A stretch of DNA of 64,000 nt, taken from Malacoraja senta (Eukaryota). The stretch spans positions 43,772,001-43,836,000 of the forward strand of contig CM075983.1 in assembly GCA_038087875.1 (NCBI GenBank). Reading direction: 5' to 3'. The position numbers were made by a program, and so were the translations under genes. The notes beneath the pieces were generated by a model that saw only the letters and a program-made list of their open reading frames with translations, was not told the DNA's origin and did not search any database. This document shows positions 1 to 64,000 of the stretch, piece by piece (positions within the stretch are counted from its first letter, which is position 1; the number at the start of each line of letters is the position of its first letter).

Positions 1-227
1 CACACACTAGTTTTATCCCACACACTGCTGATGATTTATAGAAGCCAATTCACCTACAAACCTGCACGTCTTTAGAATGTGGTCGTAAACCAGAGCACCC
101 GTAACAAACTCAAGTGGTCACAGGAAGAACGTACAAACTCCGTACAGACAGCACCCAAGATTAGGATTGAACCCGGGTCTCTGGTGCTGTGAGGCAGCAA
201 CTCTACCGCTGCTCCACCGTGCCACCC
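1..227 (-). mobile_element. HE1-like V-SINE, cut by window edge
   Basis: Reverse complement of tRNA-like head (A box, B box GGTTCAATCC) and V-domain. Confidence 0.85.
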
Positions 228-729
228 GTAATAAAAGCTGACCCAGCTAGAAATGTCCTCATCCCATGAATGATTAAAGAAAAAGCAAACGGATAAGGCA
301 GAATGTCCAGGCTGCTAAGGAAGCATATCTCTGGTGAAATTGGAGCTTATTACTAACATGACTGATTAAGACAAGCAAATACCCGTGGCCAAATATTAGA
401 AATAAAACCACTAAGAGTATTCAGCAGCTCATTCCCACAGAGAAGTAAAGTTGGCGATTCGAGACTTGTGATCATATTCAAAGCCTGCAAGGGATCATAT
501 TTTTGATGAAGGAAGTGAAAGTAATTCTAGGGGTAAAGTCATGGTAGTCTAAGGATTTAAGGTGATTTGCAAAAGAATCAGAGCTCGTAATAGGGAACTT
601 TTTTTTTGTGCAGTAGGATTTTGTGATCGGGGTCACGCTTCCTGGTAAGGAAGATACAAGCCGATTCAAGGGGCAATTGGTCTGATTGCCAAGAAAGACC
701 AGGAGAGTGGGAATATTAGCTGGCAATAA

Positions 730-1090
730 CATTATGAGAGACATAGATAAGGTAGACAGTCAGAACTTTATTCCCAGAGTGGAAATGCCGAAGACTAGAG
801 GGCATAAGCTTTAAGGTGAGAGGGGCAAAGTTTACATGAGATGTGTGGGGCGAGTTTTTTTACACAGATGGTGGTGAGTGCCTGGAATACGCTGCCAGAG
901 TTGGTGGTGGAGGCAGATACAATAGTGACTTTTATGAAGCTAGTAGATAAGCACATTGATATGCAGCGAATGGAGGGATATGGTCCATGTGCAGGAAAAT
1001 GAGATGAAATTTATCTTGCATCATGTTCGGGTCAGACATTATGGGCTGAAGGGCATGTTTACGTGCTATAATTTTTTATGTTATGTTCTG
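730..1090 (+). mobile_element. CR1/HER1-type LINE 3' fragment
   Basis: Typical CR1 3' sequence (actagagggcat...tttttacacagatggtggtgagtgcctggaa) and tail shared with the SINE. Confidence 0.8.
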
Positions 1091-1312
1091 AGAGTAACCA
1101 TCTGACAATCACAGTGGCCTCTTTCTGTGCAATCAGATGCTATGAACCTTCACGATTCTATATGCAGCATCTAAAATTATAATCTGTGTTTAACTTGTGC
1201 TCTAACACCAGACAATGGCACAAGTTCTGTTTTAGAGAATTTACATTTAGATGTTACAACAAGGAATCAGAGGCTTGATTAAAGACGCCAATTTGTTCTT
1301 TTAAAAATAAAT

Positions 1313-1615
1313 GGGCGTGACACAGTTGTGCAGTGGTAGAGTTGCTGCCTTACTGCCTGACTATGTTCGATCCTGACTACGGGTGCTGTCTGTGCAGAGT
1401 TTGTATGACTTCTCTGTGTCTGCGTGGGTTTTATCCGGGTGCTCCGGTTTCCTCACACATTCCAAAGACGTAGAGATTTGTAGGTTAATTGGCTTCTGTA
1501 AATTGTAAATTGTCCCAAATGTGTAGGATAGTGCTAGTGTACGGGGTGATCTCTGGGGGGGGGGGGGGGGGGTGGGGAGAGAACCTATTTCCACACTGTA
1601 TAACTAGAGTCTTAA
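1313..1615 (+). mobile_element. HE1-like V-SINE
   Basis: tRNA-like head with B box GTTCGATCC; V-domain gcgtgggttttatccgggtgctccggtttcctc. Confidence 0.85.
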
Positions 1616-2282
1616 ATTTAAAGGTCACTTTTATAAAGCATTTTGGAGCAGGGAGGAAGGTTTACAGAGAGAGTTTCAGTGCTCAGCCTTAGGCAGTTGA
1701 ACGCACCGCTGTCTACGTTGGAGCCATTTAAAATTAGTGATGACATTTCCATTTGCATATTTATACTTAATGATTTATAATGTGTAATTATATATTTACT
1801 CCTAATAAATTTACATAGTCTATTCTTCGTTTGTACATGTTTGATTTCAGCTCATTGCTAATTCAATTTCTTTGCGAGTGAATAGACTTTTTTGACTTGT
1901 AAGCAGACTAAATAAATCTCTGTAAATTGCTACAATTATACAATTTGTTATATTTAGCTTTATATTACACATATTACACAAAACACGAGGCATCCTAAAT
2001 CTGTCTGTAATGGGAAAAAATGACATGGTACATATTCTATTGATTCACTTACCCGGTAAGTAACCTGACCATTCTCATCACCTGAGTTATGATTCGTACA
2101 GACAACGATTGAGACGATTGCATGTTCAGCTGCATATTATTTATACTTCTACTGGCTCCAGTTCCCAGTGTTAAATCTGTCTAAGCGGCCCCTCCCGTTT
2201 CAATGCTATGCAGGTTTATAGGTCATTTGGCCATCTGTAAATTGTCCCTAGTGTGTTGGGAGTGGATACGAGAGTGGGATAA

Positions 2283-2432
2283 AAGAGAAAGCACAAAGGG
2301 CTGGAGTAACTCAGCGGGTCACACAGCATGTTTGGAGAACATGGATAGGTGACGTTTCCCTTCTTCAGTGGCTGCCTGACCCGCTGAGTTGCTCCAGCAC
2401 TTTGGAAATCAGCATCTGCAGTTCCTTGTGTC
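2283..2432. mobile_element. Penelope-derived fold-back insertion inside a SINE
   Basis: Inverted arms gctggagtaactcagcgggtca / tgacccgctgagttgctccagc; 8-bp TSD TGGGATAA at 2275-2282 and 2433-2440. Confidence 0.8.
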
Positions 2433-2867
2433 TGGGATAACATCGAACTAGTGCGAATGGTGATCGATGGTCAGCATGGACTTGGTGGGCTGAAGGGTCT
2501 GTTTCCAAACTGAATCTTTCAAATCAATTCAATTAATTTCAATTCAATTCAATTCAATTATTTGTGTGATATAATTATTGAATGCATGTCCCTAATTGTC
2601 CATGGAAATTGGTTGTCATGGGCAGTTTTGTACAACTGAGTGGCTTGCTAGATTATTGCAGGTAAGAGTTAACTTCAGTGATGTATGTCTAGAGGTACTT
2701 TACATATGGGCCAGACTGAGTCAAGAGCGATTTCCGTCTCTAAAGAACCTTCATGAACCAAATGGGGTTCACGTGAATGACCAGCACTGATTGCAGATCA
2801 TTCGATCAACTTAACTTAAATAAGCACCATAGTAAGATTTGACAGCATGTCACCAAATCATTAGCGC

Positions 2868-3123
2868 AAAACAGTACTGGAGGAACTCAGCAGGTTAGGC
2901 AGCATCTGTGGGGGGGAATGGACAGACGATGTTTCAAGTCGGGACACTTCTTCAGTCTGAAGACGAGTTCTAACCCTCAATGTTGTTGTGATCAGTCTGA
3001 CAAAGGGTCCTGACTGGAATCGTCATCTGTCCATTCCCTCCAAAATGCTACCTGGCCCGCTGAGATCTTCCAGCATGTCACGTTGTACTCAAGATTTCAG
3101 CATCTGCAGTCTCTTATGCCTCC
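2868..3123. mobile_element. Penelope-derived fold-back with degenerate hammerhead motifs
   Basis: Two inverted copies of the Penelope terminal sequence meeting at ttcagtctgaaga. Confidence 0.7.
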
Positions 3124-3284
3124 ATTCAACAAATAATTAGTTAAGACCCCTGAACTGAGAATCTAACAGCATAACTATCATGTACTCATTCCATCTATAT
3201 ACAGGTAGAATCATAGAGCTGTAGACCAATGCAGCACAGAAACAGGCTCTTCAGCCCATCATCTCTATGTTGCCTATCAACATA

Positions 3285-3615
3285 GGGTCGGCACAGTGGC
3301 GTAGCGGTCAAGTTGCTGTTTTACCCAGAGACCAGGGTTAAAACTTACCCGGGTCTTACCCAGAGACCTGGATTAATTCCTGACTACAGGTTCTGTCTGT
3401 ATGGAGTTCGTATGTTCTTCCTTTAATTGCGCGGGATTTCTCTGGGTGCTCCAGTTCCCACCCACACTCCAAAGACTACAGGTTAATTTGTAGGTTAATT
3501 AGTTGTAAACTTGTCCCTAGTGTATGTGGGTTAGTGTATAGGCACCACTGGTCGGCACGGACTTGGTGGGCCGAAGGGCCTGTTTCTGTGCCATACCTCT
3601 AAAGTCTAAAGTCTA
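3285..3615 (+). mobile_element. HE1-like V-SINE
   Basis: Head, V-domain, (ctaaagt)n tail. Confidence 0.85.
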
Positions 3616-3844
3616 CAAGTAAAAGAGCATATCTATATTAATCCCATTTACCAGCATTTGGTCCAAAGTATTCTATATCACCCTGTGCTATGATACAGAT
3701 ACCAGCCACCCTTTGGATGAAAAAGTCCTTCTACAAATCCCCTCTAAATAACCTGTTAATAAACATCAGGATCAAATGAGAGAAAAAGTAGAATCCCCTT
3801 TAGTCCCTGATCTGAGCGTCAGCCTCCATTAAGTGCCGAGCCCT

Positions 3845-4137
3845 CTTTAGACTTTAAACTTTAGAGATACAGCGTGGGAACAGGCTCTTTGGACCACTGA
3901 GTCCGCGCCGACCAGCGGCCATCCCATACCCTGGGACTATCCTACACACTAGGGACAATTTCAAATTTTACCAAAGCGAATAAATCTACACGTCTTTGGA
4001 GTGTGGGAGGAAACTGGAGCACTCGGAGAAAACCCACGTGGGAGAACATAGAAACTCTGTACAGGCAGCACCCGTAGTCAGGATTGAACCAGGGTCTCTG
4101 ACTCTGTAAGGCAAGAACTCTACTGCTGTGCTGCCTC
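3845..4137 (-). mobile_element. HE1-like V-SINE
   Basis: Near full-length reverse copy. Confidence 0.85.
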
Positions 4138-4676
4138 TTGTGTGGGGTTCCAACCCAAAGATCCATTCTGCAGAGTTGAGAGCCATTGACATAAATCAAG
4201 GCTGATGCTGCCTGGAACAATGACAGATATTGTTGGCGAGGCTTTAAATGATGAAACTTGGTGATTGTGCCTGGAATCTATCAGTTCAGAACAGACCATT
4301 ATAAATGGATGCATGTTATTCCCGTGCACAGAGGCAGCAAGGAAAACACAGTGCATTACATTGACTACACCAGGCTCAGTAAGATCTATAAGTACACCAT
4401 AAGGAAAAAAAAGATTTTAGAAGCACGTAAAATAGTCATAGAGTTATAGAGTCATATAGTGTGGAAACAGGCCGATCGGCCCAACTTGCCCACGCTGACC
4501 AACGTGCCCCATCTACACTGGTCCCACCTGTAGACCATGCTTGACCCATAACCCAGTAAACCTATCCTAACTATGTACCTGTCCAAATGTCTCTTAAATG
4601 TTTTAAACAATGTTCTAGATTCTAAAGATAGAATTTTGAAGCCATGTAAAATATTTTACCAGCAATTTTTGTTCTT

Positions 4677-5385
4677 GTATAGGAAGGAACTGCAGATGCT
4701 GGTTTATACCAAAGATAGACACAAAATGCTCAACGGGTCAGGTAGCATCTCTGGAGAAAAGGAATAGGTGAGGTTTTGGGTCGGAATCCTTCAGGGTTTT
4801 TTTCTTTATTGGAGAATACACCACCACAGACAAAGAAGTCGGAAAGGAGTAAAGGGATCCCACCAGTATTCACATCTTCCCATCTTCACCCTTTTCCACT
4901 TTTGGCAGAGATTGTTCCTTCCTTCAGCAACTCCTTGGCTCACTCATCCCATCCCACCCAACCCACCCCGTCCCCAGGTACTTTTTCCTGCAACCACAAG
5001 AGATGCAGCCACTGTCTCTTTCCCTCCTCCCTTGCCTTCATCCAGGGACCACCGCAGTCCTTCCAGGTGAGACAGAGGTTTCCGTGCACCTTCTCTAACC
5101 GCACCTACTGCATCTGGTATTCCTAATGTAGGCTGCTGTACATCGGTAAAACCAAGCGTAGACTCAACATTGTTTCGCTGAACACTTATCGTCAAGGGCT
5201 ATGGGATCTCCCGTTTGCTAACCATTTAAACTCCCCTTCCCAATCCCACACTGAACTTTCTGTCCTGGGCCTCCTCCATTGCCAGAGTGAGGCCACACGC
5301 AAACTGGAGGAACAGCACCTCATATTCCGCTTGGGGAGCTTACAACCCAGTGGTATGAACATTGAATTCTCCAATTTTAGATATT
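4677..5385 (+). mobile_element. Penelope-like retroelement remnant (GIY-YIG region) preceded by an inverted terminal segment
   Basis: ORF 4776-5126 encodes PGTFSCNHKRCSHC...IQGPPQSFQVRQRFPCT..YCI, homologous to ORF 58645-59055; 4677-4795 is the inverted terminal repeat. Confidence 0.85.
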
Positions 5386-5478
5386 CAACTTTTCACAAAC
5401 CACTCTCCTCCTCTCTCAATCCCCCCCTCCCCCCACCCTTCCCCTGTGCCCCACCTGCGGGTGGTAAACCATTCCCTC

Positions 5479-5795
5479 TCAGCGGCAGAGACTGGGGTTC
5501 GATCCTGACCTCGGGTGCTGTCTGTGTGGAGTTTTCCCATTCTCCCTGTGACCATGTGGGTGTCCTCTCTGTGCTCCAGTTTCCTCCCACATCCCAGAGA
5601 CGTGCAGGTTTGTAGCTTAATTGCCACTAGTGTGTAGGAGAGTGGTAGAATCTGGAGAGAGATGATGGCAATATGGGGAGAATTAAATTGGATTTGATTC
5701 AGGTAGGACTAATGTAAAAAATGAGTAGGTAATGGTCATTGTGGACATGATGGGCCGAAGGGCCTGATTCCATGCTGTAACTCTCTATGACTTTG
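5479..5795 (+). mobile_element. V-SINE, diverged
   Basis: B box GGTTCGATCC, V-domain, LINE-type tail. Confidence 0.75.
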
Positions 5796-5800
5796 ACTTA

Positions 5801-6596
5801 TGGGCCTGTCCCACTTAGGCGACTTTTTAGGCGACTGCAGGAGACTATGCAGTCGCCACATGGTCGCCACATGTTCTCGCGGGTGGTTGCCGGGGAGCCG
5901 CCTTCATGGTCGTGAGGAGTTCCCACATTCTGGGAACTAGTCGCGGCCTTATTATGGTTGCCGTGAATTTTTCAACATGTTGAAAAATTAGCGGCGACTA
6001 GAATTAAGCCGCCATGGAGAGTAGCGAGAATTCTCGAGCCGTAGGTGGGTCGCCAGGAGGTCCTAATGGATTTCCAGGAGGTCAAAGGTTCTCGGAGGTT
6101 CTCGTAGGTTGTAGCCGGTGCTGACCGGTGAATTTTATTGGCTCATTGGGGATAAAAAGGTAAGCAGTAGTTTTCAAAACCAAGGATAACCGACTGGCAA
6201 TGTTAATATCCGCCGTGCTTCACAGCCGTGTATCTCTGGCTTCTTAAAAGTTATCTCCACTCCTTCTCCCCCGTTCTCTCTCCTCTCCCCCCTCTCCCCC
6301 CTCTTTTAAAGGACTTACCGTACACTATGGTTTAGCTGTCTTTTTACAGCGCCAACCTTCCTGTTCATCGTGGTGTGTGTCTGTTTCACCATGGCTTAGC
6401 ACTGTGTGAATTGTTTAGATAGCGCTCCCCCCACTTGCCCTGTCCCCCACCTGCATAACGGGCTGGTGAAGGAAACGATGTGTTTGTGTGTGTGTTCCAC
6501 TCTGACAGTCGCCGTTCCAGTTGCCGGCTTTTCAGGCGACTGCCGGCGACTTGACAGTCACCGGCAGTCCGCTGAAAAATCGCCTAAGTAGGCCCA
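5801..6596. mobile_element. Non-autonomous PIF/Harbinger-type element
   Basis: TIR TGGGCCTGTCCCACTTAGGCGA; right TIR tcgcctaagt-aggccca lacks 5 bp; flanks TTA (5798-5800) and TAA (6597-6599). Confidence 0.8.
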
Positions 6597-6794
6597 TAAG
6601 TGATACCCTGTGAGTAGAATTGAAAAGCAGAGGGGTCATGTTCAACTTAAATTGAATCTTGGGAACAACAGAAAACCAAACACATTTAGGGGTTCTACAC
6701 TAGGAAAGTTTTCGACGTACTTCAGAGGTGCAAAAGGACAAACACAAGGATGACGCCAGTACCAAAGAGTTTCAACATCAGTATTGTAGGACTA

Positions 6795-7090
6795 CGGCCT
6801 CATAGCGCGAGAGAAACAAGTTTGATCCTGACCTCAGGTGCTGCCTGTGTGGAGTTTGCACGTTCTCCCTGTGACCACATGGGTTTCCTCTGGGTGCTCA
6901 GGTTTACCTCCACATCCCAAAGATGTGCGGGTTTGTAGGTTAATTGGGCCTCTGCATACTGCCCCCTTGTGTGTAGGGAGTGGATGAGAAAGTGGGATAA
7001 CATAGAACTGGTGTGAACGGGTGATCGATGGTTGGCGTGGACACTGTGGGCCGAGGTGCCTGTTTTCCATGCTGTATCTCTAAACCAAAC
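6795..7090 (+). mobile_element. V-SINE (subfamily with gagtggatgagaaagtgggataacatagaact 3' segment)
   Basis: V-domain and tail. Confidence 0.85.
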
Positions 7091-7379
7091 AAGTCTGCAT
7101 GTCCTACTCCATCTCTAGACAAGAGAGGACTCAATAAGATTTAAGCTAAAAGGATATACATACATGGGAACATAGATCTCATGTGGAGTACGCACGCCAA
7201 CATGCCAACGTAGATTTAAATTAGTTAGCAATAAATGTGGTGGGGAATTCAAGCAAGATTACTTTACACAGGGCATCATTTAAAATATTGCCACAGAATA
7301 TTTTAAGTCTATTTTGGAGATTGTGGGGGTGCACAATTTAACATTTGATTGGGATGACGTTACCCCCAACACAGCTGTG

Positions 7380-7500
7380 TTGCCTCAAAGTACTGCACTA
7401 GAATGTCAGTCGTGGTTTTTGTGCACGTCCCAGTAGTCCCAGGAGTGGGATTTGAACCTACGACCTGCTGGTTTGGAGACATGAATGCAATCAGCCACCT
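7380..7500 (-). mobile_element. Old tRNA-derived SINE head, SacSINE1/DeuSINE-like
   Basis: Reverse strand reads ggttcaaatcccactcc...gcacaaaaaccacgactgacattctagtgcagtact; recalled resemblance to the dogfish DeuSINE 5' region. Confidence 0.5.
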
Positions 7501-7940
7501 GTGAGGAGTCAAAGCACAATGAAACATAAGAAATATGATGCTTCAGAAGAAGCAATAGGCAAAGAATAGAGGGCAGTTATTAGCCTGGGAGTCGGAAGCA
7601 AGTTTCAACTTGGACGAGCTAATATCCCATCAGAGGGAAAATGGTCTGATGGTTTACTGTTTGGGAAATTCACAAGGGAACAGCATGCAATGCTGAATAG
7701 AGAACAAAGCAAGAACATCAATGAGTTGCTTAGCCGCAAGGTGTCCACTTTCCATTCCTGAGACCAAACACAATGTACTGGAAGAATTCAATGGGTCAGA
7801 TAGCATCTGTGGAAGGAATGGATAGGAGATATTTCAGTCCCGTCAAGCTGATTATTCCAATTAGTCTGAAGAAGGATCCTGACTCAAAATGTTACATGTC
7901 CTTTCCATTCACGGATACTGCCTGTGCCGCTGAATTCCTC

Positions 7941-8320
7941 TTGATCTTATAGAGGTGGATGAAATCATGAGAGGAATAGATCGGGGAGACACACAGAGTC
8001 TCTTGCCCAGAGTAGGGGAATCGAGAACCAGAGGACATAGGTTTAAGGCAAGGGAGGGGAACATTTAATGGGAACCTGAGGAGTAACTTTTTCACGCAGT
8101 GGGTGTATGGAACGAGCTGCCGAAGGAAAGAGTAGAGGCAGCTACTATCGCAACGTTTAAGAAACATATAGGCTGATACATGGATAGGACAGGATTAGAG
8201 GGATAAAGGCCAAACACAGGCAGATGGGACTAGTGTAGATGGGACATGTTGGTCGGTGTGGGCAAGTTGGGTGGAAGGGCCTGTTTCCATGCCGTATGTT
8301 TCCATGACTCTATGACTTTA
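7941..8320 (+). mobile_element. CR1 LINE 3' fragment splitting a Penelope fold-back (7764-7940 and 8322-8380)
   Basis: gatcttatagaggtg...(catgact/tatgact) tail; Penelope arm resumes after it. Confidence 0.8.
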
Positions 8321-9033
8321 AGACTCCAGCACTTTGTCTTTTGCTCAATATTTCAGCATCTGCAGTTCCTTATATCTCCAATCCTGAGAGAATGGGTTCA
8401 GGTCTGTTAGTGAACAATGCCCCATCTCTGAGTCACAAGGAACTGCAGATACTGGAGTGCTGGAGTAACTCTGTGGGTCAGACAGTATCTCTGGAGAACG
8501 TGCATAAGTGGTGTTTCGGGTCGGGACCTTCAGGAAGAAAGGTCATTGTAAGGAATTAAAGGTTTCAGTTCCCCCCTTCATTCCTACCCTCCCTTACCAA
8601 ATATAATGTGGCCACTCTGTGGAACGGTAGAACATTAAGGACAGCAGCAGCTCCGACAGAGTTCAAATCTAATAAGTGGATATAATTTATTGTTGATTAA
8701 AATATAATTAGCAGCTTTGTGAGTCTCCTTAACAAGGGCACACATAGGGCTTGAAGCAAAATATCATGAAAAAAGCAGTGAGAATTTAACAGGGATAGGT
8801 TCGTTACAGTGATTGCAATAAGAAGTCATATTTCATGAAAAGGCACCGTCATTTCATTTAATTTACCTCGGTTATTTGATGTTTTAATTAATTTGATAGC
8901 GGTTCTTCACGTTAGTGAGGTAACTAAACTGGATTTTAGATGTAAATTTCAAAATAAATGAAAGGCATGAAAGAATTGGGTGTGAAGCAGGAACAAAGTA
9001 AGTAGTGGACAACAGCATCAGAATTGTTCACTT

Positions 9034-9321
9034 TTAGTTATAGATACAGCATAGACACAGGCCCTTCGGCCCACCGAGTTTGCACAGACCACCGATCTTG
9101 GTACATTAGCACAATCTCACACACACTAGGGACAATTTACAATTTTTACCAAAGCCAATTAACCTCCAAACCTTTGGAGTGTGGGAGGAAATTGGCGCAC
9201 CCGGGGAAAACCCATGTGGACACGGGGAGAATGAACAAACTCCTTACAGACAGCACCTGATGTCAGGATCAAACCTGGGTCTCTGGTGCTGTAAGGCAAC
9301 AACTCTACCGCTGTGCTGCCC
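9034..9321 (-). mobile_element. HE1-like V-SINE
   Basis: Full reverse copy. Confidence 0.85.
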
Positions 9322-9404
9322 AAGGTCTACAGCAACCAGTGTTCTGAGATATTCTCCCATCCAAGTACAAAGGGAGAAGGAGAAAAAGAATACACGAGTC
9401 ACAT

Positions 9405-9870
9405 GAAATTAGAGAAATCAACCTTCATACCGTTGGGTCAGAAGCTGCCCAAGTGAAATGTGAAGTGCTGTTCCTCGAATTTGTGTGTTGCCTCACTCTG
9501 ACAATGGAGGAGGCCCAGGACAGAAAGGTCAAGAGTCAAGAGAGTCAAGAGTGTTTTATTGTCATATGTCCCAGATAGAACAATGGAATTCTTAAAGGTC
9601 AGTACAGGAATGGGAAGAGGGGTTAAAATGTTTGGTAACGGGGAGATCGCATAGGCCAAGGCGGACTGAGTGCAAGTGTTCAGCGAAACAATTGCCCACG
9701 CTTGGTCTTGCCGATATATAAGAGCCCAAACTAGGAGCACCGGATGCAGCAGATGAGGTTGGAGGAGGTGCATGTAAACCTCTGCCTAACCTGACAATAG
9801 ACGATAATCACAGAGGCATAGAAGAAAAGATGCTTCGGGGTCCCTGGATCAAGTCGAGGGAGGAGATATA
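9405..9870 (-). mobile_element. Penelope GIY-YIG remnant
   Basis: Translations QVRQRFTCTSSNLICCIRCS and LSVLGLLHCQSEATHKFEEQH. Confidence 0.85.
9532..9593 (-). mobile_element. 62-bp non-LTR 3'-tail insertion (Rex1/Babar-type tail)
   Basis: 8-bp TSD AAAGGTCA at 9524-9531 and 9594-9601; same tail at about 60734-60860. Confidence 0.7.
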
Positions 9871-10388
9871 AGGATCTCTTTTCTTTTGTGCCTCTGCGAT
9901 TGGCATTGGCTCTCATTTGGGAGGAATTTCAGACGACCTTTCAGTTCTTCCCAGACACTCACCTGCCATTTTAACCTTTGTCGGTGCCACAAAGGCTTGA
10001 CTTCATGGCCTGTCCCCCCATACCCGGTGCACTTCTGTAGTGACTAAGACACGCAGCTGCACTCTTGCAAAGCTGTCAGACACCATGGGGAATGATCAGT
10101 AAGATCTAAGTTTGCATTCCAATGACAAAATAACAATTAATTAATCTCAAACACCCTTAGCTGAGCTATCCACAGCTGTTACTTTAATGAGAATTTGATT
10201 TGCAAAGGTACAAATTTAACTCGTTAATGAAAAGGTTTAAAGCTAAAAACCATGGGTTGCGGCTCAGGGTGGTATGTCTTGATTAGATAAAGCCTGTCCA
10301 AACCTCATGCTAACACATAGAACATATGTTCAATGATTGTTAAACAGAAAATATAGAAGCAACAACAGACTCTTGAAGAACCTGTGTC

Positions 10389-10678
10389 TAGTTTAGTTTT
10401 GTTCAGTTTAGTGTAGTTTAGAGATACAGAGCCCACCTTTGGCCCACCAAATGCACACTGACCATCGATCCGCTGTTCACACAAGTGGTATGTTATTCCA
10501 CTTTCTTATCTGCTCCCTACATGCTTGGAGCATTTTACAGAGGTCAATTAACCTACAAACCTGCATGCTTTTGGCACTTGGGGGTAAACAGAAAGAACAT
10601 GCAAACTCCACACAGACAGCACCCGTGTTCAGGATTGAACCCGGGTCTCTGGCGCTGTGGGGAAGCAACTCTACCCGC
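10389..10678 (-). mobile_element. V-SINE
   Basis: (tttag)n tail, B box region. Confidence 0.8.
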
Positions 10679-12039
10679 GGCTTATAATTTATAACATCTC
10701 ACAGAATCATAGAGTCATACAGCAGGAAAACAAGATCTTTGTCCATGCGAAGCAAGAAGCTCAATTTTCCAGCAATGGCCTATAGCTGGGTGACCAAAAT
10801 AGACCACGATACTCCAAGTGGGGCCTCACCAAAACCACCTACTTATGTGTCATGCTGGCAAATTGTGCCTTCATTTCTCTGGAATATTTTACTTCATTTG
10901 AAGACAATATGCTGTAAAAACAAGGTGTTGAACATTTTCAGCAGGTCAGGCAGCATGGAGGGTGAAACTAAGTTAATGTTTCAAGCTAATCTTTTGTCAG
11001 AGCTGGAGAAAGTGACATAGAAATACAGAAAATTAAGAGAGGCATCAACAGGGTGGATAGTCAAAATCTTTTCCCTGTGGAAGGGGTATCAAGGCAAGGG
11101 AGAAGGCAGGAGAAAGGGATTGAGAGGGAAAGATAGATCAGCCATGATGGCGGAGTAGACTTGATGGGCTGAATGGCCTAATTCTGCTCCTGTAACATGA
11201 ACTTCATGAGTTATCATAATGGGAGGGGAGTGTGGAGAGATCAAAAGAGCAAATGTGATAAAGACCAAAATTCAGGTGACACATATGCCATTAGCATTGA
11301 CTGGGAGTGGGTAATGAATGCTTTTTAATCATAGCTGTTCTTGTAGTAATTCAAAAATTATTTCCCTTAACAATCGAATTGTCAATAATAGTGACACATG
11401 CAACACCATCCACCTCCTGCATTCAGTAATGATCAAAGCTTCAGTAACTCTATCTATCATTTGTTTTGCAGTCTAATCAAGTGAAGGAAATGGAATGTCT
11501 TTTGATGACACACAAATTAATATAGGTCCCTTCAAACAGAGTCGATGGATCACTTGGACATTCTTGGTTGCATTTGCATTATTTGTTCTCCACTGCTGAC
11601 CGCTGACAAGGCACAGATCGGCCATCGACAGTCATTCAGTGAAGCCCCCTCGATATACAACCTACCTGAAGTGTCATTGATCTTTTCAACTGTGAAATGG
11701 ATGTTATGTACAGAGACTTGCACCTCTCAGCCTCATTAAACACATTCCGCAGCATGTATGACACCATCGCTGTACCATTCACAAGATTAACTGGATATCT
11801 GAGCAGTAAAAAATAATGGAAACTTTGAATCAATAAACATTAGGGAGTTACAATAGTGCATCCATCCAGCTTCACTAGTATTTACTTTATGGTGACAGGA
11901 CTGAAAACTCTAAGCCACAATCATTACGTCGCTGTTGCCTGTATTTTTTTTCATTAAAAACATCTCTTTACGAGGATGTTACCAGGACTTGAGGGTCTGA
12001 GCTATAGGGTAAGGTTGGTCAGGCTGGGACTTTATTCTT

Positions 12040-12358
12040 TAGTCTTTATTTTAGACCTCTAGGCTTACAGATTATACAGAGATACCGCATGGAAACAGGC
12101 CTTTTGGCCCACCGAGTCCATGCCGACAAGCACTATCCTACACACTAGGTACGAATTTACAATTTTTACTGAAGCCAATTAACTTACAAACCTGTACATC
12201 TTGGGAGTGTGTGAGGAAACCGGAGGACCCAGAGGAAACCCATGCAGGTCACAGGGAGAACGTATTAACTCCATACAGACAGCACCCATAGTCAGGATCG
12301 AACCTGGGTATTTGGTGCTGTAAGGCAGCAACTCCATCGCTGCGCCACTGTGCCGCCT
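12040..12358 (-). mobile_element. V-SINE inserted in a CR1 fragment
   Basis: Full reverse copy; CR1 sequence on both sides (11970-12039, 12359-12395). Confidence 0.85.
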
Positions 12359-13705
12359 CTATTCCATGGAGTGCAGGAGGCTGAGGGGTGATCTTAGACC
12401 ATAGAACATAGAATAGTACTGCGCAGGAACACGCCCTTCGGCCTACAATGTTTGTGCCAAACATGATGACTAGTTAAATGGATCTTCTCTGCCTGTGCAT
12501 GTTCCATATCCCTCTAATCCCTGCAATTCCATGTACCTATCCACATGGAACAAGCTGCCAGAGGAGGTAGCTGGGGCAGGTACTATAACAGCATTTAAAG
12601 GACATTTGGAAAGATAGTCATGGAGTCATACATCATGGAAATAGGCCTTTCGGACCAACTTGCCACACCAAGGGTACATAGCAACATGAGGTTTAGACGG
12701 TTATGGGCCAAATGCAGGTAAGTGGAACTAATGTAGATGGGGCATCTTGGTCGGTATGGACAAGCTGGGTCGAAGTGCCTGTACCCGTGCTGTATGACTA
12801 TATGATTCTATGGCTCTAATCACTTTAGCTTTGTTTAAAAACATCCTCAAGATGTTAATAAATGTCAGTACACATATACTTTCAAGTTAATGAAATCTGG
12901 AATTGGACCAGACTGATTTGAGAAAGATAATATGCGAGTCTTGTAGCTTTCTTTCAGATGTCATGTAGTTTTATTAGAAGAGTATGTGGTATGGTTCCAT
13001 GTCACAAACTACTTACTGTAGAATGCTTCCAAAGGCAGCGTACATAATGGTGTCTAACTAGGAAGGTTAACAAATCCAATTAATTATTGACGGCTTCAAT
13101 GGAACTGTAAAAACTGCTATTTAACACACAGCTCAGAGCAACTTGTGTTTCCTGAATTACATTGTCACTCATAGTTCTTTACTGAACTGCACTTAGGAAT
13201 CAAATATAATTACATGGAGGAGAATTCTGCTGAGCGATGCAGTGAGAGAGAGTTTGCATTTCCCTTCTCACTCTCAGGACCCCTCAAAATTATTTAAAGG
13301 CTGTAGTCTGGAAGTGTAGTAAATGGGCGGCACAGTGATGCAGTGGTAGAGCTGCTACCTTACAGCGCCAGAGACCTGTGTTTGATCCCAACCAAGGCTG
13401 CTGCCTTGTGCGGAGTTTGTCTGTTCTTTCCGTACTCTCTCTGTGCTCACAGAGCAGTTCACTTGATTGTATGTGGGGATTATGGGGCTGACCTAAAAAG
13501 AGATTGAGAAATCTTGCTGTAACATCTTTCTTCAAGCTCCTGTAAGATTCATCGAACCTCAGGTTTGTGTGTGGGATTGAAGTGTAAATGTCAATAAGCT
13601 GATTCTTTAGGGTGGGTAAGATAAAACTAGTGGCATAGTCTCAGCACAAGGGTTGGCTGTAAATAGCATGGATCCAGCAAAATTCCACAGAAGTTGCAAA
13701 GGTTC

Positions 13706-13963
13706 CACAGAGACCCCGGTTTGATCCTGATCTCAGGTGCTGTCAGTGCGGAGATTGCAGGTTCTCCTGTGACGGTGTAGGTTTTCTCCAGGTGCTCTGG
13801 TTTTCTCCCACATCATGGGCCTCTGTAAATTGCACCTTGTATGTGGGGAGTGGGAAAGTGGGATAACATAGAACTAGTGTATGGGTGATCGCTGGTCGGC
13901 ATGGACTCGGTGAGCCCAGGGGTCTGATTCCATGCTGTATCTCTAAACTAAACTAAACTAAAC
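13706..13963 (+). mobile_element. V-SINE, 5' truncated
   Basis: V-domain and (ctaaa)n tail. Confidence 0.8.
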
Positions 13964-14119
13964 TGGAAGCGATCAGACAGCCAATTGGTGCACAGCAAGC
14001 CCCCCCCCCCCCCCCCCCCCCACGAACACTGAAAAGAGAATGTACAGGTTACCTAACTTTTGTAATATTGGCAAAGTATTGAGGAGGACATTAGATATGT
14101 TACAAATGTATCTATGCTA

Positions 14120-14560
14120 TCAATTATGTGCAGTTCTGGTTACCCCATTACAGGAAGCATGTGTGGGCTTTGAAGAGGGTGCAGAAGAGGTTTACTAGAA
14201 TGCTGACTGGAATAGAAGATATTAGCTCAAAGGAGAGTTGGGACAAATGTGGATTGTTTTCTCTGGAACATTGGAGGTTGAGCAGATACCTGATGGAAGT
14301 ATATAAAATTATGAGAGGCATAGATGGGGTAGACAGTCAGAACCTTTTTTCCTAGGGAGGAAATGTCAATGATTAGAGGGCATAATGTTAAGGTGAGAGG
14401 GGCAAAGTTTGAAGGAGAGTGATGGGAGCCTGGAAGGAATTGCCACGGGTGGTGCTGGAGGTAGATACAATAGTGGTGTTTAAGAGACATTTGGACGGGC
14501 TCATAGTGGATGGGATCAATGGTGAATTAGTGCATTTGATGGTCAATGCAGACATGATGG
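14120..14560 (+). mobile_element. CR1 LINE fragment (ORF2 C-terminus)
   Basis: ORF 14128-14355 QFWLPHYRKHVWALKRVQKRFTRML...GLFSLE. Confidence 0.85.
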
Positions 14561-14589
14561 CTAATGTGGCCCCTGCACTAGATTCACAT

Positions 14590-14906
14590 ATTTAGTTTAG
14601 TTTAGTTTAGAGGTACAGCGCAGAAACAGGCCCTTCTGCCCACCAAGTCCGCACCAACCAGCGATCCCTGTACACTAGCACTATCCTACACACCAGGGAC
14701 AATTTATACTTTTAACCAAAGTCAATTAAGCCACAAACCTGTATGACTTTGGAATGTGGGATTAAACCGGAGCATCCGGAAAAAACACATGCAGGTCACA
14801 GGGTGAACGTACAAACTCCATACAGAGAGCACCCGTAATCAGGATCGAACCTTGGTATCTGGTGATGTAAGGTAGCAACTCTACTGCTGTGCCACTGTGC
14901 TGCCCT
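14590..14906 (-). mobile_element. HE1-like V-SINE
   Basis: Full reverse copy. Confidence 0.85.
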
Positions 14907-15789
14907 GTGCCTCCTTCCCTCTAAAGATCAGATGCTTGGGTAGATGGAGAAGATTCCCAGCACATGAGTACGTGCAAAACATTCCTCTCAACTTCTTTGT
15001 TTTCTTTTGTTACACAATCTAGTCATAAACTCTGACATTTTAGAAGACGACACAAAAGGAGAAAGGTAACCTAATAGCAACAACAAACCGCATCAACGTC
15101 AAGTGGAACCATTTCAAATATTACGTTTCGGCCTCTTAATACCTTTTGTCCAGCATTAATTTCAAATTCCTCCGGAAATTTTGGATAATCATTTTGTATT
15201 TTCATCTCCATTTGGTTTTTGTTACACAGTACTGCCACCCTGCAATTGTACCACGCTCTCTGTCGCCTTCCACCCTGACTTGTGACTTTCCCGTTTTCTT
15301 TGCCCCCATCCTCTCCTTTGTCTAGATAGAACAAAGAGCACAACAGTAGAGCACAAGAACAGGCCCTTCAGCCCACAATGACCACATCAGTTTTATGTTA
15401 TCCCACATATTTACATCCACTCCCTGCACGTTAGGGCCAATTAACCTACAAACCAGAAGGATACCCACGCGGTCGCAAAGGGAACGTGCAAACTCCACAC
15501 AGACAGTACCCAGTGTCAGGATCGAACCCAGGTCTCTGGCTTTGTGAGACAGCAGCTCTACCAGCTGGTCCAGAGTAGTTCAAGATCTGTGCCGCCCTTA
15601 ATAACAAGAAATTCCAAGACCTCTGGGTCTAGATGACTGAAGGTATGGACCTCAGTGAAGAAACAATACAAAATAGGATATCCAGGAAGACAGAATCAAC
15701 AGTCTTATAGAGCTGTGTGAGATTACAGGGAGAGGAAATGTGAGAGTAGAGGGTGATAGGATGCTGACCTTTATTCCAGTCCTGTAAAC

Positions 15790-15985
15790 TGGGAAAAGTT
15801 TCAGACCATCTACCATATCCATGTCTCTCATAACGTTTTATACTTCTTTCGTCTCCCCTCAACCTTCGGTGTTCTAAAGAAAACAATCCAAGTTTGTTCA
15901 ACCTCTCCTTGAAACCAATACCCCGCCAATTAATCAGCTCTCTGGTAAACCTCTTCTGCACCCACTCCAAAGTGTCCACATGTGG
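15790..15985 (-). mobile_element. CR1 LINE fragment
   Basis: TLEWVQKRFTR...ERLNKLGLFSLEHRRLRGD. Confidence 0.8.
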
Positions 15986-16299
15986 GTGACCACATGAGGG
16001 TGTAATGTAATTGGGTGTTCTTGTAATGAGAGGGAAATATAGATCAGCCATGATTGAATTTAGACACAAAGTGGTGGAGTTACTCAGCAGGTCAGGCAGC
16101 ATCTCTGGAGAAAAAGCATGGGTGGCGATTCTGCTCAGGATCCTTTTTCAGACTGATGTTTATCTTCGGTATAAACCAGCATGTGCTGTTCCTTTCTACA
16201 CAACCATGATCGAATGGGGGAGTAGTCTTGATGGGCCAAATAGCCCAATTTTGCTCTTAAGTCATGGTCTTATGGGGTTCTGGTAGAGAGGATGGCCAA

Positions 16300-16830
16300 T
16301 CAATGGTTCAATGGTTTAATGTTTTTCTATTACAACGTGTACCGAGGCACAGTGGAATTCTTTTTTTGCTGACTGATCAGTAAGATTATTGCCATACATA
16401 AGTACAATCCCTGATTAAATACAGAATGTATAGAAACAGCCCACTGAGTTTATGTGCAAGAGTCGCCAGGTTTTAGCGCCATTTCCAAAGTCCCAGTGCA
16501 GCTGGCCATAAAGGCCCATTGCAGCCGTCATCACTGTCCGGATCGTCCTGCGCACCATCGTCCGTCCCTCGCCTCGCCTCTCCCGGCCACCTGCAGCCTT
16601 CGTGGGCTGGGGGGCACCTCCCGCAGCTGACTTTGAGGGCACGGATGGTAAGACCCCTGCTCTGTCTTACAGGCCCTATGTTCTGGTGTCCACCGCCATC
16701 GCTGACTCCCTCCACCCTCCTCCCTGGTTCTCGGTCTTCGGGGGTGATCAGGAGCCGGGCTCGGTGGCTCCCTCTACAGGTGAGCTCATTTACCAGGCGT
16801 CCTGGCGGGGTATGGCCACAGCACATCGGG
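16300..16830 (-). mobile_element. Unclassified GC-rich interspersed repeat with Rex1-type tail, copy 1
   Basis: Aligns in reverse to 34700-35100 and 42695-42782; ends in (attgaacc)n. Confidence 0.7.
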
Positions 16831-17332
16831 AGTTTCTACCACGCAAAACCCTTCAGGAGCACTTAACCCAATTGGTTCCTGTTAGTTAAAGTCATTGGGG
16901 AAGTGGGTAGGGATGCAAGGGTTAATTTTTCCAAACATAAATTTATTCTGGTTATTGGAGATTTTCCAATAAAAGTAACTTTCAGCTTTGCTCCAGTTTA
17001 CAAGGTGATGGATTACTCCCCAGCGACATGTGCAAGAACATCTCAGTTTACCCTCCCAGTACTAGTCTGAGGAGATATCACTATGTCAGGACCCTTCTTC
17101 TGATGCACAGCAATGTCGCAGCGATTCAAAAGCTGAAGAGGGTGGATAGATGGGGACTGTTCCCCTCCTGGAGTGTTGGAGGCAGAGGAATGATCTTTAC
17201 AGAGGTGTATAAAATCCCAAGGGTGTAGATAAGGTAACAGTCTTTTTTGAAGGGTAGAGGGGGTCTAAAACTAGAGGGGACAGGTTTAGAGTGAGAGGGG
17301 ATTATTAGGAACTTTTTCACACACGTTTAAAA

Positions 17333-17648
17333 GGGCGGCACAGTGACGCAGCGGTAAAGTTGCGACCTTACAGCGCTAGAGCCAGGGGTTCAATCCTGAG
17401 GACGGGTGCTGTCTATAGGGAGTGCGTATGATCTCTCCGTGACCACGTGGGTTTTCCCTGGGTTCTCCAGTTTCCTGCCACACTCCAAAGACATACAGGT
17501 TTGTAGGTTAATTGGCTTCAGTAAAGATTGTCCAGTGTCCCTTGTGTGTGTCGGATAGTGTTAGTGTGCAGTGATTGCTGGTCGGCGTGGACTCGGTGGG
17601 CCGAAGGGCCTGTTTCTGTGCTGTACCTCTAAAGTCTAAAGTAAATTA
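17333..17648 (+). mobile_element. HE1-like V-SINE
   Basis: Full copy with A and B boxes. Confidence 0.9.
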
Positions 17649-18074
17649 AAATATGCGAGACCCTTCCTTTAGAAACCGATTGCCTCTTGTTTAGACCTGT
17701 AAGATCCCATATCAGTTTTTAAAATATGAACTGGGATAATCCCCATTGTCCTGAGTTTCATTTGTCTTTCAAACAGACAGGTTTAAAACAGATGGCCTTG
17801 CCATTTCTCTCTTTACAATTTGTGGGATTCTGCTGTGCACATGATAGTTTATGTGGTTCTTGCTTTGCAGGAGTGACACTACTTCAAAAGAATTGTATTG
17901 GCTTTGCAATGTTTCAAGATTTTGAATGGACCCTCATCAATCACTGTAACGTCGTATGACCAAGATTCGAGTGGTAAAGAAGGCGTATTGTGCAGTTCAT
18001 CGGTCTGGGCATTGAGTGTAAGAGTCAAGACGTTAAGTTGCAGCATTACTTATAAAATTGATCTTGGATGTGGA

Positions 18075-18158
18075 TGTATTTGTGTGTGTATTTGTGTGTA
18101 TTTGTGTGTGTATTTGTGTGTGTATTTGTGTGTGTATTTGTGTGTGTATTTGTGTGTT
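18075..18158. repeat. 12-bp tandem repeat (TGTATTTGTGTG)n
   Basis: About 7 units seen. Confidence 0.9.
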
Positions 18159-18724
18159 TTTCTGTGATTCACATCTCCTCGAAAACATGAGGCGCTAACG
18201 GTGATTTTTTTACATATTCCGATAGAGATTTACCTCATGATCTCAAAAATCGCCTCATCTGAAAATTTGATTCATTATTTCTTGAGTGAGTTATTTATTA
18301 AAATTGTTCACAAATCTAAGATGTTTTTTAAAGCTAAAGAGCTGATGACGTCACAATGGCTCTGCTCCTCGCGGCCAGCAGCGCACAGTTTTCAAAACGC
18401 AGCCTGCTGGGCACTGTTTCTGCACAAGCTGCGAGTTACGTTAACACCTCCCCCCGAACTCGCACTCGGACGGCTGTCTTCCCCCCCCCCCCCCGCAGCC
18501 CAGCCGCCCCCCCCCCCCGGGCTCTGGATTGAAGCCGCTGACGAGTTACGTTAACCCCCCCCACCCCTCCGACTCGCAGTCATTTTGTCGACTCCTGATC
18601 GCAGTCGACTCGCACTCAGCCGGCCGTCCGCTCTGCCCCACTCCACCCCACCCGCAGCCCAACCCCCCTCCCACCCGCCAGGGGTCTGGATAGAAGCCGC
18701 TGAACACATTGTAATTTGGTAGGG

Positions 18725-18865
18725 NNNNNNNNNNNNNNNNNNNNNNNNNNNNNNNNNNNNNNNNNNNNNNNNNNNNNNNNNNNNNNNNNNNNNNNNNNNN
18801 NNNNNNNNNNNNNNNNNNNNNNNNNNNNNNNNNNNNNNNNNNNNNNNNNNNNNNNNNNNNNNNNN
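18725..18865. other. Assembly gap (141 N)
   Basis: N run. Confidence 1.
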
Positions 18866-19613
18866 CTCCTCCCTCTCTCCCCCTTCCCCCCTCTCCTCCC
18901 CCTCTCCTCCCCCCTCTCCTCCCCCTCTCCTCCCCCTCTCCCCCCTCTCCACCCCACCTCTCCACCCCCCCTCTCCACCCCCTCTCCCCCCTCCCTCCAC
19001 CACCCTCTCTCCCCCCCTCTCCCGCTCTCCCTCTTTCTCTGCCCCACTCTCTCTGCCCCTCTCTCTCTGTCTCTGCCCCTCTGTCTCTGCCCCCTCTCTC
19101 TCTGCCCTCTCTCTCTGTCCCCCCCCTCTCCCTCTCTAGACGTGCCCGCGAGGAGGGGGCTATGCGTCAGTGGATAGGGTGGGGATGGGGTAAAAGGAGC
19201 CAATGAATAATATTAATATAATATAAAGGGGGGTGGTTTGTGTGTGGAGGGTGGTTAGTGTGTGTGTGACGCCGCAGGCCACCCCCCTGCCCCCCCACAA
19301 CCGCGCATTGAGGGGACGGGACCTAACGGGTCCCCTTTTGTCTAGTAAGACATAAAGTGCTGGAGTAACTGTGGATCAAGCAGCATCTCTGGAGGATATG
19401 ATTAGGTGACGTTTTGGGCTGGGACCCTTCTTCATCTCTCTTTTCCTCCAGAGACACTGCCTGATCTACTGACTTACTCCAGCACTTTGAGTTCTATGTA
19501 GGATTGCAGCATCTGCAGGATCTTCTGTCTGCAGCTAGGACATTTATAGGATAATGGTTGGATTGCATTTGGAGTATTGCATACAGTTCTGATCGCCCCA
19601 TTACAGGAAGGCT

Positions 19614-19770
19614 GTGACGTTTCGGGTCGAAACCCTTCTACAGTCTGAAAAAGGATCTTGACCCGAAACGTCACCCATTCCTTCTCTCCAGAGGTGCTGC
19701 CTGCCCGGTGAGTTACTCCAGCTTTTTGTGTCTATCTTTGGTTTAAACCAGCATCTGCAGTTCCTTCTAC
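19614..19770. mobile_element. Penelope-derived terminal repeat with back-to-back hammerhead-like cores
   Basis: gtgacgtttcgggtc...tacag-tctgaaaaaggatcttgacccgaaacgtcac followed by the terminal sequence. Confidence 0.75.
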
Positions 19771-21034
19771 ACTCTATATTAATAAAGGCCAGTGATCCAT
19801 CTCAGTCATTTTGTTTATAAATCTTGCCTCTAAAAAGCTTATGGATCTTGACATTGCTCATGAAGTGATGCATGTCTGCAAGGGTTAAGATGATTGACTG
19901 GACAAGGGCAAAGGGCAGGAAATGGCTCCTCAATCAGTAGCTACTGTCTGATTGTAACACTTGTACAAGACTTTCAACCAGGGTATCTTGGTGACAAAAG
20001 GACACAAAATGCTGGCGCATCTCAACGGGTCAGGCAGCATCTCTGGAGAACATGGAAAGGTAATGTTCAGGTTGGGACCATCAGGCAACTGAACCATCTT
20101 ATCACCAACTAGAGAGTGGTCTTGACCTACCATCTACCTCATTGGAAACCCTTGGACTAACTTGTATTGCACTTTACTGAACTTTGTCTTGCACTAAACA
20201 TTTTTTTCTCTTATCCTGTATTTGTGTACTGTGAACAGCTTGATTGTAATCATGTATTGTCTTTCTGCTGACTAGATAACACGCAACATTAACATAGGAG
20301 ACTAAACTAAACATTCCAAGTTCTCCAGAGGTGCTGCCTGACTCGCTGACTTACTCAGCACTTTGAGTCCTTTTGTGTAAGCCAGTATCTAAAGTTCCTT
20401 GTTTCCATACTATGCCTTTGTGACAATTATGGTTCATAATGGATCTCGATTAAATGAAACATCCACAAATTCAGAGAGAGAGAGAGAGAGAGGGTTTTGA
20501 TCTTTAAAGTTCAGACTCACCTATTACAATCAGTTGTGTGATTTTTATTAGTGGCTGGATAGTTGTTACTGAACCCATACAGATAAATTGAATCAATTAA
20601 AGCTGTGTAATTTGACCATATTTATGTTTGGAAGTGACTGCCTCATGCAAAGTCTAATTAAGCCTGCTCTCATAAACCCCCCATATGACTGGAGACTTTT
20701 TCATGTGGCCTCAAGCATTCCAGGAGAGAGTCTGTCAAAGTGTGTCCTGGAGGCAGAGATGGATTCGGTTACTTGGGCCCCTTGCTTCATCAGACTGAGG
20801 AAAGACTTTCTTTTTTGCTCAAGCTATATGTTGACATGAAACGTCAACATATGTGCAAGCTGCGCTTTGCTTCTCGGATTCAAATTCAACCCGATTTTCA
20901 CTAAAATGCACAACGTCAAGTGTGCATATTGTTGCAAGTGAAAGAGAGACCTTTTGCTTTTCTTTATGTTTCAATCGCTTTTGTTACAGAATCAGACTTG
21001 CTGGTCATTCCATAATTTTCCCTCTCCCAGTTTG

Positions 21035-21592
21035 GAAGAAGATGCAGAAGCTTGAAAGCACAAACCACCAGACTCAGGAACAGCTTCTTCCCCTCTGTTA
21101 TCAGGCTTCTGAACAGTCCTTCCATAAACTAGAGGACTGTCCGATTCACCTTCACCCCATTGTGGACATTGAACCTTGTCTTTGGAACTGATGTGCAACA
21201 TTGCTGAAAACTATATTCTACATTCTCTGTATCTTCCCCTTTGCTTTATTTGGCCTTTAAGACCATGATAAGACTGTACACTTAAGAACTTTGAAACTTT
21301 TTTGATGCCAGAAACGTGGTGACTCTTTGTGTTCTGTCGTGAAGTCTACTATTAAACTACAACTGTTGCACTTTTGTACTTATCTATGACTGTGTTTATC
21401 TACAGAATGATTTTACTGGTTTGCATACAAAACAAATAATTTCACTGTACCCATGCCAATAAAGTATAATTGAGAATTGAGTTTGACTTGATGGTATCGA
21501 TGCATGGTATATCTGATCTATTTGGATAGCATGCAAAACAATTTTTTTTTGTGCCTCGGTACATGTGGCAATAATAAACCTAAACCTAAACC
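21035..21592 (+). mobile_element. Rex1/Babar LINE 3' fragments
   Basis: agaagcttgaaagcacaaaccaccagactcaggaacagcttcttcccc (Rex1 C-terminal motif SLKA.TTRLRNSFFP); (aaacct)n tail. Confidence 0.7.
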
Positions 21593-22408
21593 TACAGGCC
21601 CTACCATAAGTCAACTATTCTCAGTCAGGTCCAGTCACTTGCTGTCAATGATGATTTGGAGAGGCAGAGAGTTGCTGCCTTACAGCGCCAGAGACCCAAG
21701 TTCAATCCTGACTACTGGTGATGTCTGTACAGAGTTTGCACGTTCCCCCTGTGTGCACAGGGGTTTCCTCCAGGTTCACACCAGTTCTATGTTATCCCAC
21801 TTTTGCATCACTACACACTTAATATGCCAGGACTTGTGGTAATTGTAATATGACTTTATTAGTCATATTCAAATCCTTAAAAGCCACCATATCATTTACC
21901 TCCCCACTTGGTTCAGGCTGCTCTATATTACATCTACAATATCCATATGAAACCACTCAAATCCTCTGAACACAAAAAGCCTTTCAATTTTGCACCGTTT
22001 AGAAAATATTTTCTTTATGTACGGGGGTTAATAATAAATCAAATAGGGAATGTAGGAAAGGGTGGTTACGATGTGAAACCTGCTCCAGGTGAGTTGTTCG
22101 GGCAAATGTTTTATTTGGATTCAAGGAGAAAGAAGCAAAAGTTATTCAGGTAAATTAGGTGAAAACACATGGTTCCGGTCTTGAGGGTTTGAAGGATCTC
22201 CTTTTTGTCCACCCACATGAAACAGCTTTAGATTTATTATTGTCATGTGTTCTGAGTTACAGTGAAAACCTTTTGTGTGCATGCTGCCAGTCAAATCAGA
22301 CAATACGTGTCGGAAGGAACTGCAGATGCTGGTTTACACCAAAGATAGACACAAAGTGCTGGAGCAACTCAGCGGGTCAGGCAGCATCTCTGGAGAACAT
22401 GGATATGT

Positions 22409-22435
22409 GACGTTTCGAGTCAGACCCGTCTTCAG
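22409..22435 (-). ncRNA. Minimal hammerhead ribozyme-like core (Penelope-derived)
   Basis: Minus strand CTGAAGA-C-GGGTC-T-GACTC-GAAA-CG-TC. Confidence 0.5.
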
Positions 22436-22749
22436 ACAAAGTTGAGGTGGAGTAATGGAGGGGGGTGTTGGGGGGGACTACTTCTTTTCCCCCAAGATGC
22501 TACCTGATCTGCTGATTTTATGTTTTTTCAGATAATACAATAGGTAAATGAAAGAAGCCAAGCACAAGTATAATCGGTAGACCGAAGGGAAAGATACAGA
22601 ATGCAGAATATAGTTCTCAGCAGTGTAGCACATCAGTTTTAGAGACAAAGTCCAATGAATGCAAATAAGGTGGAGAAGTATTGGACAGTATCCTGGTTTA
22701 TGGAAGGACCTTTCAGTAGCCTGATGGCAGAGGGGAAGATAAAGGAAGA

Positions 22750-23332
22750 ACAGTGGTGGTGCGGTAGATCTGCTGCCGCACAGCGCCAGAGACATGGTTT
22801 CAATCCTGACTACGGGTGCTGTCTGTATGGAGTTTGCACGTTCTCCCTGTGATCGAGGAGGTTTTCTCCGGGTGTTCCAGTTTCCTCCAGTTTCCTGCAT
22901 CCAAAGGCGTGCAGGTTTGTATTTTAGTTTAGAGAAACAATGCGGAAGCAGGCTCTTTGGCCCACCGATCCCGACCAACGATCCCCATACACTAGCACTA
23001 TCCTGCACACACTAGGGACAGTTTACAATTTTTACCACGGCCAATTAACCTATAAAACTGTACGTCTTTGAAGTGTGGGAGGAAACCAGAACACCAGGAG
23101 AACACCCACCCGGTTACAGGGAGCACGTACATACTCCGTACAAACAGCATCCATAGCCAGGATCGAACCTGCGCAACTGTACTTGTTAATTGGCGTCTGT
23201 AAATTGCTGCTAGTGTGCGGAGAGTGGGTGCAAAACTGGGATAACAAAGAACTAATGTGAACGGTGACCGATGGTCGGGGCGGACTCGGTCGGCTGAATG
23301 CCCTGTTTGCGCATTATATCTCTAAACTAAGC
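22750..23332. mobile_element. Plus-strand SINE split by a minus-strand SINE (about 22922-23180)
   Basis: Plus copy breaks at gcaggtttgt and resumes at gttaattggc. Confidence 0.75.
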
Positions 23333-23999
23333 TCATCGGAACCAAATATGTCCAGTTATCATTTATAAGTTCATAAGTGATACGAGCAGAATTAGGACAT
23401 TCGGCCCATCAAGTCGTCCAATCATGGCTGATCCATCTTTCCCTCCTAACCCCATTTTCCTGCCTACTCCCCATAACCTCATGATAGAGTGTTGTGGCTA
23501 GGACAATAACAACACTAACATGACATTTGGAGAGATACATGATTTGGAAAGGTTTGGAGGGATATGGGTCAAAGGTGGGCAGATGGGACTAACTTAGATA
23601 GGTATCAAGGTTGGCATGGATGGGTTGGGCGAAAGGGCCTCTTTCATAGCCTATGACTCTCATTCGTTTGATATTTAGATACTGACTTGCTACATGAAGA
23701 TGACATGATGTATTTTAGTCGGTACTTGAGTTGTTCTCAGGAAGTCATTGGATCTTTTTTTTTATAGATCCCTATTTCCTGTTCCAGCTGCTCACATATA
23801 ATTACTTACACACTTAGTTTTCCGCCTTGTATTTTTATCTGACAAAATGACTCAGACTGAAAAAGAAAATAGAATCAATGCATACCTTACAGTAACCTTG
23901 AGAAACCAACTACAGATCATTTCTAGTTTTAAGATCAAACACAAAAGTAGTATCCAAGTGTCTTCATTATAATGGAATCGCCGATATCAAGGAAGTTAT

Positions 24000-24220
24000 T
24001 GTGGCGGGGACTGGCAGGAGTCCAGCCAAAAACTAGTCAGACACAAGTGTGTGCTCTAGATGTGTTTATTCTTCTGCATACAGCTCCCTACTCCTCAGTT
24101 GCCCGGCCTTAAATAACAACTCAGATAACGACCCCGTGACTCGCGCCTCCGCCACCAAGACGGCGCCCTCTAGAGCCGATGGTTCGTCGTGACCTTGGGT
24201 TGCTATCAGGTGCCGCCACA
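24000..24220 (-). mobile_element. Solo LTR (probably Gypsy type)
   Basis: TGTGGCGG...CCGCCACA termini; 4-bp TSD TTAT (23996-23999, 24221-24224); TATTTAA then AATAAA on the minus strand. Confidence 0.8.
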
Positions 24221-25255
24221 TTATATCATTGTTTTTCTTTTTCATGCTTTTTGACTGTTTTTAAAATATATATATTTCAGTCCACTCACAACCATGTTGA
24301 GAGCTGTGTTTTCAAATGCCAATGGAAAAAAGATGATTTCCCTTGACCAAGATAACATTTTAATTGGTCTCAGGATTTACAGTTAGTACCACCACTTCAT
24401 GAATTGTCAGAATGTCAATTGTACAGAAAAAAAAGCTTCTTCCACAGTGCTGTTTATCTAGGTAGATTGGGATGGGATGTTGAAACAAGGAATTGCAGAT
24501 GCTGGTTTTCCAAAAAAGAGAACAAATATATCTATGTTTCCATACTGCATTAGTCTATGACTATGACCCTATGACCCCTATGACCCTGTGAGCCTATGAC
24601 TTTGGCCACTTCCTCCTATTGTCAAATATCACCAAAGGGTATATGGAACGAGCTGCCTGAGGAGGCAGTTGAGGCAGGGACTATCGCAACGTTTAAGAAA
24701 TATTTAGACAGGTACATGGATAGGACAGGTATAGAGGAATATGGGCCAAACGTAGGCAGATGGGACTAGTGTAGATGAGACATGTTGGTCGGTGTGGGTA
24801 CGTTGGGCTGAAGGGCCAACTTACCCACATGGTATAACTCCACCAACAATGAGCACCCTATAAAGACATAGAATTGGGGAGATGTGGTAACTAGGCAGCT
24901 AATTTTCTGTGGGCCTCACTGTGTATGTGTGCACCAGTGTATTCAATTATTGATCTGGTGTCATGACTGATGCCACAGTATATGGAACATCATTCTGAGG
25001 CAGAGATATTGTAGTAAAGATAGGGCCTGTTATTTCCAATGTTAGGATGACCATAACAGTTGACAAATATCCAACCACAGCAGGAGAATTCTTAGCAGAT
25101 ATGTGAGTACATGGAACAGTAAATAGAGAATGTCTGCATAGTTATATCTGACTTATTAAATGAACATTAGCACCCAAAACCCCAGCTTCCTCAATGTATA
25201 TTTGTTTCACTTTGAGAGGCAAAAACACAATCAGTGGAGGTTCTTCTTCACAGAT

Positions 25256-25560
25256 GGGCTGGCACAGTGGAGCAGCGGTAGAGTTGCTGCCTCACAGTGC
25301 CGGAAACCCCTGCATTGAACCTGACTACGGGTGGTGTCTGTACGGAGTTTGATCGTTCTCCCTGTGACCACGTAGGTTTTCTCCAGTCTGCTCCGGTGTC
25401 CTCCCATGTTCCCAAGACATGCAGGTTTGAGGTTAATTGGCCTTGGTAAAAATTGTAAATTGTTCCTAGTGTGTAGGATAGTGCTAGTGTACAGGGTGAT
25501 CGCTCGTCAGTGCGGACTCAATGGGGCAAAGGACCTGTTTCTGCGTGTATCTGGACTAAA
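25256..25560 (+). mobile_element. HE1-like V-SINE
   Basis: Full copy. Confidence 0.85.
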
Positions 25561-25829
25561 TGGAGAGGCTGCAACTAAACCTGCTCCATCAGTCTGAAGA
25601 AGGGTCTCGACATCACCCTCCAAAATGTCACCCATTCCTTCTCTCCAGAGATGCTGCCTGTCCAGCATTTTGTACCTCCCATCAGGCAGGAAATCTAACT
25701 CACAACTCACCACAACTTCCTTCTGTCCCATGACAGCTGCATCCTGTTTGGAACTGAGCACCAATTGTTTAATTATCTTTTATTATCTTTAACTATAGCT
25801 TAAACAGAGAATAATATTTAGTTTCACCT

Positions 25830-26105
25830 TTGGTCCACTGTGTCCACGCTGACTATCGATCACCTGTACACACTGGTCTATGTTATCCCACTTTCACATC
25901 CATTCCCTGCACACAAGGGACAATTTACACAGGCTAATTAACCTACAGACCTGCACGACTTCGGCATGTGAGAGGAAACCGGAGCGCCCGGAGAAAACCC
26001 CCGAAGAACGTACAAACACCATACAGACAGCAGCCATAGTCATGATCAAAACCAGGTTTCTGGCACTATAATGCAGCAAGTCTACTGCTGTGCTGCTGTG
26101 CCGTC
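25830..26105 (-). mobile_element. V-SINE
   Basis: Reverse copy. Confidence 0.8.
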
Positions 26106-26948
26106 CGAATATCTTAGGTATTGCACAAGGCATTCATTGTTGCTTGCGTACTGTGACACAGCTAACATGTATGACGCGATTAAAGCGTATATGCAGCTGT
26201 TAAAAATCAGAAGACATGTAACCCTATTAGAAGCACAAGTTCACCACAGATCCCGTTACACTCATCCCCTCCCTGATTCAATTCCCAGACCTTTGTCTCA
26301 AATGTTATAAGATACTTTCTGAATCATTCCTTTCTCGGTTTACAGACATAATCTTTCCACTGTTCTCTTTTAAATCTTGAATAATTTGTTCCCGTTTTTT
26401 TGTATGTTTTTAATGTTTGCAAACCAGTTTCATTGGTGTTTGTGTAAAATGTGTTCTGCCATTACGCTTTACACGCTAGATATTCCGTGCACCCTTCGGA
26501 AAAGACATTAAGCCAATAACTCAAATGCCCGCTCAGGATGGATGTGAAGCAAAGCATGGCTACATGTTGAGGGGGAGAAGAGGAACACGGAGTAAAGGAA
26601 GGGCAGCACGATGGCGCAGTTGGTAGAACCGCTGCCTCACAGCACCAGAGACCCAGGTACGATCCTGACTCTCCCTGTGAATTCTTTCAATTGTAAAATT
26701 GTGCTACAGTTGGCACCAAGCCAGAATAACAGGGAAGGTTTCCTAATACATGGAAGGACAGTGGCAAAGTAACAGACCCTTCAACCCACAGTCTGTGCCG
26801 AACATGAACTCTTATCTGCCTGCACATAATCCATATCCCTCCATTCCCTGCACATCCATTTGCATATCTAATAGTTTCACAAATGCTTCTATCATATCTG
26901 CCTCCACCACCACCCCTTGCAGCACATTTCAGGCATTCACCACCCACT

Positions 26949-26950
<2 letters not shown>

Positions 26951-27027
<77 letters not shown>
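26951..27027. repeat. (AAT)n microsatellite, about 25 units
   Basis: Pure TAA run. Confidence 0.98.
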
Positions 27028-27067
27028 TAGATAAATAAAAATAGATAAGACAGATAAATAAATCACG

Positions 27068-27270
27068 GATAGACACAAAAAGCTGGAGTAACTCTGCAGG
27101 TCAGACAGCATTTCTGGAGAAAAGGAATAGGTGACGTCTGAAGAAGGGTCTTGACCCGAAACGTCACCTGTTCCATTTCTCCAGCGATACTGTCTGACTT
27201 GCTGAGTTACTCCAGCTGTTTGTGTCTATCTTCAGTTTAAACCAGCATCTGCAGTTCTTGGTCCTACACA
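27068..27270. mobile_element. Penelope-derived fold-back element
   Basis: About 70-bp inverted arms around a hammerhead core. Confidence 0.8.
27138..27165 (+). ncRNA. Minimal hammerhead ribozyme core
   Basis: CTGAAGA-A-GGGTC-TT-GACCC-GAAA-CG-TC: CUGANGA box, stem II, GAAA box, GUC triplet. Confidence 0.6.
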
Positions 27271-27576
27271 CTAAATAAATCACGGCCAACACATCTCCTT
27301 TAAACTTTGCTCCTCCCACCTTAAAGCTATGCCCTTTAGTACTTTCTCCATCTGTAGCCTGGCTTTCAGTTTGGTTTGACAATACTTGCGTGAAACATCT
27401 TCTGAGATCTGACTTTCAAATGACACAAAGTGCTGGAGGAATTCACTGCATCAGGCAGCATCTGTGGAGGGAAAAGACAGGTGACATTTTGGGTGGGACC
27501 CTTCTTCAGATTGCAATATTGATGCAAGCTTTTGTTGGCAAGATGAAAATAATCGATGTGAATTTTAATGGACCTT

Positions 27577-27872
27577 ATTTTAGACTTTAGAGATACAGTG
27601 TGGTAACAGGCCTTTCAGCCCACCGAGTCCACGCCAACCAGCGATCACCCCGTGCACTAACATTATCCTACTCACTAGGGACAATTTACAATTTTTTCCC
27701 CCAAGTCAATTAACGTACAAATGTATATGTCTTTGGGGAGGAAACCGGAGCACCTGGAGAAAACACATGCTGTCACAGGGAGAAATTCCTTAAGACAGCC
27801 CCCGTAGTCAGGATCAAACCAGGGTCCCTGGCGCAGTAAGGCAGCAACTCTACCGCTGTGCCACTGTACCGT
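27577..27872 (-). mobile_element. HE1-like V-SINE
   Basis: Full reverse copy. Confidence 0.85.
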
Positions 27873-28551
27873 CCTGAGACAGAGGTAATTATACAAAACT
27901 GTTCTTGATCCTTGGACTTCCTAGTGCCCAGTATTGTGATGTTTCCAAATGCGTGGCCTGTCTGCAGGATGGGATGAAGAAAAAGTGCCCTGCCAGCATA
28001 CTTTCTTTTCGATAATTCCTGAGGCATTATTGGATTTCAGTGCTCCAGTGCATTCACAACTATTGCCTTGTTGCAAATGGTTTTAATGGTTAGTCAATGA
28101 CCACTGGCTCAAAATTTGTGAAGTCATCGAGTCCAACAGCACAGAAAAAGACCCTTCTGCCCAACTTCCTCATGCCGACCAAGATGCTCCATTTGAGTGC
28201 ATTTGGCCTACATCCTTCTGAACCATTTCCTGACCATGCAGTGAGTTTCTTTAGCATATTGTGGGTTTTTTTATGATTGATGGTTGTAAATGATTTTCTT
28301 CCCAACCAGGTTCAGAAAACTTAGAAATAATTGATTATCATTGTCTTACACTATGGAAAATGTTGTTGCTTCAAACTGAAATGATTGAGGTGCCACAAAT
28401 CATCAGCTTTCCACTGGAAACATTCAAATATATCTCTAATTTATAAAAGATCTCCATCTGCAAACACTTTGTATTCATGTTTTCAGAATAAATTCCCCAT
28501 GTCCACATAAATAATACCTTGCCTTTTTAAGCTTCTGACATTTTCCTTGCA

Positions 28552-28792
28552 TTTTAGTTTAGAGATTTAGTGTGGAAACAGGCCCTTTGTCCACACCGAC
28601 CAGCGATGCCCATACACTATCCTGTAGACTAGAGGCAATTTACAATAATTTACTGAAGCTAAATTAACATAGAAACCTCTACATGTTTGGTGTGTGAGAG
28701 GAAACCGGAGCAACCGAGGAAAACCCGTGTGTCCAGTGGGAGAACGTACAAACTCTGTACAGACACCACCCATAGTCAGGATCGAACCTGGA
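28552..28792 (-). mobile_element. V-SINE, 5' truncated
   Basis: Tail, V-domain, B box. Confidence 0.8.
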
Positions 28793-29123
28793 TCTTCAGT
28801 GGAAATAGAGAAATGAGGGCAGAATGGTTAGCTTTAGAATGCTATGAAGGTGTTTACATCTTTAAGTTTGTCCACAATCGAATTCAGAACAGCCGATCTC
28901 TATCTTGATTCCAACTTGAAACCAAGACTAAACACTTGTAGAAACAAGGAACTGCAAATGCAAGATAGACAAAAAGTGCTGGAGTAACTCAGCGGGTCAG
29001 GCACCACCTCTGAAGGAATAGGATAGGTGACGTTTCAGTCGGGACCCTTCAATCCCGACCTAACCCGAAATGTCACCTATTCTTTTGTTCCAGAGATGCT
29101 GCCCTGTCTGATAAATTGTTCTA

Positions 29124-29428
29124 GGGGTGGCACAGTGGTGAAGGGGTAGAGCTGCTACCTTACAGCACCTGAGACCCGGGTTCATCCCTGACTATAGGTG
29201 CTGTCTGTACGGAGATTATACATTCTCCTGTGACCGCGTCGGTTTTCTCCGGCTGCTCCGGTTTCCTCCCACACTCTGAAGACGTACAAGTTTGCAGGTT
29301 AATTGGCTTTGATAAGAATTGTAAATTGTCCCTTTTGCATAGGTTAGTGATATTGTACCGGATCGCATGTCGCGTGGATTATGTGAGCCGAAGGGCCTGT
29401 TTCCACGCTGCATCTCTAAACTAAACTT
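29124..29428 (+). mobile_element. HE1-like V-SINE
   Basis: Full copy. Confidence 0.85.
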
Positions 29429-29987
29429 AGAAGTGAAGTAAGCACTATGTTATAAAAACAGAATATTATACCTTGTGAAATAGAGTGCAGCAAGTTCCCT
29501 CCAAGGCAGGATGGTGTTACTGTTGTACATTCTTGAGGTGAACGGTGGGCTCATTTAAGGATCATGTTCCAGATGAAAAATCTGGCTTTGTTTGACTGAC
29601 AGGCCAATGAAGAATTTGTAGACACTGTGGAAATGGCAAATTACCAGAGAAAAGGACCTGAATTTCAGAACTTTTAAAATTGTTTTGCAAATGCAAGAAT
29701 GATTTTAGTGCAGGATGAATAAAGGGCTGACTGTCCCAATTCTAAGGGTCATTGTTTGAAAAATTGAAACCTCCTACATTTATAGCGAGCTTGTTTAAAT
29801 GTATGAATGCTGTGAACAATGGCTTAATTGTTTGACTCTTTGCCTCTAATTTGCTTCATTGCAACCCGCTCCACGCTTTTGAAAAGTGCAAGCGAGGCCT
29901 TTGGGAGCGGGGGTAGGGCATTATTCCTTGGGGACAATGACACAATCGACCCCTATCGGATAAAGCTGTAATGAATAAAAATAACAG

Positions 29988-30298
29988 AGCACAGTGGCGT
30001 GGAGCTGCTGCCAGGGACCCAGTTGTGATCATGACCAGGGGTGCTGTCTGTTGAGAGCTTGTATGTTCTCCCATGACCGCGTGGGTTTTCTCCGGGTGCT
30101 CCGGCTTCCTCCCATATTTAATGGGTTTGTAGGTTAATTGGCTTCTGTAAATTGTCCCTGGTATGTAGGATAGAACTAGTGTATTGGTGATCGCTGGTCG
30201 GTGCGGTGTGAAGGATAATGCTATTGTATGGGGTAACTACTAGTTGGCGCGGACTTGGTGGGCTGAAGGGCCTGTTTCCGAGCTGTATCCTTCTAAAG
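29988..30298 (+). mobile_element. V-SINE
   Basis: V-domain and tail. Confidence 0.8.
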
Positions 30299-30484
30299 TG
30301 TTAAAAAACAGGAATTGTCAGAGGAAAATGGTGCAAGGATGATGTTCAATGCAATCAACATGCAGATAGACTTGCAACTGGGAACGGGAAACTGAGTGGC
30401 GAAGTGGGGGAAAGAACAACACAAATCATTGCTCTTGGTGATATGGTGAGCTGCAGATTCAAGTCACTAGTTTCTTAGTTCAGG

Positions 30485-30700
30485 GTCAGAGGACATAGGT
30501 TTAAGGTGAGGGGGGGAAAGATTTAATAGGAACCTGAGGGGCAACTTTTTTACTCAAAGGATAGTGGATGTATGGGACGAGCTGCCAGAGGAGGTAGTTG
30601 AGGCAGGTGGTATCGCGACGTTTAAGAAACATTTAGACAGGTACATGGATAGGATAGGGTTAGAGGGATAAGATGGATAGGATAGGTTTAGAGGGGTATG
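30485..30700 (+). mobile_element. CR1 LINE 3' fragment
   Basis: Near-identical to 8025-8210. Confidence 0.8.
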
Positions 30701-30701
30701 A

Positions 30702-31290
30702 ACCGACTTCAGGAACTCCAAGACACTCAACTACATAGAAGTTAACATAAACATCCACCACAGTGGATTCCCACATTCCTCACTGGGATGGAAGGCAAAA
30801 AAATGCAATCTTGTTTCTCTTTATTCTATCCGTCGGGCCGATCGATGCTCCCATGTCGGGGCGGTCGAAGCTCCTGCGGCTTGGAGTTCCTGAAGTCGGT
30901 CTCTGACTAGTGATGTTAAGTCCACAAGCACCTATGGTTGGACCTCCGAGGACGATCCCTGGCAAAGGAAGCGCGGGCTCCGCGATGTTAAAGTCCCGTA
31001 GGCACCCCGCAGTGGGGCTCTCACATTTCGGTCTCCAGCAAAGACTGCCAACTCCTCGATGTTAGGCCGCAGTGGAGACGGAGATACGATACGGAAAAAA
31101 ATCGCATCTCCATCATGGTAAGAGATTAGAAAAAGTTTCCCCCACCCCTCCACCCCCCCCCCCACATAAAACAAGCTAAAGAACACTAAAAACATACATT
31201 TAACACATACTATTAAAACACAAAGAAGGAAGGGACAGACAGACTGTTGCCGAGGCAGCCATTGCTGGTGGTTCACTGCCACCCGGTGAT
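30702..31290. mobile_element. Unclassified CpG-rich interspersed repeat
   Basis: Sharp compositional boundaries; 21-bp inverted copy of an internal segment at its left end. Confidence 0.5.
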
Positions 31291-31359
31291 TAGAGCATGT
31301 TACCATGGCTATACTGGGGAGTGGTGTAGAGTAGTGCTGGCAATGTGTGTTACAGCTAG

Positions 31360-31820
31360 TTATAGAGCCATGGAGTCATATAGAATGGAAGCAGGCCCCT
31401 TCGGCCCATCCTTTTTGTGCCGTCCAAGATGCCACATCTAAGATTCACATTTGCACATGTTTGGCTCATATTCATCCAAACCTTTCCTATCCTTCTACCT
31501 GGCTTAATGCTGTTAAAGTACCTGCCTCAACTACCTTCTCAGGCAGCTTGTTCCATTTCCCCACCACTTTCTGAGTGAAATAGGAGCCCTCTGGTTCTGA
31601 TTAAATCTTGTTCCTCTTACCTTAAAGCTATGTCTGGTTCTTGATTTCTCCAGCCCCGACAAAATACTCTGTTCATTCATTCTATCTATTTCATGGTTTT
31701 ATGTACCTCTGTAAGATCACACCTCTGCCGCCTGCACTCCAGGAATAAAGTACTAGCCTGTCCAGTCTTTCCCTACAGCTCTGGCCCTCAGGTCTTGGCA
31801 ACATCCCCGTAAACCTTCTT
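31360..31820 (-). mobile_element. CR1 LINE 3' fragment
   Basis: Reverse CR1 tail and ORF2 end. Confidence 0.8.
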
Positions 31821-32098
31821 TGGATTTTACGAGGGTCGAGTCAACGGCCTATTCAGCTGACTCGACCCACTCCGACGCCGCCTCTACATTGGCTCGTGAA
31901 CGCACAGTCACTCACCTCCGACGGCCATCGCTCGGCCTCTGTGCCCTGAGGGCCACGCACAACTGAGCCCGAGTGCCCGGGTGACCACCAGCCCACTCAC
32001 CGGCACCGATCCTTGTTCTGTCGACCACTGCTGCTATCTTAAACTGGATGTGGAGAGGATGTTTCCAGTTAGAGTCATGGAATCATAGAGTGATACAG

Positions 32099-33141
32099 TA
32101 GCAATGTTACAACATTTTGAGATTTAAAAAATCAAGTCAGCAATTTATCCCATCAGATAAAGCATAAAAAGAAGTTTAATTTGACACCTATTTCACTTGC
32201 ATATCTTCAGTATTAAAAAAGTTATGGCCATTTTCATACTCGGAAATTAGCATCTTGTTCCCTATTGCTTTTCCATTGACTTAACACAAAAGCTGTGATC
32301 AAGGACAGTCAAAAGCCCATAACTTTCTTAAAAATTAAGAGAACTTAATGACATTTTCAGTTATTATAGATTGAAGCATTCTGAAACAAATATGAAACAA
32401 TCTTACTTGGATGACCTGAAATTAAAGCATATAATTAGTTAGTTACCCAATTGTAGCTAATTACAAAATCCAATTACTAGATCTAAATATCTATCCATTT
32501 CTTAAGAAAAAGTTAACATTTTTAAAAAGCCTAAGTGTCCAAATAGCATTCACACAAGAATTCACAATATAACATATTTTAAAATCTCATTGTCATTAAT
32601 TTATAGGCCAAATGGAAGGAATTTAGTGTTTAATTCCTGTAAATTAATGGACATTTAAATCATCTTGCGAGTGGGATTTTGTGGAACGCGCTGGTTTGGA
32701 ACGCTGCAGTTGCACTGAATTAAACCCCAATATCGGCAGGAAAAATACTGCCGGTTCGTATATTTAAATAATCACATTTTCGCAACTTGAAATTTTTATT
32801 AAAGGCATCCTAAGAAGCAAGATTATATGAAAAAATAAACGGTGTACCTTGCCTTGTCCCGTGCGTGAAATCCGTCCCGTTGTCGGCGTTGACGGCATTT
32901 GAAGATGATTTTAATTTTACTCCAACAATTAAATTATAAAGCGCTAATTTTAATAAACTTAATAAAACGGCAGTCTAAGCGATTTTTCTTCATCAACTAT
33001 TTAGCCTGTTCAAGATCGTTTAGAACAGGCTGCCGAAATATCGCATTTTAAACCCGCCCCCCTCTCAAAGGCACCAAAGTCGCGGACACGGGCAGTGACA
33101 GAACTGCAGCGCCGCTGAAGGTAAGTTTTGTAACATACCTA
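32099..33141. mobile_element. Non-autonomous TIR DNA transposon, 1043 bp
   Basis: Termini TAGCAATGTTACAA / TTGTAACATACCTA (12 of 14 match); TSD GATACAG at 32092-32098 and 33142-33148; host CR1 tail rejoins on removal. Confidence 0.85.
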
Positions 33142-34327
33142 GATACAGTGTGGAAACAGAGCCCTTCGGTACTACGTGCCCACACCGGCCAACATGTCCC
33201 AGCTACACTAGTCCCACCTGCTCGCGTTTGGTCCATAAGTTTCCAAACCTGTCCTATCCATGTACTGGTCTAATTGTTGGGATAGTCCCTGCCTCAACTA
33301 CCTCCTTTGGCAGCTTGTTCCATACACTCACCACCCTTTGTGTGAAAGTTGTCGGAAAGTCTAGGACAAAAGGGCACAGCCTCAGAATAAAAGGATGTAC
33401 CTTTAGAAAGGAGATGATGAGGAAATTTGTTTTGTCAGACAGTGGTAAATCTGTGGAATTCATTGCCAGAGACGGCTGTGGCGATCAAGCAATTGGATAT
33501 CTTTTAAGCATGGATTGGTAGGTTCTTGATTATTAAAGATGTCAAAGATATTGGGAGAGGGCAAGAGAAAGGGGTTGAAAGTGAAAAATAGATCAGCCAT
33601 GATCGAATGGCGGAGACCTGATGGGCTGAATGGCCTCATTCTGCTCCTTTATCTTATGATCTGACGATCTTATGATTTTGAAGCAAATGAGCTTGCCTTA
33701 CCATCCACTGAATGAAGCATCAAGGCTGAACCAAACCTTGCTGTTTATCCCTGTAAACTCTCCCTCCGAATGAATATTGCCCTGGACAGTTCTCCAGCGT
33801 GATGCTGCATTTGCAAGCAGAAGCGGGAGATGTATAGAATAACTAAACAGAACCAGCTCACTTCACAAATGCATGAGCAAGTCCTATAAAGGACACCAAG
33901 TGCTGGAGTAACTCACAGGCAACATCTTTGAGGGGCATCTTTTTCACTGGGATGGGTTGGGTATGTGGAACGAGAGGCCAGAGGAGGTAGTTGAGGCAGG
34001 TACTACAACAAGATTTTAAAGACACTTGGACAGGTACATGGACAGGAGGTTTTAGAGGGAAATGGGTGACACAGGAGCATGTGAGATGAGCATAGATGGG
34101 GCATCTTGGTCTGGGCAAGTTGAGATGAAGGGCGTTGTTTGACTATGACTATAAAAATAGACGTAACAAAGCCTCAAAAATCCAATTTGTTTGTTGTTAA
34201 GGACCCAAGGCACCCTGAATGCCTAAAATGTCACAAATGTTCTCCCTGTGAATTATTTTCCAATTGTAAAATTGTGCTGCAGTTGACACCAACCAAGAAC
34301 AATAGGGACTGTTGCCTAATACATGGG

Positions 34328-34615
34328 AGGGCAGTGTCCCAGCTGGTACAGTTGCTGCCTCGCAGTGCCAGAGACCTCGGTTTGATCCTGTCCTCGGGTG
34401 CTGTCTCAGTGAAGTTTGCACGTTCTCCCTGTGACAGCGCAAGTTTCCTTCAGGTGCTCCAGTTCCTCCCACGTTCCAAAGACGTGTGGGTTGTTAGGTT
34501 AACTAGCTTCTGTAAATTGCCCCTTGTGCATAGGATGCGGATGCGAAAGTGGGATGACATAAAACTGGTGTGAGCGGGTTATCGATGGTCGGCGTCAACT
34601 TGGTGGGCTGAGGGT
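34328..34615 (+). mobile_element. V-SINE
   Basis: Head and V-domain. Confidence 0.8.
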
Positions 34616-34699
34616 GGGGAATGAGGATGGATAAAAGGGAGATGGGAGATGCGGGGACGGGAGATGAATGTGGGAAGGAGGGGAAAGGAGTAGCGTGAC

Positions 34700-35100
34700 T
34701 GTGTGGGGTTGGAAGATGGTGGGAGATATGTCAGCAAAGGCTGCTGACTCTGGACAAAGGACCAGTAAGAAGAACTGAGGGGATCTCACCTTCCACACCC
34801 TCGAGTGTGGCTGTGGGAGGTGCCCCCAGGGAACAAAAACTGAAAGTGTCCGGGCGAAGAGAGGGCTGACCCGGATTGGAGGCGACGGCTGCAACTGGCC
34901 TTTATGGCCAGCTGCAGCTGGGCCTCTGAACATGGCGCCAAAACTCTTGCATGTAGACTCAGTGAGCTATTAATATACATTCCGTACTTAATCAGGGATT
35001 GTACATGTGTATGGCAATAATCTTATTGATCTGTATGCAAAAAAAGAATGTAACTGTATCTTGGTACATGTGTTAGTAAAGGACATTGAACTATTGAACG
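34700..35100 (+). mobile_element. Unclassified GC-rich repeat with Rex1-type tail, copy 2
   Basis: Homologous to reverse complement of 16300-16720. Confidence 0.7.
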
Positions 35101-35129
35101 CACACCAGAATGGCCGTTACTTGATGTTA

Positions 35130-35715
35130 GAGAGTTTCTTGGCCTACGCGATCTCCCGGTTGCCAAACATTTTGACTCCCATTCCCATTCCTATACTGAG
35201 CTTTCTGCCCTGGACCCCCTTCTCTGTCTGTAAAGCCACATGCAAATTGCAGGAACAGCACCTCATATTTTGCTTGGGCAGCTTACAACCCAGCAATATA
35301 TATTAGATCTCTAATTTCAAGTAACCCCTGCATTCCCTCGCTCTCTGCTTCTCGCCAACTCTAGTCGTCCTGCCAATTCCACTGTTTGCATCCATATATC
35401 TCTCTGTTATCACCTCTCTCACGGCCACCAATGGTTCATCTTTCCTTGGTCATCGGCGCCAGCTCTGATTTCTTCTGAACCTTTACATATCTCCAGATTC
35501 CCTCCCCCCTGACTCTCAGTTAGAAGAAGGGTTTCGACCCGAAACATCACCTATTCCTTTTCTCCAAAGATATTGCTGTTGAGCTACTCCATCCAGGATC
35601 ATATTGTACATCCAATCAAGAATAAGTCCGTGTTCACTGCATTCTGTTGCTTCTGAGCATCCAGCATTTTGGGTCTATCTTCAGTGTAAGCCAGCATCTG
35701 CTGTTCCTTCCTGCA
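35130..35715 (+). mobile_element. Penelope 3' remnant with terminal repeat
   Basis: KATCKLQEQHLIFCLGSLQP; degenerate hammerhead near 35520-35548. Confidence 0.8.
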
Positions 35716-36766
35716 CACTCAAGGTTCATACTGCTGGGTTGTAGGCTACCCAAGTGGAATATGAGGTGGTGTTCATCCTGTTTGTGAGTGGCCTCAGTTT
35801 CTTGTGGCTCAATTTGTGGTAATGTTGCTTTCAGAAGCAACAGAATGCAGTGAACACGGACTTATTCTTGATCGGATGTACAATATGATCCTTAGTGTGT
35901 ACCTGGAGCTTTGGAATGGGTGGGCAAGACAGTTTAGTGGCTCAGGCAGTGTTGGCAGGTCTGACAATGCACCACTCCATCAGTACAAGATAGCTCGTCA
36001 TTCAGGAAGTGGCCTCCCAGGGAGATGTTGATTTATGTGCATGGTTTCAAGAGATGATATCCAAGGCACGTTTCTTTCAATCATTTTCACTCCACAATAG
36101 GGCATCCTGGGTTCGTTTTTGAAAGGCTAATAAACAAGCATCAGTCTCAGGCAAGGATGGGTTGCAGAAAACACCGCTGTCTCAATACATACAAAGCTGT
36201 TCGTTAACACATCAAAGATTCAGTGAATCCCCTGGTCTCAAGGATACTGACAATAGTTTATTTTTACTGCCTGATTGTAAAACTTCTGTTTGCTTCCTGG
36301 CTTAGTTATTCAACTAGTAATCCAGTTCAAATTCTACCTTGGCAACTTGAGAAATTGAATTCACTTTTAAAATGTGTGAAAATAAAATGTGCTTCAATAT
36401 CATTGTCATGTGTGCCGTGGTACATTGCAAAGCTTCTCCTCCCTTCTTTCCCTCACCCTCACTCCCTCTTCCCAGTACCCCACCTGATAAGCACCCCTCG
36501 CTCCCCTCCCCCACTTCCACCTAGATTCCTTCCTCTGGCTTCACAATTCGCAACTCCTCGATCCTTATCTTACACCTTTTGTCTTTTCAACTCTGGCCTT
36601 TGTCCAATCATCTACCTATCAAACCTCCCCCTCTCTACACACCTGTATCCACCTATCACCTTAAGAAGGGTTCCGACCCCATACGTTGCTTGTTCCTTTC
36701 CTCCAGATATGCAGCCTGACCCGCTGAGTTACTCCAGCATTTTGTCTATCTCCACCTATCACTCAA

Positions 36767-37468
36767 CAGACAATAGACAATAGACAATAGGTGCAGGAGT
36801 AGGCCATTCGGCCCTTCGAGCCAGCACTGCTATTCATTGTGAGCATGACTGATCATCCACAATCAGTACCCAATTCCTGTCTTCTCCCCATATCCCTTGA
36901 GTCTTTAAGAGCTCTATCTAACTCTCGCTTGAATACATCAAGAGAATCAGCCTCCACTGTCTTCTGAGGCAGAGAATTCCACAGATTCACAACTCTCTGG
37001 GTGAAAAATGTTTTTCCTCATCTCCATTCTAAATGGCCTACCCCTTATTCTTAAACTTTGGCCCCTGTTTCTGGACTCCCCCAACATCGGGAATATGTTT
37101 CCTGCCTCTTGTGTGTCCAATCCCTTAAGAATCTTATATGTTTCAATAAGATTCCCTCTCATCCTTCTAAATTCCAGTGTATACAAGTCCAGTCGCTCCA
37201 TTCTTTCAACATATGACAGTCCCGCCATCCCGGGAATTAACCTCGTGAACCTACACTGCATTCCCTCAATAGCAAGAATGTCCTTCCTCAAATTTGGAGA
37301 CCAAACTGCACACAATACTCCAGGTGTGGTCTCATCAGGGCCCTGTACAACTGCAGAAGGACTTGTTTGCTCCTATACTCAACTCCTCTTGTTATGAAGG
37401 CCAACATGCCATTAGCTTTCTTCACTGCCTGCTGTACCTGCATGCTTACTTTCAGTGACCGATGTACA
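36767..37468 (-). mobile_element. CR1 LINE 3' fragment
   Basis: ORF 36947-37315 WSPNLRKDILAIEGMQCRFTRLIPGM; (agacaat)n tail. Confidence 0.9.
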
Positions 37469-37802
37469 ATGTCCGCAATGAGATAGAGGAGAATCGGACA
37501 GTATCCTAGCTTATGGAACAGAGGGGAAGAAGCTGTTCCTGAGTCTAGTGGCGTGCGCTTTCAAGCTTCTGGATCCTCTGCCTGATGGGAGCGTGGAGAG
37601 GAAGGAATGACTGGGGTGGGAAAGGTCTTTGATTATTATGGCTGATTTCCCTAGACAGCGTGATGTATAGATGAGTAAGTAGTGGGGAGTTGTTCTGTGT
37701 GATGGACCGGGCTACGTCCACAACTCTCTGCAATTGTTTGCGGTGTTGGGCAGATCTGTTCCCAAACCAAGCTGTGATGCAACCCGACAATATGCTTTCT
37801 AT

Positions 37803-37899
37803 AGGTACACAAAAATGCTGGAGAAACTCAGCGGGTGCAGCAGCATCTATGGAGTGAAGGAAATAGGCAACGTTTCGGGCCGAAACCCTTCTTCAGACA
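37803..37899 (-). mobile_element. 97-bp Penelope terminal insertion (hammerhead core plus tail)
   Basis: 9-bp TSD GCTTTCTAT at 37794-37802 and 37900-37908; near-identical to 58435-58530. Confidence 0.85.
37869..37896 (-). ncRNA. Minimal hammerhead ribozyme core (GUU triplet)
   Basis: Minus strand CTGAAGA-A-GGG-TTTCGG-CCC-GAAA-CG-TT. Confidence 0.55.
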
Positions 37900-39399
37900 G
37901 CTTTCTATGGTGCATCTGTGGAGAATTATAAGTCATTGGAGACATGCTAAATTTCCTCAGTCACTGAAGGAATTAAAGGCATTAGTGTGCCTTCTCTATA
38001 TTTTTACGGTATAGATAGATAGATTCTTGATTAGTATAGGTGTCAGGCATTATGGGGAGAAGGTCGGAGAATGTGGTTAGGAGGGAAAGATAGATAAGCC
38101 ATGATTGAATGACGGAGTAGACTTGATGGGCTGAATGGCATAATTCTGCTCCTATCACTTATGAACATGAATGTGGTCGTAGAGCCGGAGAGCAGGAGGA
38201 ATCACAGAGGGGGAGCAGCTAGAGAGGGTGTTGCAGGACACCTGTCGGAGAAGTTCTTCGATGCAGGCATAGCTTGAGTAGATTTTGCAGTGGAGCAGAC
38301 AAAATGTGTAGGAAGGAATTGCAGATGCTGGTTTCCATCGAAGATAGACACAAAATGCTGGAGTAACTCAGCAGGTCAGGCAGCATCTCTGGAGAAAAGG
38401 AATAGGTGACGTTTTGGGTCGGGACCCTTCTTCAGACTAGCGCGTTGGTATTAGACATCTGGCAATGTCGCGTTCATCAACGTTGAATGGAGTGTCAACC
38501 AAGATTATTTAGTCAACTATTCGACAAGAACCATAGCCCTACTATATTATTTCAGCATGGGCAAACCAGAACTGTTGAGGAGTTATTCCTTGTTGCTGAG
38601 CAATGTGTAAAGGGTGTATTTAATTTAATATGTTTAGGTTCATGCACAATTGAAAATCTGCTCCTCATAATGTTTCGCATGCGGAATTATGAGCAGCTGG
38701 GGTTGAGTAAAAGGCTGCAATTTAACAATAGGGTGCATGTCTTGAAAGCCAAACTCAAGTAATTTATGGAGGTGATTCTTACCTTTCAATTAAATAGCAG
38801 TGTTGAACGTGGCCCATACATGTATTTTATATAATATGTGTAACCAAGGACTTAATGAAGTGAAGACACCACTAATGGCGGAATATGACGCATGAATCCG
38901 AGAACATTGCGTTCTAGAGGTGGTTTAATGAGGGGATTCCACTAGTTTGCTTGGAGGAAGTATATATGTCACCTGGACACTAATTAATGGGAAAGAAGTA
39001 CTCAATTTCGTCTGCACGGATCCTAAGAATGTCAATCGGCTGATGAATGCAATTTACATAAATAACTTAACCATCAATTTGATTTTGTCCAAAATGAGCA
39101 CTATTTCTCCCAACCTAATTAGCAGCAGGTAGGTAGGTCCATGCACTGAAGCTTGAAGGAAAGACACAAAGTGTTGGAACATGGATAGGTGACGTTTTGG
39201 GTTGGGATTTATATGGTCATAGTTTTGTGCAGCACAGAAACAGGCCATGTGGCCCATCTCATCCATGCTAACCATTACACCTACCTATACCAATCCCACT
39301 TGCCTACATTAATCCCACATGCCTCTTTGCCCTGTTCATTCAAGTATCTGTCTAGACCTCTTGTAAATGTCCAAAAAAGACACAAAGCGATGGAATAAA

Positions 39400-39870
39400 T
39401 CAGTATGGACACAAAAGGCTGGAGTAACTCAGCGGGACAGGCAGCATCTCTGGAGAGAAGGAATGGGTGACGTTTCGGGTCGAGACCCTTCTTCAGACTG
39501 ACAGTGGGGAGTGGGGGGAAGAAAGCTGGTAAAGGCCGAGACACAGGGAAATGTGTGGTAGGTAATAGGTTGACACAGGCGAGGGGGATCTTTTTGACAG
39601 GGAGATAGTTGGAACAAAGGCCAGAGAAAATAACAGTAGTTGTGAAACAAATGTGAAGAGTAGTGGGTTGTGAAGCTAGGGGGAGGAAAGTACTGGGGAG
39701 GGAGACAGGGGATGGGGGTTAGTCGGATGAAAGTGGGGGGTCCAGGTGGGGAACACGATAAGGAAGGGGGGAAGAGAGGGGTGGGATGGGGTTAGTTGGG
39801 GGTTATCTCAACTTGGAGAATTCAATGTTCACATCATTGGGTTGTAAGCTACCTGTGGAATATGAGGTCA
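39400..39870 (-). mobile_element. Penelope 3' remnant
   Basis: End of GIY-YIG ORF (ggagaattcaatgttca...gggttgtaagct), purine-rich UTR, terminal repeat. Confidence 0.8.
39469..39496 (-). ncRNA. Minimal hammerhead ribozyme core
   Basis: Minus strand CTGAAGA-A-GGGTC-TC-GACCC-GAAA-CG-TC, all consensus core positions present. Confidence 0.6.
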
Positions 39871-39924
39871 ATTTTTCAGTTTATACTCTAATTGTTACAT
39901 TGTTATTACGTCCAAAACCTCCTT

Positions 39925-40562
39925 TGGACTTTAGACTTTAGAGATGGAAACAGGTCTTTTGGCCCAATGAGTCTGCACTGACCAGTGATCACCATGTACA
40001 TAAGCACTATCCAACACACTAGGGACAAGTTAAAATTCACAGGAGCAAATTAACCTACAAACCTGCACATCTTTGGGATGTGGGAGCAAAAGGGAGCACC
40101 CGAAAAAAACACATGTGGTCACAGGGAGAATGTACAAACTCTGTACAGATAGCACCCGTAGTCAGGATCGAACCCGGGTCTCTGGTACTGTAATGGCCCT
40201 GTCCCACTGTACGAGTTCATTCAAGAGCTCTCCCGAGTTAAAAAAAAAAATCAAACTCGTGGTAAGCACGGAGAATGAAAGTAGCGGGTACGTCGGAGCT
40301 CGGGGACGTGTCTTAGCGGCTCATAACGCTAACGGCAGGTACTCGGGAAGACCCGCTAACGGCAGGTAAGCTCGGGAAGACTCGTGAAGAATTTTCACCA
40401 TGTTGAAAAATGTCCACAAGAGCCCCGAGTACCGACGAGAGGCCATTACCATAAATCTCCGAGTTCGAATCAGGACAAACTCGGGAGAACTCTTGGAATG
40501 AACGCGTAGAGTGGGACAGGGCTTTAAGGCAGCAACTGTGCTGCTGCGCCAATGTGCCGCAC
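39925..40562 (-). mobile_element. V-SINE interrupted by a MITE
   Basis: SINE sequence is contiguous once 40194-40527 is removed. Confidence 0.85.
40194..40524. mobile_element. PIF/Harbinger-type MITE, 331 bp
   Basis: About 45-bp TIR GCCCTGTCCCACT(G/C)TACG...; TSD TAA (40191-40193, 40525-40527). Confidence 0.9.
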
Positions 40563-41003
40563 CTATCTCATCAGAGTATTTGGATAGATTTGAGTTGGCC
40601 TTCAGCAAGGCAAGTGAATTGCTTTTAGAATTACTTTTAGAATTGCTTTTGGACCTTGCAGAAGATTGTGTGGGAGCCTTGGTCAGTGGATGGCTCCAAG
40701 GCACCGAGGGTTGCAGATACAGTAATGGTGTGGCCCTCCTCTTCTTGCAGAAACCTGTTCATGTCTGCATAAAGAGCAGTTATGGTATGGAGCTGAATGG
40801 TGGGGAGGGCTGCCATCATTATCGGGGTACATGGTCATAGTGGGGTGATCCAAATGTCATCTAGGCCCAGAGGCATGCATGAGAAACAACACTTATTGCT
40901 TCTGCAACCAAAAAAAACAAATTAATTGTGACAAATATTGAGAATTATTTGTATCGCACCTTTATATTAAGCATTTGAAGTGAAACCAATGTTCTTACAT
41001 GCA

Positions 41004-41243
41004 ATTTAGTTTAGAGCTACAGTGTGAAAACAGGCCCTTCAGCCCACCGAGTCGATGCTGACCAGCGATCCCCGCACACTAAGACTATCCTACACACACT
41101 GGGGTCAATTTACTATTATACCAAGCCAATTAGCCGACAAACCTGTGCTGTACGTCTTTGGAGTGTGGGACGAAAGCGGATATCCCAGAGAAAACCCGGG
41201 CAGATCACGGAGAGAACATAAAACTCCGTACAGACAGCACCCG
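41004..41243 (-). mobile_element. V-SINE, 5' truncated
   Basis: Tail and V-domain. Confidence 0.8.
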
Positions 41244-41524
41244 TGGTTGCCATGCTGCGTGTTCTCTTGGGCTGAAGATTGAAGGGGCAATGCTGATAGT
41301 TCAAACAGAAGCTTGACTGCGTGGGTTTTCTCCGGGTGCTCCGGTTTCCCACCAACGATCCAAAGACCTGCAGGTTTATAGGTTAATTTTGACCTCTGTG
41401 AATTACCACTGGTGTGCAGGGAGTGGATGTGAAAGCGGGAGAACTAGTGTGAATGGGTGATCGACAGTCGACGTGGATACGGTGGGCCTACGGGCCATTT
41501 TCCATGCTGTATCTCTAAAACAGA

Positions 41525-41970
41525 TAGACTACGTATGATGAGCATTTGACGGCACTGGGCCTGTACTCCCGGGAGTTTAGAAGGATGAGGGGGGGTGGAC
41601 CTCATTGAAATTTACCGAATAGTGAAAGGCCTGAATAGATTGTGTGCGGAGAAGATGTTTTCATTAGTGGGAGAGTGTAGGACTGGAGGGCATAACCTCA
41701 GAATAAAAGGACGTACCTTTAGGAAGGCGATGAAGAGGAAGTTCTTCAGTCAGAGGATGGTAATTCTGTGGAATTCATTGGCACAGACAGCTGTGGAGGC
41801 CAAGTCATTGGGTATTCTTAGGTGCAGATTGACAGGTTCTTGATTAGTGCGGGTATCAAGGATTATGGGGAGATGGCAGGAGAATAGGGTTAGGAGAACA
41901 AGACAGATCTGCCATGATTGAATGGCAGTGTAGACTTGTTGGCCTATTTCTGCTCCTATGACTTATTATC
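41525..41970 (+). mobile_element. CR1 LINE 3' fragment
   Basis: ORF 41595-41843 DLIEIYRIVKGL...GHNLRIKG...WNSL. Confidence 0.85.
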
Positions 41971-42007
41971 TTGTGGACTTGTGAGACAATGAACGTTTTG
42001 TTGTGAA

Positions 42008-42325
42008 GAACGGTGGTGCAGTGGTAGAGTTGCTGCCTCACAGCGCCAGAGACCCATGTTCCATCCTGACTACCGGTGCTGTCTGTGCAGAGTTTGTGTG
42101 TTCTCCCCATGACCAGCGTGGGTTTTCTCCGGGTGCTCCGGTTTCCTCCCACACTCCAAAGACATACAGGTTTGTAGGTTAATTGGCTTTGGTAACAATT
42201 GCAAATTGTCCCTCGTGTGTAGGATAGGGTTAATGTACAGAGAAGGCTGGTCGCCGCAGACTGGTTGGGCGAAGGGCCTGTTTCCGCGCTGCAGCACTAA
42301 ACTGAACAAAATAATTAAACTAAAA
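42008..42325 (+). mobile_element. HE1-like V-SINE
   Basis: Full copy. Confidence 0.85.
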
Positions 42326-42694
42326 TGGTATCTAAGGTAACCCTAACTCTTCCTCAACAATGACACTGGAGATCCACACATAGTATTAACACAATGGCAT
42401 GATCATTCACTCTGACATGTCATCACCAACTATGGGGAATCTCCTCCACAGCCTAAAGGAACATCCTTTCTGACGCCAATTTGGAGCATGGTCTCTTTCA
42501 TTAAAAAAAACTCCCAGAGATATTCTTGTCGAATTGTTTCTTAGTGAGTCACTTAACAAAGTGCTTGAGACAGTCACTTAAGTGCCAGATGGATAGATAA
42601 GATGCAACTAAGGCCTTTGAGAACACACTCCGGTTTCACTGCTTAAAGAAACTCATAGCATTAATAAAAATGATGTTACGAGAATCGTGTGATG

Positions 42695-42782
42695 GTCTTA
42701 CCTTCCATGCCCTCAAGGTCGGCTGCGCTGGTGCACCCCGGGGCACGGGGATTGAAGATGGCCGGGCGAGGAGAGGGTCGTC
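42695..42782 (+). mobile_element. Third fragment of the GC-rich unclassified repeat
   Basis: tcttaccttccatgccctcaaggtcggctgcg matches 34784-34870. Confidence 0.6.
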
Positions 42783-43834
42783 GGCGCTGTAAAGCAGCAA
42801 CTCTACTACTACGCCACCGTGTCACCCCTAAAATATTTAACGGCAGTAGTCCGGAAGTGTATTAACTGGGCGGCAGGCACAGTGGCACAGCGATAGAGTT
42901 GCTGCCTTGCGACGCCAGGGACCCGGATTCGATCCTGTCCGTGCGGAGTTTATACGTTCTCCGTGTTGGTTTTCTCCAGGTGCTCCAGATTCCTCCCACA
43001 TCCCAAAGACGTACAGGTTTGCAAGTTAGTAGTTGAAACTAAGCTAGGGTGGAAGTGTGAACGGCGAAGAGGATGCTAAGAGGTTGCAGGGTGACTTTGA
43101 CAGGTTGAGTGAGTGGGCAGATGTATGGCAGATGCAGTATAATGTAGATAAATGTGAGGTTATCCACTTTGGCAGCAAGAACAAGGAGGCAGATTATTAT
43201 CTCAATGGTGCCAGATTAGGAAAAAGGAAAGTGCAATGTGACCTAGGTGTCCTTGTACACCAGTCACTGAAAGTAAACATGCAGTTACAGCAGGCAGTGA
43301 AGAAAGCTAATGGCATGTTAGCCTTCATAACGAGAGGATATGAGTATAGGAGTAAAGAGGTCCTTGTGCAGTTGTTCAGGGCCCTGGTGAGACCACATCT
43401 GGAGTATTGTGTGCAGCTTTGGTCTCCTAATTTGAGGAAGGACATTCTTGCTATTGAGGCAGTGCAATGTAGGTTCACGGGGTTAATCCCGGGATTGCGG
43501 GACTGTCATATTCATATTCACTGGAATTTAGAAGGATGAGAGAGGATCTTATATTCACTGGAATTTAGAAGGATGAGAGAGGATCTTATAGAAACATATC
43601 TATATAATTAAAAGTCTTATCTTGACCACTTCCTGTCTGCGCTGCATATTGATTTTAGAAAAAACGCTACCATATATTGCTATGATTTTTGGCCATCTTA
43701 CTCACAGTCCTGCTCCGCTGAGCAGGCCCTGAGGATTTTTCCCATCGATGAAAAATAAAAAAGTTATGAATGTTTAAAAGACCTTGAGATCCTCTTGCCT
43801 GTCAATCACCGCGATGAAGGTAACGCCCCTTCCT

Positions 43835-43900
43835 GGGGGGGCGGGCGGGGGGGGGAGGACTATAAAACCCCAGATGCCTGGACGTGACTCAGCCACTCTG
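43835..43900 (+). promoter_or_regulatory. Putative Pol II core promoter in the Helitron
   Basis: GGGCGG boxes 43839-43848, TATAAAA 43861-43867, CA at 43890-43891 about 30 nt downstream, TGACTCA 43885-43891; motif evidence only. Confidence 0.4.
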
Positions 43901-43999
43901 CAAGATCGCGAGGGAGAGGCCACGAATCACAATCTAAGCTGTGAATCAACTGAAAAGTGAGTCTACAATGTACTTGCAATAAATGATTTGTTAGCCCTT

Positions 44000-46057
44000 A
44001 ATGAAAATGAAATGAGTTGTTTGGCCTGCCCTGTGCTTTGAACTGCAATGGCAATGGAAGTGGAATGAAAATGCAATGGGCTGTTTGGCCTGCCCTGTGC
44101 TTGAAACAGCAATGGCAATGGAAATGAAATGAAAATGCAATCAGCTGTTTGGCCTGCCCTATGCTTGAAACTGCAATGGCAATGGAACTGAAATCAAAAT
44201 GCAATCAGCTCTTTGGCCTGCCCTGTGCTTGAAAATGGAATGGGAATGGAAGTGAAATGGAAATGCAATCAGCAGTTTGGCCTGGCCTTTGCTTGAAACT
44301 GCAATGGCAATGGAAGTGAAAGGGAAATGCAATCAGCAGTTTTGCCTGCCCTGTGCTAGAAACTGCAATGGCAATTGAAGTGAGATGAAAATGCAATCAG
44401 CTGTTTGGCCTGCCCTGTGCTTGAAACTGCAGTGGCAATGGCAATGATATGAAAATGCAATCAGCTGTTTGGCCTGCCATGTGCTTGAAACTGCACTGGC
44501 AATGGAAGTGAAATGAAAAAGCAATCATCTGTTTGGTCTGCCCTGTGCCTGAAACTGCAATGGCAATGGAAGTGAAATGAAGATGCAATCAGCTGTTTGG
44601 CCTGCCCTGTGCTTGAAACTGCAATGGCAATGGAAGTAATATGAAAATGCAATCGGCTCTTTGGCCTGCCCTGTGCTTGAAACTGCAATGGCAATGGAAG
44701 TGAAATGTAACTGCAATGAGCTGTTCAGCCTACCCTGTGCTTGAAATTGCAATGTCAATGGAAGTGAAATGAAAATGCAATGAGCTGTTCGGCCTGCCTT
44801 GCTCTTGAAACTGCAATGTTTGGCCTCCTCTGTGCTTGAAACTGCAATGACAATGGTAATGAAATGATAATGCAATCAGCTGTTTGGCCTGCCATGTGCT
44901 TGAAACTGCACTGGCAATGGAAGTGAAATGAAAAAGCAATCATCTGTTTGGCCTGCCCTGTGCCTGAAACTGCAATGGCAATGGAAGTGAAATGAAGATG
45001 CAATCAGCTGTTTGGCCTGCCCTGTGCTTGAAACTGCAATGGCAATGGAAGTAATATGAAAATGCAATCGGCTCTTTGGCCTGCCCTGTGCTTGAAACTG
45101 CAATGGCAATGGAAGTGTATGAAAATGCAATCAGCTGTTTCGCCTGCCCTGTGCTTGAAACTGCAATGGCAATGGAAGTGAAATGAAATTGCAATCAGCT
45201 GATTGGCCTGCCCTGTGCTTGAAACTGCAATGGAAGTGAAATGAAAATGCAATCAGCTGTTCAAACTGACCTGTGCTTGAAACTGCAATGGCAATGGAAG
45301 TGAAATGAAAATGCAATCAGCTGCTCGGCCTGCCCTGTGCTTGCAACTGCAATGGCAATGGAAGTGAAATGAAAATGCAATGAGCTGTTCGGCCTGCCCT
45401 GTACTTGAAACTGCAATGTTTGGCCTGCCCTGTGCTTGAAACTGCACTGGCAATGGAAATGAAATGAAAACGCAATCAGCTGTTCGGCCTGCCCTGTGCT
45501 TGAAACTGCAATGGCAATGGAATTGAAATGAAAATGAAATCTGCTCTTTGGCCTGCCCTGTGCTTGAAACTGCAATGGCAATGGAAGTGAAATGAAAATG
45601 TAATCAGTTGTTTGGCCTGCCCTGTGCTTCAAACTGCAATGGCAATGGAAGTAATATGAAAATGCAATCGGCTCTTTGGCCCGCCCTGTGCTTGAAACTG
45701 CAATGGCAATGGAAGTGAAATGAAAATGCAATCAGCTGTTTGACCTGCCCTGTGCTTGAAACTGCAATGGCAATGGAAGTGAAATAAAAATGCAATGAGC
45801 TGTTCGGCCTGCCCTGTGCTTGAAACTGCAATGGCAATGGAAGTGAAATGAAAATGCAATGAGCTGTTCGGCCTGCCCTGTGCTTGAAACTGCAATGGCA
45901 ATGGAAGTGAAATGAAAACGCAATGAGCTGTTCGGCCTGCCCTGTGCTTGAAACTGCAATGGCAATGGAAATGAAATGAAAATGCAAAGAGATATTTGGC
46001 CTGCCCTGTGCTTGAAATTGAAATGGAAATGAAATAAAATGAGTTGTTTGGCCTGCC
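44000..46057. repeat. 64-bp tandem satellite, about 32-33 units
   Basis: Consensus TGTTTGGCCTGCCCTGTGCTTGAAACTGCAATGGCAATGGAAGTGAAATGAAAATGCAATCAGC. Confidence 0.97.
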
Positions 46058-46500
46058 AGAAACCACAAATTTCGGCCCACAAGGCCCCTATTAGCCGAAA
46101 AACCATTCCCTTTTGCCCAAAATGCCCGTATTAGCCTAGGAGGGGCATTTTGGCCCAAAAGGCCCATGCCAGGCCAGGAAAAGTCCTGAAAAAATGCCTT
46201 TCACAGAGATTTCACAGATTTTTTTTAAGTGCCCCTTCGGCACATCAGGCCTGTACTAGCACAGGAGGCGACCCTTCAGCCCATCAGTAAGTATTCCCCC
46301 TGCAAGTATTAAACCTCACCCCAGTATTTTTCTCCCTCCCTTCATTGGCTCCCTGTGAGTTCCAGGCCAGGGTGGACTTTCCTCCTTCATTGCTGTGATC
46401 TGTAGAAAAAATGAAAAATGTCTTAAATTGATTCTCCACCCTCTCCCCCTTCTCTCTCACAGATTCTCTCACCTGTTTTGGGCAGAATTCCTGGCAGTTT

Positions 46501-46666
46501 CTGAGCTGCCAGCCCACCAGGCCTGAGTGACTGAGCTGCCACCCCACTGGGCCTGAGTGACTGAGCTGCCAGCCCACCAGGCCAGAGTGACTGAGCTGCC
46601 AGCCCACCAGGCCTGAGTGACTGAGCTGCCAGCCCACCAGGCCTGAGTGACTGAGCTACCAGCCCA
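46501..46666. repeat. 30-bp tandem repeat, 5.5 units
   Basis: CTGAGCTGCCAGCCCACCAGGCCTGAGTGA. Confidence 0.97.
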
Positions 46667-47864
46667 AGAATTCATTTGGCCCACAATATCCATACTAGCC
46701 CTCTGGTAACCAGTCCCTTCGACCCATAACACCCATACTAGCACTCCAGAACCCCCCCCCCCCCCACTGGCCACCAATATTGGAATTGGTGGAGAGGTGG
46801 AATATTGCGTTGGGGGACCATCCCTCCGTGTGAACATGGGACCCAACTGGTCCCAGTTAGTCTAGTAAAATTATAAAAGGACTAGACAAGCTAGATGCAA
46901 GAAAAATGTTCCCAATGTTGGGGGAGACCAGAACCAGGGGCCACAGTCTAAAAATAATGGGGAGGCCATTTAAAACTGGGATGCAAAAAAAAATTCTCAC
47001 CCAGAGAGTTGTGAATTTATGGAATTCTCTGCCACAGAAAGTAGTGGAGGCCAATTAACTGGATGAATTTAAAAGAGAGTTAGGTAGAGCTCTAGGGGCT
47101 AGCGGAATCAAGGGGTATGGGGAGAAGGCAGGCATGGGTTACTGATTGTGGATGATCAGCCATGATCACAATGAATGGCGGTGCTGGCTCAAAGGGCCAA
47201 ATGGCCTCCTCCTGCACCTATTTCTGTTTCTATGTTTAACAGGCCTCGGTAAATTGCCCCTAGTGTGTAGGGAGTCGATGTGAAATTGGGATAACATAGG
47301 AACTAGTGATCATTGGCTATGCAGACTCGATGGACACCCAAGGTCAGGATCGAACCCGGGTCTCTGACGCTGTCAAGCAGCAACTCGACTGCTGCCCAAC
47401 AAAAAGTGCGCAAAAATAAAGAATCTCACTGGACCTTAGTATACGTAATAATAAAAGAACCGTTGAACCATTGATGAGATCATGTAACAACTACATCACT
47501 GTATCCAAACTTAATAACATTGTCCATGGTCAACACTTGAATGAAAGGTGACCCTCCAAGTTATAGGTGAATGGGGTAAGCTGGTGTTGTTATAGTTCCT
47601 GCTTTCCAGCAGGGGCTGCTGAGATGCTCTGTGCCTTCTTGAAAGCAGCAAACATCAGAACTGTCAGCGGCGTAACTAAAGGCATTGGAAATCACAAATC
47701 CTCACTTCTCACTTAGCATTTTTGTGGAATGCAATCTGTCACATTACAGCGTTCTCCAGCTCTGGGCTGCTGACAGTGTCAATCAGCCTGGCAGCATGCA
47801 GGGAGAAGCCAAGCTGACAGACACTTTTCATTAGCAATTAATTGCACATGGATGGCTCGAGCGT

Positions 47865-48258
47865 NNNNNNNNNNNNNNNNNNNNNNNNNNNNNNNNNNNN
47901 NNNNNNNNNNNNNNNNNNNNNNNNNNNNNNNNNNNNNNNNNNNNNNNNNNNNNNNNNNNNNNNNNNNNNNNNNNNNNNNNNNNNNNNNNNNNNNNNNNNN
48001 NNNNNNNNNNNNNNNNNNNNNNNNNNNNNNNNNNNNNNNNNNNNNNNNNNNNNNNNNNNNNNNNNNNNNNNNNNNNNNNNNNNNNNNNNNNNNNNNNNNN
48101 NNNNNNNNNNNNNNNNNNNNNNNNNNNNNNNNNNNNNNNNNNNNNNNNNNNNNNNNNNNNNNNNNNNNNNNNNNNNNNNNNNNNNNNNNNNNNNNNNNNN
48201 NNNNNNNNNNNNNNNNNNNNNNNNNNNNNNNNNNNNNNNNNNNNNNNNNNNNNNNNNN
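47865..48258. other. Assembly gap (394 N)
   Basis: N run. Confidence 1.
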
Positions 48259-49516
48259 TATAAAACTAAACCTGAGTGGTAAAAACGAAAAAATCCATTA
48301 CAAAGTGCTAAATGAGGTTCATGATGAGGGATGCTAAATGCTGCCAGATAGTTTAATGAGTTTGTCTTCCAAGCAACCTCACATTCCTACTCTTTCTGAA
48401 AGTAATTAAGCAATTGACAATGAAGATGCAATTCCCAGACGTGGTAATGAGATGCTGTGAGAGCACAGATCCCACCAGAAGGGATTGCTTATTAAATATT
48501 TATTGTGTGTGTAGCTTCATCGCTCGTACTACAAAGCACAGGGCTCTTTCAGTGAATACTTGTCTCCTGCTTTACAAGACCAGTGTAATCATTCTAAAGA
48601 TCAATATTTCATTGTACATGTTAATTGTTTGTAAAGCAAAAAGCCGCCACTGTACGTGACACCTGCTACTGCTCAAAGCCTCGCTCGGCCGATCCGTGGG
48701 TGGAGTGAGGGCAATGTTATTGGTCGGTTTAATGAGTCTCGCAAGATAAATGTTACCCTCTCCGGGATGTGTGTCGGAGTACTAGTGGTGGTTAACTTCA
48801 CTCCAAGGCTGTGGTCTCGGGCTGAATACCAACAACTTCTCAGCACACCATGTTGCATTTGCAACTCGGCGAGAGAGAGGAAAAAAATAAATTGAATGCA
48901 GGAGCAGTCATTTAACAGGGGAGAGCTTTAGATTTACGAAGCATTCATCCACCGACCAGGGCTAAATCAAATACCGCGAATGAAAATGGATTTAACAAAT
49001 TAGAGTGCGTGTAGCATTGTTTCACATGGTGCTCTTCAGCTTTGCATATATGATCTTGCACTGCATACTACCCAATTAATTCACAGAATACAGTGGGGAT
49101 TTCAGGCACCTCTGTTCCTCAATGCTTTGCATAGCTCATTATATTTGGCACCACTATCTGTGTACAATTACTGGAACATAAAGGCATCCACACCAATATT
49201 TTTTTCAATACTCTGACCTAAATGTAGCATTTTCATTTTGTTCGACTTTTAATAAAATATTTACAATGTTCGTCAGTTTCACAAAGATGTTGGTGCGAAA
49301 ATCTGCCTTTGATAACACATTTTACATCCATTCAAAAAAAAGGATTTCATTGCCAGAGGAAAATGGTCCACTTCAGCACTTGGAGTAGTGAAAACAGCAG
49401 GCATAATGCAGAGGAGATTTAATGCAGTGATATATTACAGGAGGAAGAATGAGGAGAGGCAAGATAAACTCGATTATACAATTTTATACAGCAGGAGCAA
49501 ACAAAATCAGGATAAA

Positions 49517-50135
49517 GGGCAACACAGTTGCACAGCTGGTAGTTCAGTTTAGCTTAGAGATACAGTGCGGAAATAGGCCCTTCAGCCCACTGAGTCCACG
49601 CTGACTAACGATTCCGGCACACTACCACTATCCTACACACTAGGGATAATTGACAATTTTATCAAATCCAATTAAGCTACATACTGTACGTCTTTGGAGT
49701 GTGGGAGGAAACTGGAGCACCCGGAGAAAACCCACGCAGAACGTACAAACTCTGTACAGACAGCACCCATAGTCAGGATCAAACCCGGGTCTCTGGTGCT
49801 GTAAGGCAGCAAAGCTACCGCTGCACAATTGTGCTGCCCATACCGCTGCCTCCTCACAGTGCCAGAGACCAGGGTTTCATCTTGACCTCGAGTGCTGTCT
49901 GTGTGGAGTTTGCACGTTCTCCCTGCGACTGTGTGGGTTTCCTCCGGGTGCTCCGTTGTCCTCCCACATCCCAGAGACGTGTGGGTTTGTAGGTTAATTG
50001 ACCCTCTGTAAATGGCCCCGAATCTGTAGGATGCAAAAGTGGGTTAACATAGAACTAGTGTGAATGGGTGATCAATGGTCGGTGTGGAATTGGTGGGCTG
50101 AAGGGCCTGTTTCCATTCTGTATCTTTCAATCAAA
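49517..50135. mobile_element. Plus-strand SINE split by a minus-strand SINE (about 49543-49840)
   Basis: Plus head gggcaacacagttgcacagctggtag resumes at ccgctgcctc after the reverse copy. Confidence 0.8.
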
Positions 50136-50619
50136 CAAAAAACTTTGAAGGGTGAACAAAAAACGTGTAATCCTTGGTCTTTAGCATAGAACCTTCTAGT
50201 GCAAAAGCAAAGAGGTAATGACAATGTTTTAACTTGCACTGATACACTCTCATCTTCAGGAAGAGTAACTAATTATCTTGTTATTTTCCTTGTCACCAAA
50301 ACGAATGAGAGGCAGGATTTATTTCCATGGCATTTCTCAAACATCACAGAGTTCTTTGCAATCAGTGCAGTAATTGAAATGATGGTGGTGTTGAAATGTA
50401 GGGATTGTATCTTTACTGTTGTAAATTGCCAGGCAATCTACACTCAACCCACAATGTTAAAATGGATGAATATTAAATTGGGAGTTAAATATTAGACAGA
50501 AATAGGCCAGGATAGAGTGGATGTGGAGAGGATGTTTCCACTATTGTGGGAGTGTAGGACTAGAGGGCACAGCCTCGGAATAAAAGGACGCACCTTTAGA
50601 AAGGAGATGAGGAAGAATT

Positions 50620-51900
50620 TAGAAACATAGAAAAATAGGTGTAGGAGTAAGCCATTCGGACCTTTGAGCCAGCACCACCATTCAATATGATCATGGCTGA
50701 TCATCTAAAATCAGTACCCCATTCCTGCCTTTTTCCCAATATCCCTTGATTCTTTTAGCCCTAAGAGCTAAATCTAACACTCTTGAAAACATCTAGTGAA
50801 TTGGCCTCCACTGCCTTCTGTGGCAGATAATTCCACAGATTCACAACTCTCTGGGTGAAAACGTTTTTCTTCATCTCAGTCCTAAATGGCCTACCCCTTA
50901 TGCTTAACTGTGACCTCTGGTTCAGGATTCCCCCAACATTGGAAAAAAATCCTGCATCTAGCTTGTCCAATCCTTTAAGAATTGTATATGTTTCTTTAAG
51001 ATATCCTCTCATCCTTCATAAATTCCAGTGAATACAAGCTCAGTCGACCTATTCTTTCAACATACGTCAGTCCCACCATCCCGGGAATTAACCTGGTGAA
51101 CCTCCGCTGCACTCTCTCAATAGCAATAATATCCTTCCTCAAATTAGGAGACCAAAATTGCACACAATACTCCAGGTGCAGTCTCACGAGGGCCCTATAC
51201 AACTGCAGTAGGACCTCCTTACTCCTAAACTCAAATCTTCAAAACCAACATGCCATTATCTTTCTTCTCTGCCTGTTGTACCTGCATGCTTACTTTCAGT
51301 GACTGATGTACAAGCACACCCAGGTCTCGTTGCACCTCCCCTTTTCTTAATCTGACACCATTCAATTAATAATCTGCCTTCCTGTTCTTGCCACCAAAGT
51401 GGATAACCTCACATTTATCCACATTATACTGCATCTGCCATGCATCTGCCCACTCACCTAACCTATCCAAGTCACCCTGCAGCCTCATAGCATCCTCATC
51501 ACAGCTCACACTGCCACCCAGCTTTGTGTCATCCGCAAACTTGGAGATGTCACATTTAATTTCTCACTTCTAAATCATTAATATATATTGTAAATAACTG
51601 GGGTCCCAGCACCGACCCTTGCATCACCCCACTCACTAGTCACTGCCTGCCATTCTGAAAAGGACCTGTTAATTCCTACTCTTTGCTTCCTGTTTGCCAG
51701 CCAGTTCTCTATCCATGTCAATACCCTACCCCCAATACCATGTGCTCTAATTTTGCACACTAATTTCTTGCGTGGGGCCTTGTCAAAGGCTTTTTGAAAG
51801 ACCAGATACACCACATCCACTGGCTCTCCCTTATCCATTCTATGTGTTACATCCTCAAAAAATTCCCGAAGATTAGTCAAGCATGATTTCCCCTTCATAA
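50620..51900 (-). mobile_element. CR1 LINE with degenerate RT, nested in a plus-strand CR1 fragment (50500-50619, 51901-52130)
   Basis: FMKGKSCLTNLREFFEDVT...VDVVYLVFQKAFDK; LVRLHLEYCVQFWSP. Confidence 0.92.
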
Positions 51901-52159
51901 AGAATAGGATGGTGAATGTGGAATTCATTGCCACAGACGGCTGTGGAGGCCAAGTCGTTGGGTATTCAAAGATTGACATATTCTTGATTAGTACGGTGTC
52001 AGGGATTATGGGCAGAAAGCAGGAGAATGGTTTAGAGTGGGTAAGATTGTAGTAGTCTTGATGGGCTGAATGGTGGAGTAGTCTTGATGGGCTGAATGGC
52101 CAAATTCTGCTCCTATAACTTATTACTTATGAAAACTAGGAATACTTCCTCAAGCAAAA

Positions 52160-52432
52160 TGCAAAGAGCTGGAGGAAGTCACCAGGTCAAGCAGCATCTG
52201 TTATGGAAATGGACAGATGACATTTTGGGTCCGAACTTTCTTCAGACTGATTCTTGTGTGAAGTCTGAAGAAGTGTCATGATAAAACATTGCCTGTACAA
52301 TCTGCCTGAAGAAGGGTCCCGACCCGTGATGTTGCCTGTCCATTCTCTCCCCAGATGCTGCCTAATTCTCAGATTTACTTGAGCTCTTTGTGTTTTGCTC
52401 AAGACTCCTGCATCTGCAGTTCCTTGTGACTC
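52160..52432. mobile_element. Penelope-derived fold-back
   Basis: Inverted terminal arms with degenerate ctgaagaaggg motifs. Confidence 0.7.
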
Positions 52433-53134
52433 TCTGATGCATGTTAATAGATTCAGAATTTGCATACTTAAAGTGGTCAACAAACTGAAACAGGTTGACA
52501 TACAAACCTCTGAAGATGTATTAGAGTAATTAACAACAGTGCAAAGGAAATGAATGAGCTGGTGAAGTAAATATGACACAATCACTTTCACTGTGGGTAA
52601 CCACACACATGCATTTTGACAACACAACCCTTAATAAAGACAGACGCTTGGTGCTGGAGTAACTCAATTGATCAGGCAGCATCTCTGGTGAACATGGATA
52701 GGTGACGTTTCGAATAGGGACCCTTCTTCAATCTGATTGTGGTGGAGGGGTGCGAAAGTTGGAGAAGAGGTGGAGGCAGGACAAGGTCTGGCAAGTGATA
52801 GGTGGATACAGGTGAAGAAGTAGTAACAAGGACATGCAAATGGGGAGGCGGGAAGGCGGGGCAGTGAGAAAAGGCCAGAACAAATCAGGGCCAGCAACAG
52901 GTGACCTCAGGAAGGGTGGAGTCCATCATTTATGTCAGTGTTCTTTGTTTAATTTAGTTTTAGTTTAGAGACACAGCATGGAAGATTCCAGCATTTTTAT
53001 TCTCTTGAGACTTGTTATTGAGCAAATTAATGGCTACCTGACAATATCTCCTCGATTTCTTTGGTGATGGTTTATTTTTGATGAAGTATCTTGTTTCTTT
53101 TTCTGTTTTGAGGATGGTTTATAAGTGTGAGGAA

Positions 53135-53420
53135 ACACTGTGTCCACGCAGACCAGCAATCACCCGTTCACACTAGCTCTATGTTGTCCCACTTTCGCAT
53201 CCACTCCCTACACACTAGGGGCAATTTACAGAGGGCCAATCAACCTACAAACCCACAAGTCTTTGGGATGCGGGAGGAAATTGGAGTACCCAGAGGAAAC
53301 CCACGCGGTCGCAGGGAGAACATTGCAACTCCACACAGACAGCACCCGAGGTTGGAATCGAACCCAGGTCTCTGGTGCTGTGAGGCAGCAGCTCTGCCAG
53401 CTGCATCACTGTGCTGTCCC
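53135..53420 (-). mobile_element. V-SINE
   Basis: Reverse copy. Confidence 0.85.
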
Positions 53421-53848
53421 TGTGAATTTTAATTTCTGGTAACTCTACATACAGCTCACAGCAACTGACAAAACAAATAATGCTTTGATTGTTTTTGTCG
53501 ACTGCATTATTCAAAGCATCGTTTAACAAGAATGAATTTGATAATAAACAGATGTTTATAATTTTCACATATTGCTGTGATTTCATAGCTATAATTCACG
53601 GGTAATATATGATTTACAAATCCAATATTATGCAAGAGGACATAATCAAAGACTGTAGCAGATAATACAGAATCTCTCAGTCTCAATAATTGCAGTGATG
53701 GTGTTGATAAAATTCATAATTAAAATAAAACATTGATTTGATATATTCCCCAAGATTACATGATGATATAGCTTTCATTGGTCCTTTACTGCCTGTGATA
53801 AAATGATTAAATTAATGCATTGACTTTTTTTCGATCCATGTTTTATAA

Positions 53849-54148
53849 GGTGGTCACGGTGGCGCAGCAGTAGAGTTGCTGCCTTACAGTGAATGCAGCG
53901 CCGGTGACCCGGATTTGATCCCGACTACGGGTGCTGTCTGTACGGAGTTTGTACGTTCTCCCCGTGACCTGCGTGGGTTTTCTCCCACACTCCAAAGACG
54001 TACAAGTTTGTAGGTTAATTGGCTTGGTAAATGGAAAAATTGTCCCTAGTGGGTGTAGGATAGTGTTAATGTGCGGGGATCGCTGGTCGGCGTGGACCAA
54101 AGAGCCTATTTCCGCGCTGTATCTCTAAACTAAACTAAACTAAACTAA
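53849..54148 (+). mobile_element. HE1-like V-SINE, young and CpG-rich
   Basis: Full copy, (ctaaa)n tail. Confidence 0.9.
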
Positions 54149-54169
54149 AAGACATCCATGTACCTCAGA

Positions 54170-54775
54170 ATACAAGGATGTACCTTTTAAAATAAGATGA
54201 GGGGGAATTTCTTTATTGTGGTGAATCTGTAGAATTCATTGCTACAGACGTCTGTGGAGACCAGGTCATTGGGTATTTTAAGGCAGTGATCGACAGATAC
54301 TTGATTGGTATGGGTGTCAAGGGTAATGGGGAAAAGGCAGGAGAATGGGGTTGAGAGGAAAAGCTACATCAGCCATGTTTGAATGGTGGACTAGGCTACA
54401 TGGGCTCTTATGAACTCATGAAAATCATGAGGTGAAAAGTTAAGGTAAATGCACAGACTTTTTCCCAGAGTAGGGGAATCAAGAACCGGAGGATGTGGAT
54501 TTAAAGTAAGTGGAGAAAGATTTTTTAAAAACCTGAGGGGCAACTTTTTCACACAGAAGGTAGTAGATATATGAAACGAGCTGCGAGAGAAGGTAGTTGA
54601 GGCAGCTACTACCACAACATTAAAAAAACAAATTTGGATAGATACATGGATTGGAAAGGTTTAGACAGGTATGAGTCAAACGCAGGTAGGTGGGACAAGT
54701 GTAGATGGGGCATCTTGGTCGCCATCAAGAAGTTGGGCCGAAGGGCTTGTTTCCAGACCGTGTGGCTCCATGACA
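54170..54775 (+). mobile_element. Two CR1 3' fragments
   Basis: Two different CR1 tails in tandem. Confidence 0.75.
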
Positions 54776-54859
54776 CAGGCACATAATTTAGCAATTCTGA
54801 TCAATACCTTCATGTATAAGACAACTTGTAAAAATAAAAAAACTGTAGATACCTGCAGA

Positions 54860-55173
54860 GGGCGGCATGGTGGTGCAGAGCCAGAGTTGCTAACTTACAG
54901 TGCCAGAGACCAGGGTTTGATCCTAAGTACAGGTGCTGTTTGTACGGAATTTGTACGTTCTCCTCATGACCCGGGTTTTTCCTGGGTGATCCAGTTTCCT
55001 CCCACATCCAAATACATGCAGGTTTGTAGGCTGATTGGCTTCAGTAAAGATTGTGAATTATCCCTGTTGTGTAAGATAGTGCTGGTGTACAGAGAGCGCT
55101 GGTCAGCGTGGACTCGGAGAGCCGTAGGGCCTGTTTCCACTTTGTATCTCTAAACTGAATTAAGCTAAACTAA
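54860..55173 (+). mobile_element. HE1-like V-SINE
   Basis: Full copy. Confidence 0.85.
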
Positions 55174-55489
55174 ATACTGAAATTTGGAACAAAAATTGCA
55201 GGAAGATGAAAGTCAGGCTGCATCTATGGCACGAGAAACAGATTAAATCTTTCAAGTGGAAGATTTTTTGTCAGAACACACCTGTTGAGTATTTCCAGCA
55301 CGTTTTGCTTTTATAAAAGACATCTTGTTGGTTAAACGGTTACTCATGGAAATAAATGATTCACACCTGATGGGTGAATTTTTGAACCACTGTTATAGTT
55401 TAATTCCCTTTGCATAAATAGTACATTTGGGATCTCTGCAGCATTTGAGCCCAGGTAAATGGTCCCCCTGGTCATTATGTAACCATCGT

Positions 55490-55785
55490 GTAGCCACACT
55501 CAAATTGGACGAACAGCATCTCATATTTCGCTTGGGCAGCTTACAACCCAGTGGTATGAACATTGAACTCTCTAACTTTAACTAACTTCATCTCATACTT
55601 CCCAGCCCTTCCCCCTCCCTCTTTGCCCCCTTCCTCCTCCCTCATTCTTTTACGAGTTCCACAGTTCTCCACATTGTTTCTCTTGAGATCACACATCTAC
55701 GAGACACTGCCCTACCGAAACGTCACCCATTCTTTTTCTCCCGAGATGCTATCTGTCCCGCTGAGTTACTCCAGTACTTTGTGAT
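55490..55785 (+). mobile_element. Penelope 3' remnant
   Basis: gaacagcatctcatatttcgcttgggcagcttacaacccag and terminal repeat. Confidence 0.75.
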
Positions 55786-56164
55786 ATCTTCATGTCACAT
55801 ACCAACATGGGACCACCTCAACGTCTTGAGGTTTAGGTTTATTATTGTCTTGTGTAGTGAAAAGCTTTTGTTTGCATTCCATCCAATCAAATCAGATAAA
55901 CAACAGAAGACACGAAGTGCTGAAGTAATTCAACGGGTCAGGCAGCATCTCTGGAGAACATGGACAGGTGACGTTTCAGGTCAGGACCCTCCTTCAGATG
56001 AATGTAGAGAGGGAAAGGAAAGCTGGAAGAGATGAGGGGCAGGACAAAGGCTGGAAGGTTTTTTGATAGGCAGATGTTTGGACAAAAGCCTGAGATGAAA
56101 AGACAGAAGGTGTGATTATAAAACAACATCTGGAGTTCCTTGTTTCTACAGTTAATACTAGACA

Positions 56165-56550
56165 TGAATCCAATCAAGCCCAACTCAAGCACTCCAGGCA
56201 GAGCAAAGAGAAAGGTACCAGAGTGCAGAATATAGTTCTTTGCATTTTAGTGTAACTGTTCCAGAAAAAAGTCCAATGTCTGCAATAAGGTAGAGGAGAA
56301 TTGGACAGTCCCCTCGCTTATGAAAGGACCATTCAGAAGTCTGATAACAGAGGGGAGGAAGTCATTCCTGAGTTTAGTAGTTTGCGTTTTCAAGCTTCTG
56401 TATCTTCTACCCATTGGGAGGTGAAAAGATCTTTGATTATGTTGGCTGCTCTCCCAAGGCAGTGTGAAGTGTAGATGGTGGAGAGTCTGGTCTGTGTGAT
56501 GGACTAGGCTACATCTACAAGTCTCTGCAATTTCTTGTAGTCTTGGGCAG
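56165..56550 (-). mobile_element. Rex1/Babar fragment
   Basis: Homologous to 37470-37760. Confidence 0.75.
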
Positions 56551-57292
56551 CAGGTGTGGGAGCGGCATCACCTGCAAACACCTATTTTGTCCCGGAAGTG
56601 GTACAGTGACGCAGCTGCCAGGGCCACTGCCTCACAGCATCAGAGACCTAGGTTCGATTCTGACCTCGGTTGCTGTCAGTGTGGAGCTTCCACGTTCTCC
56701 CTGTGACCGTGTGGGTTTTCTACGGGTGCTCTACTCTCCTCACACATCCCAAAGACGTGCGGGTTAGTAGGTTAAATGTATCAGGTGTAAATAAACATGA
56801 TAACTAGTGAAACTGACAAAGTGCTGGAGCAACTCAGCGGGTCAGGTAACATCTGTGGAGAGGATGCGCAAATGACATGTCTGGTTGGGACCCTTCATCA
56901 GTGTGGTGGGGGGTGGGGGTTGAGGAAGCTGGCAAAGGGATTGGGACAAAGTCTGGCAAGTGATAAGTGGATACAGGTGAGGGGGTGGGCTTGTTTGAAT
57001 TACAGATGAAATTGCAGAGTAGATGAAAAAGGCTGGAAATGAAAAGGAGACAAATGGGTGCCAGATAACGTGAGAAGAGTGAAATATTTTAGTTTAGTTT
57101 AGTTTATTATTGTTACATGTATCAAGGTACAGTGACATTTTTTTTTTTTGGTACATGCTATCTATTCAGCATAAAGAGTATACATGATTACAGTCAAACC
57201 GTCCACAGTGTCCAGATACCAGACAAAGGGAAATGTAAAACTGGAGGGAGGGATGGGATGAAAAGGGACATGGGGAAAGAGGTGGATAAAAG

Positions 57293-57845
57293 GGGAGGCA
57301 CGGTGGTGCAGCAGTAGAGTTGCTGCCTTAAGGGCCTGTCCCACTTTCACGACCTAATTCACAACCTTTTTTACGTGGACATTTTTCATCAGGCTAGAAA
57401 AACGCCCCGACCTACTTGATTTCACGAGTACCTACGACTAGCATCACGACCTACCTACGACCTCCTACGACCTCGTGACGACCATGCTGCGAGTATGAGT
57501 CAAGGCAAACTCGGCATAGGTCGTGAATTAGGTTGTGAAAGTGGGACAGGCCCTTTACAGCGCTAGAGACCTAGGTTCGATCCTGATTATGGGTGCTGTC
57601 TATATGGTGTTTGTACGTTCTCCCTGTGACGTGCATGGGTTTTCTCTGGGTGCACCGGTTTTCTCCCACACTCCAAAGACATACAGGTTTGTATGTTAAT
57701 TGGCTTCTGTAAATTGTAAATTGTCCCTAGTGTGTGTAGGATAGCATTGGCGTTCGGGTTGATCACTGGTTGGCGAGGACTCAGTGGGCCGAAGGGCTTG
57801 TTTCCACTCTGTATCTCTAAACTCTAAACTAAACTAAACTCTAAA
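57293..57845 (+). mobile_element. V-SINE interrupted by a MITE
   Basis: gctgcctta|cagcgc rejoins after MITE removal. Confidence 0.88.
57331..57554. mobile_element. PIF/Harbinger-type MITE, 224 bp
   Basis: 37-bp TIR AGGGCCTGTCCCACTTTCAC(G/A)ACCTAATTCAC(A/G)ACCT; TSD TTA (57328-57330, 57555-57557). Confidence 0.92.
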
Positions 57846-58434
57846 AAGGAAATAGTGGATTGGGGAGATGAGTGTATGGAGGAGGTCAATATGCTCTCTG
57901 CCGTACACCTGTAGAACTTCAAGAGCATTAAAATCTAAGGGGTTTACACTGATAGGAGCCCAGGGACCTTATGATCTCCTATTTGTTTCACATAGAGCTT
58001 TACGCTAAACCTACTTCACAGAGTGCTGGATTAGTGCAACATGATTGCTACTTCTAGTTCAAATCAATAATTCATACCTTGAATTATTTTGCATTTTAAA
58101 CTTCAGTTTTTGAGATTAATAATAAAAAAAATTAGGAAAGCCTTTTGCAGAAATTCAAGTTTATGTTTGTTAAGTAAATAATTTATTAAAATCAAAATTA
58201 ACATCATATTTTCCTTCATGTACATACAGCAGTTCATTTTCAGAAAGAAAGCATGGTAATGCATTATTAATCACTTTATTATTCAATTTATACTTTAAAA
58301 TAATTTTACATGGTTAATTTAGTCATCAAAACTTTAAATAAAACATTAGCTAAATAGGCTGTGGCAAAGGCAGCCAATTCAATTCAACAAAAACATTAAG
58401 CATAAACATTTAACTTTATCCAACACTGATTTGA

Positions 58435-59052
58435 GGTACACAAAAATGCTGGAGAAACTCAGCGGGTGCAGCAGCATCTATGGAGCGAAGGAAATAGGCA
58501 ATGTTTCGGGCCGAAACCCTTCTTCAGACTGATAGGGGGTGGGGAGAAGAAAGGAAAAAAGGAAAAATGCAGAGGAGGAGCCTGAGGGCTGGGGGAGGGG
58601 AGGAGACAACCAGAGGGCTGATGAAGGGGAGGCGACAGCAAGGGCTAGCAGAATTGGGAGAATTCAATGTTCAAGCCCGCAGGATGTAGACTGCCCAAGC
58701 GGAATATGAGGTGCATTTCCTCCAATTTACGGTGTTGCTCGCTGTGGCCATGGAGGAGGACAGAGAGGTCAGATACGGAATGGGAGGGGGAGTTGAAGTG
58801 CTGAGCCACCGGGAGGTCAAGTTGGTTAATGCGGACCGACCGGAGGTGTTCGGCGAAACGATCGCCAAGCCTCCGCTTGGTCTCACCGATGTAGATCAGC
58901 TGGCATCTAGAGCAGCGGATGCAATAGATGAGGTTGGAGGAGATGCAGGTGAACCTCTGTCGCACCTGGAACGACTGCTTGGGTCCTTGAATGGAGTCGA
59001 GGGGGGAGGTGAAGGGACAAGTGTTGCATCTCTTGCGGTTGCATGATGCAAC
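58435..59052 (-). mobile_element. 5'-truncated Penelope-like element with open GIY-YIG endonuclease segment
   Basis: ORF 58645-59055 CNRKRCNTC...NLIYCIRCSRCQLIYIGETKRRLGDRFAEH...GLN; 11-bp flanking direct repeat CACTGATTTGA (58424-58434, 59053-59063). Confidence 0.92.
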
Positions 59053-59148
59053 CACTGATTTGAAGTGGTCTTAATGCAGTCCAGGGTGGGTGCTTGAAGT
59101 CTGACAGTCAACTTGCGAGTGGGTTTGCAGTGTCTTGGTTAATAACAG

Positions 59149-59462
59149 CTTTAGTTTGGTTTAGTTTAGAGATACAGTGGGGAAAAGACTCTTTGGCCCA
59201 CCCAGTCCACGCCGACCAGCAATCCCCAAACATTGGTACTATCCTTCACACTAGGGACAATTTAAAAAATGTTACCACACCCAATTAAACTACAAACCTG
59301 TACATCTTTGGAGTGTAGGAGGAAACCGGGGCTCCCAGGGAAAACCCAAATGGTCACTGGAAGGACATACAAACTCCATACAGACAGCACCCATAGTCAG
59401 GATTGAACCTGGGTTTCTGGCGCTGTAAGGCAGCAACTATACCGCTGCGCCACTGTGACATC
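59149..59462 (-). mobile_element. HE1-like V-SINE
   Basis: Full reverse copy. Confidence 0.85.
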
Positions 59463-60939
59463 CAGCTGTGAATATTGTTGCAGTAACTCATAAGAAAAAG
59501 GCATAAGATCTGGTAGTTCTGGGTCTCTGGTGCTGCCACTCTACTGCTGTTCCACTGTTCTTCACAACAAATGGATCATGATCTCACAAGTTCATGAGTT
59601 CATAAGTTATAGGAGCAGAATTAGGCCATTTGGCCCATCAAGTTTACTCTGCTATTCAATCATGCCTGATGAATCTTTCCCTCCTCAACCCCATTCTCCT
59701 GCTTTCTCCCCATAACTGATACCTTTACTAATCAAGACTCTGTCAATCTCCGCTGCCTGTGGCAATGACTTCCACAGATTCACCACCCTCTGACTAAAGA
59801 AATTTGGTTCATGCAAACTAAAGCTGAGGACAGTCAAGTCAGGAAGTGTTGCGATGCCCGGAAGATTGTGGGGAGATTGGAGGGTAGATTGGGAGAGAGC
59901 ATAAGAGAAAATAGAGTGGAAAAGCAGAGGAGACAGTGTGGAAGAGAATGGAGGGAGAGACCGAGGGTAGAGAGGGAAGTGGAAAGAGAGGGAGAGCAGG
60001 GGGCCAGGGAGAAGAGAAGGGGTGCCATTGTATAAACATTCACACAAGCCACTGTTCAACACAACCATTAAATTAAGCAGTCTATAACCAGTACACCATT
60101 AACAAAACCTGCACGAAATACAGTTTATGATCCCTTAAAACAAACACTATTTCAGTAATTCCTGTATTATAGTTTTCTTAACATAATCCTTGCGACACCA
60201 CACCCATTAAAGTAACAGAATCTCTAAACAGCACAGAATAAAGGGAGCCTGTGTACTCTGCCTAGCTAACGGTGATGTCTACTTACAAAACCACATTGCT
60301 TCCCTGGTGAGGTTCTATTTTGAGGCACAATTATAATTGAAAAAGAATCCCTTTTCAAGTTGGCTATCAGTCGGAGTGCAAAACAAGAAACACTGCTTCA
60401 ATTCTAAGCAGCACCTCAGAGAACATTATCATTGCAGTAAAAGCTCCATATTCAGCAAATTTATGGCAGTACATCTGCATCTGCAGCCTTCTCTCTGGAA
60501 ATAAATTGAAAGATACAATTTCTTTCCGTCTATGTGGGCTATCATGAATTCGAAAAGGTATTTCACTATCATCTTCTTTGGTTTGCACATCAAGTCAGGG
60601 CAATGAATGTGTACCAGTGTCGTGATGGATTGCTCAAATGACCTACATTTGGAAGGGAGATGGCTCTATACATTACAGCTGCCAGGGAGAATGGTTGAGT
60701 TTTCAGTGCTGGGGCACCGATGGTTAACATGTTGTCAAGAGTCAAGCAAGAGTGTTTTATTGTCCTATGTCCCAAACAGAACAATTAAATTCTTACTTGC
60801 AGCAGCACAACAGATATGTAAACATAGTGCTCCGTAAACAATATAATAAATGAAAAAAGTTCAGTATATATATATGTGTGTGTATGTGTGTATGTGTACA
60901 CAGGCATATATATACTGTATACATATATATATATAAATA

Positions 60940-61720
60940 GAAATTTGTAGATGACACTAAAACAGGTGGCATCATAGACACTGAGGATGGTTCGCAAGAT
61001 TTATCTTAATCCCAGAGCCCTACACAGTGAATAGTGGAGCTCTGAAAAGTGTTGTATAGCAGAGGGATCTAGGAGTGCAGTTATATAGTTCCTTGAAAGT
61101 GGCTCAGCAGGTAGATGGGATGGTCAAAAAAGCTTTTGACACATTGGCCTTCACCAGTCAGATTATTGAGTAGATAAGTTGTAGTTATATAAGACGTTGA
61201 TGAGGCTGCATTTAGAGTATTGTGTTCAGTTCTGGGCACCAGTTCTGGGCACCAGTTCCAGGAAAGATGTTATTAAGTTGGAAAAGGTGCAGAGTAGATT
61301 TACAAGCATATTGCCAGGACTGAAGGGTTTGAGCTATAGGGAGAGGTTGAGCAGGCTGGGAGTCTAGTCCCTGGAGCACAGTAGGATGAGGATGTGATCT
61401 GATAGAGGTGGATAAAATCATGAGAGGAACAGATCAGGTAGATGCACAAGGGTTAAGGTGAAGGGGGAAATATTTTATAGGAATCTGAGGGGTGACGTTT
61501 TCACACAAAGGGTGATGGGTGTATGGAACGAGCTGCCGGAGGAGGTAGTTGAGGCAGAGACCATTGCAATGTTTAAGAAGCAATTAGACAGGTACCTGGA
61601 TTGGACAAATTAGGGAGAATTGGGCTAAATGCAGGCAGGTGGGACAGGTGTAGATAGTACATGTTAGCTGGCATGGGCAAGTTTGGCCGAAGATGCCTGT
61701 TTCCAAACTGTAAGACTCAA
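60940..61720 (+). mobile_element. CR1 LINE fragment
   Basis: aaatttgtagatgacactaaa (KFVDDTK, RT catalytic motif remnant) through 3' tail. Confidence 0.85.
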
Positions 61721-62009
61721 TTTATCACTCTAACTGGGCAAGTGTGGTGAGGAACGGCTAATGGATTTCAATACATATGAGATGTTGAATTTTTGGAAGT
61801 CAAACCAAGGCTGGTACAATGACAACTTTTAAAAATACACTTGGACAGGTACACGGATAAGAAAGGTTTAGAGTGATATCAGCCAAAAGTGGGAAAATGG
61901 GGCATCTTGGTCAGCGTGGTTGGGTGGACTGTCCTGTTTCCATGCTGAATGACTCAAAGACTCTATAAGTATTTAAACCATGACAGCTGCCATTATAACA
62001 CAATGAACA

Positions 62010-62360
62010 TATAAGACCATAAGACATTGGAGCAGAATTAGGCCAGTCAGCCCATCAAGTCTACTCCGTCTACTCTGATCTATTTTTCCGTCTCAACCCT
62101 GTTCCCCTGCCTGCTCCCTGTAACCCTTGACACCTTTACTAATCAAGAGCCTATTACTCTCTACTTTAGAAAAACCCAATAACTTGGCCTCTACCGCCCA
62201 TCTGTGGCTATGAATTCCACAGATTCACCACCCTCTGATTATAGAAATTCCTCCTTGTCCCAATACTAAATGTATGTCCTTTTAATCTGAGGCTGTGCCC
62301 TCTGGTCCTAGTCTCTCCCATTAGTAGAAACATCCTTTCCATGTCCACTCTGTCTAGGCC
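62010..62360 (-). mobile_element. CR1 LINE 3' fragment
   Basis: (cataaga)n tail and CR1 3' sequence. Confidence 0.8.
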
Positions 62361-62469
62361 TTTTTAGTGGCTTGATTAGTGGGCAAGAGGTCATGTGGAT
62401 GTGTAGCAGGACATCTAGGTTGGTAGGTGATGTGATAGTCCTTGGTAGGTTGTGTACTGAGGTTGAGAC

Positions 62470-62775
62470 AGGCACGGTGGCGCAGCGGTAGAGTTGCTGC
62501 CTCACAGAGCCAGAGACATGGGTTCAATTCTGACCACAGGTGCTGTCTATATGGAGTTTGTACGTTCACCCTGTGACCACATAGATTTTCTCCGGGTGCT
62601 CCTGTTTCTTCCCAAACTGCAAAGACGTGCCGGTTTGTAGGTTAATTGGCTTCGGTAAATTGTCCCTGATGTGTAGTCTCACATAGAACTAGTGTAGGGG
62701 GTAATTGTTAGTCGGCGCGGACTCGGTAGGCCGACAGGGCCTGTTTCCACGCTCTATCTCTAAACTAAACTAAAC
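62470..62775 (+). mobile_element. HE1-like V-SINE
   Basis: Full copy. Confidence 0.88.
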
Positions 62776-62859
62776 AAGACACAGCATACTCACAGATAAT
62801 ATCACCAGGAATATTTGGATGGATGGAGAGAGTCTCAGATGCCTGACTGTTATTGAACT

Positions 62860-63100
62860 GAGCCTAGCTGACAGTATGAATAAATTGATGGCCTTTCATG
62901 CACCAGAAATAACAAAAAGTGACAGCCGAATCTCGGTAAATGTACCTAAGCTGTAAAAAGAGGATACTGATTTATGAGCTAATGAATCAATTTACTGCCT
63001 GCTATTATAGATGCAATGTGTGTAGTACAATAGTGTGGTGCAATCTTCTGAATCTTACATTAAGTCAGTATAAATCAGTAATTGTAATCAGACACTAAAC
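62860..63100. promoter_or_regulatory. Candidate Pbx-Hox/Meis enhancer
   Basis: TGACAG 62869 and 62920; TGATNNAT 62968 (+), 62982 (-), 63070 (-); repeat-free. Confidence 0.35.
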
Positions 63101-63641
63101 ATTGTGATAGATAAGGTCAGGTGCCTGAAAATAACAATTAAACACGACCTTGAACAGATTATTGTAATGTCAACCAACAGCAGCACATAAAATGGCAGTC
63201 ATCAAGGGATTAGGATACATTGGCAATACAACGTTTCCAGGGCAACAGATGAAGCAGAGTTTACAGTGCTTGCCGTCTTCTGCTAAATAAAACACAGCTT
63301 CCACTTTAAGCAATTGGACAGAAATTAATTACATTTGTTTATGAATTAGTGATAAATCTGGATCACATTTTTTTTTGCCAAACGTCAGTTAACCTCGGTT
63401 TAAACATGTTTAACTTGTTATCTTTTCCAAATACCAATCTATGATGGAAGAAATTGCAAACAAAACAGCTTTGAGAGATGATACGAAATGGTGCGTTACC
63501 TTAAAATTTAATTTGTTGCTGAGATAGAATAGCAAGTTATACGCTTTGGGGGTGATTAAAATGGGAATGGAAAAGGAAGAAGGAGGAGGCGGTTGAAAGA
63601 TTATTAGACGTAAAAGAAATTGGAATTTGTATAGCGCCTTT

Positions 63642-63960
63642 AGGGCAGTAGAGTGGCGCAGCGGTAGAGCTGCTGCCTCACAGCGCCAGAGACCCATATT
63701 CAAACCTGACCATGGGTGCTGTCTGTGTGGAGTTTGTACGTTCTCCCTGTGACTGCGTGGGCTTTCCCTGGATGCTCTGGTTTCTTCCCACATCCCAAAG
63801 GGTTTGCAGGATAATTGGCCTTTATAAATAGCCCATAATGTGTAGGGAGTGGATGAGAAAGTGAGATAACTAATGTGAATGGGTGATCGATGGTCGGTGT
63901 GGACTCAATGGGTTGAAGGGCCTGTTTCCATGCCTAATCTCTAAACTAAACTAAACTAAA
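63642..63960 (+). mobile_element. V-SINE
   Basis: Full copy with (ctaaa)n tail. Confidence 0.88.
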
Positions 63961-64000
63961 TCTTGCAAATCCCTAGGCTTTACCAAAGTGATTCACTGGT

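What the first reader, a model, noticed from the sequence alone, without database searches (positions are those of the whole stretch)
40191..57557. Two different Harbinger-type MITEs hit the same nucleotide of the SINE tRNA-like head
Seen: the 331-bp MITE (40194-40524, minus SINE) and the 224-bp MITE (57331-57554, plus SINE) both duplicate the TTA of GCTGCC-TTA-CAG between the A and B boxes. Their interiors differ, so these are independent events; that is 2 of the 3 such elements in a window full of TWA sites. Known: Harbingers have extended target consensus sequences, and some DNA transposons (Dada) target tRNA/snRNA genes. Inference: SINE heads act as a preferred safe-harbour target, and insertion would separate the Pol III boxes and likely disable the SINE. 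Only two cases, so tentative.
Basis: partly seen in the sequence, partly recalled or inferred. Interest (0 to 1): 0.7.

Follow-up and report, generated by a model that had tools for sequence, protein, structure and literature searches.

The report
Two MITEs, same SINE head site
Two different miniature cut-and-paste transposons in this skate genome sit at exactly the same TTA inside two separate copies of the commonest SINE. This most likely reflects the known extended target taste of Harbinger transposases, but a genome-wide preference could not be shown here.

Summary
A 331-bp MITE (40194-40524) and a 224-bp MITE (57331-57554) each carry a clean 3-bp TTA/TAA duplication. Both split GCTGCC-TTA-CAG in two SINE copies that are 78% identical, between A-box-like and B-box-like motifs. 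The MITEs share a 13-15 bp terminus and little else, so these are two separate insertions. The assembly gap (47865-48258) lies between the sites and touches neither.

With insertion uniform over TWA sites, 2 of 3 elements at this site has P about 2e-4, or about 3e-3 for any shared SINE coordinate. About three of the 1,201 windows read in this genome would show that by chance.

Contigs from four related organisms show the 224-bp family is very abundant and younger than its host SINE. Other copies lie at the same SINE junction, and others in non-SINE flanks. The fraction in SINE heads could not be measured.

My best reading (about 0.55) is ordinary extended target preference of PIF/Harbinger transposases. 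The motif, perhaps GCTGNN-TTA-C, occurs here only in SINE heads and Penelope repeats. That makes the SINE a frequent landing site, not a purpose-built safe harbour. It is not Dada-like.

The scan has noted similar site-specific Harbinger hits in Penelope repeats elsewhere in this genome.

The parts
40194..40524 (.). MITE 1, 331 bp, Harbinger/Tourist-type. Termini are TGGCCCTGTCCCACT and AGTGGGACAGGGCTT. It has CTCGGG-type subterminal repeats and a central TTTTCACCATGTTGAAAAAT motif.
   Evidence: 27-nt arms, 93% complementary; only short ORFs; no protein relatives.
40191..40193 (.). Target-site duplication TAA (TTA on the SINE strand), left copy of site 1.
   Evidence: the matching copy is at 40525-40527.
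40525..40527 (.). Target-site duplication TAA, right copy of site 1.
39940..40558 (-). Host SINE copy 1, split by MITE 1. The head with the A-box-like motif is at 40528-40558 (motif 40541-40551). The B-box-like motif is at 40165-40175, and the body runs down to about 39940.
   Evidence: BLAST against the other SINE copy; 78% identity to host SINE 2 over 250 nt.
57331..57554 (.). MITE 2, 224 bp, Harbinger/Tourist-type. Both termini are a perfect AGGGCCTGTCCCACT, and it has ACGACC-type subterminal repeats. The family is high-copy in four related organisms.
   Evidence: 38-nt arms, 95% complementary; (depth, and only 3 fixed differences from the family majority).
57328..57330 (.). Target-site duplication TTA, left copy of site 2.
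57555..57557 (.). Target-site duplication TTA, right copy of site 2.
57296..57850 (+). Host SINE copy 2, split by MITE 2. The A-box-like motif is at 57304-57314 and the B-box-like motif at 57574-57584. The tail of AAACT repeats ends near 57850.
   Evidence: (at least 6 of 118 body positions differ from the SINE majority letter).
5801..6150 (+). Third element with the same terminus (TGGGCCTGTCCCACT), placed after a TTA (5798-5800) in the tail of another SINE copy. No right terminus was found, so the end coordinate is approximate. It shares a 20-nt central motif with MITE 1.

Best explanation
Two non-autonomous PIF/Harbinger (Tourist-like) MITE families share the same terminal 13-15 bp, and so probably the same or closely related transposases. 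Each was pasted independently into an already old copy of the genome's dominant SINE.

Harbinger transposases choose TWA within a longer preferred sequence. The stretch GCTGCC-TTA-CAG in the SINE's anticodon-loop-like region fits that preference, and in this genome such sequences exist almost only inside repeats. The SINE head is therefore a frequent landing site as a by-product of an extended target consensus multiplied by SINE abundance.

Shown: the anatomy, that the two events are independent, and that MITE 2 is younger than its host SINE. Inferred: the extended preference itself and its strength. The effect on the SINE copy is a split promoter and internal Pol III terminators. It is real but probably irrelevant, because the host copies were already diverged.
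For: - The 3-bp TTA/TAA duplications and the restored empty sites are clean.
- The termini are shared but the interiors and subterminal repeats differ.
- Host SINEs are 78% identical, while the MITE interiors are close to random to each other. A single ancestral composite is therefore excluded.
- MITE 2 differs from its family majority at 3 fixed positions of 224. Its host SINE body differs at 6 or more of 118.
- With insertion uniform over TWA sites, the chance of 2 of 3 elements at this site is 2e-4.
- GCCTTACAG occurs 7 times and GCTGCCTTA 9 times in the window, always in SINE heads.
- GCTGNNTTAC occurs 21 times against 2 expected, all in SINE heads or Penelope pLTRs. Other readers report Harbinger MITEs repeatedly at one TTA/TAA of that pLTR (their site was not checked).
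- Contigs from other loci join the MITE right end, or only its 15-nt terminus, to the SINE body at the same point: X15 records 11 and 12, and X8 records 29-31. One non-SINE copy is flanked by GCTGCCTTA (X15 record 9).
- PIF/Harbinger elements are known to have 9-15 bp extended insertion preferences (PMC2836001).
Against: - There are only two events.
- About three of the 1,201 windows read in this genome should show two elements at one SINE coordinate by chance. No other window note reports MITEs in SINE heads.
- For a family this abundant, some SINE-head copies are expected even without any preference. The junction contigs therefore do not discriminate, and the table keeps the longest pieces, which favours SINE-flanked ones.
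- The third element sits at a different kind of site (GAC-TTA).
- Four SINE TWA coordinates are commonest in the window (30, 30, 26 and 22 sites) and all are unoccupied. That fits a preference, but the sample is tiny.
- The flanks are not palindromic around the TTA, unlike the classic PIF target.
- No autonomous Harbinger was found in the window, so the superfamily assignment rests on the TSD and the termini alone.
Confidence: 0.55

Rival explanations
1. Chance coincidence. The MITEs insert at TWA sites with no useful further preference. SINEs fill 16% of the sequence, and the scan read enough windows for two elements to fall on one SINE coordinate somewhere.
For: - Summed over all SINE TWA coordinates and the three element pairs, P is 2.8e-3. 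Multiplied by 1,201 windows with notes, that is about 3 expected cases.
- No other note reports MITEs in SINE heads.
- MITE copies with non-SINE flanks exist: X1 record 8, X2 record 17, and X8 records 25 and 28.
- The third element lies elsewhere.
Against: - Every characterised PIF/Harbinger element has an extended preference (PMC2836001), so a flat TWA model is unlikely to begin with.
- All three elements lie in SINE sequence, where only 13% of TWA sites lie.
- Other windows of the same genome were flagged for repeated Harbinger hits at one pLTR site that shares GCTGNNTTAC.
- Unaided readers surely miss most such cases, so a single report does not mean a single occurrence.
Confidence: 0.3
2. 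Targeting is not by local sequence. It goes through the Pol III machinery or chromatin on SINE heads, through the small hairpin GCTG-CCTTA-CAGC, or through a terminus-like motif in the SINE body (AAGGGCCTGTTTCCAC) that recruits the transposase. This would be a true transposon-targeting transposon.
For: - The site lies between the A-box-like and B-box-like motifs, in a 4-bp stem with a 5-nt loop.
- The SINE 3' region carries GGGCCTGT..CCAC, close to the MITE terminus. The third element sits 28 bp past such a motif.
- Dada shows that DNA transposons can target small-RNA genes (PMC3706591).
Against: - Tethered elements insert near their targets, not at one exact internal position, according to the discussion in PMC3706591. 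Here the same nucleotide is hit.
- The host copies were old and diverged when hit, so active Pol III loading on them is doubtful.
- Nothing here tests binding.
- The motif resemblance could be chance (roughly 1% for an 8-mer in a 300-bp element).
Confidence: 0.08
3. The SINE-MITE composites were copied as units, by retroposition or by segmental duplication. On this view the shared position reflects descent and not repeated insertion.
For: Paralogous contigs with the same junction exist.
Against: - The two window cases hold different MITE families in SINEs only 78% identical, which requires two separate insertions.
- In the SINE's direction, both MITEs contain T5-T11 runs that would stop Pol III.
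- Cut-and-paste moves only what lies between the termini.
- MITE 2 is less diverged from its family than the SINE is from its own.
Confidence: 0.03

Closest known systems
Extended target-site preference of PIF/Harbinger elements (maize PIF and rice mPing 9 bp; zebrafish Harbinger3_DR about 15 bp)
   Same: Both show a 3-bp TTA/TAA duplication, GG(G)CC-type termini and small non-coding Tourist-like derivatives. Both also show repeated use of one sequence context (PMC2836001).
   Different: Here the candidate context sits inside a high-copy SINE, so the preference would appear as SINE targeting. The preference itself is not demonstrated. The flanks are not symmetric around the TTA.
Nested-MITE insertion preference in maize and rice (Jiang and Wessler 2001, as summarised in PMC5172404)
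   Same: In both, MITEs land inside other repeats by independent events, and some repeat families are favoured targets.
   Different: That summary says insertions into class I elements were surprisingly rare. Here the host is a class I SINE, and the same nucleotide is hit.
Dada DNA transposons that target tRNA and snRNA genes
   Same: Both insert at a fixed internal position of a multicopy, Pol III-type sequence.
   Different: Dada makes 6-7 bp duplications and belongs to a different transposase superfamily (PMC3706591). Here the duplication is a 3-bp TWA, the host is a SINE and not a gene, and many copies lie elsewhere.
Site-specific Tx1 LINE inside a Harbinger MITE in this same genome (scan note s1-140279)
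   Same: Both are cases of one mobile element using a fixed site in another abundant element.
   Different: The roles are reversed, with a retroelement inside a DNA element. That note reports near-exclusive specificity, which I did not check.

Membership tests
PIF/Harbinger (Tourist-like MITE) | 3-bp target-site duplication of TWA (TTA/TAA) | tested here: met
   There is a TAA on each side of 40194-40524 and a TTA on each side of 57331-57554. Empty SINE heads carry a single TTA.
PIF/Harbinger (Tourist-like MITE) | Terminal inverted repeats, small size and no coding capacity | tested here: met
   Arms are 27 nt and 38 nt at 93-95% complementarity. Sizes are 331 and 224 bp. Only short ORFs are present, with no relatives.
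PIF/Harbinger (Tourist-like MITE) | An autonomous partner with the same termini that encodes a DDE transposase and a Myb-like protein | not tested
   There is no Harbinger transposase domain among 148 ORFs of the window. The rest of the genome could not be searched.
PIF/Harbinger (Tourist-like MITE) | Insertion preference extending beyond the 3-bp duplication | tested here: inconclusive
   Two of two complete elements share 6 bp or more on the left flank and 3 bp on the right. One non-SINE contig copy has a GCTGCCTTA flank. The third element does not share the flank. The sample is too small.
tRNA-derived SINE | Internal Pol III A and B boxes at tRNA-like spacing | tested here: met
   The head consensus read as loose ends gives TGGCGCAGCGG (10 of 11 matches to TRGCNNAGTGG) and GGTTCGATCCT (10 of 11 to GGTTCGANNCC). 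The box consensus sequences are from my own knowledge. The window copy at 57304-57314 reads tggtgcagcag. The two motifs are about 32 bp apart before insertion.
tRNA-derived SINE | Head recognisable as a tRNA by structure-aware models | tested here: not met
   ARAGORN finds no tRNA in the window. Rfam gives no tRNA match at the gathering score, nor at E<=10 on the consensus-like copy at 21630-21760.
Dada | 6-7 bp target-site duplication inside a small-RNA gene | tested here: not met
   The duplication is 3 bp, and the host is a SINE copy and not a gene (PMC3706591).
piggyBac | TTAA target duplication | tested here: not met
   The empty sites read CCTTACAG, with no TTAA. The right flank of site 2 would read TTTA.
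Strictly site-specific transposon | Nearly all copies at the one target | tested here: not met
   The third element is at another site. Contigs show family copies with non-SINE flanks (X1 record 8, X2 record 17, X8 records 25 and 28).

The most novel reading that the evidence does not exclude
A lineage of skate PIF/Harbinger transposases has a long, asymmetric target motif (about GCTGNN-TTA-CA). In this genome the motif exists almost only in the head of the dominant SINE and in Penelope terminal repeats. A sizeable share of tens of thousands of MITE copies would then be parked inside other transposons. That would be a cut-and-paste element using retroelements as its main landing pads.
Probability: 0.3. 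Interest if true: 0.55.

Novelty: new member of a known kind. Interest (0 to 1): 0.3.

Why it matters
If the preference is real and strong, it would give a vertebrate example of a DNA transposon whose insertions are channelled into other repeats. That would help explain how very abundant MITEs are tolerated in a gene-poor, SINE-rich skate genome. It would also offer a defined, naturally abundant target sequence for studying how Harbinger transposase or its Myb-like partner reads DNA beyond the TWA. If it is chance, the finding is just two nested repeats.

Tried and rejected
1. Measuring the share of MITE copies in SINE heads from public runs. All the runs are short Logan contigs, and depth there is summed k-mer depth. 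The depth step at 57329 coincides with the TTA/TCA split between SINE subfamilies, and I take it to be contigs ending at that branch. The piece table keeps only the longest alignments. No fraction could be derived. An apparent 20-40% 'junction depth' was rejected as uninterpretable.

2. Fetching more copies with flanks by exact-pattern scans of metagenome, viral and bacterial contig collections, using the MITE terminus and the SINE head as patterns. There were no hits.

3. Reaching skate contigs through spurious ORFs of the MITE and of the MITE-SINE junction in the protein word search. There were no candidates, so that collection seems to hold no such ORFs.

4. Looking for a real gene or a Harbinger transposase in the window, to use as a handle on other loci. 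Only faint GIY-YIG and RVT_1 traces, which look Penelope-like, turned up.

5. Literature searches for this terminus or for MITEs in cartilaginous-fish SINEs. Nothing specific was found.

6. piggyBac (TTAA) and Dada readings were rejected on the size of the duplication.

7. Composite amplification was rejected for the two window cases.
Full report
**What is there**

The window is repeat-rich DNA of a skate-like cartilaginous fish. It is 44% G+C and has two N runs, at 18725-18865 and 47865-48258. The second N run lies between the two sites of the finding, more than 7 kb from either. Nothing in the claim depends on continuity across it, and I did not try to fill it.

Both insertions are as described.
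- Site 1, + strand: TAA (40191-40193), a 331-bp element from TGGCCCTGTCCCACT to AGTGGGACAGGGCTT (40194-40524), then TAA (40525-40527).
- Site 2: TTA (57328-57330), a 224-bp element with a perfect AGGGCCTGTCCCACT at both ends (57331-57554), then TTA (57555-57557).

The inverted-repeat arms are 27 nt (93%) and 38 nt (95%). [quoted passage not shown] That is what intact copies of the same SINE show.

The host SINE is on the minus strand at site 1 and on the plus strand at site 2. The triplet lies between an A-box-like motif (40541-40551; 57304-57314) and a B-box-like motif (40165-40175; 57574-57584).

The label 'tRNA-like' rests on those motifs only. ARAGORN and Rfam do not see a tRNA.

**How many elements**

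The core CCTGTCCCACT occurs exactly at five places, which are the ends of three elements. The third starts at 5801, after a TTA in the tail of another SINE copy. It has no recognisable right end.

A scan of all TWA pairs for flanking inverted repeats found no further convincing element. So both complete elements of this kind in the window sit at the same SINE nucleotide.

**Independence of the two events**

The two MITEs share their termini and little else. Their subterminal repeats differ (CTCGGG-type against ACGACC-type). Their interiors score only z 2.8 and 5.5 above shuffles. The two host SINE bodies are 78% identical over 250 nt.

A single ancestral composite cannot give well-conserved SINE parts around unrelated MITE parts, so two insertion events are needed.

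Read in the SINE's direction, both MITEs contain T5-T11 runs. By established knowledge these terminate Pol III, so retroposition of the composite from the SINE promoter is unlikely.

Laying contigs of four runs from four related organisms on 57226-57675 showed the following:
- The 224-bp family is very abundant in all four runs.
- The window copy differs from the family's majority letter at only three essentially fixed positions of 224 (57421, 57422, 57517).
- The host SINE body differs from the SINE majority at six or more positions of 118.

The MITE therefore entered an already aged SINE copy.

**Is it more than chance?**

After removing the two insertions, the window has 2,174 TWA sites. 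Of these, 280 lie in SINE sequence (SINEs cover 16% of the bases) and 18 are at this coordinate.
- With insertion uniform over TWA sites, two of three elements at this coordinate has P = 2.1e-4.
- Two at any one SINE coordinate has P = 2.8e-3.

The scan holds notes on 1,201 windows of this genome, so about three such coincidences are expected by chance. No other note reports MITEs in SINE heads. The window alone therefore cannot settle the matter.

**The read data**

One search shows contigs from other loci that run from the MITE's right end into the SINE body at the same junction: X15 record 11 and X8 record 29. Others begin exactly at the inner edge of the shared 15-nt terminus and continue into the SINE: X15 record 12 and X8 records 30 and 31. 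The latter are what other families with the same terminus would look like.

One search also shows copies whose flanks are not SINE: X1 record 8, X2 record 17 and X8 records 25 and 28. One further copy has a flank that matches only GCTGCCTTA (X15 record 9).

A family this abundant should have some SINE-head copies even without a preference, and the table keeps the longest pieces. These data therefore show recurrence, not enrichment. I could not turn the depths into a fraction.

**Most likely mechanism**

PIF/Harbinger elements have an insertion preference that extends 9-15 bp around the TWA (PMC2836001).

In this window, GCCTTACAG (7 occurrences) and GCTGCCTTA (9) occur only in SINE heads. The looser GCTGNNTTAC occurs 21 times against 2 expected, always in SINE heads (12) or in Penelope terminal repeats (9). 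Other first readers flagged Harbinger MITEs repeatedly at one TTA/TAA of that Penelope repeat. I could not see which triplet they meant, so this link is only a lead.

I rate a transposase with such a preference, meeting a genome in which the motif lives in repeats, as the best explanation at about 0.55. Chance is the main rival at about 0.3.

Targeting through the Pol III machinery, the small hairpin or a terminus-like motif in the SINE body is possible but untested (about 0.08).

'Safe harbour' describes a possible consequence. It is not a demonstrated adaptation.

**Comparison with known systems**

On the size and sequence of the duplication and on the termini, the elements qualify as Tourist-like Harbinger MITEs. 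The autonomous partner was not found.
- They are not Dada, which makes 6-7 bp duplications (PMC3706591).
- They are not piggyBac, because the empty site has no TTAA.
- They are not strictly site-specific.

MITEs nested in other repeats, with favoured targets, are known from plants (PMC5172404).

This is at most a new example of a known behaviour, with a SINE as the carrier of the target. I found no paper on it in the held library.

Noticed in passing
window 57793-57808, 55127-55141, 29394-29407, 62738-62751, 5757-5773: The conserved 3' region of the SINE carries AAGGGCCTGTTTCCAC. This resembles the MITE terminus AGGGCCTGTCCCACT: GGGCCTGT is identical, and CCAC follows after a 2-nt offset. The third MITE sits 28 bp downstream of such a motif.
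   Followed up: partly
window 39431-39441 and about 55760 (minus strand); general form GCCTGACCCGCT in about 25 Penelope repeat copies: The Penelope terminal repeat holds CCTGTCCCGCT or CCTGACCCGCT, one or two mismatches from the MITE terminal core. It lies three bases from the repeat's TAA (GCTGAG-TTA-C on the other strand).
   Followed up: partly
window-wide (21 sites listed, in coordinates with the two MITEs removed): GCTGNNTTAC is ten times over-represented (21 against 2 expected). It is confined to SINE heads and to two positions of the Penelope terminal repeat.
   Followed up: yes
window 53855-53935 (extra letters at about 53889-53897): This SINE head has nine extra bases directly after the same TTA (gctgccTTAcagtgaatgCAGCGCC). 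It may be a local duplication or a repair scar at the hotspot.
   Followed up: no
window 40318-40378: MITE 1 contains a tandem duplication of about 28 bp (cgctaacggcaggta..ctcgggaagac, twice).
   Followed up: no
window 40386-40412 and 5958-5990: MITE 1 and the third element share a 20-nt central palindromic motif, TTTTCA(A/C)CATGTTGAAAAAT (95% over 20 nt). This suggests related parent elements despite otherwise different interiors.
   Followed up: partly
window 44023-46009: There is a long tandem array with a 64-bp period (GGCCTGCCCTGT recurs every 64 bp). It lies inside the region another reader called a Helitron.
   Followed up: no
window-wide; one ORF each among the 148 scanned: There are faint GIY-YIG (E 1e-4) and RVT_1 (E 8e-4) matches, consistent with decayed Penelope-like elements. 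No intact protein-coding gene was detected.
   Followed up: partly
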